NCBI GenBank assembly: GCA_963779755.1
Contig: CAVZZO010000003.1
Span: forward strand, 1,756,782 to 1,820,781
Source of the DNA: an uncultured Gemmatimonadales bacterium
Lineage (GTDB): Bacteria > Gemmatimonadota > Gemmatimonadetes > Gemmatimonadales > GWC2-71-9
Direction: 5' to 3'
DNA: 64,000 nucleotides
The notes under the pieces were generated by a model. The model was not told the origin of the DNA and made no database searches. It saw only the letters and a program-made list of their open reading frames with translations. The translations under genes and the position numbers were made by a program. Of the stretch, positions 1 to 64,000 are shown piece after piece. Each line of letters opens with the position of its first letter. The stretch's first letter is position 1.

Positions 1-55
1 CTGGTCGAATTCGGGGAGGAGGGTCTGGGAGAAGGGCATGGAGCCTCCATTCAAA

Positions 56-200
56 GGCGGTATGGCGGTATGAGGCGGTACGGCGGTACGGCGGTACGGC
101 GGTACGGCGGTACGGCGGTACGGCGGTACGGCGGTACGGCGGTACGGCGGTACGGCGGTACGGCGGTACGGCGGTACGGCGGTACGGCGGTACGGCGGTA
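56..200 (+). repeat. 8-bp tandem repeat (GGCGGTAC)n
   Basis: About 16 perfect units at 74-200 plus two GGCGGTAT variants at 56-71. Confidence 0.97.
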
Positions 201-279
201 AATGAGTACAGATCGGGGCATACCGGGGCAAGGTACCCCGGTTCTGGTCCCTGATTCCTGACTCCTGATCCCTGCGGCA

Positions 280-306
280 TGTCGATTTCCGCCCTCCCGG
301 TTCGAC
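280..306 (+). promoter_or_regulatory. ECF42-type promoter TGTCGA-N17-CGAC
   Basis: Same 27-bp architecture recurs upstream of three other genes; resembles the described ECF42 consensus. Confidence 0.75.
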
Positions 307-342
307 GATATATTGAGACCCCCCAACCCCGAGGAGCGTACC

Positions 343-1458
343 ATGGCCGGAGTCCGGGTACTGGTCGGCACGCGCAAAGGCGCGTTCATCCTGACCTCCG
401 ACGCGAAACGTGCAAAGTGGAACATCAGCGGGCCGGAATTCGCCGGCTGGGAGCTGTACCACCTCAAGGGCTCGCCGGCCGACCCCGACCGGATCTACGC
501 CTCCCAATCGAGCGGCTGGTTCGGCCAGACGATGCAGCGATCCTGCGACGGGGGGAAAACCTGGGAAACGGTGGGCAACAAGTTCGTCTACGACGGGGTG
601 CCCGGCACCCACCAGTGGTACGACGGCACCGCGCATCCCTGGGAGTTCAAGCGGGTCTGGCACCTGGAGCCTTCGCTCACCGATCCGGACACCGTCTACG
701 CCGGGATCGAGGACGCGGCCCTGTTCAAGTCCACCGATGGCGGCCAGAACTGGGAGGAGGTCTCCGGCCTCCGGAAGCACAGCACCGGCTCGGCCTGGTC
801 GCCGGGTGCGGGGGGCATGTGCCTGCATACCATCATCCTCGATCCGGTGAACCCCGGGCGGATCTTTACCGCCATCAGCGCGGCGGGTGCCTTTCGCTCG
901 GACGACGGAGGCGACACCTGGAAACCCATTACCAGAGGACTGGTTTCCAGTTTTCTGCCGAACCCCACCGCCGAGGTAGGCCATTGCGTGCACCGGATCG
1001 CGCAGCATCCCTCGCGGCCCGACACGCTGTTCATGCAGAAGCACTGGGACGTCATGCGCAGCGATGACGCGGGCGACAACTGGCACGAGGTGAGCGGCAA
1101 CCTGCCGACGGACTTCGGCTTTGCCATCGATGTGCACGCCCACGAGCCGGAGACCATCTACGTGGTCCCCATCAAGAGCGACGCCGAGCACTTCCCGCTG
1201 GAGGGCAAGCTCCAGGTGTTCCGGAGCCGGAGCGGCGGCAACGAATGGGAGCCGCTCACCCGGGGCCTGCCCCAGCGTAACTGCTACGTCAACGTGCTGC
1301 GCGATGCCATGGCGGTAGACCGGCTGGACGACTGCGGCATCTATTTCGGCACCACCGGCGGGCAGGTGTACGCCTCGGCCGATTCGGGCGACAGCTGGAC
1401 GCCGATCGCCGAGCACCTGCCGCCGGTCTTGTCGGTCGAGGTTCAGACACTGCAATGA
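343..1458 (+). CDS. BNR/Asp-box beta-propeller (exo-alpha-sialidase-like) protein
   Basis: Repeated SxDGGxxW Asp-boxes; GAGGAG RBS before ATG 343. Confidence 0.85.
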
Positions 1459-1751
1459 TCCACGTGGTTCTGCCGGAGCCGCTCCGCAACCTGGCGCGGA
1501 TCGAGAGCGAAGTCACCGTCGAGGCCGACGGTCCGGTTACCCAGCACACGGTGCTCTCCGCGCTGGAAGCGCGCTACCCCGCCCTGCGCGGCACCATGCG
1601 CGACCAGGTCACCAGGAAGCGCCGGGCCTTTCTCCGCTTCTTCGCCTGCGGCCAGGACCTCTCGCACGAGGATCCGGACGCGCCGCTGCCGGAGGCGGTG
1701 GCCAGGGGCGAGGAGCCCTATCTGGTCGTGGGGGCCACGGCCGGAGGCTAG
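1455..1751 (+). CDS. MoaD/ThiS-family ubiquitin-like protein
   Basis: 98 aa, C-terminal GG, ATGA overlap with upstream gene. Confidence 0.85.
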
Positions 1752-1774
1752 CCCGGAAGAACGGAAACATGAAG

Positions 1775-1812
1775 AAAGGACTGAGAGAGGGCGCTTCTCT
1801 CTCAGTCCTTTT
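1775..1812. repeat. Palindromic REP-like element or terminator, copy 1
   Basis: AAAGGACTGAGAGAGG-GCGC-TTCTCTCTCAGTCCTTT; related copy at 4982-5019. Confidence 0.7.
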
Positions 1813-1890
1813 GCCTTCTCTCTCCCTTGCTATACCGGTGCCGCCCCCCGAGATTTCGGTTTCTCCCCACATCCCCTAGAGGTCGGCAGG

Positions 1891-4839
1891 ATGGAAGCCG
1901 CAATGCGCACCTGTCCCTCCTGTAGCTCCTCGTTGCCCGACGAGGCGCAATTCTGTATGAAGTGCGGCTTCGCCACACCCACCGATCCCGGCGTCCCGCC
2001 GCGGACCCAGGCAACGGGCGCCTTCGAGGTCGGGCGGGTGAAACGCGCGCTGGGCGACCCATACCGGGTGGACCGGATTCTGGGCGAAGGGGGAATGGCC
2101 ACGGTCTACCTGGCCGAAGACCTCAAGCACCGGCGCAAGGTGGCGGTGAAGGTCATGCGTCCCGAACTGGCCGCCACCCTGGGCGCCGACCGGTTCCTTC
2201 GTGAAGTCGAAATCGCCGCCCAGCTGAGCCATCCCCACATCCTGGCGGTGTACGATTCGGGCGAGGCCGAGGGCGTGCTCTACTACGTGATGCCCTACGT
2301 GGAGGAGGGCAGTCTGCGCGAGCGGCTGGAGCGCGAGGGCCAGCTGCCGGTAAAGGAAGCGCTCCGGCTGGCCCGGGAGGTCGCCGAGGCGCTGGCCTAT
2401 GCCCAGGCGCGCGGCATCATCCATCGCGACATCAAGCCGGGCAACATCCTGCTGGGCGCCGGCCACGCCCAGATCGCGGACTTCGGCATCGCGCGGGCCC
2501 TCGACAGCGCCGGGGAAGCGATCACCCGGACGGGGCTCGCGGTGGGAACGCCGCAATACATGGCGCCGGAGCAGGCCATGGGCGACCGGGACGTGGATGG
2601 CCGCGCGGACGTCTATGCCCTGGGTGCGGTGCTCTACGAGATGCTGGCCGGCGAAGCGCCCTATACCGGTCCTACCGCCCGCGCCATCATGACCCGCAGC
2701 ATGACCGAAAGGCCCCGCCCCCTCTCCAGCGCCCGGATGGGCCTGCCGCCCACGGTGGACTCCACCGTTACCCGGGCACTCGCCCGCAACCCGGTGGACC
2801 GCTATCCCACGGCGGCCGCCCTGGCCGAAGCGCTGGAGAACGCGCAGGATACCAGCCAGAGCGGCGCGATGCAGGCCGCGGCCGGGGCGGGGCCGTCGCC
2901 GCTGGCGGTGTGGGGCCTTTTCGGCGCCGGCTCGGTGGCCATGCTGGCGATAGTCTACAGTCTCACCCGGCGGTGGAACCTGCCGGTCTGGACACTCGGG
3001 CTCGCGGTGCTCCTCCTGGCCGTCGGCGCCGGCGTGCTGGTGCTCACGGGGAAGATCGAGCGCCGCCGGCGGGCGGGCGCCGGCACCGGCGGAATCACCG
3101 GCCTCTTCACCTGGCGCAACGCCACGCTGGGCGGCGTGGGCGCGCTGGTCCTGTGGGCCGTCATGGCCAGCGTGATGGCCGTCCGCGCACCGGCCGGCGC
3201 CGCGGGAGCCGGGGGGACGCGCGTGGCGGTGCTCCCGTTCGAGAACCAGGGGCCGGCGGCGGATGCCTACTTCGCCGACGGGATCTCCGACGAAGTCCGG
3301 GGCAAGCTGGCCCAGATCAACGGGCTCATGGTCATCGCCTCGACCAGCGCGGGCCAGTACCGGTCCACCACCAAGAGCCCCCAGGAGATCGCGCGCGAGC
3401 TGGGAGTGAACTATCTCCTGGTAGGGAAGGTGCGCTGGGCCGACTCGGCGGGCGGACACCGCCGGGTGCAGGTGGTGCCGGAGCTGATTGATGGACGGAC
3501 GGGGGCGATGACCTGGCAGCAGTCGTTCGATAACGACCTGACCGACGTGTTCCAGGTCCAGTCGGACATCGCCACCCAGGTGGCCGGCGCGCTGGGCGCC
3601 CGGCTCGGCACCCAGGAGAAGAACGAACTGACCAGGCGGCCTACGCAGAACGTGGCGGCCTACGATCTCTATCTGAAGGCCAAGGCGCTCACCGGCCGCG
3701 ATCCGGCGACGCAGCGCCTGGCCGGGTCTTACCTGGAACAAGCGGTGGCGCTGGATTCGAATTTCACCGACGCCTGGGCCCTGCTGTCCACCGCGATGAC
3801 GCTTACCTATACCAATGGAGGGCGGGACCCGCTCGCCTCGAAGCGCGCCCGCGAGGCAATGCAGCGGGCGCTGGTATTGGATCCGCGGTCGGTGGCCGCC
3901 AATCTGGCCGCGGCGCGATACTACCGCCTGGTCGCCAGCGACCCTGCCCGAGCCGACAGCCAGATTGCCGTCGCGCTCGAGGTCGCGCCCAATGATGCCG
4001 ACGTACTCAGCACCGCGGCCGGATCGGATCTGACCGCGCTCCGCTACGATGCCGGGCTGGCCAAGCTGGAGCGGGCACGCCAGCTCGATCCGCGGTCGGA
4101 GCAGACCCTGACGGCTCTCCTCCCGGCCTATGTCTCGATGCGCCGCTTCGCCGAGGCGCTCACGGCGGGAGAGACGGCGCTATCGTTGTCGCCCGGCAAC
4201 GTCAACACCATCGAGTGGATGGCGATTGCCCATGTGGCGCAAGGTGATCTGTCGGAGGCCCGGCAGGTGATCAGGGATGCGCTCGGTCGCGGGGTGACGG
4301 CACCGGAGCTGGCCGCCTACTTCGGGGGATACCAGGAGCTCTCCTGGGTGCTGGAGCTGCCACAGCGGCAACTCCTCTTCCGGCTGACCCCCGCCGCCTT
4401 CGACAACGACCGCGGCTGGTGGGGCCAGACCATGGCCACGGCCTATTTCCAGCAGGGTAATCGGGCGATGGCGCGCGCCTACGCCGATTCCGGCCTGGCT
4501 GCCACCCGGGCGCAGTCGGCGGCGAATCCGCGCGACGACCAGAATCACGTGCTCTATGGCCTGCTGCTGGCCTACCTCGGCCGCCGGGGCGAGGCACTGG
4601 CTCAGGCCGATACCGCGATGGCGCTGCTCACCTCCACCACGGTGCAGCCGCAGTACACCCGGCTCCAGGTGGTGCGCATCCACCTGGCGCTGGGCAATAC
4701 GGACGCCGCCCTGGACGAGCTCCAGAAGCTGCTCAACAGCCACTACTACATCACGCCGGCCTGGCTCCGGATCGATCCGACCTTCGCGTCGCTGCGCGAC
4801 AATCCCCGGTTCAAGAAGCTGGCGCAGGGAAATAACTGA
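1891..4839 (+). CDS. Hanks-type Ser/Thr kinase: zinc ribbon, kinase, TMs, TolB_N-like, TPR
   Basis: CPSC..CMKC, GEGGMATVY, HRDIKPGN, DFG, APE motifs; VAVLPFEN domain; TPR-like C-terminus. Confidence 0.93.
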   Translation: MEAAMRTCPSCSSSLPDEAQFCMKCGFATPTDPGVPPRTQATGAFEVGRVKRALGDPYRVDRILGEGGMATVYLAEDLKHRRKVAVKVMRPELAATLGADRFLREVEIAAQLSHPHILAVYDSGEAEGVLYYVMPYVEEGSLRERLEREGQLPVKEALRLAREVAEALAYAQARGIIHRDIKPGNILLGAGHAQIADFGIARALDSAGEAITRTGLAVGTPQYMAPEQAMGDRDVDGRADVYALGAVLYEMLAGEAPYTGPTARAIMTRSMTERPRPLSSARMGLPPTVDSTVTRALARNPVDRYPTAAALAEALENAQDTSQSGAMQAAAGAGPSPLAVWGLFGAGSVAMLAIVYSLTRRWNLPVWTLGLAVLLLAVGAGVLVLTGKIERRRRAGAGTGGITGLFTWRNATLGGVGALVLWAVMASVMAVRAPAGAAGAGGTRVAVLPFENQGPAADAYFADGISDEVRGKLAQINGLMVIASTSAGQYRSTTKSPQEIARELGVNYLLVGKVRWADSAGGHRRVQVVPELIDGRTGAMTWQQSFDNDLTDVFQVQSDIATQVAGALGARLGTQEKNELTRRPTQNVAAYDLYLKAKALTGRDPATQRLAGSYLEQAVALDSNFTDAWALLSTAMTLTYTNGGRDPLASKRAREAMQRALVLDPRSVAANLAAARYYRLVASDPARADSQIAVALEVAPNDADVLSTAAGSDLTALRYDAGLAKLERARQLDPRSEQTLTALLPAYVSMRRFAEALTAGETALSLSPGNVNTIEWMAIAHVAQGDLSEARQVIRDALGRGVTAPELAAYFGGYQELSWVLELPQRQLLFRLTPAAFDNDRGWWGQTMATAYFQQGNRAMARAYADSGLAATRAQSAANPRDDQNHVLYGLLLAYLGRRGEALAQADTAMALLTSTTVQPQYTRLQVVRIHLALGNTDAALDELQKLLNSHYYITPAWLRIDPTFASLRDNPRFKKLAQGNN

Positions 4840-4917
4840 GGACTGAGTAAGGCGGCAGGACGGCAGCCCGCGGCGCGCCGCGTGAGCCGCGGAGGGGCCA
4901 TCGAGCCCCGCTGCATC

Positions 4918-4977
4918 CCGACCTTCGCGCCGCTCAGGGGGCCTCCGCGGTTCGAGAAGCTGGCGAGACAGGACTGA
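4918..4977 (+). pseudogene. Remnant of a kinase-paralogue 3' end
   Basis: Translates PTFAPLRGPPRFEKLARQD*, similar to the C-termini of the kinases at 1891 and 27060. Confidence 0.7.
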
Positions 4978-4981
4978 GAGC

Positions 4982-5019
4982 AAAGGGCTGGGAGAAAAGC
5001 GCTTTTCTCTCAGTCCTTT
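4982..5019. repeat. Palindromic REP-like element or terminator, copy 2
   Basis: AAAGGGCTGGGAGAAAAGCGCTTTTCTCTCAGTCCTTT between convergent genes. Confidence 0.7.
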
Positions 5020-6290
5020 TGTCCTTTCTCCCTATTCCGGCATTCCGTGGCGCGCTGGAGCAGGAGCCGCCGCTCCCGCTCATTTTTCGTCAGCTTCGCC
5101 GCCCGCTCGAATTCCTCACTCGCCTCGACATTCCGCCCCAGCTTCTGCAGCAGGTCGCCGCGCACGCTGGGGAGCAGGTGATAGTTCCGTAGCGATTTCT
5201 GCTTCGTGAGCGGTTCCACCAGCGCGAGCGCGGCCTCCGGGCCTTCGGCCATACTCACCGCCACCGCGCGATTGAGCTCGACCACGGGGGAGGGCATGAG
5301 CTGCGCCAGGGCGCCGTAGAGCATCGCGATTCTGGCCCAGTCCGTTTCCTGCGCCGAGCGCGCCCGCGCGTGGCAGGCGGCGATGGCCGCCTGGAGTGCG
5401 TAGGGGCCGGCAGCGCCGCCCAGCGCGTCCACCCGCTCCAGCGCCGCCAGACCACGCTGGATGAGCAGGCGGTCCCAGCGGCCCCGGTCCTGATCCAGCA
5501 GCAGTACCGGCTCGCCGTCGGGGCCCACTCGCGCTCGGAGACGGGAGGCCTGAATCTCCATCAGGGCGATGAGCCCGTGTACCTCTGGCTCCTCCGGCGC
5601 CAGGGTCGCCAGGATGCGCCCCAGCCGCATCGCATCTTCGCAGAGGCCGGGCCGGACCCAGTCGTCACCCGCGGTCGCGGCATACCCCTCGTTGAAGATG
5701 AGATAGATCACCTCGAGCACCGAGGCGAGCCGCTCACTCAGGTCGTCCCCGCGCGGCACCTCGAAGGGCACCTTCGCGTCCGCCAGCGTCTTCTTGGCCC
5801 GGACGATCCGCTGCTGCAGGGTGGGAACGGGAATCAGAAACGCGCGCGCGATCTCCTCGGTGGTGAGGCCACCCACCAGCCGCAGTGTCAGGGCGACCCG
5901 GGCTTCGGCGGAGAGCAGCGGGTGACAGGCGGTAAAGATCAGGCTCAGGAGATCGTCACCGATGGCGTCGTCCAGCGCCGCCGCCGTCTCGACCTCCCGC
6001 TGCTGCTCCTCCTGCAGCTCGCCGCCCAGCTGCTGGTGCTTGCGATCCAGCATCTGGTGGCGCCGGAGCTGGTCGATCCCCCGGCGCTTGGCCGCGGTCA
6101 TGAGCCAGGCACCGGGGTTGTCGGGAATGCCCGATGCCGGCCACTGCTCCAGCGCAGCCAGCAGCGCGTCCTGGGCCAGATCCTCGGCCTGGCCCACGTC
6201 GCCTACCATGCGCGCCAGCCGGGCAATGATCTTCGCCGATTCCATGCGCCAGACGGCGTCGATGGTGGCGTGGATATGCGCGACCGTCAT
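5010..6290 (-). CDS. ECF42-type RNA polymerase sigma factor with C-terminal TPR extension
   Basis: AEDLAQDA..WP..GIPDNPGAWL, LIFTACHP, YLIFNEGY, SPVVELNRAVA; YciI gene nearby. Confidence 0.92.
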   Translation of the reverse strand: MTVAHIHATIDAVWRMESAKIIARLARMVGDVGQAEDLAQDALLAALEQWPASGIPDNPGAWLMTAAKRRGIDQLRRHQMLDRKHQQLGGELQEEQQREVETAAALDDAIGDDLLSLIFTACHPLLSAEARVALTLRLVGGLTTEEIARAFLIPVPTLQQRIVRAKKTLADAKVPFEVPRGDDLSERLASVLEVIYLIFNEGYAATAGDDWVRPGLCEDAMRLGRILATLAPEEPEVHGLIALMEIQASRLRARVGPDGEPVLLLDQDRGRWDRLLIQRGLAALERVDALGGAAGPYALQAAIAACHARARSAQETDWARIAMLYGALAQLMPSPVVELNRAVAVSMAEGPEAALALVEPLTKQKSLRNYHLLPSVRGDLLQKLGRNVEASEEFERAAKLTKNERERRLLLQRATECRNREKGQKD

Positions 6291-6345
6291 AGGTCACGAT
6301 TAGACCATGGCGGCGCTCGCAACGCAAGGGAGGGACAGGCGGTAC

Positions 6346-6443
6346 GGCACAAGGGACAAGGGACAGGGGACCCGATTAAGGACTACGCAGCCTATCCCTG
6401 TCCCGATCCCCGCTGCGACCCCTTGTCCCTTGTCCCCTGTGCC
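6346..6443. repeat. Inverted pair of 7-mer (AAGGGAC) repeats
   Basis: GGCACAAGGGACAAGGGACAGGGG ... CCCCTTGTCCCTTGTCCCCTGTGCC. Confidence 0.7.
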
Positions 6444-6451
6444 TGTCGGCC

Positions 6452-6946
6452 TTACATCCCCGCCTCATCCGCACTCGGACCGTAGACCGACGGAAGGGGG
6501 ACATTCAGCAGCCGCAGGTAAACGGTGAGCTGCCCGCGATGGTGGTACCAGTGGTTGAACAGGATGGTGCGGAGGACACCGCTCCGGGGGAGGGCCATGA
6601 CCTCCCTCTCGCCGTCCACCATGCGCCAGGGCAACGCCAGGTCGGAGTCCTTCATGGCCCCGAGCAGCGTCCGGGCCTTCTCCACGCTCTGGTCGTAGGT
6701 GCTCATGAGCTCGTCCGCGCCGCCCGGGCTGGGCCGCGGGATCCGCGTCTTGACGTCGAACGTGGGCTTCCCCGCCATTTCGCTGATGGCGCCCGGCAGC
6801 ATGGCCACATGCATGGCAAGCTGCCCCAGGGTGAACGATTTCTCGTGGGGGCGCCAGTCGTAGCGGTCCGGCGGTACCCGCTCCAGCACGCGCCGGGTCG
6901 CCTTCGCTTCCTGGTCCAGCTCCTGCATCAGCTCGGCGATAGTCAC
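6452..6946 (-). CDS. DinB family protein
   Basis: WRPHEKSFTLGQLAMH, HWYHHRGQLTVYLRLL. Confidence 0.9.
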   Translation of the reverse strand: MTIAELMQELDQEAKATRRVLERVPPDRYDWRPHEKSFTLGQLAMHVAMLPGAISEMAGKPTFDVKTRIPRPSPGGADELMSTYDQSVEKARTLLGAMKDSDLALPWRMVDGEREVMALPRSGVLRTILFNHWYHHRGQLTVYLRLLNVPLPSVYGPSADEAGM

Positions 6947-7009
6947 TGTGTGGCCTTTCGTAGCGGACGTTTGGACCCGGTCAAGAGGGTCGAGGGACAG
7001 CGATCGTGG

Positions 7010-7423
7010 TCATCCGGGTGCCCGCTCATACAACAACATCCACGAGGTCCCGAACCGGTCGCGGAGCATCGCGAAGCGGTGGGCGAAGAACGTCTCCGCC
7101 ATGGGCATGAAGATCTCGCCCCCTTCCCGCAGGAGCGCATAGACCCGCTCCGCCTCCTCCACGCTGGACAGCGAGAGGCTGAGATAGGCGCTGCGCATCG
7201 GCTGGAAACGGTCCGGGGGGATATCCGCTCCGAACAGACTCGTGCCTCCCAGTTCGATCCGGGCGTGCAGCACTGCGTTCCGCCATTCCGGCGGGACCTT
7301 GTCTGCCTCCGGTTGCTCGGCATGGGTCGCCAGCATGGTGATGCGACCGCCCAGGCGCTCGGCGTAGAACTCGAACGCCTCCCGGCAGTTGCCGCCGTAG
7401 TTGAGATAGGTATTGAGCTGCAT
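7010..7423 (-). CDS. VOC/PhnB-like glyoxalase family protein
   Basis: YLNYGGNCREAFEFY, DRFGTSWM. Confidence 0.9.
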   Translation of the reverse strand: MQLNTYLNYGGNCREAFEFYAERLGGRITMLATHAEQPEADKVPPEWRNAVLHARIELGGTSLFGADIPPDRFQPMRSAYLSLSLSSVEEAERVYALLREGGEIFMPMAETFFAHRFAMLRDRFGTSWMLLYERAPG

Positions 7424-7516
7424 CGTATTCCCCGATACTGGTCTTCGGTCATTGAAGGCGCGACACGGGCGGCGGCCCTCGTCTCAATATGTCGCGGAGC
7501 TGCCCGTACCGGCGAC

Positions 7517-7960
7517 TCAGAAGGTAGAACCCGTGGGCACCCTGAGATCGAGATTCAGTGGCAGGGTGATGCCGGACCAGGAGCGCCGGCCGCGAATCAC
7601 CACCATCAGCAGGACACCCACCACGAAAGGCGTGGCGGCCATGGCGGGCCCCATCCGCAGAATTGTCGTCACGACGGCGCCGATCATGATGATGACGAGT
7701 CCGGCCGCCGCCAGCGGAGTAAGGCCCCGGCGAACGCGGAAGATACCGGGGAGAATGAGGCCCAGGGCCCCCAGGCCCTCACACACGGCGATGAAGCGCA
7801 TGAACCCCGCGGAGAGGCCTGACTGCTGGACCAGCGCCTGGGCAGGCATGGTCAGCTTGGCGAAGGAGGCGAAGAGAAAGAGGGCGGCGAGCAGGCCCTG
7901 GATCGTCCAGAGCAACACGTTGCCGATCTTGCGGTTACGGCTCCGGGTGGGGGAAGACAT
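7517..7960 (-). CDS. DoxX family membrane protein
   Basis: LWTIQGLLAALFLFA..K, GALGLILPG, LTPLAAAGL. Confidence 0.85.
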   Translation of the reverse strand: MSSPTRSRNRKIGNVLLWTIQGLLAALFLFASFAKLTMPAQALVQQSGLSAGFMRFIAVCEGLGALGLILPGIFRVRRGLTPLAAAGLVIIMIGAVVTTILRMGPAMAATPFVVGVLLMVVIRGRRSWSGITLPLNLDLRVPTGSTF

Positions 7961-8022
7961 GGTCGGGCTCCTCTCGGTTCGGGTTCTGGTGCCGGGAGCC
8001 TGTCTCCCGGCTTCACAGAAGC

Positions 8023-8049
8023 GTCGACCGGGGAGGGGCGGGATCGACA
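8023..8049 (-). promoter_or_regulatory. ECF42-type promoter TGTCGA-N17-CGAC
   Basis: Exact motif upstream of DoxX. Confidence 0.75.
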
Positions 8050-8059
8050 TCAAGCAGAC

Positions 8060-8136
8060 CTCGACCCTCTCGACACTCTCGACCCCCTCGACCTCTTCAG
8101 TGGTCGAGAGGGTCGAGGGGGTCAAGAGAGTCGAGA
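8060..8136. repeat. Inverted pair of 9-mer (CTCGACCCT-like) repeats
   Basis: Four forward units followed by about four reverse-complement units. Confidence 0.7.
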
Positions 8137-8156
8137 AAACCCTGGGCGCCGTCGAC

Positions 8157-8567
8157 TTACTTCAACCGCTCCCGCAGCTTTGCCTCCCGCTCCTGCAGCT
8201 CGGGCGTAAACTCCTCGCCGAAATCCTCGAGTTCGAAGAAGGGGCGGATTTCCACCGTCTCCCCCTCTTCGAACGGCGCCCGCTTGAGCCATTCCACCGC
8301 TTCATCCACGGACTTGACCTGCCAGATCCAGAATCCGGCGACCAGCTCTTTGGTCTCCGCGAAGGGGCCGTCGATCACCCGCGGCTTCCCCGAACCGAAC
8401 CGGACTCGTTTGCCCTTCGAGCTGGGTTGCAGACCGTCGCCCGCCAGCATGATGCCGGCCTGGACCAGCTTCTCGTTGAACGTCCCCATCTTCTCCAGCA
8501 GTTCCCGCTTCGGCATTGCGCCGGCTTCGTATTCCTTGTTGGCCTTGACCAGCACGATGACTCGCAT
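8157..8567 (-). CDS. YciI/DGPF family protein
   Basis: DGPFAETKELVAGFW motif. Confidence 0.92.
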   Translation of the reverse strand: MRVIVLVKANKEYEAGAMPKRELLEKMGTFNEKLVQAGIMLAGDGLQPSSKGKRVRFGSGKPRVIDGPFAETKELVAGFWIWQVKSVDEAVEWLKRAPFEEGETVEIRPFFELEDFGEEFTPELQEREAKLRERLK

Positions 8568-8630
8568 GATGCGGTCTCCTTGCAGCAGGTCGCTTTCCCG
8601 GCCGGGATATCTTCCCGGCTTCACTCCTGC

Positions 8631-8657
8631 GTCGATCGGGCGGGAGCGGAATCGACA
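8631..8657 (-). promoter_or_regulatory. ECF42-type promoter TGTCGA-N17-CGAC
   Basis: Exact motif upstream of YciI. Confidence 0.78.
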
Positions 8658-9205
8658 TCCCCGCCGGGGAGCGGACACCGTCTTGTCCGGTCTCTTCATC
8701 CCGGGTTCCCGCTCTCTTCACGTTCCCGCCGGTAAGTTTAGCCCTGTCGTTCCGTCGCCGTGCACGGCGGCGGGCGGCCGGTGGGGGAGTTTCGCAGAAC
8801 CCCACCCGCATCAGGCCGGCGTGCTGATGCGCCCTATCGGATCCAGGATGCGACCTGGCGACCGACAGCGCCCGCAACGGAACCCCGTGTACCGTAAGGT
8901 CAACGCGGGAACCGGTGCCTCCAAAGCCCACCGACGGATCCTGTACGGGGTCCGGCGAAGCGGAGGAGAGAAGAACGGAGCCCAAACCTCCGACCCGGAT
9001 GACCGATGCGCATCGGGGCGGCCCGTCAGAGACGAGCCGCCCCGATGATTTATGTCCGCAGATTACACAGAAATCGGTCCCACAGATTACGGGATTGATT
9101 CCGCCCAGCGGTCGTCTCCGATGCGGCCCGCGGCCGGCCCTCCTGGGGGGTGGACTCATGTTTCGCCCTTCGGCCGCTGAGCGAAGCCGCGACAGACTCC
9201 TCCCG

Positions 9206-9689
9206 AAGATGATCCGGTATGGGGCGCAGCTCTGCGGAGCGAAGAACGAGGCTCGGAGCAATCTGTGTAATCCGTGGATCACACATGATAAACTGTCTTC
9301 TCAGAAGATGATCCCGGTGTGGGGCGCAGCTCTGCGGAGCACGAACGAGGCTCGGAGCAATCTGTGTAATCCGTGGATCACACATGATAAACTGTCTTCT
9401 CATAAGATGATCCGGTATGGGGCGCAGCTCTGCGGAGCACGAACGAGGCTCGGAGCAATCTGTGTAATCTGTGGATCACACATGATAAACTGTCTTCTCA
9501 GAAGATGATCCGGTATGGGGCGCAGCTCTGCGGAGCACGAACGAGGCTCGGAGCAATCTGTGTAATCTGTGGATCACACATGATAAACTGTCTTCTCAGA
9601 AGATGATCCGGTATGGGGCGCAGCTCTGCGGAGCACGAACGAGGCTCGGAGCAATCTGTGTAATCTGTGGATCACACATGATAAACTGT
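9206..9689. repeat. Tandem repeat of five 98-99-bp near-identical units
   Basis: Units start at 9206, 9305, 9404, 9502 and 9600; no unique spacers. Confidence 0.97.
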
Positions 9690-9835
9690 GATCTCACACC
9701 GGACCCATCCTTCAAGTCACCGGACTGCCCGCCCACCCCAGGACAACAGCAACGGATCACCCGGAGAAACCCGGGTGACCCGTCCAGAGGTGAAGCAATC
9801 CAGATATCCGGGGATTGCTCCGGCAGAGCTCTGTT

Positions 9836-10561
9836 TTACATCTTCTTCGGCGGCAACAGCACCGCGTCAATCACGTGAATGATGCCGTTACTGGCCGGCA
9901 CGTCGGCGGCGATCACGTTGGCGGACTTGTCGCCCACATGGACCTTGTCACCCGCCAGGTGAATCCGCAGATCACTCCCCTGCACCGTCTTGAGCGTCAC
10001 GTACCCGTCCTTGTCTGCCCGGGTCTTGAGGTCGGCGGCGGTGAGGCGGCCGGCCACTACATGATAGGTCAGCACTGAAGTCAGCGCGGCCTTGTCCTGG
10101 AGCAGCCCGGCCAGAGTGCCTTCCGGCAGCTTCGCAAAGGCGGAGTCGGTCGGCGCAAAAACGGTGAACGGTCCGGCGCTGTTAAGCGTCTCCACCAGGC
10201 CGGCCGCGGTCACCGCGGTCACCAGCGTATTGAACTGGCCCGCCCCCACCGCGGTCTCTACGATCGTTCCGGGCGGCGCCATGTCCGGCATCTGCGCCTG
10301 CGCCGGCGTCACTGCAACCAGCGCCAGCAGGGCCGCGGCTGCCATCGCTGGGGCGCGTCTCATCCAGCGCTGCTGAATCGCCTTCCACTGGAACACCTGC
10401 CAGACCGCCGAAACACCCACCAGCAGATACACGACCCGGCTCAGGGCGCTGCCGGTGCCGAAGAGCGCGCCCACCACATCAGGCCCGCCCGCCCCGATCA
10501 GCCCCCAGTTCAGACCGCCAATCACTAACAGCACGGCGGCCAGGATATCGAGCTTCTTCAT
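9836..10561 (-). CDS. DUF378-fasciclin (FAS1) fusion protein
   Basis: N-terminal [13 protein letters not shown] (DUF378); C-terminal [13 protein letters not shown] and [14 protein letters not shown] (FAS1). Confidence 0.85.
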
Positions 10562-10580
10562 GATTACAGCCCCCTTTTTG

Positions 10581-10689
10581 TGGTAAACGTTCGTCTAGCT
10601 CCTGTCCAAGAAACTAAGCCGAGTAGCTGGTAATGTCAAGCATTTGTTTAACTATTTAGCTTGACATGAGTTAGACGGCAGCGTATTAT
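10581..10689. promoter_or_regulatory. Divergent sigma70-like promoters with CarH-type 11-bp-spaced operator repeats
   Basis: Minus strand TTGACA-N17-TAGTTT (10639-10611); plus strand TTGACA-N17-TATTAT (10661-10689); TnnAC(A/G) pairs at 11-bp spacing. Confidence 0.65.
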
Positions 10690-10696
10690 TGCCACC

Positions 10697-11641
10697 ATGA
10701 ACGACATGCCAACATCCGACCGTCTGTTGCCCCGGCATCCCGTCCGCGTGGTGGCCAACCGCAGCGGCCTCTCACCCCACGTGCTCCGGGCCTGGGAGCG
10801 GCGCTATGGCGTGGTCGTGCCGACCCGCAGCGAGGGAGGGCAGCGGCTCTATAGTGATGAGGACCTCGAGCGGCTCACCCTGCTCCACGGCCTCACCGCC
10901 GACGGCGCCGCCATCAGCCAGGTGGCCCGACTCCCCCTGGCCGAGCTGCGCCGGCTGGCCCTGGCGCGCCCGGCCCATGAGGCCGCGACCGATGGCGAGG
11001 ACCTGGCCGCGGCGCGCACGGCTGCGCTTGAAGCGGCGCAGGCACTCGACGCCGCCCGGCTCCGGCGCATGCTGGAGCGGGGCGCCGTCGTGCTGGGAGT
11101 CCCCACGTTGCTGGAAGAGGTGGTGGGTCCGCTGCTGGTGCAGATCGGTGAGCTGTGGCATGCCGGCCGGATGACCATCGCCCAGGAGCACTTCGCAACC
11201 GCGGTGGTGCGCCGGATGCTGGGCTGGATCTTCGAAATGGCCCAACCCGACACCTCGGCACCGGTGCTGCTATCGGCGACGCCCGAGGGCCAGATCCACG
11301 AGGGTGGAGCCCTGCTCGCCGCCGCCACGGCGGCCGGAGCGGGGTGGCGGGTGATCTACCTGGGCGCCGCGCTCCCCGCCGCCGAAATCGCCCGGGCCGC
11401 GGCAGGCACCGCGGCGCGGGTGGTGGCGCTGAGTCTGGTCTATCCTGCTGCTCTCCCGGAGACCGCCCGGGAGATTCGTGCCTTGCGTGCGGCCCTCCCC
11501 GCCGGCACCATCCTGCTGGTGGGCGGCAGCGCCGCCCCCGGGTATGCCGAAGAGATCGCGGAAGCCGGGGGGCAGGTCATCGCCGACCTGCCCGGCCTGC
11601 GCGCCGCGCTGCATACGCTGCGGAATGGCGCGCGGCCGTGA
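10697..11641 (+). CDS. MerR-family cobalamin-binding regulator, CarH/LitR-like
   Basis: LRAWERRY MerR HTH, W-x9-EH (WHAGRMTIAQEH), QIHEGG, YLGA B12-binding domain. Confidence 0.88.
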   Translation: MNDMPTSDRLLPRHPVRVVANRSGLSPHVLRAWERRYGVVVPTRSEGGQRLYSDEDLERLTLLHGLTADGAAISQVARLPLAELRRLALARPAHEAATDGEDLAAARTAALEAAQALDAARLRRMLERGAVVLGVPTLLEEVVGPLLVQIGELWHAGRMTIAQEHFATAVVRRMLGWIFEMAQPDTSAPVLLSATPEGQIHEGGALLAAATAAGAGWRVIYLGAALPAAEIARAAAGTAARVVALSLVYPAALPETAREIRALRAALPAGTILLVGGSAAPGYAEEIAEAGGQVIADLPGLRAALHTLRNGARP

Positions 11642-13104
11642 CCACTTCCCGCCTGGTCCTGCTCACCGGTGCCACCGGTTACGTGGGCGGCCGGCTGCGC
11701 GCCGCACTCGAAACGCAGGGGCGCCCGCTCCGGTGCATGACCCGCCGTCCGGAACACCTGCGCCCCAGGGTGGCAGCGGCTACCGAGGTGGTGGCCGGCG
11801 ATGTCCTGAACCCCTCCTCGTTGCCGGCCGCCCTGGCGGGGGTGGATACGGCGTACTACCTGGTCCACTCGATGGAGACGGCCGGCTCGTTCAGCGAGGC
11901 CGACCGCGCCGGCGCTCGCAACTTCGCGCAGGCCGCCCGCAACGCCGGCGTGCGGCGCGTGATCTATCTGGGAGGACTGGGCCGGGGCGAGGCGCTCTCC
12001 ACTCACCTGGACAGCCGGCAGGAGGTGGGCCGCATTCTGCGGGACGAGGGCGTGGACACGATCGAGCTGCGCGCCTCGATCATCATCGGCTCCGGGAGCG
12101 TCTCGTTCGAGATGATCCGCGCGCTGGTGGAGACGCTGCCGGTCATGGTGACGCCCCGCTGGGTGGGGACCCTCACCCAGCCCATCGCGATCGAAGACGT
12201 GATCGCCTATCTGATCGAGGCGCTGGGTCTGGAGCGCGCCGGGAGCACCATCTTCGAGATCGGGGGCCCCGACCGGGTGTCCTACGGCGGCCTGATGCGG
12301 GAGTACGCCCGGCAGCGGGGGCTCACCCGGTACTTCATTCCCGTCCCCGTGTTGACCCCGCGCCTCTCCAGCCTCTGGCTCCGGCTGGTAACGCCGCTCT
12401 ACGCCCGGGTGGGTCGCGCGCTGATCGAGGGGCTGCGCAACGAGACGGTGGTGCACGACGAGGCCGGGCTGCGCACCTTCAGTATCACGCCGCTGGGGAT
12501 GGCCGCCGCCGTCGCCCGGGCCTTGGTGAACGAGGACCAGGCCTTCGCCGCCACCCGCTGGTCGGATGCGTGGCCGGCAGCCGGCTTCCGCCGTGGCTGG
12601 GGCGGCGTGCGCTTCGGCACCCGGCTGGTGGATTCCCGGTGTGCCGCCGTGGCGTGCGATCCCGCCGCTGCCTTTGCGCCGGTCCGGCGGATCGGCGGCG
12701 ACACCGGCTGGTATAACGCCGGCTTTCTCTGGCGACTGCGCGGCTGGCTCGACCTGCTGGTGGGCGGTCCCGGCATGCGCCGCGGCCGGCGCGATCCGGA
12801 GCACCTGCAGCCCGGCGACACCCTGGACTTCTGGCGGGTGGAGACCTGCGAACCCGACCGGCTGCTAAGGCTCGCCGCCGAGATGCGGCTGCCGGGCCGG
12901 GCGTGGCTGCAGTTCGAGGTGAGCCCGAACGGCCGGGGCAGTACCATCCGCCAGACCGCCATCTTCGATCCCGCCGGGCTGGCGGGGCAGCTCTACTGGT
13001 ACGGGCTCTGGCCGCTGCACCAGCTGGTGTTCGGGGGAATGCTGAAGGCGGTGGCCCGGGAGGCGATGGCTCAGGCCGTTCCCGCCGCCGGATCCTGCCG
13101 GTAG
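11638..13104 (+). CDS. Atypical SDR oxidoreductase with DUF2867 domain (YbjT-like)
   Basis: TGATGYVGG, AYYLVHSM, RIGGDTGWY, AEMRLPGRAWL; GTGA overlap with upstream gene. Confidence 0.88.
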   Translation: MTTSRLVLLTGATGYVGGRLRAALETQGRPLRCMTRRPEHLRPRVAAATEVVAGDVLNPSSLPAALAGVDTAYYLVHSMETAGSFSEADRAGARNFAQAARNAGVRRVIYLGGLGRGEALSTHLDSRQEVGRILRDEGVDTIELRASIIIGSGSVSFEMIRALVETLPVMVTPRWVGTLTQPIAIEDVIAYLIEALGLERAGSTIFEIGGPDRVSYGGLMREYARQRGLTRYFIPVPVLTPRLSSLWLRLVTPLYARVGRALIEGLRNETVVHDEAGLRTFSITPLGMAAAVARALVNEDQAFAATRWSDAWPAAGFRRGWGGVRFGTRLVDSRCAAVACDPAAAFAPVRRIGGDTGWYNAGFLWRLRGWLDLLVGGPGMRRGRRDPEHLQPGDTLDFWRVETCEPDRLLRLAAEMRLPGRAWLQFEVSPNGRGSTIRQTAIFDPAGLAGQLYWYGLWPLHQLVFGGMLKAVAREAMAQAVPAAGSCR

Positions 13105-13922
13105 ATCCCACGCAACTGGCGGTACAGTTCCTCGTACTCCGCTTTCAGCTCCTTCGGCCGTTCGAAGAACGCCTCGGTGGCCACCGCGAAGAACTCCGAG
13201 GGGTTGGTGGCGCCATACGGGTCGAGCACCGAGTCCGCATGGCCGGCCACCGCAATACAGTGCCGGTCATAACTCTCTCCCAGGATGCGCCGCCACTCCG
13301 GCCGGTCGGCCCCGCTTGAGGGCGCCAGCAGGCTTCCCTGCTCCGTCAGATGAAGCTGGAAGTTGATGAGATGGGCAAACTCGTGGATCACCACATTGTG
13401 CCCGTCGGAGGAATCTCCCCCTCCCAGCATGGCGGCATCCCAGGCGATCACCACGTTGCCGTTGTTCCATGCTTCGCCCAGTTCGCCCAGCGGCGGCTCC
13501 GGGACGCTGCCGCCGTGCCACTTGCGGGGGTCGGGTGCGCGTTCCGCGAGGAACGCCGAAGGATAGACCAGCACCGTCCGCAGCCCCGGGTAGGCCTCGC
13601 CCGGCATCTCCAGGGTGAGCAGACACGCCTGAGTGGCGATAACCAGCTGCATATCCCGGGTGAGGGTGAGCCCGCCGGCGCCCGCCCAGTCGCACCCCGC
13701 CATCAGATCGCGCGCCGCCTGCAGCAGCCGTTCCCGCTGGCCGGCGGAGAGCGCCCGCACCGCGGCCACCTTCTCCCCCACACCGCTGATCCATGCCTGG
13801 GGCATCGGTTCGCGGTATTCGCGCACAGCTCGCCGGACCACCAACCGGCGGATCGGCGGGCCCAGGAGATACAGAGCGGCGCCGAAGAAGAGGGCGACGA
13901 GAAGGGCGAGGAACCAGGCCAT
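13071..13922 (-). CDS. MtfA-like (M90) zinc peptidase
   Basis: NVVIHEFAH, YGATNPSEFFAVATEAFFE. Confidence 0.88.
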   Translation of the reverse strand: MAWFLALLVALFFGAALYLLGPPIRRLVVRRAVREYREPMPQAWISGVGEKVAAVRALSAGQRERLLQAARDLMAGCDWAGAGGLTLTRDMQLVIATQACLLTLEMPGEAYPGLRTVLVYPSAFLAERAPDPRKWHGGSVPEPPLGELGEAWNNGNVVIAWDAAMLGGGDSSDGHNVVIHEFAHLINFQLHLTEQGSLLAPSSGADRPEWRRILGESYDRHCIAVAGHADSVLDPYGATNPSEFFAVATEAFFERPKELKAEYEELYRQLRGIYRQDPAAGTA

Positions 13923-13989
13923 GGAGAGGAGCCGGGAGCCGGGAGTCGGGAGTGAAGGGTTTCAGTCCAGGGCCGGCAAGGACGCCGGC

Positions 13990-14289
13990 TCAGCGATACA
14001 GTATGCTCACGCTTTCGATGTGTTCCGACAGATGGCGGTCCAGGTATCCGATGAACGACTGCAGCAACTGCCACTCCGACTCCTCCGGACTGACCACCTC
14101 GGCGACGAGAATGCCTCCGGGCACCGACTCCCACTTGATCGAGCCTTTGTAGGTCTTGTGCTGCCACCTGCCCGGTGCTTTCCGGAAGAAGGTCGTCCGG
14201 GACCCGCGCAGTTCTCTTTCCTTGGCATTGAGCAGGGACTTGAGTCGCCCTTCGATGTCCCGGCGAGGTACCACCTGCAAGATCTTCAT
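13990..14289 (-). CDS. Hypothetical protein, 99 aa
   Basis: Protein-like composition; AAGGAG-like RBS upstream of ATG 14289. Confidence 0.65.
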   Translation of the reverse strand: MKILQVVPRRDIEGRLKSLLNAKERELRGSRTTFFRKAPGRWQHKTYKGSIKWESVPGGILVAEVVSPEESEWQLLQSFIGYLDRHLSEHIESVSILYR

Positions 14290-14475
14290 TCGGAAGCTCC
14301 TTTGCAGTACGGGTGACCCGGGTATTCCGGCGGCGGCATGGGATTGCTCAAGTCTTTCACGGAAATCCTGTTGCGCAAGCACCTTTCGGGTCATATTCGG
14401 CATGCGGTGGAGCCTCTGATCCGGTGCTCGGGCCGTTCCGTTTCTATTATCATTAGCCCCAACCCCCGGCCATCC

Positions 14476-15297
14476 ATGCCTGCTGATCAAGCCACCAGGG
14501 CGCTGCGCTTCCAGGCGCTCCATGCCCGCCCCGCCGCGTTCATCATCCCCAACCCCTGGGACGCCGGGTCGGCCCGGATTCTCCAGTCCCTGGGATTCGA
14601 AGCGCTCACCACCACCAGCGCCGGAGCGGCCTTCGCGCTGGGAAAGCGGGACGGGGAGATGACCCGGGCCGAAGCACTGGCCAACGCGAAGATGATCGTA
14701 GACGCCACCGACCTGCCGGTCGCGGCCGACCTGGAAAACGGCTACGGCGATACGCCCGGCGACGCGGCCGATACGATCCGCCGGGCGGCCCAGGCCGGGC
14801 TGGTGGGAGGGTCGATCGAGGACTTCAGCCGCGACCGGGCCCGGCCGATCTATGATCTCCAGCATGCCACGGAGCGCATCGCCGCCGCCGCCGAGGCGGC
14901 GCACGCGTTGCCTTTCCCCTTCATGCTGGTGGGGCGGGCGGAGAACTTCCTGCACGGCCGGCCCGATCTGGACGACACTATCCGGCGGCTCCAGGCGTAC
15001 GAAGCCGCCGGCGCCGACGCGCTCTTCGCTCCCGGCCTCACTACGGAAGCACAGATTCGTACGGTCTGTGCGTCGGTGACCAGGCCGGTGAACGTGGTCA
15101 TGGGCCTGCGCGGCTCGCCCCTCTCGGTTGCCCGGCTCGCCGAGCTGGGCGTGCGGCGGATCAGCCTGGGCTCGACCCTGGCCCGAGCGGCCCTCGGCGC
15201 CCTCATTGGTGCGGGGCGTGAAATGATGGACGAGGGAACGTTCACCTTTGCCGAAGCGGCGCTGCCATTCGCTGAGGCGAGCGCGCTCATGGCCTGA
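14476..15297 (+). CDS. Isocitrate lyase/PEP mutase family protein
   Basis: PNPWDAGSA, DLENGYG, GGSIED, AGADALFAPG. Confidence 0.9.
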   Translation: MPADQATRALRFQALHARPAAFIIPNPWDAGSARILQSLGFEALTTTSAGAAFALGKRDGEMTRAEALANAKMIVDATDLPVAADLENGYGDTPGDAADTIRRAAQAGLVGGSIEDFSRDRARPIYDLQHATERIAAAAEAAHALPFPFMLVGRAENFLHGRPDLDDTIRRLQAYEAAGADALFAPGLTTEAQIRTVCASVTRPVNVVMGLRGSPLSVARLAELGVRRISLGSTLARAALGALIGAGREMMDEGTFTFAEAALPFAEASALMA

Positions 15298-15364
15298 GGC
15301 GCGAATTGTTCGCCTGCGCGAGGGGCATTATGCTCCACCCGACTTGCCCCTGCGAACGAACACC

Positions 15365-17386
15365 GTGAATCCCTCTGCCCTGCGCTCCTCCCGCATCTGG
15401 CTTCCGGCCGCCCTGGCCCAATTCATCGTCGCTATCCCCGCCCTGGGGCAGTCCTCTGCCCCGTACCCGTTGGGCGAAATCGTCGTCTCGGCCGAGCGCC
15501 CGGTGTCGGAAGCGGCCAGCACGGTGCGGACCATCAGCCAGGCTGAGATCGAGGCGCTGGGTGCCCGCAACCTGGACGAGGCGCTGCGGCTGGTGCCCGG
15601 CCTGATCGTCCGCCACGGCGCCGACGGCACGCCGAGGGTGGACATGCGCGGGTTCCGCACCCGGCAGGTCACCCTGCTCCTCAACGGGATCCCGTTCAAC
15701 GCCACGGACGACGGACAGTTCGACCCCGGCCTCATCCCGGTGGAAGAGATCGCGGCCATCAAGGTGACGGGCGGCACCGGATCGGTCCTTTACGGCCAGG
15801 GCGGGCTGGGTGGAGTGATCAACGTGATCACTCCCGGGGGTGGCGGCCCTTCCCACGCCTCGCTCCGCGCGGAGGCGCGCCAGACGGGCAGCCAACTGGC
15901 CCGGGGAACCGTGTCCACCGGCCATGGCCGGCTGTCGTTCTTCGCCTCGGGCAGCGTGCTGCACTCGAACCTCTATCCTTCCTGGAACGCCTCGCCCACA
16001 CTCGAACCGGTGTCGCCGGTCCGACGGATCAACAGCGACCGCGAGCGTACCAACGGCTTCCTCCAGGCCGGCTACGAGCTGGGGCATCGCGGCAGGCTCG
16101 GGCTCACGCTCAACTCGGTTACCGGCTATCAGGGAAAGCCGCCCAGCATCGTTGACGATCCCGCCGACCCGTTTGCCAACCGGGTGGTGTATGATCGGAT
16201 CGGTCGTCTGACGGGATTTGCCGCCCAGGTGGGCGGGAGCTATGACTTCTCCCCCGGCTGGGGCGTCCGCGCCTGGGCCTTCCGCAATCTCCAGCGCGAC
16301 ACCACGACCCGCTACGCTGATGCAACCCTGGACCCGGCCACGGTCCTCGCCGCCGCGGGCACCTCCCGCGATTTTACCCGCACCGTGCTCGCCGGCGGCG
16401 GCGCCCAGATCCGTCTGGGCATCGTTCCCCTGGGCCGCCTCACCCTCGGGCTCAACGCCGAACACGACGGCTGGCAACAGGAATCGCAGGCTGCGACCAG
16501 CGGCGGGGGCGGGGGCGGCGGTGGTGGTGGTGGGAGCGGCTCCGTCACCATTCAGAACACCGCCACCAGCGAGACGCTGGCCCATTACGGAGTGGCGCTG
16601 GAGTATCAGATACATCCCGTCCCGCGACTCGGTCTGGTGGCCGGAGCGCTGCACGGCTGGCTGGCGAGCGGCGGCGTCCGCCAGGAGGCGAACGGGTACT
16701 CGCTGGGGGCGGCGTATCAGCTCTCCCGCAACGATCGCCTCCGCGCCGATGTGGCTCACCGGTTTCGCTTTCCCACCCTGCGCCAGCTGTACGACCGCTC
16801 CTTCGGCAATCCGGCGCTGCGTGCGGAGGAGGCCGGCCTGTACGAGCTGGGTGCGGAACACCGGGTGGGCCGGGCCGGCTTTCTGGGACTGACGCTGTTC
16901 CAGACCGATGCCCGTGACTTCATCGAGCGCCTCGGGAGCGGCGGCTACGCCAATGCGGAACGCTATCGCTTCCGCGGGGTGGAGCTGACGGGCACGATAC
17001 AGCCGGTGCGGCGTGGTATTCTACGAGTGAGCTACGCCTTTCTCGATGCCGACAACCAGTCCGCCGGGGCCGGCGGCGCGACCCTGCAATACCGGCCCCG
17101 CCACCGGGTCACCGCCCTGGCGCGATATTCCGCGCCTTGGGGTAGCGCCGCCGCCCTCGATCTGGAATACGTGGCGGGAGAGGTCTATCTCCCGAGGCGG
17201 GGCTCGTTCGCCGCGCGCAATCTGCCGGACTTCGCCGTCGTGGGTATCCGGGTGGAGCAGCGGATCAGGCGCGTGCTCGGCATCTACGGCGGCGTGAATA
17301 ATCTGCTGGATCAGGCCTACGAAGAGGCCTACGGCTTCCCCGCGTCGCGGCGCACCGCCTATCTCGGGCTCGACGCCCGGATCTGA
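15365..17386 (+). CDS. TonB-dependent receptor
   Basis: Signal peptide, EIVVSA TonB box, plug motifs, GVNNLLD..Y C-terminus. Confidence 0.9.
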   Translation: MNPSALRSSRIWLPAALAQFIVAIPALGQSSAPYPLGEIVVSAERPVSEAASTVRTISQAEIEALGARNLDEALRLVPGLIVRHGADGTPRVDMRGFRTRQVTLLLNGIPFNATDDGQFDPGLIPVEEIAAIKVTGGTGSVLYGQGGLGGVINVITPGGGGPSHASLRAEARQTGSQLARGTVSTGHGRLSFFASGSVLHSNLYPSWNASPTLEPVSPVRRINSDRERTNGFLQAGYELGHRGRLGLTLNSVTGYQGKPPSIVDDPADPFANRVVYDRIGRLTGFAAQVGGSYDFSPGWGVRAWAFRNLQRDTTTRYADATLDPATVLAAAGTSRDFTRTVLAGGGAQIRLGIVPLGRLTLGLNAEHDGWQQESQAATSGGGGGGGGGGGSGSVTIQNTATSETLAHYGVALEYQIHPVPRLGLVAGALHGWLASGGVRQEANGYSLGAAYQLSRNDRLRADVAHRFRFPTLRQLYDRSFGNPALRAEEAGLYELGAEHRVGRAGFLGLTLFQTDARDFIERLGSGGYANAERYRFRGVELTGTIQPVRRGILRVSYAFLDADNQSAGAGGATLQYRPRHRVTALARYSAPWGSAAALDLEYVAGEVYLPRRGSFAARNLPDFAVVGIRVEQRIRRVLGIYGGVNNLLDQAYEEAYGFPASRRTAYLGLDARI

Positions 17387-17400
17387 GCCCGTCTCTCCTG

Positions 17401-18024
17401 ATGCCTACCCGGCCTCCCCACTCCCGCTCACTGGCGATTGACCCGCGGCTGCAGCAGGCGGCGCGGCTGCCTTCGCTGACCAAACATGCCGCGTCGCCGA
17501 TCTCGCTGATCGAGGCCGCGATTCTCTTCCTGGCCGGGAGCGCCGCCTCCGCCCTGACCAACCTGCTCCGGCTCCATCTGGGAGTTCCGGGAAGCAGCAT
17601 CGTGTACGCCGCCTTCCCGCTGGCGCTGGGGTTCGCCCTGGTGCCGCGTCGTGGAGCCGGATCGGTAATGACCGCCGCCGCCCTGCTGGCCAATGTGGCG
17701 TTTGCCCTGGCGGGCGCCCGGCTCGACGGTGTCGGCGCCCAGACCAGCCTGCTGCTCACCGGCCCGCTCCTCGATCTGGCGCTCCGCCGTTCCGCCGGCG
17801 GCTGGCGTCTCTATGCCGCGTTCATTGCCGCCTGCACCGGCAGTAACGCCGCGGCCTTCGTAGTGCGCGCCATGGCGCGGGCAGCGGGCCTGCACGGCAC
17901 CGGTATGGGAGGTGGGACTCTCGCTACCTGGTGGCCCCACGCGATCTGGACCTATGCCGCGGCCGGCCTGCTGGCGGGGCTCATCAGCGTAGCGGCCTGG
18001 TTTCAGCTCCGGCCTGCCCGGTGA
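17401..18024 (+). CDS. Multi-TM membrane protein, ECF S-component-like size
   Basis: About six hydrophobic segments; LHLGVPGSS motif; coupled to neighbours. Confidence 0.6.
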   Translation: MPTRPPHSRSLAIDPRLQQAARLPSLTKHAASPISLIEAAILFLAGSAASALTNLLRLHLGVPGSSIVYAAFPLALGFALVPRRGAGSVMTAAALLANVAFALAGARLDGVGAQTSLLLTGPLLDLALRRSAGGWRLYAAFIAACTGSNAAAFVVRAMARAAGLHGTGMGGGTLATWWPHAIWTYAAAGLLAGLISVAAWFQLRPAR

Positions 18025-18725
18025 TTTTTCTGGGCATTGACGACACCGACATGCCCGGTACGCCCGGCACCAACCAGCTGGCCCGCCGCCTCGCGGCGGT
18101 TCTCCCGGGCGGCTTCACCTGCAGCATGATTCTGCGGCACCAGCTGCTGGATGATCCGCGGGTGCCCTGTACCAGCAGGAACGGCTCCGCTTCGCTCGCG
18201 ATCATGCACCAGACAGGACGCGAACCCGATGAGCTGCTTCCCCTGGTCCGGGACACCATGCGGGAGTGGCTGGTGCCCGGGAGCGACCCGGGGTTCTGCC
18301 TGGGAACGGTGGTCCCCGCGATGGTGACCGCGTTCGGGCTCCGGTGCCAGCGGGAGCTGGTGACGCGGGAAGAGGCACGCGCGCTCGGCCGTGAAGCGGG
18401 ACTGCGTCTGGAAGGCCTGGGCGGCACCGAAGGCGGTGTCATCGGCGCACTCGCCGCCGTGGGGCTCCTGGCGGGAGGAAACGATGGGCGGGTGGTACAC
18501 CTGCCAGGATGGACCTGGCCGGACACTTTTGCGGGCTGGCAGCATTACGAGGATGTGAAGGAGCGGGGAGTGGAGGAGGTCCGTACCGGTGAAGGGGACA
18601 CGACGGTATTCGCCGGCATGATCCACATCGGCAAGCACCTGCGACCGAACTATCGCGACGGGCGGGTTGTGCTGTTCGTGGAGCCGGCGGGCGAAGGAAG
18701 GTGGCGGGCAGTCAGGAAACTCTAG
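18021..18725 (+). CDS. TiaS N-terminal-like (GIDDTD) protein
   Basis: IFLGIDDTD, RHQL..PRVPCTSRNGS, SDPG, GGVIGALAAVG. Confidence 0.75.
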   Translation: MIFLGIDDTDMPGTPGTNQLARRLAAVLPGGFTCSMILRHQLLDDPRVPCTSRNGSASLAIMHQTGREPDELLPLVRDTMREWLVPGSDPGFCLGTVVPAMVTAFGLRCQRELVTREEARALGREAGLRLEGLGGTEGGVIGALAAVGLLAGGNDGRVVHLPGWTWPDTFAGWQHYEDVKERGVEEVRTGEGDTTVFAGMIHIGKHLRPNYRDGRVVLFVEPAGEGRWRAVRKL

Positions 18726-18726
18726 A

Positions 18727-18773
18727 CCGAGCCGCTCACCACCCCGGCGCATGCCGGGGCGGTGGTGTGTCGG
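18727..18773 (+). terminator. Hairpin after the TonB operon
   Basis: CACCACCCCGGC..GCCGGGGCGGTG followed by a short T stretch. Confidence 0.5.
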
Positions 18774-18934
18774 AGTTTCTGCCACACTGTGGCGCAATCA
18801 CACGCTTGCGCTGCCGCCGGGTGCGCCTCACTTTATTGACACTACTCTCACCCCGACCCAGGTCTGTTTGCGGCAGCCATGGCCCTTGAGCCCAGGCTGT
18901 CTGCCTGCAGGCTTTTCCCTTGGTGCCGAGAGCC

Positions 18935-21900
18935 ATGTTCGCTGCGGTCCGCCGCTTACGCGGCATGCCGCCACCCGCCATCGTCCTTCTCGCGGCGGGC
19001 CTGGCGGTGGCGTGTCACTCCGATTCTCCCACCGGCCCCGGCCCCCAGCCGGAGGTTGCCGGCGTGGTGGTGACCGCCCTCCGCCAGCTGCTGGCGCCGG
19101 GAGATACCCTACAACTGGTTGCGCAGGTAATGGACTCGGCCGGCCGGGTGCTCCCCACCGAACCGGTGTCCTGGACGTCCAGCGATCCGGGCGTGATTCA
19201 GGTGGACGGGCAAGGGATGGCCACGGCCCAGTCGGTGGGCAAGGCCATCATTACCGCCAGCTCCGGCAGTCACACGGGAGCGGTGAGTCTCGAGGTCGGC
19301 GTCTCCCAGTTGTGCCCCTGCACCAGAATCATCGACTCGACGTCGGTCGCGCTGGAGTCGCGCGACGACTCCACCGGCGTCTACGTCTTCCGCATTCTGC
19401 GCGGCCCGCCACCCGACGTGGATTCGGGCTCCATCCTGGTCGGCGCCGAGGGCGAGGGGTACATCCGCCGGGTGCAGCATGCGTCCCTGGCGGGCGACGT
19501 GCTGACGGTCCAGACTACGCAGGCGTACGTGGAAGAAGCGGTGCAGGAGGGCGGTTTCTCCACGACCGCGTTCAGCGATTCCTCCGAAGGCGTGCCGGCG
19601 CCCGGGGGCGGCGCGTGGCTGGGACCGTGGAAGACGGTCTACATGGCGCCGGGCGTCAGCCTCAACCGGGCCGGGCTCTGCTGTACGCTGGACGGCCTCT
19701 CGTTCTCCATCAAGGTCACGCCGTCGGCGAGTGCACCGGTCTCCGGCCAGGTGGACTTCACTATTGACAAGGGCGACATCGATTTCTCCCCCCGGACCTC
19801 GATGGTGACGAAGGTCCACCTGAGCAAACTGGTGAAGTTCCAGCACGTGCTCCGCGGGAATCTTGCCCTCAACATCGATCAATACACGCTCAAGGTCGGT
19901 GTTACCGGCAGCCAGGGGCTGACCGTCCTCAAGAAGGAAAGCCAGAACTTCATCATCCAGCAGCGGCCCTATGCCACCTTCATCGGCCCCATGCCGGTGC
20001 TGGTCATCTTCACCAAGAAGATCTCGCTCGACATCACGCCCAGCGTGGGCGCCAGTGTCACGTTCACCGGCTCCTACCACGCCTCGCTGGGGATCGAGGC
20101 GGGCGCGCGGTGGACCGACCCCGGCGGCTGGAAGCCGGTCTTCAGCGCGACCTCGTCACGCGACGCCACCGCGCCGAAGATCGCCGGAGTGGAAGGCACC
20201 GCGGCGGTCAAGATCGCCGTGGTGCCGGAGTTCAACATCCTGCTCTACGGTGTCGTGGGCCCGTACATCAACCTGGAGCCCTATGCCAACGCCTCGGCGT
20301 CCAGCGTGCTGGGGCTCTCGGGCGGAACGCCCACCGGCCTGGATTGGGAAACCGCGATCGACCTCGGGCTCAATCTCAATGGTGGCGCCAAGCTCTCCGT
20401 GATGGGACGGAAGGACCTGTTCGAGTTCGGCTACACCGTGCCCCTGATCAAGCCGAAACGCCTGGTGCGGGACTTCAGCGACGGCCAGCTCACCATCCGC
20501 AGCATCACTTCCGGCCAGGATACCCCATCCACCTTCGGGGTCCAGCTCCGGCCGGCGTTCGTGGACCAACTGCCGCTCCTGGGGATCCGCGATCTCCAGT
20601 ACGACTCGGTGGACAGCACCATCGCGCCCAACGGGACCCTGGTGCTGGACAAGATCCGCTCGGGCACGGGCTATCCCCACCGGCTGGCGCTCACCCAGAT
20701 CGCCGGGAACTGCTATGACAGTCTGCCCAACCCGGATACGGTCGCCATCGGCTCGCATGCCTTCATTGCGCTGGGCGGCGCCGCGACCGACACCCTGTTC
20801 CGGGTGAACTGTATCCCGCTGGGCGATCTCGATGTCCAGACCAGCGTCAGCGGCCCCAGCCCGCCCCCGCGCTTCCGGGTGATTCTGCTGCGGCGGGACA
20901 CCGTCGGAGTGGGCCGGGCGGACACGCCCGATACGGTGGACATCCCCGGAGGCCACGCGCCGGCGGATACGGTGCTGGAGAAGTTCATCCCGGTCAATCC
21001 CCGCCGGGGGGAACCGGCCGGCTGGACGCGACGCTGGAAACCACCCGGCGCAACTGCGCCGTCGCGCGCCCGTCCACCAGCCAGCTGGTGATCCAGTCCG
21101 GGGATACGGTCGCCACCCAGTACCTGGTGACCTGCGTCCCGCTGGGGAGCATCATGATGTCGGCGGCCACCTTCGACCCGGATCCGCCACCCGGGCAGAG
21201 CAGCCTGGTGTACCAGCCACAGGTGGCGCCGCTGGCCGTGCAGGACAGCGTGGCGCTGCCGCCCGGTCCGCTCACGGCCGGCGACAGTACCATGGTGGAC
21301 AGCCTGGTACCGCTCTACAACGCCAGCGGCGCGCCCGGGAAGTACACCACCCAGCTCACCGGGGCGCCGAACCGGTGTTCCGATCCCCAGGGGCTGGCCC
21401 GCTCGGTCACGGTGCTGCCGGGCGACACGGCCATCACCGCCTATTCCCTGCATTGCGTCGAGCGGCTCCATGTCGTCACCACGACCCTGGGCCCCGGCAC
21501 CGATGCCAACGGCTATAGCATCGTCATCCTGCACCCCGGCGGTACGGTGGACACGCTGGCCGCCGGCCCCGACGATACCGTGCCTGTGGCCGGCCTGGCG
21601 CCGGGCCAGCATATCCTCAAGCTGGCGGATGTCGAGCCCAGCTGCATCGCCCCGGCGGCCGATACCGTGATGGTGAGCGCCACCGATTCGACCCTGGCCC
21701 GGTTCTTCGTCTCCTGTCCGGCACCGCCGCCGCCCTCCGGGCTGATGGCGACCACCGTCACGACCTCGCAGATCGACCTGGCCTGGCGACCGGCCGGACC
21801 GGACAGCGTGATCGCGAGCTATCGCCTCTATCGCAACGGCGCGCAGTACGACTCCACCGCCGATACCACCTTCAGCGATGCCGGCCTGGCACCGTACACC

Positions 21901-22530
21901 CAGTTCACCTACCAGGTGGCATCGGTGAACCATGCCGGCCTGGAAGGGCCCCTGAGCGGGCCGCTGGCCGTCCGGACGCTCGATGCCACGCCGCCCACCG
22001 CACCGCAGAATCTCTCGGCGGCGGCGGCCGGCGGGTTCCAGGCCAACCTCACCTGGAGCGCGGCGACGGATCCCGAAACCGGCATCGCAGGCTACCGGAT
22101 CTATCGTGGCGGGGTGCTGGTAGACAGCACCTCCGGCACCGCGTACGCGGACACCAGTCTGGCGCCCAATACCACCTACAGTTGGGAAGTGTCGGCGGTG
22201 AACGGGCAGGGACAGGAGGGTCCCCGCAGTACGCCCGCATCGGCCACTACCGCTTCCCTCACAACCACGGGTGAGATCCGCGTCACCGTGGTCACCTCGG
22301 GCGTTATTCCGCAGTCGCCGTTCGAGGTACTGCTGGAAGGGCCGGACCGGCTCACCGGGCCGGTAGCGCCGAACGGAAACGCGATCTTCACCGATCTCAC
22401 ACCCGGCTCGTACAGCGTCCTGTTGCGAGGGACGCCCGTGACCTGCACTATCACGGAGCCCAATCCCCGGACCCTGGGGGTCGTGGCCGGCCAGCAGGCG
22501 CAGACCAGCTTCACGGTGGTATGCCAGTGA
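18935..22530 (+). CDS. Large lipoprotein with Big_2 Ig-like and FN3 domains, frameshift near 21010
   Basis: Lipobox LAVAC; VSWTSSDP Big_2; FN3 motifs (YRLYRNG, YTQFTYQV); frames join at the G run 21006-21011. Confidence 0.75.
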
Positions 22531-25470
22531 TGGACAGACGCCGCCGGCGGCCTCGTCTCTGGGCCGCCCTCGCCTTCCTCGCGGCGGTGGCCTGCCACTC
22601 CGATACCACCGGACCGGCCGGACCGCCGTCCGCATCGCGCTCGTTGGTCGAGGTGACCAACGGCGTGGTCGCCTCGGGGGAAACCACCAGCGTGCAGCTC
22701 GTCCTGATGGACGCCGGCGGAAACCGGGTGGAAGCAGGCGGCAATACGGTGGCCTTCGGATTGATGGCCGGCACCAGCGGTGGGACGATGGGGCCGGCCC
22801 TCGATCTGGGTAACGGCACCTATACGACGACCTTTACCGGCATCGTCGCCGGCACGCCGGCCACCGTGACCGCTTCAATTGACGGTTCGCCCGTTACCAG
22901 TCCGCTGCCGACCATCCAGGTAGTGCCGGGCCCCGTTTCGCTCGCGGTATCGGTGATTGACGTCTCACCCGGCACGGTGACCCGCGGCGGTCAGGCAACG
23001 ATCACGCTGGACACGCGCGACGCCGCGGGCAATCCGCTGGGGAAGGGCGGTCTCGGCGTGGCCTTTGCCGCCGGCGGAGGCACCGCGACCGGCACCATGA
23101 GCCCGGTGACCGATCAGGGCGACGGGCATTACACCGCCGTCTTCACCGGCACCGGCCTGGGGAGCCCCCTGACCATCGGCGGCACGGTGGACGGCATGCC
23201 GCTCACCAGCGCATTGCCCACCCTGTCCGTGGCCTACGGCGTCGCGGGCGATTCGTCGGTCATCTCCGTTTCGTCCGACACCGTCTCCGTCAACCAGGGC
23301 ATCACCCTGACGCTCCAGGTACGGGACTCGGCCGGGGTCGCCAGAACGTCGGGCGGCGATACCGTCGCCTTCAGCTTCCAGAACACCGGAGCCGGCGACG
23401 GTACCATCGACAGCACCACCGACCTGGGCGATGGGAGCTATACCGCCAGCTTCACCGCCTCGCAGGCGGGGGCGGTCATTATCGGCGCGACGCTCAACGG
23501 CCGGGCGGTAGGCGGCACCCAGCCGATGGTGAGCATCCTCGGCGCGTCGGTCAACCCGCAGAACTCCGGCGTCAGTGTCTCCCGCGATACCGTCGCGGCC
23601 GGCGACAGCGCCACACTGACCCTGACGGTCCGGGATCTCGACAGCAACCAGACCGCCGCCGCCGGGCTCAGCATCGTCTTCACCGCCGGGGACGGCACTA
23701 CCGGCGGCGGCACCATCGGGCCGGTGACCGACCACGGCGACGGCACCTATACGGCGCAGTTCACCGGCATGCGCGCCGGACCGGCGGCGGAAATCGGGGC
23801 GGTGATCAACGACACCGGCCAGGTGCAGATGCTGGATTCCACGGGCGCCTCGCAGCTGCCTACGATTACCGTCATCCCGGGGCCGGTGGCGCCGGATTCG
23901 TCGGTCTTCAGTGCCAGCCCGTCCCGGGTGAATGTGGGGGATTCCGCGCTCCTGCGGCTGGACACGCGAGACGGCTACGGAAATGCGCTCCGGCAAGGCG
24001 GCCTGGCGGTGAGCTTCCAGCGTACCGGCGGCGCCGGCGTCAGCGTGGGCCACCTGGGCGCGGTGGCGGACCAGGGCGACGGGACCTACCTGGCGCATTA
24101 CTTCGCCGATACCGCCGGCGTGGGCGACACGCTGAGCGCCCTGATCGGCGGGGTGCCGGTCACGACCGCCATGCCGGTCATCGAGGTGACCTGCACGGCG
24201 GGCCCGGTGAACCTGCAGCAGTCCGTCATCACCGTCAACGACACCACGTCCCTGCAGTCGCCGTCAAGCCAGGTCGCCCTTCCCTCCGGGGTGACCACGA
24301 CCATCACGCTCCAGCTGCGGGACGACCACGGGTGTGCCGTCACCGCGAGCCATAGCGTGAGCTTCAGTGCGACCGGGGGGACCAGCACCGGCCAGCTGGG
24401 AGCGACGGTGGACCAGGGCGACGGCAGCTATACCGCCACCTTCACCGGCATGCCCTGGCGGGGACCGCGCTGGACAGTGCGGGGCCACCGTGGACGGCAA
24501 TGCGGTGACCTCGACTTCACCCACCATCACCGTGATTCCGGGCGATATCTCGGCGCAGACCTCGTTCGTCACGCTTACACCTGCGGCACTGGATTCCGGC
24601 GCGCACAGCGCCGCCACACTCCATGCGCGGGACGCCGCCGGGAATGTCCTGGTGACGGGTGGGCGGAACGTGGTCTTCAGTGTGGCCGGCACCCCGGCGC
24701 ACGGGTCGGTAGGGCCCGCGACCGATCCGGGGAACGGCACCTACGTCGCCGTCTATACCGCCACCGCGGTGGACCCCGCCACCCCCGACTCGGTGACCGC
24801 CTTCATCGAAGGCACGCCACTCCAGATGACGCCCCCCACGGTCCTGGTGGTGGCGGGTACTATCTCGCCCGATCAATCGCTGGTATCGCTGGGAGGGACG
24901 ACCGTCGCGGCGGGGGATTCGGTGCTGCTTACCCTGACCGGCAAGGACGCGGCCGGACGAGCACTGGTCACGGGCGACCGGACCACGGCGATCGCCTTTA
25001 CCCAGGCCGGGCCGGGCACCGGCGTGGTGGGAACGTTGCAGAACCCGGACGACGGTAGTTATCACGCCTGGTTCTACGGCCGCAGCGCCGGCGGGCCGAC
25101 CACCATCGGCGCCCTGATCGGCGCCGCCGCGGTCACCACCCCCCTGCCCACGCTGAGCGTGGTAGCCGGCCCCGCCTCCCCGGCGACCTCAACCGTCACC
25201 GCCGCGACGGACAGCCTCGACGTGGGCCAGACAACCACCGTCGAGCTGCAGGTGTCCGATGCCTACGGGAATCCGGTGAACAATGCCGGGCTCTCGGTGG
25301 CGTTCACCGTCAGCCCCGGCACGGTGGGGACGGTCGGTGCCGCATCGTACGTGACGGGCAACACCTGGTCCGCCACCTTCACCGCGGCCGGATCGGGGAC
25401 CGCGGATGTGGGCGCGACGATCAACGGGGTGGCGGTGACGACGCCGCCGGCGGTGATCGGGGTGCCCTGA
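22530..25470 (+). CDS. Invasin/Big_1-repeat lipoprotein, frameshift near 24450-24480
   Basis: Lipobox AAVAC; about nine repeats with DxGDGxYTAxF and DAxGN motifs. Confidence 0.8.
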
Positions 25471-25474
25471 CCCC

Positions 25475-25527
25475 GCAGGGCGACGCGCAGGGGCGACGCA
25501 TGCGTCGCCCCTGCATGCGTCGCCCCC
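25475..25527. repeat. Nested REP palindromes
   Basis: Perfect 28-bp palindrome GCAGGGGCGACGCATGCGTCGCCCCTGC (25487-25514) inside a split related copy. Confidence 0.85.
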
Positions 25528-25535
25528 GACGCGGT

Positions 25536-26088
25536 TCATAACCGCCGCGGGTTTTCCCGGATATACCGCCGGACCCGGTCCAGCATCCGGTCATCCCGGA
25601 TGATCCATTCGTGGTAATTCCGCTGCCATAACCTGGCCCCTGGCGTCCCGCACCATTGGTTGACCCGCCTGGTCACGGCGGATTTGTACGATCCGACGAT
25701 GGCCCCGACGGATCCCGGCGGCGCACCGGATGGTCGGGACCGCAGGGGCGACGCATGCGCGCGCCGCGGGGGCATGCCTCGCCCCCGCGGCGTCCGGAGC
25801 CATCCATCCCCCGCCAACCAAAATGATCCCGTGCACATGGTCCGGCATCACCACGAATTCGTCCAATGTCACGCGCGGGAAATGGTGGGGGATCTGATGC
25901 CACACGTTCAGCGCGATTCGGCCGGCGGCGCTCAACACCACCCTACCCGGAACGCGGTGTCCGAACAGCCGGCGGCGGCCATGCAGGCAGATGGTCACGA
26001 AATATCCGCCCGGCCGCGTGTAATCGTATCCCTTCAACCGGGTGGACCGGCGGTGATATCGCTGGCGGGCATAGCGGTCGTACACCAT
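25536..26088 (-). mobile_element. REP-associated tyrosine transposase (RAYT, Y1 HUH), frameshift near 25765
   Basis: RRSTRLKGYDY..GYFVTIC, VVMPDHVHGI (HUH), LWQRNYHEWIIRD, YIRENP. Confidence 0.88.
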
Positions 26089-26197
26089 GACGGAGCATCA
26101 TGGCGAAAGACCGTGCCCTCGGGATCCGAAAGTCGCGGAGAGGAGCGGAATCGCCCAACAGGGCATCGCCAACCCGCAACGCAGTTATCATCGGGAC

Positions 26198-27040
26198 ATG
26201 ATCGTCCACCTGATCGACGGCACCTACGAGCTGTTTCGCCATTTCTACGGCCTGCGCCGCTTTACCAAGGGCAAGGACCGGCCCTTTGGCGGCGTCATCG
26301 GCGTGCTCCATACCGTCTTCCAGATCCTCGAGGGCGGCGGCACCCACCTGGGTGTCGCCACCGACCACGTGATCGAATCCTTCCGCAACGAGCTGTATCC
26401 GCGGCTACAAGACGGGCGAAGGGATCGAGCCGGCCCTGTGGGCGCAGTTCCATCCGCTGGAGGAGGCGCTCCGAGGCGCTCGGCATAGTGGTCTGGCCCA
26501 TGGTGGAACTGGAGGCGGACGACGGTCTCGCCTCGGCCGCCTCCATCGCCGAACGGGACCCGCGGGTGGAGAAGATCTGCATCTGGACTCCGGACAAGGA
26601 TCTGGGTCAATGCGTACGGGACGGTCGCGTGGTCCAGATAGACCGGCGGGGCAAGAAGATCCTGGACGAGGAAGGGATCCGGAAGAAGTTCGGCGTGCTG
26701 CCGACTCTCATTCCCGATTATCTCGCCCTGGTAGGCGATGCGCAGGACGGCTATCCCGGTGTTTCCGGCATCGGAGCGGTCACGGCCGCCCGGCTGCTGA
26801 ACCGGTATGGCCCGATCGAGCAGTTCCCGGCGGAGGTGCTGGGAGGCAGGAGTAAGGAGGCGCTGCTGTTCAAGCGCCTGGCGACATTGCGGACCGACGC
26901 GAAGCTCTTCCGGAACGTGGATGAGCTGGAGTGGAAGGGGCCGACGCCGGTATTTCGCGGAGTGGGCGAAGAAGATGGGACAGGAGCGGATGGTGGATCG
27001 GGCGAAGAAGGCGGCGGTGCGGAAAGAAGGTGATGAGTAA
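26198..27040 (+). CDS. 5'-3' exonuclease/flap endonuclease, multiple frameshifts
   Basis: HLIDGTYELFR, EADD, TPDKDL, LALVGD..DGYPGVSGIG spread over different frames. Confidence 0.82.
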
Positions 27041-27059
27041 GGATCGGACGCCTTACGTC

Positions 27060-29705
27060 CTATTTACCGCCCACCAGCCGCTCGAATCGTGGGTTACCCC
27101 TGAGCGGCGCAAACGTCGGGTCGATCCGCAGCCAGCCGGGCGAGAGATAGTACGGCATCTTGAGCAGCGGCTCCAGCAGGTCCAGCGCCTTTTCCGGTTC
27201 ACCCACGAGCAAGTAGATGCGAACCAGCTGGTGCTGGTTGTAGGTGCCGCCAAACGCTTCCTGACTGGGCGGCGAAAGCGCGAGTCCGCGTTTGCCTTCG
27301 GCGATCGCCTCCGCCTTCCGGCCGAGATAGGCCAGCGCCAGTCCCAGGAACATGTGTCGCTGGGCATTGTCCGGCGTTGCCTGCAGCTGCTCCACGAAGG
27401 CCTGCCGGGCAGAGTCGGCGTAGATCCTGGCCTTCCCGAGGTTCCCCCGGACATACTCGGTCTCGGCCCGGACGATGCCCCAGGTGGCCCGGTCGTTGTC
27501 AAAGGCGCTCGGGGACAGAGTGAGGAGTTGCTGCTGCTGGGCATCGTCCAGCACCCAGTAGAGATCCCAGAAGTTGCCGAAGACGACGAGCAGAGAGGCA
27601 GAATCGGTGGTGGTCAGGGCCGAGCGCACTATCTCCCGGGCACCGGGAAGGTCGCCCTGGGCCAGGTCCAACATCGCCCGGTTCTCGATGACCGCCAGGT
27701 TGGCCGGGGCAAGCGCAAGAGCCCGATCCATCCAGGACCTGGCCTCGTCGTAGCGGCGCAGCCAGAGCAGCGTAAACCCGGTACGCCGTACCGTGACGGC
27801 CGAGCGCGGGTCGAGGGTTCCTGCCCTGATGAAGTGCTCCCGCGCCGATTCCCAGCGACCCAGACTCTGCTCCGCCAATGCCGCGCTTCCCAGCAAATCC
27901 ACATTCGCGGGCGCCAGCTTGAGCCCAGCCTCAAATGCCTGGAGGGCGCGCCGGCTGTCGCCCGACACGAAGGCATAGTAGCTCCCGAGCGCCAGTTGTC
28001 CCTCAGGACGGGCGGGCCCGAGCTGCTGCGCCCGCTCGGCCGCGTTCCGGGCTTGCTCCGCCAGCGCCGGCAGGGGCGTGCTGTTGGTGTAGAGGAGCGA
28101 TCTTGCCCGGGCCAGTTGAGCCCAGGCCGGAACGAACGACGGGTCGAGGTTCACCGCCTGCTCGTAGGAGGCAATCGCTCGCCGCAGGCTCGGCACATCG
28201 CTGGCCGACATGGCCTGTGAAGCCGCTTCACCTTTGAGGAACGCATCGTAGGCGGCGAGATTCGCCGTGGGCTTGGCCGCCAGCTCCTCCCGCACGCTGT
28301 CGCCCAGCGCCACATTGAGCGCACTTGCTACCCGGCCGGCGATGTCGGCCTGCACCTGAAACACGTCGGTGAGCGAGGCGTCGAATGCCTGTTGCCACTT
28401 GGTGGTGGGCGTCGCCCCCGGCTCGACCTGCACCAGTTCCGGACTCACCCGCACCCGGCTCGGACCATCGGCCGGCTTCTCCCAACGCACCGTCGCGGTC
28501 AGAAGGTACTCCGCGCCCAGCTCCCGTGCGATATCCTGGGGGGACTTGCCGCTATGCCGGTATTCGTTGGAGCTGGCCCGCGCGATCACGGCCAGACCAG
28601 CGAGCTGAGAAAGCTTCCCCCGCACCTCGTCGGTGATCCCGTCGGCAAAGTAGGCGTCGGCCGAATCGCCCATATTATCGAAAGGCAGCACGGCGATCCG
28701 CTTCGGCCCCAGCGCGCTGCTCGAGCCGCCCCGGCTGCTGCGCCAGGCGAAGAGCACGCCCACGCCAATCAGAAAGCCGAGCAGGAGCAGCATCGCCGCG
28801 GTGGGCAGGCGTCGCTGTCGGCCCTGGCCTGGTGCGGAGACCGGCACGGGAGCGGCGGCCTTCGGGACCGTGCCGGCGGGGAGCCGGAGTGCGCGGGCCA
28901 ACTCCCCGGCGCTGGCAAACCGGTCGGCGGGAAGCGTCGCCAGCGCCCGCTGAATCGCCTGATCCACCGCCTCGGGCACGCTGGCGCGCAAGCTGTGCAC
29001 GCTCGGCGCCTCCTCGGTCAACCGCCGGGCGATGATCGCCTGGACGGTGGGGCCGCTGAACGGCGGCTCGCCCACCAGCATTTCATAGAGCACACAGCCC
29101 AGGGAGTAGATATCGGTCCGGACATCCAGCGCATGCTCGCCGCTCGCCTGCTCCGGGCTCATGTAGGCCGGGGTGCCGATGCTGATGCCCGTTTCGGTCA
29201 GCCGCTCTCCACCCGCCACCGCCCGGGCAATCCCGAAATCGGCCACCAGAGTGGATCCGTCCCGGGTGAGCAGGAGGTTCTCCGGCTTGATATCCCGATG
29301 TACCACCCCGTGCTCGTGGGCGTACTGCAGCCCCTGGGCCGCCTCCCGGGTGATCCGCAGGGCTTCCTCCACGGAAAGCTGACGCTCCCGGTGCAGCCGG
29401 TCCCGCAGCGATTCACCCTCCACGAACGGCATGGTGAACCAGAGATAGCCTGCCGTCTCCCCCGAATCGTGAACCGCAAGGATATGGGGGTGCTGCAGCC
29501 GGGCGGCCAGCCGGATCTCCTGCTGGAACCGCTCGGGCCCCAGGGTGGCGGCGAGCTCGGGGTGCAGGACCTTGAGGGCGACCGGGCGGTCATGCTTCAG
29601 GTCGTGGGCGAGATAGACCGTGGCCATCCCCCCGCGCCCAAGCTCACGCTCGAGGCGGTAACGGTCGCGAAGACCCTCGGCCAGTGCCGCAGGTAGCTCG
29701 TTCAA
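27060..29705 (-). CDS. Hanks-type Ser/Thr kinase-TM-TolB_N-TPR
   Basis: GRGGMATVY, HRDIKPEN, DFG, IAVLPFDN; start uncertain (TTG 29705). Confidence 0.92.
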   Translation of the reverse strand: MNELPAALAEGLRDRYRLERELGRGGMATVYLAHDLKHDRPVALKVLHPELAATLGPERFQQEIRLAARLQHPHILAVHDSGETAGYLWFTMPFVEGESLRDRLHRERQLSVEEALRITREAAQGLQYAHEHGVVHRDIKPENLLLTRDGSTLVADFGIARAVAGGERLTETGISIGTPAYMSPEQASGEHALDVRTDIYSLGCVLYEMLVGEPPFSGPTVQAIIARRLTEEAPSVHSLRASVPEAVDQAIQRALATLPADRFASAGELARALRLPAGTVPKAAAPVPVSAPGQGRQRRLPTAAMLLLLGFLIGVGVLFAWRSSRGGSSSALGPKRIAVLPFDNMGDSADAYFADGITDEVRGKLSQLAGLAVIARASSNEYRHSGKSPQDIARELGAEYLLTATVRWEKPADGPSRVRVSPELVQVEPGATPTTKWQQAFDASLTDVFQVQADIAGRVASALNVALGDSVREELAAKPTANLAAYDAFLKGEAASQAMSASDVPSLRRAIASYEQAVNLDPSFVPAWAQLARARSLLYTNSTPLPALAEQARNAAERAQQLGPARPEGQLALGSYYAFVSGDSRRALQAFEAGLKLAPANVDLLGSAALAEQSLGRWESAREHFIRAGTLDPRSAVTVRRTGFTLLWLRRYDEARSWMDRALALAPANLAVIENRAMLDLAQGDLPGAREIVRSALTTTDSASLLVVFGNFWDLYWVLDDAQQQQLLTLSPSAFDNDRATWGIVRAETEYVRGNLGKARIYADSARQAFVEQLQATPDNAQRHMFLGLALAYLGRKAEAIAEGKRGLALSPPSQEAFGGTYNQHQLVRIYLLVGEPEKALDLLEPLLKMPYYLSPGWLRIDPTFAPLRGNPRFERLVGGK

Positions 29706-29937
29706 GGGGAAGAGGTGGAGATGACTGGAATATGCACGCAGCCCATGGCCCGCCGCCACTTTGGGCTGGACAGCGGCAGGCGGGGGAACACCCGGTTCGT
29801 AGCCGCCTGGCCCGCCGGCCACGAGGATTCACCAGTGTGCGGGGATCATCATACCGGTTTGCAGGTGGCGTTGGACTGAACACCCCTCACCCCGGCGGGG
29901 GGTTGTCCGGCCACCTGGTCCGTCGCCATGCAGCCGC

Positions 29938-32920
29938 CTACCAGCTCTTGTCCGCGCACGCCACCTTCACGCCGGCCGGCTGCTGCCCCGCCAGCGTGGT
30001 GCAGGACCCCCACCCGATCACCTTCCAGTCGTCGTAGTTCCGGTAAGGCAGATCGGCGATGCCGTCGGCATGGGGGCGCACCGTCACCTGGTACAGCGAG
30101 TTGGGATGATCGCCCGCGTTGGGAATGGCATAGGATTGGGCGGCGCGCAACGCGACCTCGCCCGGTTGGAGCAGATCCACCCCGAAGGCAAAAGACCAGA
30201 TGTTGTCGAACCACGAATCGAGCCCGATGCGCAGGGTACCCGCGGCGTCCACATAGGACATCTCCATGCGTACCGGATCGGGATTGCTCGCGCCCTCCAC
30301 CGGATCCGCGTAGCGGATATAGAGGATGTAGAGCCGTCCGTAGGTCGAGGGCACTGCGGTGGAGAGGGGTGAGGCAAGCACAGCCGGGCTCACGGGGCGC
30401 GGCCGGTCCGCCGCCCGGTGCGCCGAGTCTGGGGGTGCGGCAGCCGGCCGTCCGGCGCCTGGGGCGACGGCGAGATCGCCAGTCGACGAAAGCGTGTTGC
30501 CCGGAGCCGCGCCCACCCAGGCCAGCGCCGGCCTGCCGGTGGCGCCCCACATGGGGCCGTAGGGAATGCCGAGGCGCGCCCACCCGTGCGCCGGCAGCTG
30601 GCCCGGCGCGTAGAGCTGGACGTACCGGTTGGTGTCGATCACCGCTGCCACCAGATGCTCCCGCCCGGCCGCCAGCCCGATGGGAAGCCAGGTGAACGCC
30701 AGGGCGGGCGAGGCGGTGGGCGACATTACCAGCGGCTGCCCGCCCACCGTCATGGTCTGCTCGGCCTGGAAGGTGGCGGGCGAGCGGTAGCGATAGCGCA
30801 CCACGTTGTCCTGACCCCGATAGGCCAGCACCACGGTCTTGCCGTCCGCCGAGACGGCAAGCGACGGCTCGCCCGCGGCCGGAGCGGCGGGAATGGAGTC
30901 CACCGCTCCCCAGACGAAGAGCCCGCCCTGTTCCTCCACCCAGGTTTCGAAGAGCGATCCGTTGGGCCGGATGCCCACGATGAGAATGAGCGGGCGGTTG
31001 TTCACCCGGATGGTGGCGGCATCCACCGCGGTCATCGCACCCAGGTCGCGCACGCCGGGCGTCACGAAGGAAAGGTTGGGGCAATCGTCCACTGCATTGC
31101 AGGTATAGGGGGTGGGCGTGTAGCTGAACGCCAGCTTGCCGGCCAGCGTCACCGAGAATACCCAGAGATGGTCCCGGAACCGCACCAGCGCCGGGCCGGC
31201 CTGGCTCAGCATCCCCACCTGCGTCTCGCCTTCGCGGGTGAATTCGCAGCCGCCGCCGTTCCCCGGCTGCAGGTTGGCGTAGGCCCGCACCGTAGCGCCG
31301 GCCGGCGCGAATTGGTTGTCGCGGTTCCAGTCCACGCTCCCGGTGGCCGAGTCCACCTTGTAGTAATATTGCTGCACCAGGGTACGGAGCAGCCCGCCGT
31401 AGGCGGCGTCGATCGCGCCGGTCTCCGTCAGGGCATGGTTGTTGAGGGTGGGGAACTTGCTGCCGTCCGAGAACTGCCACAGTCCCGAATTGAGGTAGGC
31501 GTAGTTCATCAGGCTGGGGTAGTTCGGCTTGCAGTTGGGCTCGTGCAGGCCGTTGGGCCCGTTGTGATCGAGGCCCAGCGTGTGGCCGAACTCGTGCGCC
31601 GAATTGCCGGCGTTCGCCATGTTGAACCCGCAGGCGATGCCGTAGCCGCAGGAGCCGCCGCCGGTGGTGTAACCCAGCACATAGTGGAACATGCCCCAGC
31701 GCCCGGGGCTCATCTCCCGGGGCCAGGCGCCGCCCGGCGTCTGCGGCTGGTAGTTCCCCTGGGCATCGGGCACCGCGTCAACCGCGGTATATCCGCCCCA
31801 GTCGCCGTAGATCGTGGCATCGGCCGGCGTGAGCGGCGGCACGCCGGTATCGAGGTGCAGGCTCACCCCGGGCCGGCGGTCGGGGTTGTTGACGCTGAGG
31901 GAGTGTACCACCTGGAGCAGCGGATCGGTGGTGGCGGTATCGGCGTAGATCCCGGCCATCTGCCGAGCCACCATGGGGCTCATGTGCTCCGCCACGCCGT
32001 TGATGCTGTCTGCCTGGGTCAGGCGGCGGAAATCCACCTCGGCGAAGATGTCCTTGTGCCGGGGATCGGCGCCCCAGGCGGGGAGCGCTACGTCTTCGTG
32101 AACCCGGGCCCCGGCGGGATTGGTGTATACGGTATCCCGGCCCAGGACCTCCCAGCCGTCCCACAGGCCGTCGCCGTCGGTGTCGCGCGGATCGGGGATA
32201 TCCCTGCACTCCACCCCGGCCACCGAGCCGCTGGTCGAGCCGCAGGTACCCAGGGCAAACTCGAGTGCGTCCCCCAGGCCGTCGCCGTCGCTGTCGTGGC
32301 CGGCGTCGTTGCGGTAGACCGTGATGGGCGCGTCGGCGGCCGGGAGGCGGGTTCCGTACACCAGTTGCACGTTCCGGCCCTGGGGGAGGGGCAGCCGAGT
32401 CGTGCGGCCGGCCGCGCGGGAGAGAATGTCCAGCCCATCCGCGCTGGTCAGGTATGCCAGGTGGCTGGGCGACCCGTTGGGCGGCTCGATGCCCCGCGCC
32501 TCCTCGCCCGACGCGATGCCGGTCAGGGCGATCACCGCGCCGGAGGAGAAGGGCAGCGCGGCCTGGATCCGCCGGCCGTCCAACCAGACGTCGCCGGTCT
32601 GCACCGCGTCCGGCGTGCGCGAGCGCACCACGATGGTCACCGTCCCGGTGGTGCTTCCGGGGAAGGAAACGCTCAGTTGCCCGTTGCTCGCGACGCCGCG
32701 CGCCAGTTGCGCGCCGGAACCGGCCAGAGGAGTTGAGCACCGGATCGGCCGCCGCGGTGAAGTTGCGCAACTCCACCAGGTGCTGCCCGGACTTCGCATG
32801 GAGGGTTGGCCATACTTCGCCCACGGGCGGAAGGGGCGAGACATTGAAGATCCTCGTCTGGGCCGCCAGCGGCGACACGGCGGCGGCCAGCAGGAGAAGA
32901 AGCGGAAACGTGCGCGGCAT
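29938..32920 (-). CDS. Secreted metzincin-like protease with DxDxDG Ca-binding repeats, frameshift near 32730
   Basis: Signal peptide MPRTFPLLLLLAAA; DSDGDG and DTDGDG; HEFGHTLGLDH; SLMNY Met-turn. Confidence 0.8.
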
Positions 32921-33123
32921 GACTTCTCCCGGGCAGGCGGTGTTGTTCGCGGCAGGAAAGCCGATCCAACTGGGAAGAGTGGCTCTAATCTTCAATCGGA
33001 AACGGGGGGCGCAAGGGGCCAGGGAATGTGACCGTCGCATTTCCCGGCCGGAGGCCTGCGAGCCGGTTGCTCCCCGGTTGAAATAGATGTCGTGCGCCGC
33101 TGCCTGTTCGGGGAGGCGCATCT

Positions 33124-35169
33124 CTACCGTGCCGTTTCCTTTCCGGCCTGCCGCGCCGCCCGCCATTCGTCCCGGGCGAGACGTTTCACGTCAATCCCGT
33201 GCTTCAGTTTCAGCGTGGCCTCGGTCATGAACAGGGCGGCGTCCACTCCCGTCTCCACCGCCAGGTAGTCGTCGATCCATTGCTGGCGTTCGGGGTACTC
33301 GGCGGTCAGGATCACGTTGAGCAACGCGACCTGCAGGAACCCGATCTGGGTGGAGGTCGGCGGGTACTCGGTGACCGCCCGATCCAGGTAGAGCCCCCGG
33401 CGCCTGGCCATCCGCAGTTCCGACCGGCGGATCATGAGGTCGTCCCGGCTGTCGTCGTCCGCCTCGCAGGGGAGCGGATCCGGATTCGGAGCCGGATCGG
33501 GCAGCGAGAGCGGCGCGTCGCTGCGGGGGGCTGTGAGCGGCAGCAGCTTCAGGAAATCCGCGGCGGCCTGATCCCGGTCGGTGAGATGCCCGATCCCACA
33601 CAGGGTCTCCACCGTTTTCAGCATGGAGGTGTGATCGTAGGTGGTGTGGTCGATCACGCCCCGGCGGGTATAGGGCGAGATCACCAGGGCGGGCACGCGG
33701 ACGCCGAGCTGGTCGAACTGGAAGCCGAACTGCGAGTAGGCCGCCGTCTCCAGGTCGCCCGGGGGCACCGCCGGCCCCGGCGGGGCATGATCGAAAAACC
33801 CTCCGTGCTCATCGAAGGTGACCAGCAGGAGGCTGTGCTCCCAGTGCGGCGAATTGCGGATCGCCTCGTAGACGTCCTTGATGAGGCGCTCGCCCCGGGT
33901 CACATCGTCCAGCGGGTGCATCGAGTTGCCGCAGGCAAAGTCGCCCGGGCCGGTGACGTCGAACTTGTGGGCCCCGTACTTCGGCTCGATAAAGACGAAC
34001 TTGTAGCCGAAGGCCTCCGACTGGACCTCGGACGCGAAATCCTCGAAGTCCTTGAAGCGCCCCTGGAGCCGGTTCAGGTTCATGCCCTTCATGGCGAAAC
34101 TGACCGGGAAATCGTCCCCCTCATAGATCCGCCAGGGAATGCAGTTGGCGTCCAGCAGGTCGAAGATGTTGCCGTTTTCGAACCGGTACCCTTCCACCGT
34201 GGTGGAGGTCACCACGTCCCACTTGTCCGGACTCCCGTCCAGGCCGCCCGAGGTGCCTGCCAGCAGAAAGAAGCGGTTGGGCCAGGTGGGCCCGGGCAGC
34301 GAGGAGAACCACTGGTCGCACACCGCGAACTCCCGGGCCAGGCGGTTGAGCACCGGCAGCTGCTCGGGGGAGAAGCAGCGCATGATCCGTTCGGGGGTGG
34401 GCGATCCGTTGTCCCGGTAGTTGGCGATGAACCCGGAGTTGTTCACCGGAGGATACCCGCCAGGCACCGGGTTGTAGACGGCCCCCTCCCCGCACAGCGC
34501 CACCACCGTCTCCTTGAACTCGTGGCCCGGATCCTTGTCCACCCCTTTCAGCTGAAAATCGGCCGGGCTGCTGACCAGCACCGGCAGCCCCGTGATGGGG
34601 TTGATGTTGCTGGTGGCGAGCGGGTCGAACCCGGGGTTGAATACGGTGGGATTGCCGTCGGGATCCACTCCGGCGATGCCGCTGAAGCCCAGCATGTGAT
34701 CGAAGCTCCGGTTCTCCAGCATCAGGACAAAGACGTGCTCGATGCGCGGCGGCCTCCCTTTCCCCCGTCCGAAGAGCGACCCGATCGCGCGGATCAGTCC
34801 GAGCAGGGCGCACCGCAGCGTGTCCCACGCCACGCAGACCAGCTGCAGCGCCCACGAGAAGACGACGCAGAACGCCTTCACCACCCAGGCGAAGGCCTTG
34901 CAGACCCACTTCGCCACCCAGTACCAGGCCTTGCACACCCACTTGGCCACCCAGTAGTACGCCCGGCAGAAGAACCCGGCGATACAGTTCCACGGCGTGT
35001 ACCAGTGGCACTTCTCCCAGGACGTACAGTGACTCGACCCCTCGTCGGCCCATTCCGAGCACTGATTCGACCCTTCGTCGGCCCAGCTGGTGCACTCGTA
35101 ATCGACCTGCGAACTCCAGTTCTTGCAGGTAATGACGAAGGTGTCGACCCATTTGGTGCAGGTGGCCAT
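33124..35169 (-). CDS. Phosphoesterase (phospholipase C/acid phosphatase family) with Cys/Trp-rich N-terminal domain
   Basis: MLENRSFDH, GPTWPNR, FDEHGGFFDH, GVRVP, YDHTS. Confidence 0.9.
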   Translation of the reverse strand: MATCTKWVDTFVITCKNWSSQVDYECTSWADEGSNQCSEWADEGSSHCTSWEKCHWYTPWNCIAGFFCRAYYWVAKWVCKAWYWVAKWVCKAFAWVVKAFCVVFSWALQLVCVAWDTLRCALLGLIRAIGSLFGRGKGRPPRIEHVFVLMLENRSFDHMLGFSGIAGVDPDGNPTVFNPGFDPLATSNINPITGLPVLVSSPADFQLKGVDKDPGHEFKETVVALCGEGAVYNPVPGGYPPVNNSGFIANYRDNGSPTPERIMRCFSPEQLPVLNRLAREFAVCDQWFSSLPGPTWPNRFFLLAGTSGGLDGSPDKWDVVTSTTVEGYRFENGNIFDLLDANCIPWRIYEGDDFPVSFAMKGMNLNRLQGRFKDFEDFASEVQSEAFGYKFVFIEPKYGAHKFDVTGPGDFACGNSMHPLDDVTRGERLIKDVYEAIRNSPHWEHSLLLVTFDEHGGFFDHAPPGPAVPPGDLETAAYSQFGFQFDQLGVRVPALVISPYTRRGVIDHTTYDHTSMLKTVETLCGIGHLTDRDQAAADFLKLLPLTAPRSDAPLSLPDPAPNPDPLPCEADDDSRDDLMIRRSELRMARRRGLYLDRAVTEYPPTSTQIGFLQVALLNVILTAEYPERQQWIDDYLAVETGVDAALFMTEATLKLKHGIDVKRLARDEWRAARQAGKETAR

Positions 35170-35172
35170 GGG

Positions 35173-35517
35173 CTACTCTCCTTCCGGAGCGAATCGGAGA
35201 CGCAGGCGGCGATAGAGCAGGGCCAGGCGAAGGCGGGCAAGCGCGATCCCGGTCAGCTTGCCGGCGATGCCGGCGCCGAAGATCAGGGCCAGGCCGCGCA
35301 GCAGGACGCCGGCGAGATGGGCGGTAGGGAACCCGCGCAGCATCAGCGTGAATACGCAGAAGCCCAGAGCCGCTGCCAGGAAGACGCCGCCCATCCGGCA
35401 GCCGCATTCGGTGCGATAGGCTTCCGCGCGCCGGACGTAGGGCAACAGGCGGTGCCGCTCGTCCGGAAGGGAACGGAGCAGACGGTCGAGGACGGGCTCG
35501 CCGCGCCGGGCCGTCAC
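35173..35517 (-). CDS. Small two-TM protein with CGC motif
   Basis: ECGCRMGG followed by two hydrophobic helices; coupled to neighbours. Confidence 0.65.
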   Translation of the reverse strand: MTARRGEPVLDRLLRSLPDERHRLLPYVRRAEAYRTECGCRMGGVFLAAALGFCVFTLMLRGFPTAHLAGVLLRGLALIFGAGIAGKLTGIALARLRLALLYRRLRLRFAPEGE

Positions 35518-36205
35518 GGATAGACCGGGAGGCCGGGTGAGACGATACCGAGGTGCGCCACCCGCGCCAGCAGTTCCGCCGCCTGGCTGGCCACCGGTGT
35601 ATCGACGAGGCCCTCCGTGCTCCCGAACTCCAGCAGCTCCCGCAACCCGGCAAAATTCCGTGCGGCCGCATGCCGGCGCAGGCCCATCGCGAACAGCAGG
35701 CCGGCGAGACTGTCGCGCTCCCTGTCGGTGACCGACTCCATCTCGGTGCGCCAGTGCGCCGATTTCCCGTCCCCATCCAGCCGCCAGGGGCGCATATTGA
35801 AATCGCTGACGAAGATCATCGCGTGGGTGAAGGCGTAGAAATCATCGCTTCCGCCGTTCAGCCGATCCATGGGCCGGCACAGCACCGACTCGCGTGCCTC
35901 GCGTGGCGCGGAGGGACGGCGTCGTGGTGCGATGGGCGTCGGGTGGGACTGCAGACCGCGCCAGCGGCGAGATGCTGGATGGCACGTCCCGCCAGGTCGA
36001 GCGCGTCACCCAGCCGCCGCGCCAGATCCGCCTTCGCCCAGCGTCGTGGCTGGGCGGCCATAACCGCTCAGGCGCCGCCTGCGGCCCCTCGGAGTTCTCC
36101 AGACAACTGGCTCAGTCGGGAGAGGTTCGCCACCGATGAGCCGAACGGTCCTATTTCGATGGTGGGATGAGGGACGATCTCTTGATGCGTGACGCGGGTG
36201 GCCAT
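35514..36205 (-). pseudogene. Fragmented hypothetical gene, tentatively DUF6895-like
   Basis: GGAGGAG RBS and ATG 36205; protein-like segments WAKADLARRLGDALDLA and DFYAFTHAMIFVSDF in different frames. Confidence 0.45.
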
Positions 36206-36553
36206 AACTCCTCCTGGGTCGGGGGACTGCCGCTGTGATTAGGTCAGTTCATCGCCATGGTGACGAGACATTGCTGCCTGCTCCTCCCGAAAGACGGAAG
36301 GTGCTCAGATTGCCACGGTACGAACCGACACCACAGTGGTCAAGACCGTCCGAATCCCGGACACCCGTGGCTGCCGGCCACACGTGCCCAGCCCGGAGAC
36401 GCCATTTGCACCGGCAGGCGGCAGGCACGACAGCAATCGGGCCCGCGGTGTCGCATCCACGACCGGGGATTCGGCCAGGCGTCACGCTTGACCGCCCCGG
36501 CGGCCGCCGGGATCTCGCGCACGTGCCGCTACCTCCCGGGCCTATCGGAGTGA

Positions 36554-37159
36554 TTAGTGCCTCGCTGCAATCCTCGCCGTCCTGCTACCCACTGTTGGTC
36601 TGCCCGCATCCTTCTCCAATGGTCGGTGTGTTGCCCTCCCGCCCGTTGTCCCCGCCGCGCCCGCGGTCAGGACATCGAGGTTCCGTGCAGGGAGGAAGAG
36701 AGCATCCAGCCGCCGGTAGCTTGCCTCCATGCCATGTTCCATGCCGATCGCCAGTATGGCGGCCCGGGCGCCGGCATCCGGCAGGGTCATCCGCAGGGTC
36801 ATCAGGGTCCCGGAAGCATCGGGCTCGAATCGCGTTTCGATGTGATTATCCGGCGTAGGATCGGGCAGGAACATCCGCTCCACGTGCACGATCTTCCGGT
36901 GGGGCTCCAGCTCGAGATACTCCCCCGTGAGGTAGAACTCCTGGCCCTCATCGTTCCTCCATTCGTAGCGGATCGTGCCGCCGGGCCGGGCCTCACTGAT
37001 ACAGATCGGCATGGTCCAGCCATCCGGGCCAAGACACCACTGCCGGACGAACTCGGGATCGGTGTGGGCCTGGTACACCGCCTGGGGCGAGGCGGCAAAG
37101 CGCCTGGTCATCACCATGTGGGTTTCGCCTTCGGTCTTCAGCGTCAGACCGCCCATCAT
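36554..37159 (-). CDS. SRPBCC/AHSA1-like protein, paralogue of 38940-39407
   Basis: Near-identical protein (ERMFLPDPTPDNHIETRF, GMEHGMEASY); C-terminal extension doubtful. Confidence 0.85.
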   Translation of the reverse strand: MMGGLTLKTEGETHMVMTRRFAASPQAVYQAHTDPEFVRQWCLGPDGWTMPICISEARPGGTIRYEWRNDEGQEFYLTGEYLELEPHRKIVHVERMFLPDPTPDNHIETRFEPDASGTLMTLRMTLPDAGARAAILAIGMEHGMEASYRRLDALFLPARNLDVLTAGAAGTTGGRATHRPLEKDAGRPTVGSRTARIAARH

Positions 37160-37270
37160 CGGCCTCGCTTTCCTGTGGCTGGCTGTTCCGGGGCCGCGAG
37201 AACCCGGTCCAGCCGGTTGTAGTCCTGCTCCAGGGCGTTGCGCAGCAGGGCCGGCCACTGGCTCATGGTC
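37156..37270 (-). pseudogene. 3' remnant of the duplicated ArsR gene
   Basis: Aligns by eye with 39404-39520. Confidence 0.75.
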
Positions 37271-37348
37271 CAGGGGTCCACTTCCTCCCGATCCGGGCAC
37301 GTCTGGTCTCCCGGTGCGGGGGATTGTCGACCCTGCTCTCTCCTTTAT

Positions 37349-37375
37349 GTCGAATCAGGCAACGGGGGATCGACA
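37349..37375 (-). promoter_or_regulatory. ECF42-type promoter TGTCGA-N17-CGAC
   Basis: Exact motif upstream of the SRPBCC duplicate. Confidence 0.7.
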
Positions 37376-37546
37376 TCCAGCCTCGCCCTTCATCGCCCCC
37401 CCCTGCTCTCAGCAGATCGCCGCCGTATTGCCGGGTTCACCTCGAGACCGGGGGCCGGCCGGCACGGAGATGGCAGGTGCGGGACACGGAGCGGCAGACG
37501 GCGACGGCGCCCTCCGGAGAGAGCGCCGCGCCGGGACTGCGAAAGC

Positions 37547-38146
37547 TCAGAATGGGGCGCGGTAGGAAACCCCTCCGCTCCAGCTCATCTCGACCTGCGT
37601 CTTGTCGTAGCCCGCGAGGAAGCCCTTCAGGTCTTTCGCCTGATAGACCCAGCCCTGCCCTTCCAGGAAGAACCCGAGCCCGGTCCGGGGGAGTGCGTAG
37701 TTCACTCCCAGGCCGAAGGTGCCGGTTCCCTTGGTCGTGTTCAGCCCGCTGGTGCCGACAGGGTGCAGGGTTACCGCCCCGCCGCCGGCGAACACATAGG
37801 GCATGAGCCCGATGCGCGTGGGGTACTGCACCTGAATGACCGCATCATAGAAGAATCGGTTCAACCGGTCTCCCGTCGCCCCGCCGTTGGCCTGCAGCTC
37901 GTTCCGCCCGAAGCTGAAGTTGCCGCGCAGGGCCACGTAGCGGTGCAGCTGAACCGCCACGGCGCCGCCCAGGTTGTAACCCACCTTCTTGAGGTCGGCA
38001 GTGCCGGCATCGTTGAGGCTGGTCACCCCGTTGAAACCGCCGGATTTAGCCATGAACCACACGGCCCGGTCCTGGGCCGCCCCGGTTCCCGCCAGCACCG
38101 CCGAAAGGGCGATGGCGGCGAAGATGCTGCGTGTAAACAACGACAT
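37547..38146 (-). CDS. Outer-membrane beta-barrel (OmpA-like TM domain) protein
   Basis: Signal peptide, PYVFAGGG, alternating beta strands, C-terminal Phe. Confidence 0.8.
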   Translation of the reverse strand: MSLFTRSIFAAIALSAVLAGTGAAQDRAVWFMAKSGGFNGVTSLNDAGTADLKKVGYNLGGAVAVQLHRYVALRGNFSFGRNELQANGGATGDRLNRFFYDAVIQVQYPTRIGLMPYVFAGGGAVTLHPVGTSGLNTTKGTGTFGLGVNYALPRTGLGFFLEGQGWVYQAKDLKGFLAGYDKTQVEMSWSGGVSYRAPF

Positions 38147-38313
38147 ATCCTTGTCCTTTCCGCGATGGCCCAGGACATGCTTCCGCCCGGCCATGGATCG
38201 CATCGTGATACCTTGCGGCCGCCGTATCGCATACGGCCGTGCCGCGCTCGCAGTTCAAAGACACGCCATCGGGGAGGTTTGTGACAGGGAATCCGGGATC
38301 CGCCCCGGATGCA

Positions 38314-38353
38314 CGAAAGGCTCTCCCCCGTGCTTCCGGGGAGAGCCCTTTCG
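38314..38353. terminator. Strong hairpin
   Basis: CGAAAGGCTCTCCCC..GGGGAGAGCCCTTTCG. Confidence 0.6.
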
Positions 38354-38511
38354 TAGATCCGGGTCGAGTCGATGTCGCAGGCGGCTTGGAGCGCGGCGAT
38401 CAGGTCGGCGATGAAGCGGATGCCCCGCTCCAGCGCCGCGCCGGCATGAACGTGTTCCAGATTCTGGCCACCCCCAGGAACTGCGGCGTGCCAGCCGGGT
38501 ACACCACGATG
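38353..38511 (-). pseudogene. Internal fragment of PHB-depolymerase-like esterase
   Basis: Aligns by eye with about 53994-54153. Confidence 0.8.
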
Positions 38512-38514
38512 GTC

Positions 38515-38904
38515 CTACTTCAGACGTTCCAGCCGCCCCTTTCGCCGGATCAGGTTCCGGTAGTCCCATTGAACGTCTCGGGCCTCGGCCAGCCAGCGGC
38601 CCAGCTGCCCGGTGTCCACTTCTTCGACCCTGGTGTATCGCGCCTCGGCGGCCTTGAAGCTCCCTTCCGTTGCCAGCCCTTTCTCCTTGAAGGACTGACC
38701 GCTCCAGAAGAGCAGGCGTATGCAGTTCTTGAGTTTGGCGTATCCGACGATGGGGTTCCCGTCCAGGAACCAGACCGGATGCGCGTGCCAGATCCGGTTC
38801 TCCGCCTCGGGCAGTCCGCGATCGATCTGCTCCGCCAGCAGTTCACAGACGGCCCGGGCGGTGGGCTCCTGGGCCAGGTTGTATTTCCTGGTGTCCGGAT
38901 TCAT
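38515..38904 (-). CDS. DUF1801 (YdhG-like) protein
   Basis: IWHAHPVWFLDGNPIVGY, RLLFWSGQSF. Confidence 0.85.
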   Translation of the reverse strand: MNPDTRKYNLAQEPTARAVCELLAEQIDRGLPEAENRIWHAHPVWFLDGNPIVGYAKLKNCIRLLFWSGQSFKEKGLATEGSFKAAEARYTRVEEVDTGQLGRWLAEARDVQWDYRNLIRRKGRLERLK

Positions 38905-38939
38905 CGCGATGTCCTCGTGCTCGGATAGTCCGGTGCTCG

Positions 38940-39407
38940 TCAGAGCATCTTCTCCAGCCGCTGGTAACTCGCTTCCATGCCGTGCTCCATGCCGGTCTCC
39001 AGCATTGCCTTGCGTGTCCCGGCATCGGGCAGTGTCATCCGCATGGTCATGAGCGTGCCGCTGCCGTCGGGCTCGAAGCGCGTCTCGATATGGTTATCCG
39101 GCGTCGGATCGGGCAGGAACATCCGTTCGATATGGACCAGTCTGCGGTTGGCCTCCACCTCGAGATATTCCCCGGTGAGATAAAAGCCGTTGCCCTGGCC
39201 GTCCGACCACTCGTAGCGGATCTTGCCGCCGGGGCGCACCTCGTTGGTGCAGACCGGCATGGTCCAGCCTTCGGGGCCGAGCAGCCACTGCTGGAGCAGT
39301 TCGGGATCGGTGTGAGCCCGATACACCGCCTCGGGCGGCGCGGCGAAACGCCTGGTCACGATCACGTGGGTGTCGCCTTCGGTCTTTAGCGTCAGACTGG
39401 CCATCAT
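38940..39407 (-). CDS. SRPBCC/AHSA1-like protein
   Basis: TRRFAAPPEAVYRAHTDP; coupled to ArsR. Confidence 0.9.
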   Translation of the reverse strand: MMASLTLKTEGDTHVIVTRRFAAPPEAVYRAHTDPELLQQWLLGPEGWTMPVCTNEVRPGGKIRYEWSDGQGNGFYLTGEYLEVEANRRLVHIERMFLPDPTPDNHIETRFEPDGSGTLMTMRMTLPDAGTRKAMLETGMEHGMEASYQRLEKML

Positions 39408-39754
39408 CGGCCTCTCTTTCCCGTTGCAGGCTGTTCCAGGTTCGCGAGGATCCGGTCCAGCCGGTTGTAGTTCTGCTCCAGGGCCTTTCTCAGCATTGCC
39501 AGCCACTGGTCCATGGCTTCAACCCCGGCCTTGGCCAGACGGCGCGGCCGCCTGTTGCCTTCCACCCGGCTCACGATCAGCCCCGCGTCTTCCAGCACCT
39601 TCAGATGCTGGGAGATGGCGGGCTGGCTCATCTCGAACGGCTGCGCCAGATCCTTCACGGTGGCTTCCCCGCGCGCCAGACGGGCCAGGATGGCCCGGCG
39701 GGTGGGGTCGGCCAGGGCCGCAAAGGCGGCGTCGAGGTTGGGCGCGGCTTTCAT
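39404..39754 (-). CDS. ArsR/SmtB family regulator
   Basis: ALADPTRRAIL, SQPAISQHLKVLEDAGL. Confidence 0.93.
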   Translation of the reverse strand: MKAAPNLDAAFAALADPTRRAILARLARGEATVKDLAQPFEMSQPAISQHLKVLEDAGLIVSRVEGNRRPRRLAKAGVEAMDQWLAMLRKALEQNYNRLDRILANLEQPATGKRGR

Positions 39755-39761
39755 GGTTTAT

Positions 39762-39790
39762 AGCTTATATAAGACGTCTCTTATTGTCAA
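39762..39790 (-). promoter_or_regulatory. Sigma70 promoter with palindromic operator
   Basis: TTGACA-N17-TAAGCT containing ATAAGA-N4-TCTTAT. Confidence 0.7.
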
Positions 39791-39885
39791 GAGCGTCTAA
39801 AGAGTAGCGACGGATCCCCTTCCGCCATCGCCGCCTGGCGCACCTGCGGCCGCCTGCGGGCCAGACGCGGAGCCCGGCCCGTCCC

Positions 39886-40673
39886 CTAACCCGGCTTGAC
39901 CGCCGTCATCATCACCGCCTTCACACCGTACGACTCCGCGGCGTCCTGGGTCGAGGCCTTGCGGAAGCGGAAGCCTGGTACCACCGCCGAGCGCACCTTC
40001 GTCAGGCCGGCCTGCTCCAGGAGCGCAAACATCTCTCCCTCCGGGAGAGCGCCTCCGATTCAGCTGGCCCAGAGCTTGGGATCATTGACGATGGACTGCG
40101 ACAGCTGCTTCGCGCTCACGATATCGGTGATGGAGATCCTGCCGCCGGGCTTCAGCACCCGGGCCATTTCCTGAGTGACCCGCCGCTTCCGGAGCGAGAG
40201 GTTGATCACGCCGTTGGAGATGATCACGTCCACCGAGGCATCCGGCAGCGGGATCTGTTCCATGCTACCCGCTCGGCATTCGAAGCGCTCGTCGCCGGCG
40301 CCCACGTGATCCCGGGCCTTGGCGCACATCCCGGGTTCAGGTCCACCCCGATCACCTTGCCCCCGGGGCCGACCTGCCAGGACGCGATGAGCGCGTCGAG
40401 CCCCGCCCCGCTGCCGAGGTCGAGCACCACTTCACCGGGCTGAAGGGCGGAGCGGAGGTGCGGATTGCCCACACCGGCAAACGAAGCCACCGCCCCATCG
40501 GGCGCACGGTCCAGCCAGGAGCGATCGTACCCGAAGAGTTCGGCCGCCTCCCGTCCGTGGAAGAAATGAAATTCCCCCTCAGGATGTTCGGCGACCTCCT
40601 GATACATGCGGAGGATCTCATCCTTGAGGGTAGCCTCGAGAGATTCCCGGGTTGGGGTGGTGGTGGACATCAT
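39886..40673 (-). CDS. ArsM-like SAM methyltransferase, probable selenoprotein (UGA 40062-40060; frameshift near 40330)
   Basis: FAGVGNP, LDLGSGAGLD, DVIISNGVINL, LWAS-UGA-IGGAL; frame stays open to TAG 39886. Confidence 0.8.
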
Positions 40674-40945
40674 GCCTCCTGCTGAGGGCGTTTTACCTGA
40701 CGACCTGTTGGAAGGGTCCTGGCGCATAATGAGGCCTGTGCACGCGTCCGTCCACCCCGGATTTGTTCGAAGCGTCTACTCACCCGGAGGACGCAGGAGG
40801 CGCCGAGGTGCGCGGCCGAGCCCGGCTTCAGCCGGGGGGCCCTAGCACTCGCGCGCTGCAGGGATAAGCTCTACAGATAGCCGATCCGATGTGGTCTCTC
40901 AGTCGCCCCGCCAGAGATTCGGCCGCCGCATCGCGGCGACCCCCA

Positions 40946-43264
40946 TCAGGTCCCGGTCAACCGACTGGCCAATGCGAGAAACCGGGGTTCCTTCCGGAGC
41001 GGCGCCAGTCGGGGATCGATCAGCAGGTACGCCAGCACCGTCGAACGCTCCTCGTACGCCCGTTCCAGCCCGCGCAGCGCCATGTCCCGCTCGCCCAGGC
41101 CGGCGTAGACCAGGGCGACAAAGTAGGACGACACGTAGCTCGTGTCGGACTGCGCCTGCAGATCGGCGAGCATCTGGCGCGCGCGTGCCGGCTGTCCAGC
41201 TACCCCGTAGGCATGCGCCAGCGATGACCGCCGATTGGGGCTGTCGCCGCCGAGCCGCTCGAGGATCGCGATCGCGTCCGCCATCCGGCCCTGCTGTTCC
41301 TCCACCAGGGCGAGTCCCCACAGAGCCAGGGTGTTACTCGAGTCTCCCCGCAGCACCGCGCGCAGCGACCGCTCGGCGTCATCGTACCGGCCGGCGAAGT
41401 AGTCGAGAAGCGCGCGATTCGGCGGCAGCGAGGTGTCCAGCGGATCCAGCTCCTCGGCGCGGCCAACCTCCGCAATAGCCTCGTCCAGCCGGCGGCGAGA
41501 CGCGAGGAAGCGACCGTACGACATGTAGGCATCGGCGTAGCTGGGCTGCAGCTCGAGCGCCCGCCGGAACTCGGCCTCGGCGGCGCGCCAGTCCCAATCG
41601 AAGTATGCCTGCAGGTATGCGTTGATCGCGTGGGCCTCGGCCAGGCCATCGTCCAGTTCCAGCGCACGCGCCAGCGCGGCGCGGGCCTGAGGCAACACGG
41701 CGGCCGGCGCGACATCGGTCGCGAACGGCAGGGTGACGTAGTAGTTCGCCACCCCGACATAGGGCGGCGCCCAGTCCGGCGCCAGGCGGCTGGCTTCCTC
41801 GAACAGCGTGTGCGCCCGCTCGAGCTCGCCCTGCCCGAGGGAGAACCGGCCGCGCAGATAGGCCTCGTAGGCGCGCTGGTCCACCGGTTGGCGGACGGCG
41901 AGCCGGCGGCGTTCGCCGCTGGCCAGCCGCGCGCCCAGGGCCCGGCCGACATCCGTGGTGATCTGCCGCTGAAGATCCGGAAGCTCGCCCAGACGGCGCC
42001 GGTAGTCCCGTGCGAAGATCTGCTTCTCCTCCGGGACGCGCTGCAGCCGCACCGTAACCAGCACGCTGTCGCCCGAGCGGCTGACGGATCCCTGCAGCAC
42101 CGCCTGCACGCCGAGCGCTCCCGCGATCTCGGCGGGGGAACGGGTCATCTGCTGTACCGTGGCGGCCGACGCGCGGGAGATCACCTTCAGGGTTCCGATC
42201 GCCGCGAGGTCGGTCACCAGGCCGTCCGTCACTCCGTCCGCCAGGTACGAGGAGTCGGGACTGGCACCGGGATCCTGGAAGGGCAGCACCGCGACGGCGG
42301 AGATGCCATGAGACGCGCTGAAAAGAGTCCGTCCCCGCGCGACGCCCCACAACACCGCCACCGCCAGCGCCACCGCCACCACGGCAGTGGCCCACCGCGG
42401 CCAGAGAACCCGGCGGTCGCCGCGGGCGGGCGGCGGACCCGCACCCTCGAGCGCCTCCAGGAACTGCTGCATTGTCGCAAAGCGCAGGGACGGGTCCTTG
42501 GCCATGCCGCGCGCAACGGCCCCGTCCACCACGCGCGGCACCTCGGGCCGCGTGGCGATCAGGCTCGGCACCGGGTCAACCGAATGCTGGGCGATGAGCG
42601 CCAGCGCGGTCTCGCCAGTATACGGCGGCCGCCCGCTCAAGGCCTCATACAGAGTGCAGGCAAGGCTGTACTGGTCGCAGCGGCCGTCGAGCGCCGTACC
42701 GGTCGCCTGCTCCGGACTCATGTATTGCGGCGTGCCGATGGCGAGGCCGGTCTGGGTGAGCCGGTCAGCACCCGCCGCCTGGACCGCGCGGGCGATGCCG
42801 AAGTCGGCGACCAGGGCCTGGTCGCCCACCAGCATCACATTCTCTGGTTTGATGTCCCGGTGGATGATGCCACGCTCGTGGGAATACTGGAGCGCCGAGG
42901 CCACGTCGCGGCCGATGCCCAGCGCAACCGCGAGCGGCAGCCTGGTCTCGCGCTGGAGGCGCTGCCGCAGGGATTCGCCCTCGACGAACGCCATCACATA
43001 GTACAGCAGCCCGTTCCCCTCGCCCGAGTCGTAGAGCGGCACGATATGGGGATGCTGGAGGCCGGCGGCGATGCGGATCTCACGCAGGAAGCGGTCTCCG
43101 CCCAGAACGGCCGACAGCTCGGGGCGCAGAACCTTCACCGCCACCCGCCGGTCGTGTTTCAGGTCCTGGGCGAGGAAAACGACCGCCATGCCTCCCTGGC
43201 CGAGCTCACGCTCGACCCGGTACCGGCCGGTAAGGGCCGCAGCCAGCTGCTGGTGCAGGTCCAT
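40946..43264 (-). CDS. Hanks-type Ser/Thr kinase-TM-TolB_N-TPR
   Basis: GQGGMAVVF, HRDIKPEN, DFG, VAVLPFQ. Confidence 0.92.
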   Translation of the reverse strand: MDLHQQLAAALTGRYRVERELGQGGMAVVFLAQDLKHDRRVAVKVLRPELSAVLGGDRFLREIRIAAGLQHPHIVPLYDSGEGNGLLYYVMAFVEGESLRQRLQRETRLPLAVALGIGRDVASALQYSHERGIIHRDIKPENVMLVGDQALVADFGIARAVQAAGADRLTQTGLAIGTPQYMSPEQATGTALDGRCDQYSLACTLYEALSGRPPYTGETALALIAQHSVDPVPSLIATRPEVPRVVDGAVARGMAKDPSLRFATMQQFLEALEGAGPPPARGDRRVLWPRWATAVVAVALAVAVLWGVARGRTLFSASHGISAVAVLPFQDPGASPDSSYLADGVTDGLVTDLAAIGTLKVISRASAATVQQMTRSPAEIAGALGVQAVLQGSVSRSGDSVLVTVRLQRVPEEKQIFARDYRRRLGELPDLQRQITTDVGRALGARLASGERRRLAVRQPVDQRAYEAYLRGRFSLGQGELERAHTLFEEASRLAPDWAPPYVGVANYYVTLPFATDVAPAAVLPQARAALARALELDDGLAEAHAINAYLQAYFDWDWRAAEAEFRRALELQPSYADAYMSYGRFLASRRRLDEAIAEVGRAEELDPLDTSLPPNRALLDYFAGRYDDAERSLRAVLRGDSSNTLALWGLALVEEQQGRMADAIAILERLGGDSPNRRSSLAHAYGVAGQPARARQMLADLQAQSDTSYVSSYFVALVYAGLGERDMALRGLERAYEERSTVLAYLLIDPRLAPLRKEPRFLALASRLTGT

Positions 43265-43584
43265 GATGACGGGGACGGGTTGGTCCAGCCATGACCTGGA
43301 AACGATCCCACGGCTCGGGCCGGGGGAACACGTCCTCTATGGTATGTCCCGACCCGGGACTGCGCCACGGGGACGGCCCGAGACTACCCCCTGGGTGCTG
43401 GTTGCTGGGCCCGGGCAACCATCGTCATGGAGGAAAGAAGGACGAGCAGGGCCGCCGTCAGGGCGCGGGGTGGCGAAATATCGCGCACATACCGCATGGC
43501 ATCTCCCCGGAACGGGTCGGATTGGATCGTGCGGAAAGCTCTACCGCCGAGCCGTGTCTGATTATACGGGGGAGACCGGCCGCG

Positions 43585-45261
43585 CTACTGCGCCAGCACC
43601 TGGTGCACCGCGGCGATTGCCACGGATCCTTCGCCCACGGCGGACGCCACCCGCTTCACGCTCCCTGCGCGGACATCGCCCACGGCGAAGACGCCGGGAC
43701 GGCTGGTCTCGAGCAGGTGTGGCGGGCGCGCCAGCGGCCACCCCGCGACCGCGAGATCTTCCGGCTTCAGGTCCGCTCCCGTCTTGAGGAACCCCTTCTC
43801 GTCCAGCGCCAGGCATTGCCCCAGCCAGCCCGTGCCCGGCACCGCGCCGGTCATGGAGAACACATGCCGGACGGGTTGCGTTTCGACCTGCCCCGTCGCT
43901 TTGTCCCGCCAGGCGAGGCTCTCGAGATGATGGTCGCCGTGGAGGGTCACGACCTCGGTGTGCGGGTGCCGCTCGATCCGGGGATGATCCTCGATACGGC
44001 GGACCAGATAGCGGGACATCGTCTCGCTCAGACCGGCAGAACGGATAACCATGTGCACCCGCCGGGCGGTCTCCGCGAGAAACACGGCCGCCTGCCCGGC
44101 GGAGTTGCCGCCGCCAATCACCACAACCTCCTCGCCGGAACAGAGCTGGGCTTCCATGGGGGTAGCCGCGTAGTAGACGCCGGTGCCTTCGAACCGCTGG
44201 AGCCCCTCCAGGGGAAGACGACGGTACTGGGCCCCGCTGGCAATGACGACCGACCGGGTGGAGATGGAGCGCCCGTCCCCGATCTCCGGCGTATAGGGCT
44301 GCCGCGAACAGTCCAGCCGGGAGGCACTGGAGGCGATCATGAACTGGGCACCGAATCGAAGCGCCTGGTTGTGTGCGCGCGCCGCAAGCTCCTGACCGGA
44401 GATCCCGGTGGGAAAGCCCAGGTAGTTTTCGATGCGTGAGCTGGTGCCCGCCTGCCCGCCCGCCGCGGTCGCCTCCAGCACCAGCACGTCGAGTCCTTCG
44501 GACGCGGAATACACCGCGGCCGCGAGACCAGCCGGCCCGGCCCCCACGACGATCACATCCCAGGTTCGTGAGGGCTCGATCACGTCGTTCAGGCCCAGGC
44601 AGTCGGCGATCTGCCCATTGCCGGGGTTCCGCAGGACGGTGATACCGTAGCAGATGATCACGGGGATATCCTCGGCGCCGACCTGGAAGCGGTCGAGCAT
44701 TTCCTGCACCCCGGCATCCCGGTCGAGGTCGAGCATGGTGTAGGGATAGCCGTTCCGCGTGAGGAACTCCCGCACGCGCAGCGTGCCCTGGCAGTGTGTC
44801 GAGCCCAGCAGCACCAGGTCGCCCGCCCGGTTGGCGACCGCCCGGGCGCGCCGTAGCACGAAGGCGCGCATCAGCAGCTCGCTCAGCTCCCCGTCCATCT
44901 GAATCAGCCGCAGCAGCTCGGCGCGGCTGACTTCGATGACCTCGCCCGGCTGGGCCACCCGGAGGTCCACCAGGGCGCGCCCGCCGGTGAGCATCGTGGC
45001 CTCGCCGGTGAACATCCCGGGGCCGACCTCCAGCACCAGCGCGGGCGTCCCCGGCGACCCGAAGGTCGCCCCGATACGTCCGCTCACCACGACATGGAAA
45101 AATGCCGGACGGTCTCCTGCCTGCTGCAGAACCTCACCCCGCTGTACCGGCCGCCGGTTTCCCAGCTCGGCGATGCGCTGGATCTGCGCGGCGGTCAGCA
45201 CCGGGAAGGCGGGATCAACCGGCGCCGGGAGCGCATTCAGATCGGGGGGTTCGGCGGGCAC
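43585..45261 (-). CDS. cNMP-binding-domain thioredoxin-reductase-like flavoprotein
   Basis: GAGPAG, GGQAGTSSRIENYLGFP, GGGNSA, FAVGDVR. Confidence 0.9.
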   Translation of the reverse strand: MPAEPPDLNALPAPVDPAFPVLTAAQIQRIAELGNRRPVQRGEVLQQAGDRPAFFHVVVSGRIGATFGSPGTPALVLEVGPGMFTGEATMLTGGRALVDLRVAQPGEVIEVSRAELLRLIQMDGELSELLMRAFVLRRARAVANRAGDLVLLGSTHCQGTLRVREFLTRNGYPYTMLDLDRDAGVQEMLDRFQVGAEDIPVIICYGITVLRNPGNGQIADCLGLNDVIEPSRTWDVIVVGAGPAGLAAAVYSASEGLDVLVLEATAAGGQAGTSSRIENYLGFPTGISGQELAARAHNQALRFGAQFMIASSASRLDCSRQPYTPEIGDGRSISTRSVVIASGAQYRRLPLEGLQRFEGTGVYYAATPMEAQLCSGEEVVVIGGGNSAGQAAVFLAETARRVHMVIRSAGLSETMSRYLVRRIEDHPRIERHPHTEVVTLHGDHHLESLAWRDKATGQVETQPVRHVFSMTGAVPGTGWLGQCLALDEKGFLKTGADLKPEDLAVAGWPLARPPHLLETSRPGVFAVGDVRAGSVKRVASAVGEGSVAIAAVHQVLAQ

Positions 45262-45320
45262 CTTGTCTTCTCCTTATGGAGTTCTACCGCCAGTGCACCA
45301 CGGCCCGGGCATCCGGTTCC

Positions 45321-45689
45321 TCAGGCGCCCGCCTGCGCGCAGGTGCGCGCCCACGGAACGATCTCCAGCCGCTCCAGGGGAATCGGCCGGCCGGTATCCT
45401 CGCAGATGCCGAAGCGTTCGGGGTGCCGGTACAGCCGGTCCAGCGCCGCATCGATCTCGTCCAGCTCGCGCGACATGCGGTCGGCATTGGCCGTTTCCAC
45501 CTCGTCCTCGAACGTGTCGGTCCCCCGGTCGGCCATGTGAGACGGGAAGGCGGACAGGTCGCCCGCGCGTTCCTGCTCATCCGCTCCCGATTGGTCGGCG
45601 ACGGCGAGGCCCAGGTCGCGCCGCAGGCGATCGCGTTCCTCCTGAAGCCGGTGCTCGAAATGGCGGCGTTGTGCTTCGCTGAGCGGCAT
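45321..45689 (-). CDS. TraR/DksA-family protein, two-Cys variant
   Basis: HMADRGTD, EIDAALDRL, FGICEDTGRPIPLERLEIVPWARTC. Confidence 0.85.
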   Translation of the reverse strand: MPLSEAQRRHFEHRLQEERDRLRRDLGLAVADQSGADEQERAGDLSAFPSHMADRGTDTFEDEVETANADRMSRELDEIDAALDRLYRHPERFGICEDTGRPIPLERLEIVPWARTCAQAGA

Positions 45690-45838
45690 GAGTCCCCCTC
45701 GCGGTGGGTGGCGATACTGGAACAATACCCGGCCCGCCGGCCACCAGGAACAGCGGCCCGCCTTGCCCCACCAAGGATTGACCCTGGCCGAGGCGTCATC
45801 CCAGATTCGCGGGGACATCACCCCGGATCTCCGGTCCC

Positions 45839-47698
45839 ATGCACAGCGACGCGCCCGGCCCCCGCCTGTCCCCTCCGGTCGACACCACCCGGGACCATAT
45901 CTCGGGGCCGGTGGAGGCGCCGGCCACGCTGGTCGAGTTCGGCGATTACGAGTGCCCCTACTGCGGCCGGGCGCATCGCGGCATCATCCGCCTGCGGGAC
46001 GAACGCCTGCCGGGGCAGCTGCGCTATGTCTTCCGCCACCTGCCCCATCCCCGCATCCATCCCCACGCCCAGCTTGCCGCGGAAGCGGCGGAAGCCGCGG
46101 CGGCGCAGGGCAAGTTCTGGGAAATGCACGACTGGCTCTTCACCCACCAGAACGACCTTCACCGGGAAGGTCTGATCGCGGGCGCCGGCGCGATCGGCCT
46201 CGATGTCGCGCGATTCACCGGCGATCTCGACACCCACCGCTTCGGGGACCGCGTCCGGGAAGATGTGGACAGCGCGGCCCGGAGCGGCGCCCGGGCGACC
46301 CCGACGTTCTACGTGGAGGACCGGCGCTACGACGGTCCCTGGGATGCCGAGTCCGTACTCGAGGCCATCCGCAAACCGCTGGGCTGGCGGCTGCGCTTCC
46401 TCGCGCAGCAGTTCGCCGGACTCTCGATTTCGAGCGGGTTGCTCATGCTGCTCGCTGTCCTGCTGGCGCTGGGATGGGCGAACTCGCCCTGGGGCGACAG
46501 CTATCATCGCCTGTGGGCCACCGTCGCCGGCACCAGGATGGGCGGGCTGAACCTGGCCCTCCCGCTGCGCGAGTGGGTCAACGACGGGCTCATCGTCATC
46601 TTCTTCCTGGTGGTGGCGCTGGAGATCCGGCAGGAAATCACCGCCGGCGAGCTGCGCACCGCGCGCCGGGCGGCGCTGCCGATCGCGGCGGCGCTCCTGG
46701 GCATGCTCTTCCCCGGGCTCATCTACCTCCTCTTCAATCACGGCGACCCCGCAGCCCACGGCTGGGGCGTCCCGATCGGGACCGACACCGCACTCGCCCT
46801 GGGCATCATGGCGATCCTGGGATCCCGCGTGCCGCTGGCCGTTGCGCGTGTTCGTCGCCGCGGCGGCGGTGGTGGACGACGTCGGTTCGCTCCTGGTCAT
46901 CGCGGTGTTCTATACCGGGCATGTCGCGATCGCCCGGCTCCTCATTGCCCTCGCGCTGTGGCTGCTGGCGCTTGGCCTCAACCGCGCGCGGGTGTACCGG
47001 ACGCTGCCCTACGCCGTGATTGGGGTGCTCCTCTGGCTGGCGGTGCTGGGCTCCGGCGTCCACCCGACGCTGGCGGGCGTGCTGATGGCGTTCGTGATCC
47101 CCAGCCGCCGGCCACCCAATACCGGCACCCTGCTGGAACAGTCGCAGTCCCTGCTAGCTGAGCATGGAGGCGCCCACCATGGGAAAACCGAGCCCGGCAA
47201 CATACACGGGCCGCCGTGCGTGCGCTGGAAGAGGTGGTTGACCGCCTGCTGTCTCCCGCGCAGCGGCTCACCCGGAACGTGCAGCCGTGGTCGGCCTATC
47301 TGGTGCTGCCGGTGTTCGCCTTCGCGAATGCGGGGATCGCGCTGCGGCTCCATGTCCAGGAGCTGCTCCAGCCAATCAGCCTCGGCATCTTCCTGGGCCT
47401 GGTCGTGGGAAAACCACTGGGGATCTCGCTCGGCGCCTGGCTGGCGACCCGGCTTGGCGTCGCCACCAAGCCCGACGAGATCGCCTGGCAGCAGCTGGTG
47501 GGCGCGTCGGTGCTCTGCGGCATCGGGTTCACCGTCGCGTTCTTCGTGGCGGACATCACGTTCCAGGACCCGCCCACGCTGGCGCTGGTCAAGACCAGTG
47601 TGCTGGTGGCGTCGCTGGTGGCGGGTGTAGCGGGGTGGCTGATCCTGCGCTCGGCGTGGGGACGGGGTTCGAGCGAGCGGACGGCGCCGGCGGAGTAG
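45839..47698 (+). CDS. nhaA: DsbA/thioredoxin-NhaA Na+/H+ antiporter fusion, frameshifts near 46843 and 47160-47215
   Basis: FGDYECPYC; WVNDGL..FFLVVALE, VVDD, FAFANAG, VVGKPLGI, GIGFT. Confidence 0.82.
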
Positions 47699-47727
47699 CC
47701 TCTGGCAGCAGGGGAACAGCAGGTTCC

Positions 47728-49398
47728 TCACGGCCTCCGCCGGAGGGTGACCGTCCAGAGCGGCGCCCACTCTCCCGAGGAGGATCGAACGGCCGTCTCG
47801 AACTCCACGCTATCTCCGGCTATCCGGCTCCAGCGAGTCCGCACCCGGCGGCTGGTCGAGTCGGCGCTTTCCGTGGTCTCCAGCAGGGCGGTAGTGCCGT
47901 CCACCGATCCCTCGAGTCGCTCGATGATCCCCTGCCGGTTGTCGAGCCGGTACTCCACCCAGCGGCGCAGATCGGGCTGGAAGGTCCGGACCCGGTAGAC
48001 CTTCACGGCCCGAGCCCCCTCGCCCAGGGTGAGGAAATCCATCTGGCCGCAGCCATTCAGGATCTCGTAGGATCGAGCCCGGGCGGGCACCGTATCTCCC
48101 GCGGCCAGGATCGCCTCTCCCTGCCACTCGCCCAGCCAGGCGTCCATCCCGTGGATTTCAGGATATGTGCAGCGGTCCCGCAGTTGGGTGGGGCCGTTCA
48201 GCAACGGGTCGGCCAGGGAGTCCCTCCGGGTGAACTCCATGATCCAGCTGCCGGCCCAGGTCTGTCCTCTGTCCCGGGAGACGCCGTCGTTCCAGCGGAG
48301 GGAATTGGGCGTGATGTCAGAAAAGCTGAAACGGACCTGCACCGGGTTCCCGGCCGTATCGGTGAAGGTGCGGAGGAAGTCGCCCCGGCCGTCGCGGAAG
48401 TCGCCCTCCAGGGTGAAGAAGCGGGGCTGCTCCGGTCGAGGCCAGAGGAGCACCAGGTCCCACTTGTGCTTGTGCGGATTCCAGACCCGCAGACTGTAGC
48501 CGAGTACCTGGCCCTGGGCCGCGGTGCCAAGCCAATGCTCCACCATCCCGCACCCGTCCGCCACCGGATAGACCCGGTCGGTGGCATGCCCCGTGATCCC
48601 CCATTCGGTTCCCTGGGGGCGGCGCTGGCGGTTCACCACATCCCATTGGCCGATCCAGAAATCGAACTGCCGGTAGGCGGGATCCCGGCAGGGAGCGGCG
48701 GTGGAAGACGCAGGCGCATTCCTCAGGGAATCCGCCCGCCGCCGCTTCAGCCACGCCGCCACCGACACCTCGGGCGACGCCAGCATGATCATGTAGGCCT
48801 GGGGTCCCTGGTAGGCGATGAAGGGCAGGCCGCTGGAAAAGTCGCCGTTGTAGCCGATGTCCTCGTTGGTGAGGTTGGGCGCGTAGAACATCACGTGGGG
48901 TGGGAACGGCGCCAGCTTGCCGGTCCGGTAGACGTACTGCTCGGTGCTGTCGGACAGCATGTAGGCGATACCGGGGCGGCGGGGCGAGATGTAGGTGCCG
49001 TCCCGGAACCCCCGGGCGATGATCCTGCTGATGGAATCCGGGGTGATGCCTTGCAGCAGCAGCTCGCCCCAGCGCCGCACCACCGGCAAGATGGTCGCCG
49101 TGCCCTCGGCGTCCCAGCAGGTGGGTTTGCGGGCCAGCGGGTGATCCCGGTTCACGGCGCAGGTGAAGCCGTTGGACGAGTTGCGTACTTCCACCCAGCC
49201 GCTGGACTGGAGCGCCCATACGCCGGCGCCGTCCCGCAGGTTGGGTGGCGCCGCGCTCAGGGCGAGGGCGACCTCGGCCTGGAGCGGGAGGAGGCGCACC
49301 GGCTGCTGGGCTCGGGCGCCGGCGGGTACAAGGGAAAGAAGGAAGAGAAGGGCCATCCCCGCCGCGGCAGAGGACGGTATCTCGCGCACGTGCCGCAT
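47728..49398 (-). CDS. Secreted multidomain hypothetical protein
   Basis: Signal peptide; duplicated C-terminal module (RQFDFWIGQW and HGMDAWLGEW). Confidence 0.7.
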   Translation of the reverse strand: MRHVREIPSSAAAGMALLFLLSLVPAGARAQQPVRLLPLQAEVALALSAAPPNLRDGAGVWALQSSGWVEVRNSSNGFTCAVNRDHPLARKPTCWDAEGTATILPVVRRWGELLLQGITPDSISRIIARGFRDGTYISPRRPGIAYMLSDSTEQYVYRTGKLAPFPPHVMFYAPNLTNEDIGYNGDFSSGLPFIAYQGPQAYMIMLASPEVSVAAWLKRRRADSLRNAPASSTAAPCRDPAYRQFDFWIGQWDVVNRQRRPQGTEWGITGHATDRVYPVADGCGMVEHWLGTAAQGQVLGYSLRVWNPHKHKWDLVLLWPRPEQPRFFTLEGDFRDGRGDFLRTFTDTAGNPVQVRFSFSDITPNSLRWNDGVSRDRGQTWAGSWIMEFTRRDSLADPLLNGPTQLRDRCTYPEIHGMDAWLGEWQGEAILAAGDTVPARARSYEILNGCGQMDFLTLGEGARAVKVYRVRTFQPDLRRWVEYRLDNRQGIIERLEGSVDGTTALLETTESADSTSRRVRTRWSRIAGDSVEFETAVRSSSGEWAPLWTVTLRRRP

Positions 49399-49516
49399 GA
49401 TGCCTCCCCGGACGTGTCGAAATGCACCAAACAGGTGGCTCAGCTCAGTCCTACTCTACGCGGGAGATCCGGGAGAGATTCGACGGGGAGGCAGTCTTGC
49501 CCGAGATCGCCAGATC

Positions 49517-50085
49517 CTAACGAAGCGAGCGTGCTTCGAAGAACACCCACATTTCCCGCGTCGCGTCGATGCTCGCGCTGGTGCGGCCGACATACCACTT
49601 CGGCATCGGCTTGCCGCCGGGCCAGGTGTGCCCGCCGCCCTCGATTGTGTTCAGCACGACGGAAGCGCCTTCGGAGCAATCGGCGTACTCCAGCCGTGAG
49701 ACATCCGGTGCCAGGGTGGATTCGACCGGGCTTTCCCCGCAGCTGTTCCTCGCGGCCCAGCTCGCCATAAAGTCGCGGATAGCGGGGAACACCGGCTTCA
49801 CCGGATTGAACGGATCGCCCAGCCGGCCGCCGGCGTAGGGCACCATCGGGTCGGCGGTGCCGTGGAAGGCGATCACCGGCACCGGCCGGGTGCTTCTGCA
49901 CCAGTCTGCCGGCAGCGCCTGCGCCGGGGCCACCATCCCCACCGCCGCGATCCGGCCGGCCATGGTGCAGGAGAGCACGTACGCCATCCCGCCGCCGTTG
50001 GAGATCCCGTTGGCGTAGATCCGCGCCGAGTCGATCTTGTAGGCGGCCTGGAGCGTGTCTACCAGGTCGGCGATGAAGCGGATGG
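49517..50085 (-). pseudogene. 5'-truncated PHB-depolymerase-like (LpqC-type) esterase
   Basis: GISNGG, FHGTADP, GGGHTWPGG; near-identical to the copy at 53447-54400 but lacks its N-terminus. Confidence 0.8.
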
Positions 50086-50180
50086 TAAGTTGGCGGCCCG
50101 GAGCGAACCTACCGCCGTACCGCCGTACCGCCGGCGGCCGGACGAACCACCAGCTATGCCAGATGCGGAGAGAGCACGCA

Positions 50181-50492
50181 TCAGCTCTCCAGCCGGTACA
50201 CCTCGCGCCGGCCCGATTCCACCAGGTCATGATAGTCCTTCATGATGGCCTCCATTTCCTTCATGACGCCCTCATCCTGCCCGCCGCCCCGCATCATCCG
50301 TTCGAACTCATCCATGCTCTCCACCTCTATTTCGGCCACCACGGTCCAGAATCGTTCGGCCGAGAAGTCGGTCATGACCCGCATCGCCGGCATGCCCATC
50401 TTGGGACCGAGCTTGTTCATGGCCAGGAACTTGTCCACCATCGGGCGCACCTTGCCCGGCTTGCAGAACATGATGTCGCGAACGAGCAGCAT
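50181..50492 (-). CDS. Small hypothetical protein, NIPSNAP/dimeric alpha-beta-barrel-like
   Basis: GGAGG RBS; CKPGK..GRREVY pattern. Confidence 0.65.
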   Translation of the reverse strand: MLLVRDIMFCKPGKVRPMVDKFLAMNKLGPKMGMPAMRVMTDFSAERFWTVVAEIEVESMDEFERMMRGGGQDEGVMKEMEAIMKDYHDLVESGRREVYRLES

Positions 50493-50665
50493 AAGGCCTC
50501 CGGGGTTCCGGGTTGGCAGGAATGGGTCTCGATCGGGCGGCCTGGCGATGATCCCAATCGAGGCGCGGCACCTCGGTAGTCTAGCCCCTCTCCCTGAAAC
50601 CGATCCACCAAGGGTTCCCTGAGCAGGAAAGGCCCGGGTATCCCCGGTGCCCTGCGTCGCTCTGA

Positions 50666-50720
50666 CAACCATCCGGTTGACAAATCTTCCCGGCCATGGT
50701 AACGTAAACCATATGGTTGA
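50666..50720 (+). promoter_or_regulatory. Promoter with two AACC-N4-GGTT operators
   Basis: CAACCATCCGGTTG over the -35 TTGACA; AACCATATGGTT over the start codon. Confidence 0.7.
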
Positions 50721-51051
50721 CGCCAAAGCCCATCTCGACTCGGTATTTCATGCCCTCGCCGACCCTACCCGGCGCAGCATGCTGCGCCGGCTCGCCGGCG
50801 GGGGTGCCCTGGTCAAGGACCTGGCGGAGCCGTTCGCCATGAGCAAGCAGGCGGTCTCCAAGCACCTGCACGTGCTGGAAGAGGCCGGACTGGTGGAGAA
50901 GGTGGCGGAAGGAAGGTCAACCCGGGTCAGGCTGCGGCCGGGCCCGCTGCGAGAGGTGGAAGACTGGATCTCGTTCTACAGCGGCTTCTGGACCGGAAGT
51001 CTGGTAGCGCTGGGCGACATCGTTGACGGAGAAGAGGAGAAAGGCGAATGA
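50713..51051 (+). CDS. ArsR/SmtB family regulator
   Basis: FHALADPTRR, SKQAVSKHLHVLEEAGL. Confidence 0.92.
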   Translation: MVDAKAHLDSVFHALADPTRRSMLRRLAGGGALVKDLAEPFAMSKQAVSKHLHVLEEAGLVEKVAEGRSTRVRLRPGPLREVEDWISFYSGFWTGSLVALGDIVDGEEEKGE

Positions 51052-51479
51052 CGGTTTCCAACGCAGTCATAGTCACGCGGACCTTCCAGGCGCCGCCGGA
51101 GCGGGTGTTCGCCGCGTTCGAGAACCCGGCGGAGATGGGGAAGTGGATGGGCGGGCACGGGGCCAGAACTGAAGTGCACACGCTGGAGGTGCACGAGGGC
51201 GGCGCGGTGCTGGTGCAGATGAGCTGGGACAACGGCATGTCCATCAAGCTCTACGGCACCTTCCAGCGAGTGAAAAAGCCCTCACTGCTTCAGTTCACCT
51301 GGGCGATGGAGGGCGACGACGCCAACAAGGGCGTCGTGACGGTGGAGTTCCGACCCCAGGGAACCGGGACCGAGCTGACCCTGACCCACGAAGGCCTCAC
51401 CGGCCGGGCGCAGGCCCAGTCGAAGGCGGGCTGGAACGGATGGTTTGATCAGCTGCAGCGCCTGGTGGAGGCGGCATAG
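51048..51479 (+). CDS. SRPBCC/AHSA1-like protein
   Basis: RTFQAPPERVFAAF, GTELTLTHE, GWNGWFD. Confidence 0.88.
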   Translation: MTVSNAVIVTRTFQAPPERVFAAFENPAEMGKWMGGHGARTEVHTLEVHEGGAVLVQMSWDNGMSIKLYGTFQRVKKPSLLQFTWAMEGDDANKGVVTVEFRPQGTGTELTLTHEGLTGRAQAQSKAGWNGWFDQLQRLVEAA

Positions 51480-51528
51480 CCCTGCCGAGCGGCGAAGCGG
51501 CGACGGACTTGGTCAGAGGAGGGTCACG

Positions 51529-51765
51529 ATGAACGGAAACAAGTGGGTCCGGCAGATTCACCGCTGGCTGTCCCTGGCCTTTACGGTGGCCGTCGTCGTC
51601 AACATCGTCGAGCGGGGACGGCAGCCTCCCGTCTGGGTCTATCTTCTGGCGCTGGTCGCGCTCGGCCTGCTCCTGCTCACCGGCCTGTACCTGTTCATCC
51701 TGCCGTATCTCAGCCGGTCGCGCAGCGGGCGGCGTGCGGGTAGGGTGACCCCGGTCCTGGAGTGA
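51529..51765 (+). CDS. Small membrane protein
   Basis: RQIHRWLS and LLTGLYLF; AGGAGG RBS. Confidence 0.7.
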   Translation: MNGNKWVRQIHRWLSLAFTVAVVVNIVERGRQPPVWVYLLALVALGLLLLTGLYLFILPYLSRSRSGRRAGRVTPVLE

Positions 51766-51891
51766 ACATGACGGTTCGCCGGACGTCGAGGCAACCGGCC
51801 AGGCGCGGGGACGCGCCCGATCAGGGCGCCGGAGGTCACAGGCGCGAACGCAGGGTGGCGGGGGTGAACACCTCCGCCTTGGGCGCCCGGC

Positions 51892-53310
51892 TCAGCGGGA
51901 TGGGGCCGCGGGGTTTCCCGCGAGATTGGGCTCCATCACCCGGATAAAGAACATGGCATCCATCACGTCGGGCCAGACGGCTCGCATGCCCTGGTTCCCC
52001 AGCGGCCTGCTGACGATGGGCTCCCTGAGCCAACCGCCCTGGGCGGCGGGGGTGCGAAAGTCCAGCAGCGCGTAATCGAAACGAGCGGCGTTGAGCAGTT
52101 CCTCCAGCTCGATGGAGGGATCCTGGTCTTTTTCCGTGACGCTCAGGAAGCTGCCATCGTTGCCCTTCGGATCGCCGATGCCGTGGCTCCCTTCATAGGA
52201 CGTGAAGCCGATCGTGTACGCTTGCCGGCCTGACCTCCCCCACACTCCGTCGCCTACGGTCGCGATACCGGCATAGCTCTGGCGTGGCTCGGCCGGGTTG
52301 ATGGTGGCCTCGATGGTTGACGCCTGACGCACCAGGTGCATGGAGGCTCCCCAGACGATGACCTTCCGGCCGCGGTACTGGTGATCGGTCAGCCAGAGCA
52401 GGTTATCGGCGCCCTGCCGGTCACGCAGATTGAACGCCGTCCAGTTGCGCTCGTCGGGAGTGCCCGGAAAACCGTGCTCCCGTACCCACCACGTCAGCTC
52501 GCCACAGGATTCGAGGCTGCTCAAAACCACCTGTCGCCAGAAGCTCGTCCGGGCTTCGTTGCCAGGAGTCGTGGCCGCAGCCAGCCGGTCCCGCAGCAGC
52601 TCGAGGCCGTCATGGAAGGCCTTGCGCGTGGCGGAGTCCGGGGCCGGCAGCCCGTTGGGGCCGTACTTGTGCCCGAACAGGTTCAGGGCGAGCGTCCTGG
52701 CTTCGGTTCCCGGCGTCGTCACGTCGGAGGTGATGCCGAGCCCGGCCACGAGCGTGTCCAGCTCGTTGAGCAGGCCCCGGGACGTGATCGACGTGAACTG
52801 CAGGTCGAAGCCGGCCAGTTCCAGCGGACGCGCGGACCTCGCCGAGCGTCCGATGTAGTCGAACAGCTCGTAGACCTGGGGACTGCGCGACCACACCGGG
52901 AACATCCCGCGCTGCACCGCCGCACGGGGCTCCTCACCCCGGGCGATCGACTCCCACACCTTCGCCATATCGTAGAAGGGGCTCTCGAAGACCAGCACGT
53001 CGAAACCCATCTGCTCGTGGAGGAACTGCACCAGCCGCGACTTGGCCAGCATGGTCGTGCCGTCGCCGTGGCTGATCTCGCCGAGCATGACGATCCGTGA
53101 GTCGCCGATCATTGCCTTGAGCGGCTGAAGATCGCGATAGTCCCGGTCGGCCGGGTCAACGGTGCGGACCTGGACGGCGTGGGTTCGCAGCCACTTCACC
53201 CGCGGATCGGAAGAAAGTGCCGCGGAGTCGGGGCTCTGGATCGCGGGGCCCTGTGCCTGCGGACCAGCCGCGAGGAACAGGGACAGCAGAGCTGCCACGG
53301 AGATGAACAT
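51892..53310 (-). CDS. Erythromycin esterase family protein, secreted
   Basis: IVMLGEISHG, GFDLQ, RDRQGADN, KVIVWGASMH. Confidence 0.85.
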   Translation of the reverse strand: MFISVAALLSLFLAAGPQAQGPAIQSPDSAALSSDPRVKWLRTHAVQVRTVDPADRDYRDLQPLKAMIGDSRIVMLGEISHGDGTTMLAKSRLVQFLHEQMGFDVLVFESPFYDMAKVWESIARGEEPRAAVQRGMFPVWSRSPQVYELFDYIGRSARSARPLELAGFDLQFTSITSRGLLNELDTLVAGLGITSDVTTPGTEARTLALNLFGHKYGPNGLPAPDSATRKAFHDGLELLRDRLAAATTPGNEARTSFWRQVVLSSLESCGELTWWVREHGFPGTPDERNWTAFNLRDRQGADNLLWLTDHQYRGRKVIVWGASMHLVRQASTIEATINPAEPRQSYAGIATVGDGVWGRSGRQAYTIGFTSYEGSHGIGDPKGNDGSFLSVTEKDQDPSIELEELLNAARFDYALLDFRTPAAQGGWLREPIVSRPLGNQGMRAVWPDVMDAMFFIRVMEPNLAGNPAAPSR

Positions 53311-53446
53311 GGGGCCTTGTGCGCGGACGGCGCAGTGGACTGCCGGCGACGGGGCGGGGACTCATCAGGTCGGCGGACAGGCTGAAGGACGGTACCGCCC
53401 CTCACCGTCGAAGTCAAGCAGCCTCGCTCCCTGCGCAATGCCTCGT

Positions 53447-54400
53447 CTATCTCCGGGAGACTTCCGTGACTTCGTGCCTCCGTGTCGCGGTTTCTTGAGG
53501 AAGCGAGTGGGCTTCGAAGAACGCCCACATCTCCCGCCTCGCGTCAATACTCGCGCTGGTGTGTCCCACGTACCACTCCGGCATTGGTTTCCCGCGGGGG
53601 CCAGGTGTGGCCGCCGTTCTGGATGGTATTGAGCACCACGGCCGCGTCGCCCTCGCAGCCCGTGTATTCCAGGCGTGAGACGTCCGGGGCTACGGTAGAT
53701 TCGGCCGGCGTCTCCCCGCAGCCGTTTCTCGCGGCCCAGCTCGCCATGAAGTCGCGGATGGCGGGGAACACCGGCTTCACCGGATTGAACGGATCGCCCA
53801 GCGGGCCGCCGGCGTAGGGCACCATCGGGTCGGCGGTGCCGTGGAAGGCGATCACCGGTGTTGGCCGGGTGCTCCTGCACCAGTCGGCAGGCAACGCCTG
53901 GGCCGGGGCCACCATCCCCACCGCCGCAATCCGGCCGGCCATGGTGCAGGAGAGTACGTACGCCATCCCGCCGCCGTTGGAGATCCCGTTGGCGTAGATC
54001 CGGGTCGAGTCGATGGTGTAGGCCGACTGCAGCGTGTCGATCAGGTCGGCGATGAAGCGGATGTCCCGCTCCAGCGCCGCGGCGGCATTGAACGTGTTCC
54101 AGATCCTCGCCACCCCCAGGAACTGCGGCGTGCCGGCGGGATACACCACAATGAAGCCCTGCTCGTCGGCCAGCCGGTTCCAGTGGGTCAGGTGCATCTG
54201 CTGGGCGGGCCAGGTGGCGCCGGCATGCATGCTGATGACCAGCGGCACCGGGCGGATGGAGTCGTAACTCGGCGACAGGTGGAGGAGATACTCCCGCTGC
54301 TCGCCCGAGGAGACGATGCTCCGGGTGCCGCGGTCCTCGACCCGGATGGTGAGAACGGCGAGGAACAGGATGGCGAGCGGGAGCCGAGGAGCGAGGAACT
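53447..54400 (-). pseudogene. PHB-depolymerase-like esterase, start lost at the island junction, frameshift near 53597
   Basis: REYLLHL, PLVISMHA, GFIVVYPAG, GISNGG; no in-frame start before the upstream stop. Confidence 0.75.
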
Positions 54401-54414
54401 TCGATATTTCTGGT

Positions 54415-54441
54415 AGTATGGCTTAGCGGTTAAGCCATACT
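54415..54441. other. Perfect 11-bp inverted repeat at the island left border
   Basis: AGTATGGCTTA-GCGGT-TAAGCCATACT, with a partial direct repeat at 54452-54467. Confidence 0.75.
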
Positions 54442-54518
54442 TTGCGCCTGGCGGTAGTTTGGCTTAGCCGGAAGTGAACAACGGCGACCTGCGAGCGCAA
54501 ACGCTGACCACGGTAGAT

Positions 54519-55520
54519 CTACCTTCTATGAACAATCCCGCTGCACAGTGGGCCAGCTAGCCTCCAATCACTTGGCCTTAATGGGGCGACATGTTCGAGG
54601 CTAGACACAAACGAGACTTTACTGACTCCGTGCGGAAGCGGGCCTCGAATGCTCGGAATATCTGTAGCGGCATAGAATGCCAAGCTGTGGCGCGCCATCT
54701 CGAGATCAAATGCTGTCTTCCTTGCAACTTCCCAACCGACACCCAGGGTCTGAGCACAGACTCTCTCCACCCGCCCTGAAAGATCCGAGTCGCCCCTAAC
54801 AACAAGGCGCGCCTCATCCCACAGCTGCCCTAGACTCTTCCCACCGGCGGATGGTTGTGTAATAACGGATGCAATTACTACACTGGCTCCTTCGGGGGGA
54901 GACACCTGTTCATATGAAAAGTGGTGTTCTCGCACTCCGCGAACCGAGCTCTTTGCATCAATTCTCTCTGACCCACAAGCGAAGTCATAACGTTCGGTTC
55001 GCTTAGCATGCCAAGCTCTCAGGCTTCCGGCAGGGTCGACTGAGTAAACTGCAAGAAAGAGTTCAGCCCAAAGCCCCACAACTGTACCAGTTCCTGGGCT
55101 CTCTAGAGCAGAAAACAATTCCATTAATTGCGTTAGGATACGAACTATCCCACCTCGCAACTCGCCTACTCGCGCGTTCTGTAACACACTGGAGAGTACA
55201 GAAACGAAGTACCTCATCAACTCTTCTGAGGCGTCTACGCAGCGAATAAGCGTAAAGTCGTCCTCCGTGCTCGAGGAATCAAGAACGACCCTACAACGCA
55301 TCCGCTGATTCACAACGAGATGTCTAAGCGAGATGTCAAATGGGGCCGTGTCCAAGACAGCCCCAGCAGGGTCCCTCTTCAATAGCATACAAGGGGAACC
55401 AGATGCGTCTTTCCCCAAAAGGATGTCACCCAACCCATCAACGGCAGTACAGGAAAAGATGCCCGGATCTGTTGGCTCAGGAATACGAGCGAACGTATCC
55501 CACAACTCAGATAATATCAT
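54519..55520 (-). CDS. PD-(D/E)XK motif protein (DUF4420-like)
   Basis: GLWAEL, YDF..IDAKSS..REHHFSYEQ; downstream of Z1. Confidence 0.78.
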   Translation of the reverse strand: MILSELWDTFARIPEPTDPGIFSCTAVDGLGDILLGKDASGSPCMLLKRDPAGAVLDTAPFDISLRHLVVNQRMRCRVVLDSSSTEDDFTLIRCVDASEELMRYFVSVLSSVLQNARVGELRGGIVRILTQLMELFSALESPGTGTVVGLWAELFLAVYSVDPAGSLRAWHAKRTERYDFACGSERIDAKSSVRGVREHHFSYEQVSPPEGASVVIASVITQPSAGGKSLGQLWDEARLVVRGDSDLSGRVERVCAQTLGVGWEVARKTAFDLEMARHSLAFYAATDIPSIRGPLPHGVSKVSFVSSLEHVAPLRPSDWRLAGPLCSGIVHRR

Positions 55521-57777
55521 TGGTGACTTGTGGCTGGAACAGAATGTGTTCGATAACGCCTTCCGGGAGATGAACGGCAAGGATCGGCGCTTCCCTGATC
55601 AACAACCTACCATCGCTAATTGGCCCTCGAAAGAAGGTGATGGTGTGAACCTGGACGGTCACCTCGTCCTCGGTATAGATCTGGCGGTCACCCGGATAGA
55701 TCTCGCCTTGACGCGTCGTAGCGGTATCCCTTGGGGGAGCGGCACCCTGCAATAGGTTGGAGATGTGGTGCGTGGTTGACTCACAGGATCGCGTCCTGAT
55801 TTTTCCATTGCTGATTCTGACTATTGTCGCCGTCGCTCCTGGCTCCGCAGTCAGAATGACCGCGATGCCTGCCAGCATGATTACCCAGCGAGCCGTGTCA
55901 GCATCATTCCCTGGTCGATACTCGGCCAGCAGGGTCTCGTACATATCCTTTAGAGATATCCCTTGGAGGTAGGAATGGCTCTGGATCTCCGTGCGACGGT
56001 CGTCACCGGGCCATGGGACAAGGTCACTCTCCAAGGGGTGCATGAAAGTTGATACCAACCTCCTGTTGCTTTCTGCTACTTCTTGACTGGAAGGGGGGAT
56101 CAGTGGTACATGCCAACCGCCCTGGAGGCGCAAGCGTTGGTAGTCGGTATCAAAGACAGCACGTCGTGTCGGCTCCAAGGTCGGATCAAGCAAGAAGACA
56201 CGTCGAAACTCGGCCAGTGGGCGACCACTTTCTGCGAATGCGGCAAGATGATCCCGTAGCTCCTGCTCGTGACGAGTATACTCCCAATATGCATCACGAA
56301 CCTCCGCTTCAAGAAATATCCTGCAGAAGCCCAGGTAGGGCCTCTTATAGCCGAAGAACCTGGCACGCTGTTGAAGGGTGTCAGCGTTACCTACGCCAGG
56401 GCCCCTCGGCATATAGCTCACCGTGAGCCCTTCGACTGTGAAGCCTCTATCCAAGACCTGGCCACCAATGAGAATCCAAGCGTAACATCTGCCCCACTGA
56501 ATTCCCCGAACTTCTGCCTGAGAGTTCACCTCTTGGATACGTGCTTCTCTCAAGGCATGCGGCAAGAATTGCGCAAGTTCCTCAAAGTTCTCAAGGTCAG
56601 CTTCAGTTGCCCGAAGGTCTTGCCATTCTCGCCGGAACTCGTCCAAGAGAGACGACCGGTCTTCCGGTCCCAACTGACCGGTCAACGTATCAACCCAAAG
56701 GGTACGGATGGCACGCACCCATCTCGTATAATGCTGATGTGATGCAACCAGTCGAGAGGGGTGCACCATCATTGATCGATTTCGAGGTCTGCCGTCTCTA
56801 CGCAGGAATCCTGAAGCTACCCCTATGAAAAACAGTCGCAGCGACCGCTTCAACGTCTCAGGCGGATCATCGAATGGGTGATCACGATCAGGTATTTCAT
56901 TGTCCGGAATGACCTCCACATAGGGAGATCGTGGCGGCATGAGTTCCCGACCACCCACGTAATCCGCCCCCGGGTTGAGAACTACTGCCGATTGAGGTGA
57001 CAGTTCGTCTAGGATACTGATCAGCAGAGGGGCCTGAGGGGTTGCGGTATACTGCAGATATGAGTGGCGCGGGAGTCTGGCTCTCAGGTTAAGAACGCGC
57101 TGGTAGGTAGTGCTGAATTCCCCCTGCCTGACGCGGTTGTTTAAGCTTGCCTGGTCCGCCTCGTCGTCGATTATTAGAGCCGGGACGTCGACATGACTGC
57201 CTAGCTGTTGGAGCAGGGCCGTCAGATGTCTCAGGTTTTGATGGTTCTTCAACAGAGTTACAAGAACTGTCGGGCGTTGGCTCGAAGGTACGACTGGATC
57301 ACTCCAAGTGGCAAGCGTATTGCGAATTGCCTCTGCCTCACCCACTCGGGGGTTGTGAAATGGTTGCCAAGGAGCGAACGGCCGTTCGAGAATTCCTAAG
57401 TCTGCCAAGAGTCTATCCCGCGACTGATCGGCCAACTCCCGCGTTGCACCTGACAGCACGATAACAAGCCTAAAGGCATTGTCGTGAGCCAGCGCCGCCA
57501 CTGTTGTAAACGACAGAGTCTTACCGCTCTGTACATATCCCATTACTAGGCCGGTGTGGGTACCACCCTCGGTGGCAGCCGGCAGACAAGTCGCAAGAAC
57601 ATCCCTTGCGGACGCGAGTACCTCAGCCTGTTCTTCGCTTGTCGCCAACTGACGCCGCACCACCAAAGCAGCCTCTTCGCCAATCACCGGCTCCCATCGG
57701 TGGCTAGGGCCAATCGCGAGATTACGACCCTGGAGGATTTCAGCAATTCCAAGGGGCAATGGGTCGGGGTAGGTCAC
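55507..57777 (-). CDS. Z1-domain SF2-helicase-like protein
   Basis: GYVQSGKT, IIDDEADQASLN, YTATPQA, RGFTVEGLTVSY, DTLQQRARFFGY. Confidence 0.92.
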   Translation of the reverse strand: MTYPDPLPLGIAEILQGRNLAIGPSHRWEPVIGEEAALVVRRQLATSEEQAEVLASARDVLATCLPAATEGGTHTGLVMGYVQSGKTLSFTTVAALAHDNAFRLVIVLSGATRELADQSRDRLLADLGILERPFAPWQPFHNPRVGEAEAIRNTLATWSDPVVPSSQRPTVLVTLLKNHQNLRHLTALLQQLGSHVDVPALIIDDEADQASLNNRVRQGEFSTTYQRVLNLRARLPRHSYLQYTATPQAPLLISILDELSPQSAVVLNPGADYVGGRELMPPRSPYVEVIPDNEIPDRDHPFDDPPETLKRSLRLFFIGVASGFLRRDGRPRNRSMMVHPSRLVASHQHYTRWVRAIRTLWVDTLTGQLGPEDRSSLLDEFRREWQDLRATEADLENFEELAQFLPHALREARIQEVNSQAEVRGIQWGRCYAWILIGGQVLDRGFTVEGLTVSYMPRGPGVGNADTLQQRARFFGYKRPYLGFCRIFLEAEVRDAYWEYTRHEQELRDHLAAFAESGRPLAEFRRVFLLDPTLEPTRRAVFDTDYQRLRLQGGWHVPLIPPSSQEVAESNRRLVSTFMHPLESDLVPWPGDDRRTEIQSHSYLQGISLKDMYETLLAEYRPGNDADTARWVIMLAGIAVILTAEPGATATIVRISNGKIRTRSCESTTHHISNLLQGAAPPRDTATTRQGEIYPGDRQIYTEDEVTVQVHTITFFRGPISDGRLLIREAPILAVHLPEGVIEHILFQPQVTNDII

Positions 57778-57855
57778 GTTCCCTCCGAAGTTTGCTTCTC
57801 GGCGTGATTCTCTCGCTAGACGCGGCCGTCCGGCTCCTATAGAATGGCTAAAGCT

Positions 57856-59394
57856 TCACGGAGAGACTCGATTCAGCTTGGCACGTACTGCACCCGCTCC
57901 AAGTATCCCCCCCCGCCTGGCCAACTTCTCAGCCAATCCAATTGCAGCAGCCACTCGTAAGAGAGGCTCTATGCGCTCCGGATCCGATCCGGCAAAACGC
58001 TGCATGAAGGGATGAGCCAAGTTCAAGCGCAAGCCCACGGACTCTCGTGAGCGACCGGCGGGCAGAGTTGATGTCCTTGATTCTGCAAGGCTTAGCCAAT
58101 CACCGACTGCAGGGTCATTAGACAGTTCGAGGAGTATCCTCCAGTCCTCGCCTTCAAGACTTAGATCAATAACCCGCCTGTCGAGTTCTTCTGCCGCGGG
58201 TAGTGCAACGGGCACCTGAGGTGTATTCTGGGAACTCAGGTGCGTAATTAGTTCCCTACCACCCTTTTCCAAGGCTTTGGCCGTTCGATTACCGACCTGT
58301 GCAGCTGCGCGCTTGAGATCTCTTCGATTCTGTTTTGCCCTGAAGTTGTTGGCCTGCCGCAGAAGCCTCAGGGGTGGCTTATCAAGTTCCTCCTTCAAGA
58401 GGTCCAGAAAAGGCTCTTCTGCTTCATCCCATTTGAACCCGTCTTTTGTGTGTGTGACATCAAAACCTTCTAGATGGAGTTCGCCAAACACACGCTGCGC
58501 CGGGTACGTGTTCGGAGTACCGACCAAACGCTGAGGCCGATATTTCTCGTCCGAACTACCTACGATCAAGCGTTTACGCCGAAATAATGAGAACCCGGCC
58601 TCGGTTGTGCTCGCCGTTGCCCTTAACCCAGCGAAACCGTTAGCCCTCAGACCCTCACCGAAATCGAAATCGATTTCCTTTAGCCACTCTCTTGGGTCAC
58701 CGACGGGCTGGTTGGCGTCGTTATACTCCGGTGCTTGAAGGGCTTCAGGTTCTTGATACTCCAACCTTGAACCGTCCAGCATCAACTCAAGCGTCCCCTC
58801 ACGTGTGAACACTCTATAGATCTCTGCGAGGTGAGCCTTGATCTTACCCACTGTTCGACCCACAGGCTTCTCATGCAGCCGCGTTAGGGTTATCTCCGTG
58901 AAATGCGTCATGGGCTCTATCGGACGCTCGTTGATCTGCAACTCTTCAATATTGTCATGCACAATCTTGTCGATATCAAATGTTATTTCTCGCTCAACCG
59001 GATCACCGAACGCAGTAGTCCTGACAATCCAGTACGGGCTGAACCAACATGCAGCGCTCTTCATTCCCATTCCAAACTCCGAGAGACCGTGCCTATCCGG
59101 GGGAATAGCCGCGGGTCGGAACGCGCGTGGGAAGTCCTCCGATCTTATTCCCGCGGCATCGTCTCGGATCACGATTGCCCCACCGTTGGCATCGTCTCTC
59201 TCCAGTGCAACATGAAGAACAGGGTGGGCTTCAATGGCCGCCAGAGCATCCCTATGGTCCAGGAAGCTCTGGATGGCATTGTCCACAAATTCTGCAAGAG
59301 CAAACCACGGTCGATAGTTCAGGTTCTTAAGGAGGCCCAGTACACTTACGCCAGGACGTATATTGACTGTTTTCCCCGACACGTGTCCTCCCAT
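57856..59394 (-). CDS. GHKL/MORC-type (HATPase_c_3) ATPase
   Basis: ALAEFVDNAI, IRDDAAGI, SEFGMGMKSA. Confidence 0.9.
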   Translation of the reverse strand: MGGHVSGKTVNIRPGVSVLGLLKNLNYRPWFALAEFVDNAIQSFLDHRDALAAIEAHPVLHVALERDDANGGAIVIRDDAAGIRSEDFPRAFRPAAIPPDRHGLSEFGMGMKSAACWFSPYWIVRTTAFGDPVEREITFDIDKIVHDNIEELQINERPIEPMTHFTEITLTRLHEKPVGRTVGKIKAHLAEIYRVFTREGTLELMLDGSRLEYQEPEALQAPEYNDANQPVGDPREWLKEIDFDFGEGLRANGFAGLRATASTTEAGFSLFRRKRLIVGSSDEKYRPQRLVGTPNTYPAQRVFGELHLEGFDVTHTKDGFKWDEAEEPFLDLLKEELDKPPLRLLRQANNFRAKQNRRDLKRAAAQVGNRTAKALEKGGRELITHLSSQNTPQVPVALPAAEELDRRVIDLSLEGEDWRILLELSNDPAVGDWLSLAESRTSTLPAGRSRESVGLRLNLAHPFMQRFAGSDPERIEPLLRVAAAIGLAEKLARRGGILGAGAVRAKLNRVSP

Positions 59395-59418
59395 CGCTGA
59401 GAATTCGACCTTCGTCCT

Positions 59419-60732
59419 CTAGCGCGGACCTGCAAGCAACTCCTGAGCAATAGCTGTCACTACACCAACGTGGACCGCATTACCCAGGGCCGCAAACGCG
59501 CGGTCACGAGCCTTTGGAAGGAGGTGACTATCCGGAAAACCTTGCAGTCGGAGGCCTTCGATTCGTGAAATGAAGCGCCTTTTCGGACCTATGATCGGGA
59601 TCTGGGTTGTTGTCATCGCTACAAGCGCTGGAACGCTCGTAGCTCTTTTCGCACGGAGTCCGGAGGGCCTAAACTGCAATATATGACGCCAGAGATTCCG
59701 ATCCTCCCCCTTGCAGTTCCACTCCAACTTGCGCAATGACGGCGGGTATAATCGAAGCTCGCGAATCCAGCGCCGAGGAAGATACTTATCGATACCGCCA
59801 AGCCATTCACGGTTCTTCTTGATAAAGTTGATCTTCCATTCGGGAAAGCGAGACACTGCTGAGCGAGCATAGGCTGGCAAGAGTGAGGATTGGCTGCCAC
59901 CATTCTTGCTCTGACCGACTCGCGACCGAGCCTGCTTTGAGCTGTATTCTGAAGCTGCAAATGGGGTCTGCTCTATAAACGGATAGGTCGACCAGAGTTC
60001 ATCCGCCCAGATTGGAAAAGAAGGAAGTGGGATTCTCTGGGGGATATAGGACAGAAATGCATTCCAGTGTTCTATGCACTTGAATTGCGCTACGCTCAGG
60101 CGCGTCTCACGTCGATCCAGCGGGCTCAGATCTGAATTTCTCTGTAGGATCGTATTGATGCTAGTGCGTCGCTTTCGCTGACGAGTCGGGAAAGGATCAG
60201 TATGGATAGTGGTGCGGGACGCGACGATAAAGAATCGTTCCCGCGAATGGGGATACCCTAAATGATGCGGCGATACCAACCCGTGGCCACCGGAAGCAAT
60301 GTGCGTAGTGCCTCTCACATGATACCCCAAGGCATTCAGGCTGTCTTGAACAATTCTCCAGGTCCTTCCGTTGTTGTGGCGTTCGAAATTGCCGACGTTC
60401 TCGAGGATTACAAAGCGCGGACGGTGTTCAGAGAGAATCGCCACAATCTCATGAAAGAGGGTGCCCCGCGTACGATCCCGCATCCCACTCTGCGCTCCTG
60501 ATTTTGAGAACGGTTGGCAAGGAAAACCTGCACAGAGGATGTCGTGCGCGGGGACAGCGTGTCGATGTAGTCGTATGTCACCGAATACCCGCCCATGCAT
60601 GCTCGGGAAATTCTTGAGATAGAGAGCTCGCAACTCATCATCTATCTCCGACGCAAACACGCACTTATGACCTAGCGAAGTGAGTGCTAGATGGAATCCT
60701 CCCAATCCAGCGAAAAGATCAACGAATCTCAC
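59419..60732 (-). CDS. dcm: DNA cytosine-5 methyltransferase
   Basis: DLFAGLGGF, GFPCQPFS, ENV, RERFFIV, LQGFP, GNAV. Confidence 0.95.
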   Translation of the reverse strand: MRFVDLFAGLGGFHLALTSLGHKCVFASEIDDELRALYLKNFPSMHGRVFGDIRLHRHAVPAHDILCAGFPCQPFSKSGAQSGMRDRTRGTLFHEIVAILSEHRPRFVILENVGNFERHNNGRTWRIVQDSLNALGYHVRGTTHIASGGHGLVSPHHLGYPHSRERFFIVASRTTIHTDPFPTRQRKRRTSINTILQRNSDLSPLDRRETRLSVAQFKCIEHWNAFLSYIPQRIPLPSFPIWADELWSTYPFIEQTPFAASEYSSKQARSRVGQSKNGGSQSSLLPAYARSAVSRFPEWKINFIKKNREWLGGIDKYLPRRWIRELRLYPPSLRKLEWNCKGEDRNLWRHILQFRPSGLRAKRATSVPALVAMTTTQIPIIGPKRRFISRIEGLRLQGFPDSHLLPKARDRAFAALGNAVHVGVVTAIAQELLAGPR

Positions 60733-61283
60733 GGTTGACTCACGGCGATGTGGAACGGAAGCACGCCTGAATCTCAGTTAGGGGAGAGCATTTGAAGCAT
60801 GTTCCGTGAATTTCGCGAAAAGCAAAGGCGAGGACCAGGGCTCCTGCGAAACTGGCATCGAACTCTGAACGGCGCGCTCGCTTGGGAAACTGTCCGTCCA
60901 ATGGGTCGCGATGGCCGTAACGCATACTTGAGATACCCCTGTGCGATCTGCCGTTCAAACCATTGAATGGGCGCAGTTCTCACCCAGACAACCTATCCGC
61001 CAAGCGCCATCCCGCTAGGGACACCAGCATTAAGCCGCCAAGGGAGTGAACCACCATGGCCAGCTGACTAACTCCCTCTCAGTTAACACCTCGTTCTGGT
61101 GCACCAGATAGATCAGGAACCTATTCACGACATAAATAGCAATTATCACGACGTGAATACTGTCCTGGGCTTCGGTCCCATGTTATCGCCAGCCTGTAAC
61201 ACAGGCGCTCGCACGGTCCATTGAGCTGACCCCGGTTCGGTGGACACTAGGTTTAGGTGTCTTACCGCAGACGGGAGGTCAGC

Positions 61284-61577
61284 ATGGGAATGCGACGACG
61301 GTACACGCGGGAGTATAAGATCGAAGCGGTACGGCTGGTAACGGAGCGCCGGGTCTCGATGGCCCAGGCCGCCCGTGATCTGGGCGTGCACCTCAACACC
61401 CTGCGTAAATGGGTGCGGGAGTTTCGGGCGGACCCGCAGCAGGCCTTCCCCGGCGAAGGGATCCAGCGCCCGGACGCCGCCGAACTCACCCGGCTCCGGC
61501 GCGAGGTCGCCAAGCTGCGCCAGGAGCGCGACGTCCTAAAAAAAGCCGCGGCCTTCTTTGCCAAGGAGTCGATGTGA
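61284..61577 (+). CDS. IS3 OrfA
   Basis: RRYTREYKIEAV HTH, LKKAAAFF; A7G slippery site at 61538-61545. Confidence 0.9.
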   Translation: MGMRRRYTREYKIEAVRLVTERRVSMAQAARDLGVHLNTLRKWVREFRADPQQAFPGEGIQRPDAAELTRLRREVAKLRQERDVLKKAAAFFAKESM

Positions 61578-62164
61578 AGTACGGCTTCGTGGCAGCACAC
61601 CGAGGAATCTGGCCGGTGGATCTGATGTGCGGGGCGCTCGGTGTCGCCCGGAGCGGGTTCTACGCCTGGCGGGATCGGCCCCAGAGCGCCCGGGCCCTCG
61701 CGAACGCTCGGCTCGACCAGGTGGTGCGTCGCAGCTTCGAGGCGAGTGATCGCACCTACGGCGCCCGCCGGGTCTGGTATGATGTGCTCGCGGCGGGGCT
61801 CGAGGCCGGGCGGCATCGGATCGCGCGGCGGATGCGCCTGGCGGGGCTGCGCGCTCGTCCCCGCCGGCGTCACCGGCCCAGCACACTGGCCGGCCCGGCG
61901 GGGATTCCGGCGGCCAATGTGCTGGCGCGGGACTTCGCGGCCCCCGGACCGAATCAGAAGTGGGTGGCGGACTTCACCTACGTCTGGACGGCGGAGGGCT
62001 GGCTCTTTGTGGCGGTGGTGCTGGACCTCTTCTCCCGTCGCATCGTCGGGTGGGCGATGCAGTCGGCCATGACCACCCAGCTGGTGACCGACGCGCTCGT
62101 GATGGCCGTGTGGCGCCGGGGAGCCAGCCGGACAGTCCTGCACCATTCGGATCGGGGCAGTCAG

Positions 62165-63636
62165 GGCGGATTCAAGTGGTCGTCGCAACACCCACTCTGT
62201 GGAGGTTGCGATGGGAGTACCGAAGCGTCGAAGGAGCGATCGGTCGGGGCGAGCCAAGGTGCGCTCGCCCGGGCGCCCGCCAGTGGGGCGGCGTGAGGAC
62301 CGGCGGGTGTTCTGGGCGGCGATCGCACGGGGCGAGTATCCCGCGGTGGCGGTCGCCGACGCCCGCGTGTCGTGGGTGGTGGGAGTGCGCTGGTTCCGCC
62401 AAGCTGGAGGGATGCCTCCCTCGCATCTGGCCCCGGGGGCGCCACCGCTCTCGGGGCGCTACCTCTCGTTCGCGGAGCGCGAGCAGCTCGCCCTCCTCAG
62501 GGCCCAGCGACTCGGCGTGCGCGAGTGTGCCCGTTGGCTCCATCGCGCGCCGTCGACGATCTCGCGCGAGTTGCGCCGCAACGCGGCCACGCGCAGCGGC
62601 GCGCTCGATTACCGCGCCACCACGGCGCAGTGGCACGCCGATCGTGCGGCCTGTCGACCAAAGGCGGCAAAGCTGGCAATCGATCCGCGGCTGCAGCAGT
62701 ATGTGCAGGAGCGGCTGGCGGGAGTAATTGCATTCCCCGACGGCGTGCCGATCCACGGGCCGGCGGTGCCGTGGAAGGGTCGGCGGCACGGGCGTCGCCA
62801 GCACCGGCGCTGGGGGCGCGCGTGGAGCCCCGAGCAGATCGCGCACCGGCTCCCCCTCGACTATCCAGACGATCCGACGATGCGCATCAGCCACGAGGCG
62901 ATTTACCAGGCCCTCTACGTGCAGGGCCGTGGTGCGCTCCGTCGGGAACTCACCGCGTACCTGCGCACGGGGCGAGCCTTGCGGGTCCCGCGAGCCCGCA
63001 CGCGCGGCCGGGGCAAGCGCTTTGTCACGCCGGAGCTGCGGATCGCCGAGCGCCCGGCGGAAGTTGAGGATCGTGCGGTTCCAGGGCATTGGGAAGGCGA
63101 CCTGATCCTCGGGCTCGGCAGCTCGGCCATCGGCACGCTCGTCGAGCGTACCACCCGCTTCACCGTGCTGCTGCACCTGCCGCGTATGGCGACACACGCC
63201 ACGGGCGCCCGGACGACCGACACGCGGAACGGCCCGCCCCTAGCGGGGCACGGTGCCACCGCCGTGCGGGACGCGATCGTCCGCACGATGCGCACGGTGC
63301 CGCGCCAGCTTTGGCGCTCGCTCACGTGGGATCAAGGCGCTGAGATGGCCGAGCACGCCCAGCTCCGGATCGACACCGGCCTCGCGGTCTACTTCTGTGA
63401 TCCGCACAGCCCGTGGCAGCGCGGAACCAACGAGAACACGAACGGGCTGCTGCGGCAGTTCTTCCCGAAAGGGACCGACCTCAGCGTCCACCGCGCCGCG
63501 ATCCTCGATGCGGTCGCGCTCGCCCTCAACGCGCGTCCGCGGAAGACCTTGGACTGGCGTACCCCTGCCGAAGCCTTCGCCACCCTGCTACGATCTGCAG
63601 TGACAACGACCGTTGCGACGACCGATTGAACCTGGG
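62165..63636 (+). mobile_element. IS30-family element
   Basis: Imperfect IRs around TTCAAnnGGTCGTCGCAAC; CAG duplication at 62162-62164 and 63637-63639. Confidence 0.9.
62211..63629 (+). CDS. IS30 transposase
   Basis: STISRELRRN, WSPEQI, PGHWEGDL, LTWDQG, SPWQRGTNENTNGLLRQ. Confidence 0.93.
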   Translation: MGVPKRRRSDRSGRAKVRSPGRPPVGRREDRRVFWAAIARGEYPAVAVADARVSWVVGVRWFRQAGGMPPSHLAPGAPPLSGRYLSFAEREQLALLRAQRLGVRECARWLHRAPSTISRELRRNAATRSGALDYRATTAQWHADRAACRPKAAKLAIDPRLQQYVQERLAGVIAFPDGVPIHGPAVPWKGRRHGRRQHRRWGRAWSPEQIAHRLPLDYPDDPTMRISHEAIYQALYVQGRGALRRELTAYLRTGRALRVPRARTRGRGKRFVTPELRIAERPAEVEDRAVPGHWEGDLILGLGSSAIGTLVERTTRFTVLLHLPRMATHATGARTTDTRNGPPLAGHGATAVRDAIVRTMRTVPRQLWRSLTWDQGAEMAEHAQLRIDTGLAVYFCDPHSPWQRGTNENTNGLLRQFFPKGTDLSVHRAAILDAVALALNARPRKTLDWRTPAEAFATLLRSAVTTTVATTD

Positions 63637-64000
63637 CAGTACACGTCGGAACACTTCCAGCACCTCCTCGGGGAGCTGGGCATCACTTGTAGCATGAGTC
63701 GGGCCGGCAACGTCTGGGACAACTCGGCGGTGGAGAGCTTCTTCTCCTCGCTCAAGACGGAACGGACCAGCCGCCGGACTTACCGGACCCGTGCCGCTGC
63801 CCGCGCGGATATCTTCGACTACATCGAGCGCTTCTACAACCCGGTGCGGCGACACTCGACCCTGGGGTATCGCAGCCCGATGGAGTATGAACGGCAGGCG
63901 CAGGAAGCTTAGGAGCGTGTCCACGAAAGTGGGGTCAGCTCACATATTGCAGGCACGCTGAGACAAGACCCCCACTCCGCCAATCCCCAATCCTGAATCC

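Follow-up and report, generated by a model that had tools for sequence, protein, structure and literature searches.

What function could be served by a long, regularly spaced array of cysteines at the very beginning of a bacterial phospholipase C-type protein that lacks a signal peptide? This question is raised by a gene for a 681 aa protein (33124..35169 on the minus strand, like all features given below; taken from the list of open reading frames) in the analyzed window, that is, the whole stretch of 64,000 nucleotides of DNA from an uncultured Gemmatimonadales bacterium. The predicted protein combines a Cys-ladder hairpin with an NPC/PLC-type phosphoesterase domain and a helical C-terminal region. 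A direct count on the translation, which starts with M-A-T-C, places cysteines at residues 4, 15, 26, 37, 48 and 54 on one side and 62, 68, 79, 90, 101 and 112 on the other; these are mirror-placed, in six nested pairs each with i+j=116, and the period within either arm is 11 residues. The 12 positions, the sums of 116 and the period listed in the original prediction were all reproduced in this count, but the segment that it covered, 34810..35169, corresponds to residues 1-120 and so includes a 13th cysteine, C120, that was omitted. C120 is located 8 residues past C112, has no mirror partner and is conserved without exception among the 124 aligned family members; the terminal gap of 8 is present in all 120 homologs listed of the 400 found. 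The spacing of the ladder cysteines is likewise identical in 120 of the 120 listed homologs and is kept in distant families, so it is evidently far beyond chance.

The two arms are of opposite character. Arm 1 (residues 4-53, 35011..35160, with C4, C15, C26, C37 and C48), delineated by direct reading, charge and the modeled helix 3-46, is polar and acidic, with units of the type C-x-x-W-A-D-E-G-S-x-x, whereas arm 2 (residues 68-112, 34834..34968, with C68, C79, C90, C101 and C112), which lies within the modeled helix 59-133, consists of units rich in Trp, Tyr, Phe, Val and Lys. The net charges, -6 for residues 1-53 versus +6 for residues 68-111, bear out the acidic/polar and basic/aromatic labels initially given to the arms. 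The tip (residues 54-67, 34969..35010), assigned from the sequence and from the non-helical stretch of the model, contains C54, C62 and Pro59, with cysteine gaps of 6-8-6 (C48-C54-C62-C68). Past the N-terminus of arm 1, the arm-2 helix is predicted to extend over residues 113-133 (34771..34833; defined by the model and the alignment), which include the unpaired C120, and is followed by a basic linker rich in Gly, Pro, Arg and Lys (residues 134-142, 34744..34770; charge +3 over residues 135-145, modeled as coil with pLDDT 56-57). At the DNA level, the identity is 25/33 nt between the arm-1 units 26-36 and 37-47 and 26/33 nt between the arm-2 units 68-78 and 79-89; the ladder units are old repeats rather than recent ones.

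Across the homologs, the two arms change in step, as had been anticipated when joint gain or loss of repeats was suggested as a check. The arms are equal in length in 224 of the 270 complete ladders, compared with a mean of 79 and a maximum of 100 after shuffling; arm lengths range from 2+2 to 11+11, and the ladders contain from about 3 to 12 rungs, with strict CX10C spacing. In a FastTree tree of 122 catalytic domains, from which the ladder itself was left out, we count 24 changes of the left arm and 25 of the right arm but only 28 of the combined state; the right arm follows the left in approximately 12 of 14 independent pairs and goes in the opposite direction in none (median p 0.0005). Paired insertions of units are directly visible in an alignment (A2), with +1/+1 in the homologs P0260 and P0258 and +2/+2 in P0300.

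The long antiparallel hairpin that was originally proposed is also the predicted structure of this region. AlphaFold2, run with 124 sequences, yields antiparallel helices at residues 3-46 and 59-133, with pLDDT of 84-88 for the arm blocks, and a non-helical stretch at residues 47-58. The top covarying column pairs (11-108, 10-108, 14-108 and 10-105) have sums of 115-122, near the register of 116 that is predicted for the helical hairpin, and among the 20 strongest inter-arm pairs, 8 deviate from a sum of 116 by no more than 4, against a background of 16.7% (binomial p 0.011). On an 11/3 helical wheel, the seam consists of the cysteines together with Gly8/Ala5 in arm 1 or Ala8 in arm 2, and the hydrophobic part of the arm-2 wheel spans about 200 degrees. 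The facing cysteines might be bridged by disulfides or by metals, or might not be bridged at all. For the homolog P0136, with an 11+11 ladder, AlphaFold2 with a 24-row alignment places helices at residues 4-126, 128-140, 147-226 and 241-277, but the ladder pLDDT is only 33-69, so this model is unusable as support for the hairpin. A Foldseek search against the PDB returned no match at E <=0.001 and generic hairpins only, and the best match in the VIA wide search, Z 10.5, is under the background of ~13 stated for helical models. Many coiled-coil stalks and bundles are among the returns of the fold searches. We also considered a β-hairpin or β-solenoid as the source of the 11-residue period and dropped it: the model is helical throughout, and with an odd period, consecutive cysteines of a strand would point to opposite faces. 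A secreted protein with all cysteines in disulfides, as an even count might suggest, was rejected as well: 81 of the 112 members of the PLC family contain an odd total number of cysteines. Outside the ladder, the cysteine content is an ordinary 1.1%.

The catalytic part of the protein belongs to the phosphoesterase family PF04185 (residues 143-525, 33595..34743), with a Pfam score of 235.8 bits against a cut-off of 23 (E 1.1e-69) over profile positions 1-354 of 356. The motif blocks E-N-R-x-F-D-H, D-P-x-H-E-F, P-G-P-T-x-P-N-R-F-F and D-E-H-G-G-F-x-D-H, which we take to be the catalytic ones, are all present and nearly invariant among 124 relatives. With the TIGR03396 model of phosphocholine-specific phospholipases C of the PlcH/PlcN type, the protein scores 120.4 bits, below the equivalog cut-off of 580.25. 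Among solved structures, Arabidopsis NPC4 is the nearest relative (8hav; E 5.9e-51, residues 3-421 of the 540 aa catalytic query), and PDB entries titled phospholipase C rank far below it, at E 1e-20 or weaker. NPC4 combines a PF04185-type domain with a three-helix C-terminal domain (PMC9837106). The C-terminal region of the ladder protein (residues 526-681, 33127..33594) is conserved in the family and probably helical, judging from the consensus, the analogy with NPC4 and the model of P0136, in which three C-terminal helices are predicted. NPC4 lacks an intrinsic lipid-binding domain and is held at the plasma membrane through S-acylation of a C-terminal cysteine (PMC9837106); the closest solved relative is, then, itself a membrane-tethered enzyme. 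Lipid remodeling of the PlcP type under phosphate limitation provides, as background, a bacterial precedent (PMC13700237).

The ladder appears to be an unnamed yet widespread domain. Residues 1-135 match no Pfam-A or NCBIfam family at E <=1 (Pfam 2025 copy, NCBIfam 2026) and no PDB sequence at E <=1, and in none of the 136 ladder representatives is the ladder the best stretch of a Pfam match, so the initial statement that this is not a named domain stands; no usable ladder match was obtained in the ESM Atlas, and no description of the domain was found in the searched literature. The ladder occurs in 400 PLC-type homologs, which share the architecture described here (PF04185 is present in all 120 of those listed), and in 137 clusters at 50% identity, where it is placed N-terminally, C-terminally or internally. 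Fusion to other enzymes, which had been put forward as a further check, was observed: the ladder is joined to proteases, lipases, glycosidases, oxidases and Kelch propellers, including subtilases, GH16, glyoxal/galactose oxidase-like enzymes and M64. The tips hold four cysteines within 11-21 residues, with gaps in the other families of 1-5-4, 7-1-5-4-7, 10 or 8. By record titles, the ladder is abundant in soil bacteria of at least 8 phyla, and one non-PLC member is labeled Ignavibacteriae; the cultured hosts of the cassette include Caulobacter sp. Root1455 and Streptomyces hiroshimensis. The two-gene cassette of ladder and partner gene (see below) is present in both monoderm and diderm phyla, over which it is scattered at 65-90% identity, whereas a sample of 301 genomes from its own phylum contained it only once. 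No ladder paralogs were detected in the source genome by a six-frame scan for the cysteine pattern, or in five other host genomes. The ladder query had no match in viral contigs, plasmids or phages, in a search where the BLAST low-complexity filter may hide a repeat query, and PADLOC (E <=0.01) assigned 0 families to the enzyme, the partner and two neighbors. Among sequencing runs, one DNA run contained a small share of the sequence words, and no RNA run was listed.

A conserved gene next door to the ladder gene had not been mentioned in the original prediction. This gene (35173..35517), recognized from the open reading frames, our own HMM and the gene neighborhoods, encodes a 114 aa protein with two TM segments (KD 2.2 and 1.88). 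The protein consists of a soluble N-terminal part, an invariant C-G-C at the start of TM1 (codons 35398..35406), TM2 ending in an invariant G-K (35257..35262) and an Arg-rich tail with a charge of +4. The stop codon of the partner gene precedes the ATG of the ladder gene by 3 nt, and the two genes are evidently translationally coupled: a Shine-Dalgarno-like GGAAGGAGAG (35176..35185, found by reading the sequence) lies within the terminal part of the partner gene, with 6 nt separating it from the ATG. Lys and Arg residues are concentrated in the flanks of the membrane segments in all 76 distinct partners (3.3 in the N flank and 5.2 in the C flank against 0.5 in the loop), with at least 4 such residues in the C flank in 73 of the 76; the predicted topology is N-in/C-in, with CGC and GK at the cytoplasmic membrane interface.

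With our own HMM, the gene for the CGC protein was detected next to the ladder gene at 33 of the 34 loci from genomes and at 51 of the 80 from metagenomes. If the count is restricted to N-terminal ladders flanked by 450 bp or more on each side, the partner accompanies 27 of 28 ladders from genomes and 31 of 34 from metagenomes (58/62). The set of metagenome loci was retrieved through a metalloprotease-type ladder family, and most of its members therefore carry other catalytic domains; the partner tracks the N-terminal ladder whatever the fused enzyme, a linkage that is new here. It is not required by every ladder, given that only 2 of 12 loci with a C-terminal ladder include it. No third conserved gene was found around the cassette in the neighborhoods compared. 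The ladder and its partner may be in direct contact; a complex prediction for ladder residues 1-140 with the partner, run without controls, scored 0.00, which speaks neither for nor against binding.

Several features connect the ladder with membranes. The Wimley-White interfacial energy is +9.6 kcal/mol for arm 1 and -12.8 kcal/mol for arm 2, and the only stretch of TM-grade hydrophobicity in the protein, residues 96-114 (Kyte-Doolittle 2.09 over 19 residues), is located in arm 2; the Trp/Lys-rich arm 2 is accordingly predicted to favor the membrane interface, and in other ladder families, it continues directly into TM-like stretches. The statement that a classical signal peptide is lacking holds: the ladder begins at residue 4, and the sole TM-grade stretch is inside arm 2. 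More generally, the ladder starts at residue 3-6 in 65 of 76 proteins with N-terminal ladders. A signal-peptide-like N-terminus was detected in 3 of 40 proteins in which the ladder is more than 60 residues away from the N-terminus, so in those, the ladder would sit outside the cytoplasm. For the ladder-PLC protein, an oxidizing compartment is, if anything, disfavored by the lack of a signal peptide and by the cytoplasmic placement of the partner motifs. Of the roles originally offered, a membrane-inserting, targeting or secretion module, the membrane-related part is made plausible by the energies and hydrophobicity of arm 2, whereas secretion is a rival rather than the best reading.

We tentatively favor, at somewhat short of an even chance, the interpretation that the ladder, together with the two-TM partner, serves as a tether on the cytoplasmic face of a membrane. 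Under this scenario, residues 1-133 would form a hendecad-periodic antiparallel two-helix hairpin. Because 11 residues make three helical turns, all cysteines of one arm would lie on one straight stripe, and the mirrored placement would put every arm-1 cysteine opposite an arm-2 cysteine, with small residues (Gly/Ala/Ser) at their flanks. The product would be a two-faced rod, with an acidic, water-facing helix stapled rung by rung to a Trp/Lys-rich interface helix. This rod would hold a soluble NPC-type phospholipase C, or in other proteins different hydrolases and oxidases, on the surface of a membrane, in all likelihood that of the producer itself and on the cytoplasmic side, in cooperation with the dedicated partner, whose invariant CGC and GK are predicted at the same interface. 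Arm length would set the length of the rod and would change only by one rung in both arms together. Several observations go against this interpretation: 12 strictly conserved facing cysteines look like disulfides, which would be unusual in the reducing cytoplasm, and several of the fused enzyme types (subtilases, GH16, glyoxal/galactose oxidase-like, M64) are usually extracellular. The signal-peptide-like N-termini of 3 proteins with displaced ladders, the mostly missing partner at loci with C-terminal ladders and the low pLDDT of the P0136 model count against it as well.

A rival interpretation is a module for export or release, in which the two-TM partner acts as a holin or a dedicated insertase that lets signal-less enzymes out or flips the hairpin, whereupon six disulfides would zip the rod in an oxidizing compartment. 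Holins are encoded by small genes directly upstream of, and translationally coupled to, their associated genes, and the partner is of the appropriate size and topology, small, with two TMs and a charged, Arg-rich C-terminus, besides being immediately upstream and coupled. Faint matches to Phage_holin_3_6 (4 of 26 partners, best E 0.038) and to a PHROG holin (2 of 26, E 0.047), the distribution of the cassette over monoderms and diderms, as expected of an envelope-independent route, the signal-peptide-like N-termini of a few proteins with displaced ladders and the many normally extracellular enzyme types without signal peptides all point in this direction. However, none of the holin matches reaches a threshold, the context is neither viral nor that of a phage or plasmid, no peptidoglycan hydrolase adjoins the cassette, and the conserved soluble N-domain and invariant cytoplasmic-side cysteines of the partner are not holin-like. 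In addition, the ordinary cysteine content outside the ladder and the mostly odd totals are unlike those of a disulfide-rich secreted enzyme, and the closest solved relative is a plant plasma-membrane enzyme tethered by S-acylation. We consider export unlikely.

A more speculative and distinctly improbable proposition is that the ladder and the CGC protein comprise a two-component thiol-driven system, in which C-G-C would act on the ladder cysteines, zip the hairpin one rung after another and so drive the insertion or passage of signal-less folded enzymes at the membrane. The C-G-C would then relay disulfides, load metal or carry acyl groups, and the system would parallel, in bacteria, the folding trap that Mia40 (CPC) provides for twin-CX9C hairpins, with added rungs as a means of scaling. 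Simple S-acylation of the ladder by the CGC protein was considered separately and set aside; it leaves the mirrored cysteines unexplained.

The extensive hydrophobic surface of arm 2 needs burial, and this could be achieved without a membrane if the arm-2 helices of two to four hairpins formed a core with the acidic arm 1 outside, making a rigid stalk that multimerizes or spaces enzymes. Equal arms of variable length would suit such a spacer, and coiled-coil stalks are frequent among the fold-search returns. These structural matches, however, are all generic (Z <=10.5 vs ~13 background), a core of Trp and Lys, a composition typical of membrane interfaces, is odd for a bundle, the Wimley-White values are interfacial, and neither the obligate two-TM partner nor the TM-like segments after arm 2 would be explained, so we regard a soluble oligomerization rod as highly doubtful. 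Similarly low in probability is a metal or redox ladder, with each rung a two-thiolate site (Cu(I), Hg(II), Zn in a dimer or Fe-S between hairpins) or a redox switch that the partner loads or senses; oxidation or metal state would control the opening of the hairpin and, through it, membrane binding or enzyme activity. Conserved cytoplasmic cysteines are usually metal ligands or redox sensors, and small two-TM proteins with vicinal cysteines are known metal carriers (MerE/MerF type), which the partner, with its invariant CGC at the predicted cytoplasmic interface, resembles; the clusters of four cysteines at the tips and the probably cytoplasmic setting also favor this possibility. Yet the rungs are ~16.5 Å apart (11 x 1.5 Å), too distant for metal sharing, the repeat has no His/Asp co-ligands, no conserved metal-related genes are found nearby, and there is no reason for a dozen unrelated hydrolases to need metal rungs. 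Finally, a toxin-immunity pair, in which the ladder delivers degradative enzymes into or onto competitors and the small membrane protein confers immunity, is very improbable despite the patchy, conflict system-like spread of the cassette and the effector-like repertoire of phospholipases, lipases, proteases and glycosidases, given that a single family of partners accompanies many different catalytic domains and follows the ladder, whereas immunity should track the catalytic domain, and that neither secretion-system genes or polymorphic-toxin features nearby nor any PADLOC match were found.

The ladder would be a new protein domain and, together with its partner, a new two-gene module. It appears to follow a rare evolutionary rule, namely, that two halves of one fold are duplicated or deleted in step, and supplies naturally graded rods, with about 3 to 12 rungs, that could be a test bed for the growth of repeat proteins and a possible design scaffold, a stapled helical ruler with one greasy face. 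The old puzzle of the many bacterial lipases, phospholipases, proteases and oxidases without a recognizable signal or anchor is touched as well: should the ladder prove to be a tether or a device for non-classical insertion or export, the localization of hundreds of such enzymes would be explained and a portable tag suggested. The ladder-PLC gene suggests a bacterial NPC-like phospholipase C that acts on the producer's own membrane, modeled on the tethered plant NPC4 (PMC9837106).

The closest known systems include the CHCH or twin CX9C proteins (Cox17, COA6, and Mia40 with its CPC), with a helix-turn-helix hairpin and mirror-placed facing cysteines that form nested bridges, whereas in the ladder such bridges would be conjectural. 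CHCH proteins also lack an N-terminal targeting signal. COA6 has one CX10C arm, like the ladder spacing, and the CPC motif of CHCHD4 is a C-x-C partner that acts on hairpins, as the CGC protein might. The differences are substantial: CHCH proteins are eukaryotic, mitochondrial, standalone domains of ~60-100 aa with two CX9C rungs, whereas the ladders are bacterial and fused to enzymes, with 3 to 12 rungs, one hydrophobic arm and CX10C spacing throughout, in four to eleven repeats per arm, rather than twin CX9C; no sequence similarity was found in Pfam and PDB sequence searches, and the C-x-C partner of the ladder, unlike Mia40/CHCHD4, is an integral membrane protein with its motif predicted to be cytoplasmic. 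The α-hairpinins, vicilin-buried peptides and cystine-stapled helical peptides are helical hairpins with two nested disulfides (10.1101/2020.05.26.118075; PMC5507927). These are small secreted plant peptides of the form CX3C-Xn-CX3C, with two rungs, no expansion and no membrane partner; the ladder arms contain no CX3C pairs, and the 1-5-4 tips of other ladder families have one C-x3-C without the twin motif. NPC4 shares with the ladder protein the kinship of the catalytic domain, a helical C-terminal domain and the presumed need for a membrane tether, which in NPC4 is established by its description (PMC9837106); the tether is an S-acylated C-terminal cysteine there as opposed to the putative N-terminal hairpin with a partner here. 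Like class II holins, the partner is small, with two TMs, predicted N-in/C-in topology and a basic C-terminus, and is encoded directly upstream of a signal-less hydrolase, but it differs in having a conserved soluble N-domain and invariant CGC and GK motifs and in its linkage, which is with a domain and not with a lysis cassette. In apolipoproteins, α-synuclein and perilipins, none of which has a Pfam match in the ladder proteins, 11-residue (3-11 helix) repeats keep one face of a long helix straight on lipid, and arm 2 shares with them the 11-residue period and a strongly interfacial composition. Those proteins, however, are single helices that are disordered off the membrane and lack cysteines, whereas the ladder would pin a second, polar helix at every repeat.

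The ladder, that is, the N-terminal Cys-repeat domain of the protein encoded by the 681-aa ORF at 33124..35169 (minus strand), and its small membrane protein partner constitute an undescribed two-gene module, the function of which we infer. In the translation, residues 1-120 (34810..35169, minus strand) carry cysteines with gaps of 11,11,11,11,6 / 8 / 6,11,11,11,11. All 12 positions listed in the original prediction (4, 15, 26, 37, 48, 54 and 62, 68, 79, 90, 101, 112) are confirmed by counting, and the six nested pairs each sum to 116; the list was incomplete, a 13th cysteine within the same segment, C120, having been overlooked. Lying 8 residues past C112, C120 is without a mirror partner; it is invariant across the family. 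The contrast between the arms also holds: arm 1 is acidic (C-x-x-W-A-D-E-G-S-x-x units, net charge -6), and arm 2 is basic and aromatic (Trp/Tyr/Val/Lys units, net charge +6). Because the protein begins M-A-T-C, there is no space for a signal peptide, the absence of which had been noted. A Shine-Dalgarno-like GGAAGGAGAG is located 6 nt 5' of the ATG. The gene is single-copy in the window's genome and in five other host genomes.

Downstream of the ladder, residues 143-525 match the Pfam family PF04185 (Phosphoesterase; E 1.1e-69); to the PlcH-type equivalog TIGR03396, the match scores far under the cut-off of that model. Among solved structures, non-specific phospholipase C4 of Arabidopsis (8hav, E 5.9e-51) is the nearest relative; next come entries with the title phospholipase C or acid phosphatase (E 1.8e-38, then E 1e-20 or weaker). 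Given that the PF04185-family motif blocks are unbroken, the protein looks, judging by its sequence, like an active NPC/PLC-type enzyme.

The ladder itself, as originally suspected, is not a named domain: residues 1-125 and 1-135 match no Pfam-A or NCBIfam family and no PDB sequence at E up to 1, and no entry in the ESM Atlas; neither the ladder nor the partner is described in the open-access literature and bioRxiv searched. A word-indexed search detected 400 proteins that share the ladder N-terminus, with PF04185 in all 120 of the matches listed. An exhaustive phmmer search of 1.84 billion cluster representatives yielded 137 matches at E <=0.001 (47 at <=1e-10), of which 136 were analyzed after removal of P0184, a protein with a different Cys repeat. 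In this 888-aa protein, which is Cys-rich but unrelated, Cys gaps of 4,5,6,12,5,5,6,9 recur ~15 times as a strict super-repeat of 52 residues, and its E-value of 2.5e-8 against the ladder is probably compositional. The ladder is N-terminal in 76 of the 136 proteins, with the first Cys at residue 3-6 in 65 of these, C-terminal in 33 and internal in 11; the other 16 are fragments. Pfam families were assigned to 41/136 proteins, in none with the best stretch on the ladder: PF04185 (15), Kelch/glyoxal-oxidase-like (8), Peptidase_S8, GH16 and GH1 (3 each), Lipase_3 and FAD/ALO oxidase (2 each), and M64, GDSL lipase, DUF4474, GDPD and Reprolysin_5 (1 each). An additional family of ~370 aa contains an HExxH-type motif C-terminal to the ladder. 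An M-P-G-T-W start is common to several ladder proteins of differing architecture (loci L029, L031, L034, L103, L105 and L107), among them a Kelch type whose ladder is C-terminal and a PLC type that has an additional N-terminal unit; the resemblance may reflect a common N-terminal feature or coincidence.

Genome records of the PLC form are 43-90% identical to the window's protein; by their titles, the closest (90%) is from Gemmatimonadales, and they come also from Lysobacterales, Bacteroidetes, Streptosporangiaceae, Hypericibacter, Pyrinomonadaceae, Chloroflexia, Anaerolineae, Streptomyces hiroshimensis, Caulobacter and others. Among 301 sampled genomes of the window's phylum, both the ladder and a convincing copy of the partner gene are present in the window's genome only. 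This makes the distribution patchy, as it would be following horizontal transfer.

The original prediction held that the ladder is a hairpin, which is supported by modeling and, modestly, by covariation. An AlphaFold2 model (124 sequences) consists of two helices, 3-46 and 59-133, joined by a non-helical tip, with a mean pLDDT of 76.5 (84-88 in the arm blocks). Three turns of a helix that is slightly underwound take up 11 residues, so the cysteines of one arm form a straight line, and the mirror spacing thus places each of them level with its counterpart; on these geometric grounds, the arm-1 cysteines are predicted to face those of arm 2. On an 11/3 wheel, the seam is formed by Cys1, Gly8 and Ala5 of each arm-1 unit, and by Cys1 and Ala8 in arm 2, small residues that permit close approach of the arms; outside the seam, arm 1 is polar and arm 2 hydrophobic (Trp4, Trp6, Trp10, Val7, Val11, Ala3). 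Among 84 distinct ladders with four units in each arm (4+4; effective number 55), mutual information with APC correction ranked 11-108, 10-108 and 14-108 as the top covarying pairs overall; 8 of the top 20 inter-arm pairs fall within 4 of sum 116, compared with 16.7% of all such pairs (p 0.011), which lends modest support to the register. Fold searches retrieved generic helical hairpins only, and the model of an 11+11 homologue has very long helices at low confidence.

The expectation that both arms gain and lose repeats together was borne out by arm counts, a tree and an alignment. Among the 120 PLC homologues listed of 400, arms comprise 4+4, 5+5 or 6+6 units around a constant 6-8-6 tip, and in five (P0005, P0069, P0061, P0114, P0038) the arms are one unit apart. 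Parsing of all stored proteins, with exact 11-gaps counted strictly, gave 270 complete two-arm ladders, 224 with equal arms (2+2, 4; 3+3, 53; 4+4, 106; 5+5, 46; 6+6, 12; 7+7, 2; 11+11, 1), against a mean of 79 and a maximum of 100 in 2000 shufflings of the right arm. The arms differ by one unit in 29 and by more in 17, several of these being artefacts of a single 10 or 12 gap. Because relatives share arm-length states, a FastTree tree was built from 122 PLC-family catalytic domains, ladder excluded; it requires 24 changes of the left arm, 25 of the right and only 28 of the combined state. Of 14 phylogenetically independent pairs with unequal left arms, ~12 have right arms that differ in the same direction, none has right arms that differ in the opposite direction, and in ~2 the right arms are alike (sign test, median p 0.0005). 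In the ladder alignment, P0260 and P0258 have one additional unit per arm, and P0300 has two. Recombination that swaps whole ladders could also produce correlated changes; even so, near-symmetric ladders alone are retained. Seventeen complete ladders form a single run without a distinct tip, with lengths of 5 (4), 4 (3), 9 (3), 13 (2) and 7, 11, 1, 6 and 3 (1 each), 13 odd and 4 even.

Directly upstream of the ladder gene, with its stop 3 nt from the ATG, lies the partner ORF (35173..35517, minus strand; 114 aa), which encodes two hydrophobic segments and an Arg-rich tail, is annotated as hypothetical in every source and matches nothing in Pfam, NCBIfam, PADLOC or PDB. By tblastn, the partner is upstream of the ladder gene in 22/34 genome loci. 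Nearly everywhere, the upstream ORFs contain a motif that closes in C-G-C directly ahead of TM1 and, after TM2, G-K-x-x-G...A-R-x-R-L; in a 26-sequence alignment, the only columns without variation are C, G, C, G, K and G. The HMM derived from these ORFs matched 33/34 genome loci and 51/80 metagenome loci, the latter fetched via a different ladder family (HExxH proteins and relatives). Where flanks of at least 450 bp are available on both sides, the partner accompanies N-terminal ladders at 27/28 genome and 31/34 metagenome loci, co-directional with the ladder gene and adjoining it on one side or the other, but C-terminal ladders, mostly of Kelch proteins, at 2/12 only; thus, it tracks the N-terminal ladder rather than the enzyme. 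All-against-all clustering of neighboring ORFs revealed no third conserved gene. In all 76 distinct partners, Lys and Arg flank the membrane segments (mean 3.3/15 residues before TM1 and 5.2/20 after TM2, versus 0.5 in the loop), so that, by the positive-inside rule, an N-in/C-in topology is predicted, in which both C-G-C and G-K would lie at the cytoplasmic interface.

Downstream-placed partners (for example, at metagenome loci L047, L049, L050, L052, L054 and L058) have a longer N-terminal soluble domain (~80 aa) and a conserved C-terminal Cys-Gly, a third conserved cytoplasmic Cys. Metagenome contig L077 carries two CGC-type partner genes (3185-3640 and 6353-6883) around one ladder gene. 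Downstream of a C-terminal-ladder Kelch gene, L105:4135-5037 (plus strand) encodes a multi-pass membrane protein that is not of the CGC type; C-terminal ladders may have a different partner. At four genome loci (L023-L026), ladder ORFs end after 109-164 aa with the partner gene still 5'; one of these, L025:5860-6246, belongs to the same MAG as L001, which thus holds full and short copies. Such short ORFs may represent pseudogenes, ladders that stand alone or breaks in the assembly.

Other neighbors noted in the window are all on the minus strand. Immediately 3' of the ladder gene, a 968-aa ORF (29938..32844) with only a sub-threshold match to bacterial TSP3 repeats is not conserved at other ladder loci. 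A 123-aa ORF (35514..35885), which overlaps the partner gene start by 4 nt and weakly matches DUF6895 below threshold (E 0.004, 17 bits vs 23.8), adjoins the cassette at none of 34 loci by tblastn. On either side of the area is a gene for a Ser/Thr protein kinase with a long TPR region (27060..29822 and 40946..43264, the latter also with a weak TolB_N match); that similar kinase-TPR genes occur close to the cassette at the Pyrinomonadaceae loci L007 and L011 is probably coincidental. Two genes for AHSA1/SRPBCC-fold proteins (36554..37300, E 2e-24; 38940..39506, E 1e-27) are <3 kb apart.

There are points for and against the cytoplasmic face of the membrane, and hence we only tentatively commit to the ladder as a membrane tether, probably at the cytoplasmic face, and keep export, which appears rather unlikely, as the second reading. 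Of the original interpretation, the hairpin and the coupled growth of its arms are supported; the disulfides and the secretion role are putative. Against the cytoplasmic face, paired conserved cysteines look like disulfides, several of the fused enzymes are classically extracellular, and of 40 proteins in which the ladder is not at the N-terminus, 3 have a signal-peptide-like start. For the cytoplasmic face speak the lack of a signal peptide on ladders that begin at residue 3-6, the hydrophobic part followed by a basic linker, the partner motifs predicted inside, an ordinary Cys content outside the ladder, and a total Cys number that is odd in 81/112 family members. Two further points for it come from known enzymes. 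Plant NPC4, the nearest solved relative, is held at the plasma membrane by S-acylation, a tether needed because the enzyme has no lipid-binding domain (PMC9837106). Bacterial lipid remodeling at low phosphate does use intracellular phospholipases C (PMC13700237); in this PlcP pathway, the enzymes are of a different family.

As a cytoplasmic-face tether, the hairpin would be a two-faced rod, with arm 2 (Wimley-White interfacial energy -12.8 kcal/mol, charge +6; distal part of TM-grade hydrophobicity) embedded in or lying on the bilayer, packed against the two helices of the partner, or both, and arm 1 (+9.6 kcal/mol, charge -6) covering the side of arm 2 that faces the water. By covalent bonds, a metal or close packing, the Cys rungs would hold both helices in register, and so units could be gained or lost only in both arms together. 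Joined to the hairpin through the helix extension 113-133 and the basic linker, the enzyme would be placed at the membrane surface beside its lipid substrate. If the hairpin and the partner touch, C120, which is unpaired, and the C-G-C of the partner would be obvious candidates for the contact.

The partner resembles class II holins in size and charge only. With CHCH/twin-CX9C proteins and plant alpha-hairpinins, the ladder shares the principle of a helical hairpin held by mirror-placed cysteines, but has neither the CX9C spacing that defines the former nor the CX3C spacing that defines the latter, nor sequence similarity to either; as far as the sources describe them, both have two rungs, do not expand and are not fused to enzymes, unlike the ladder. 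The 11-residue period, for its part, is reminiscent of lipid-binding 3-11 helices.
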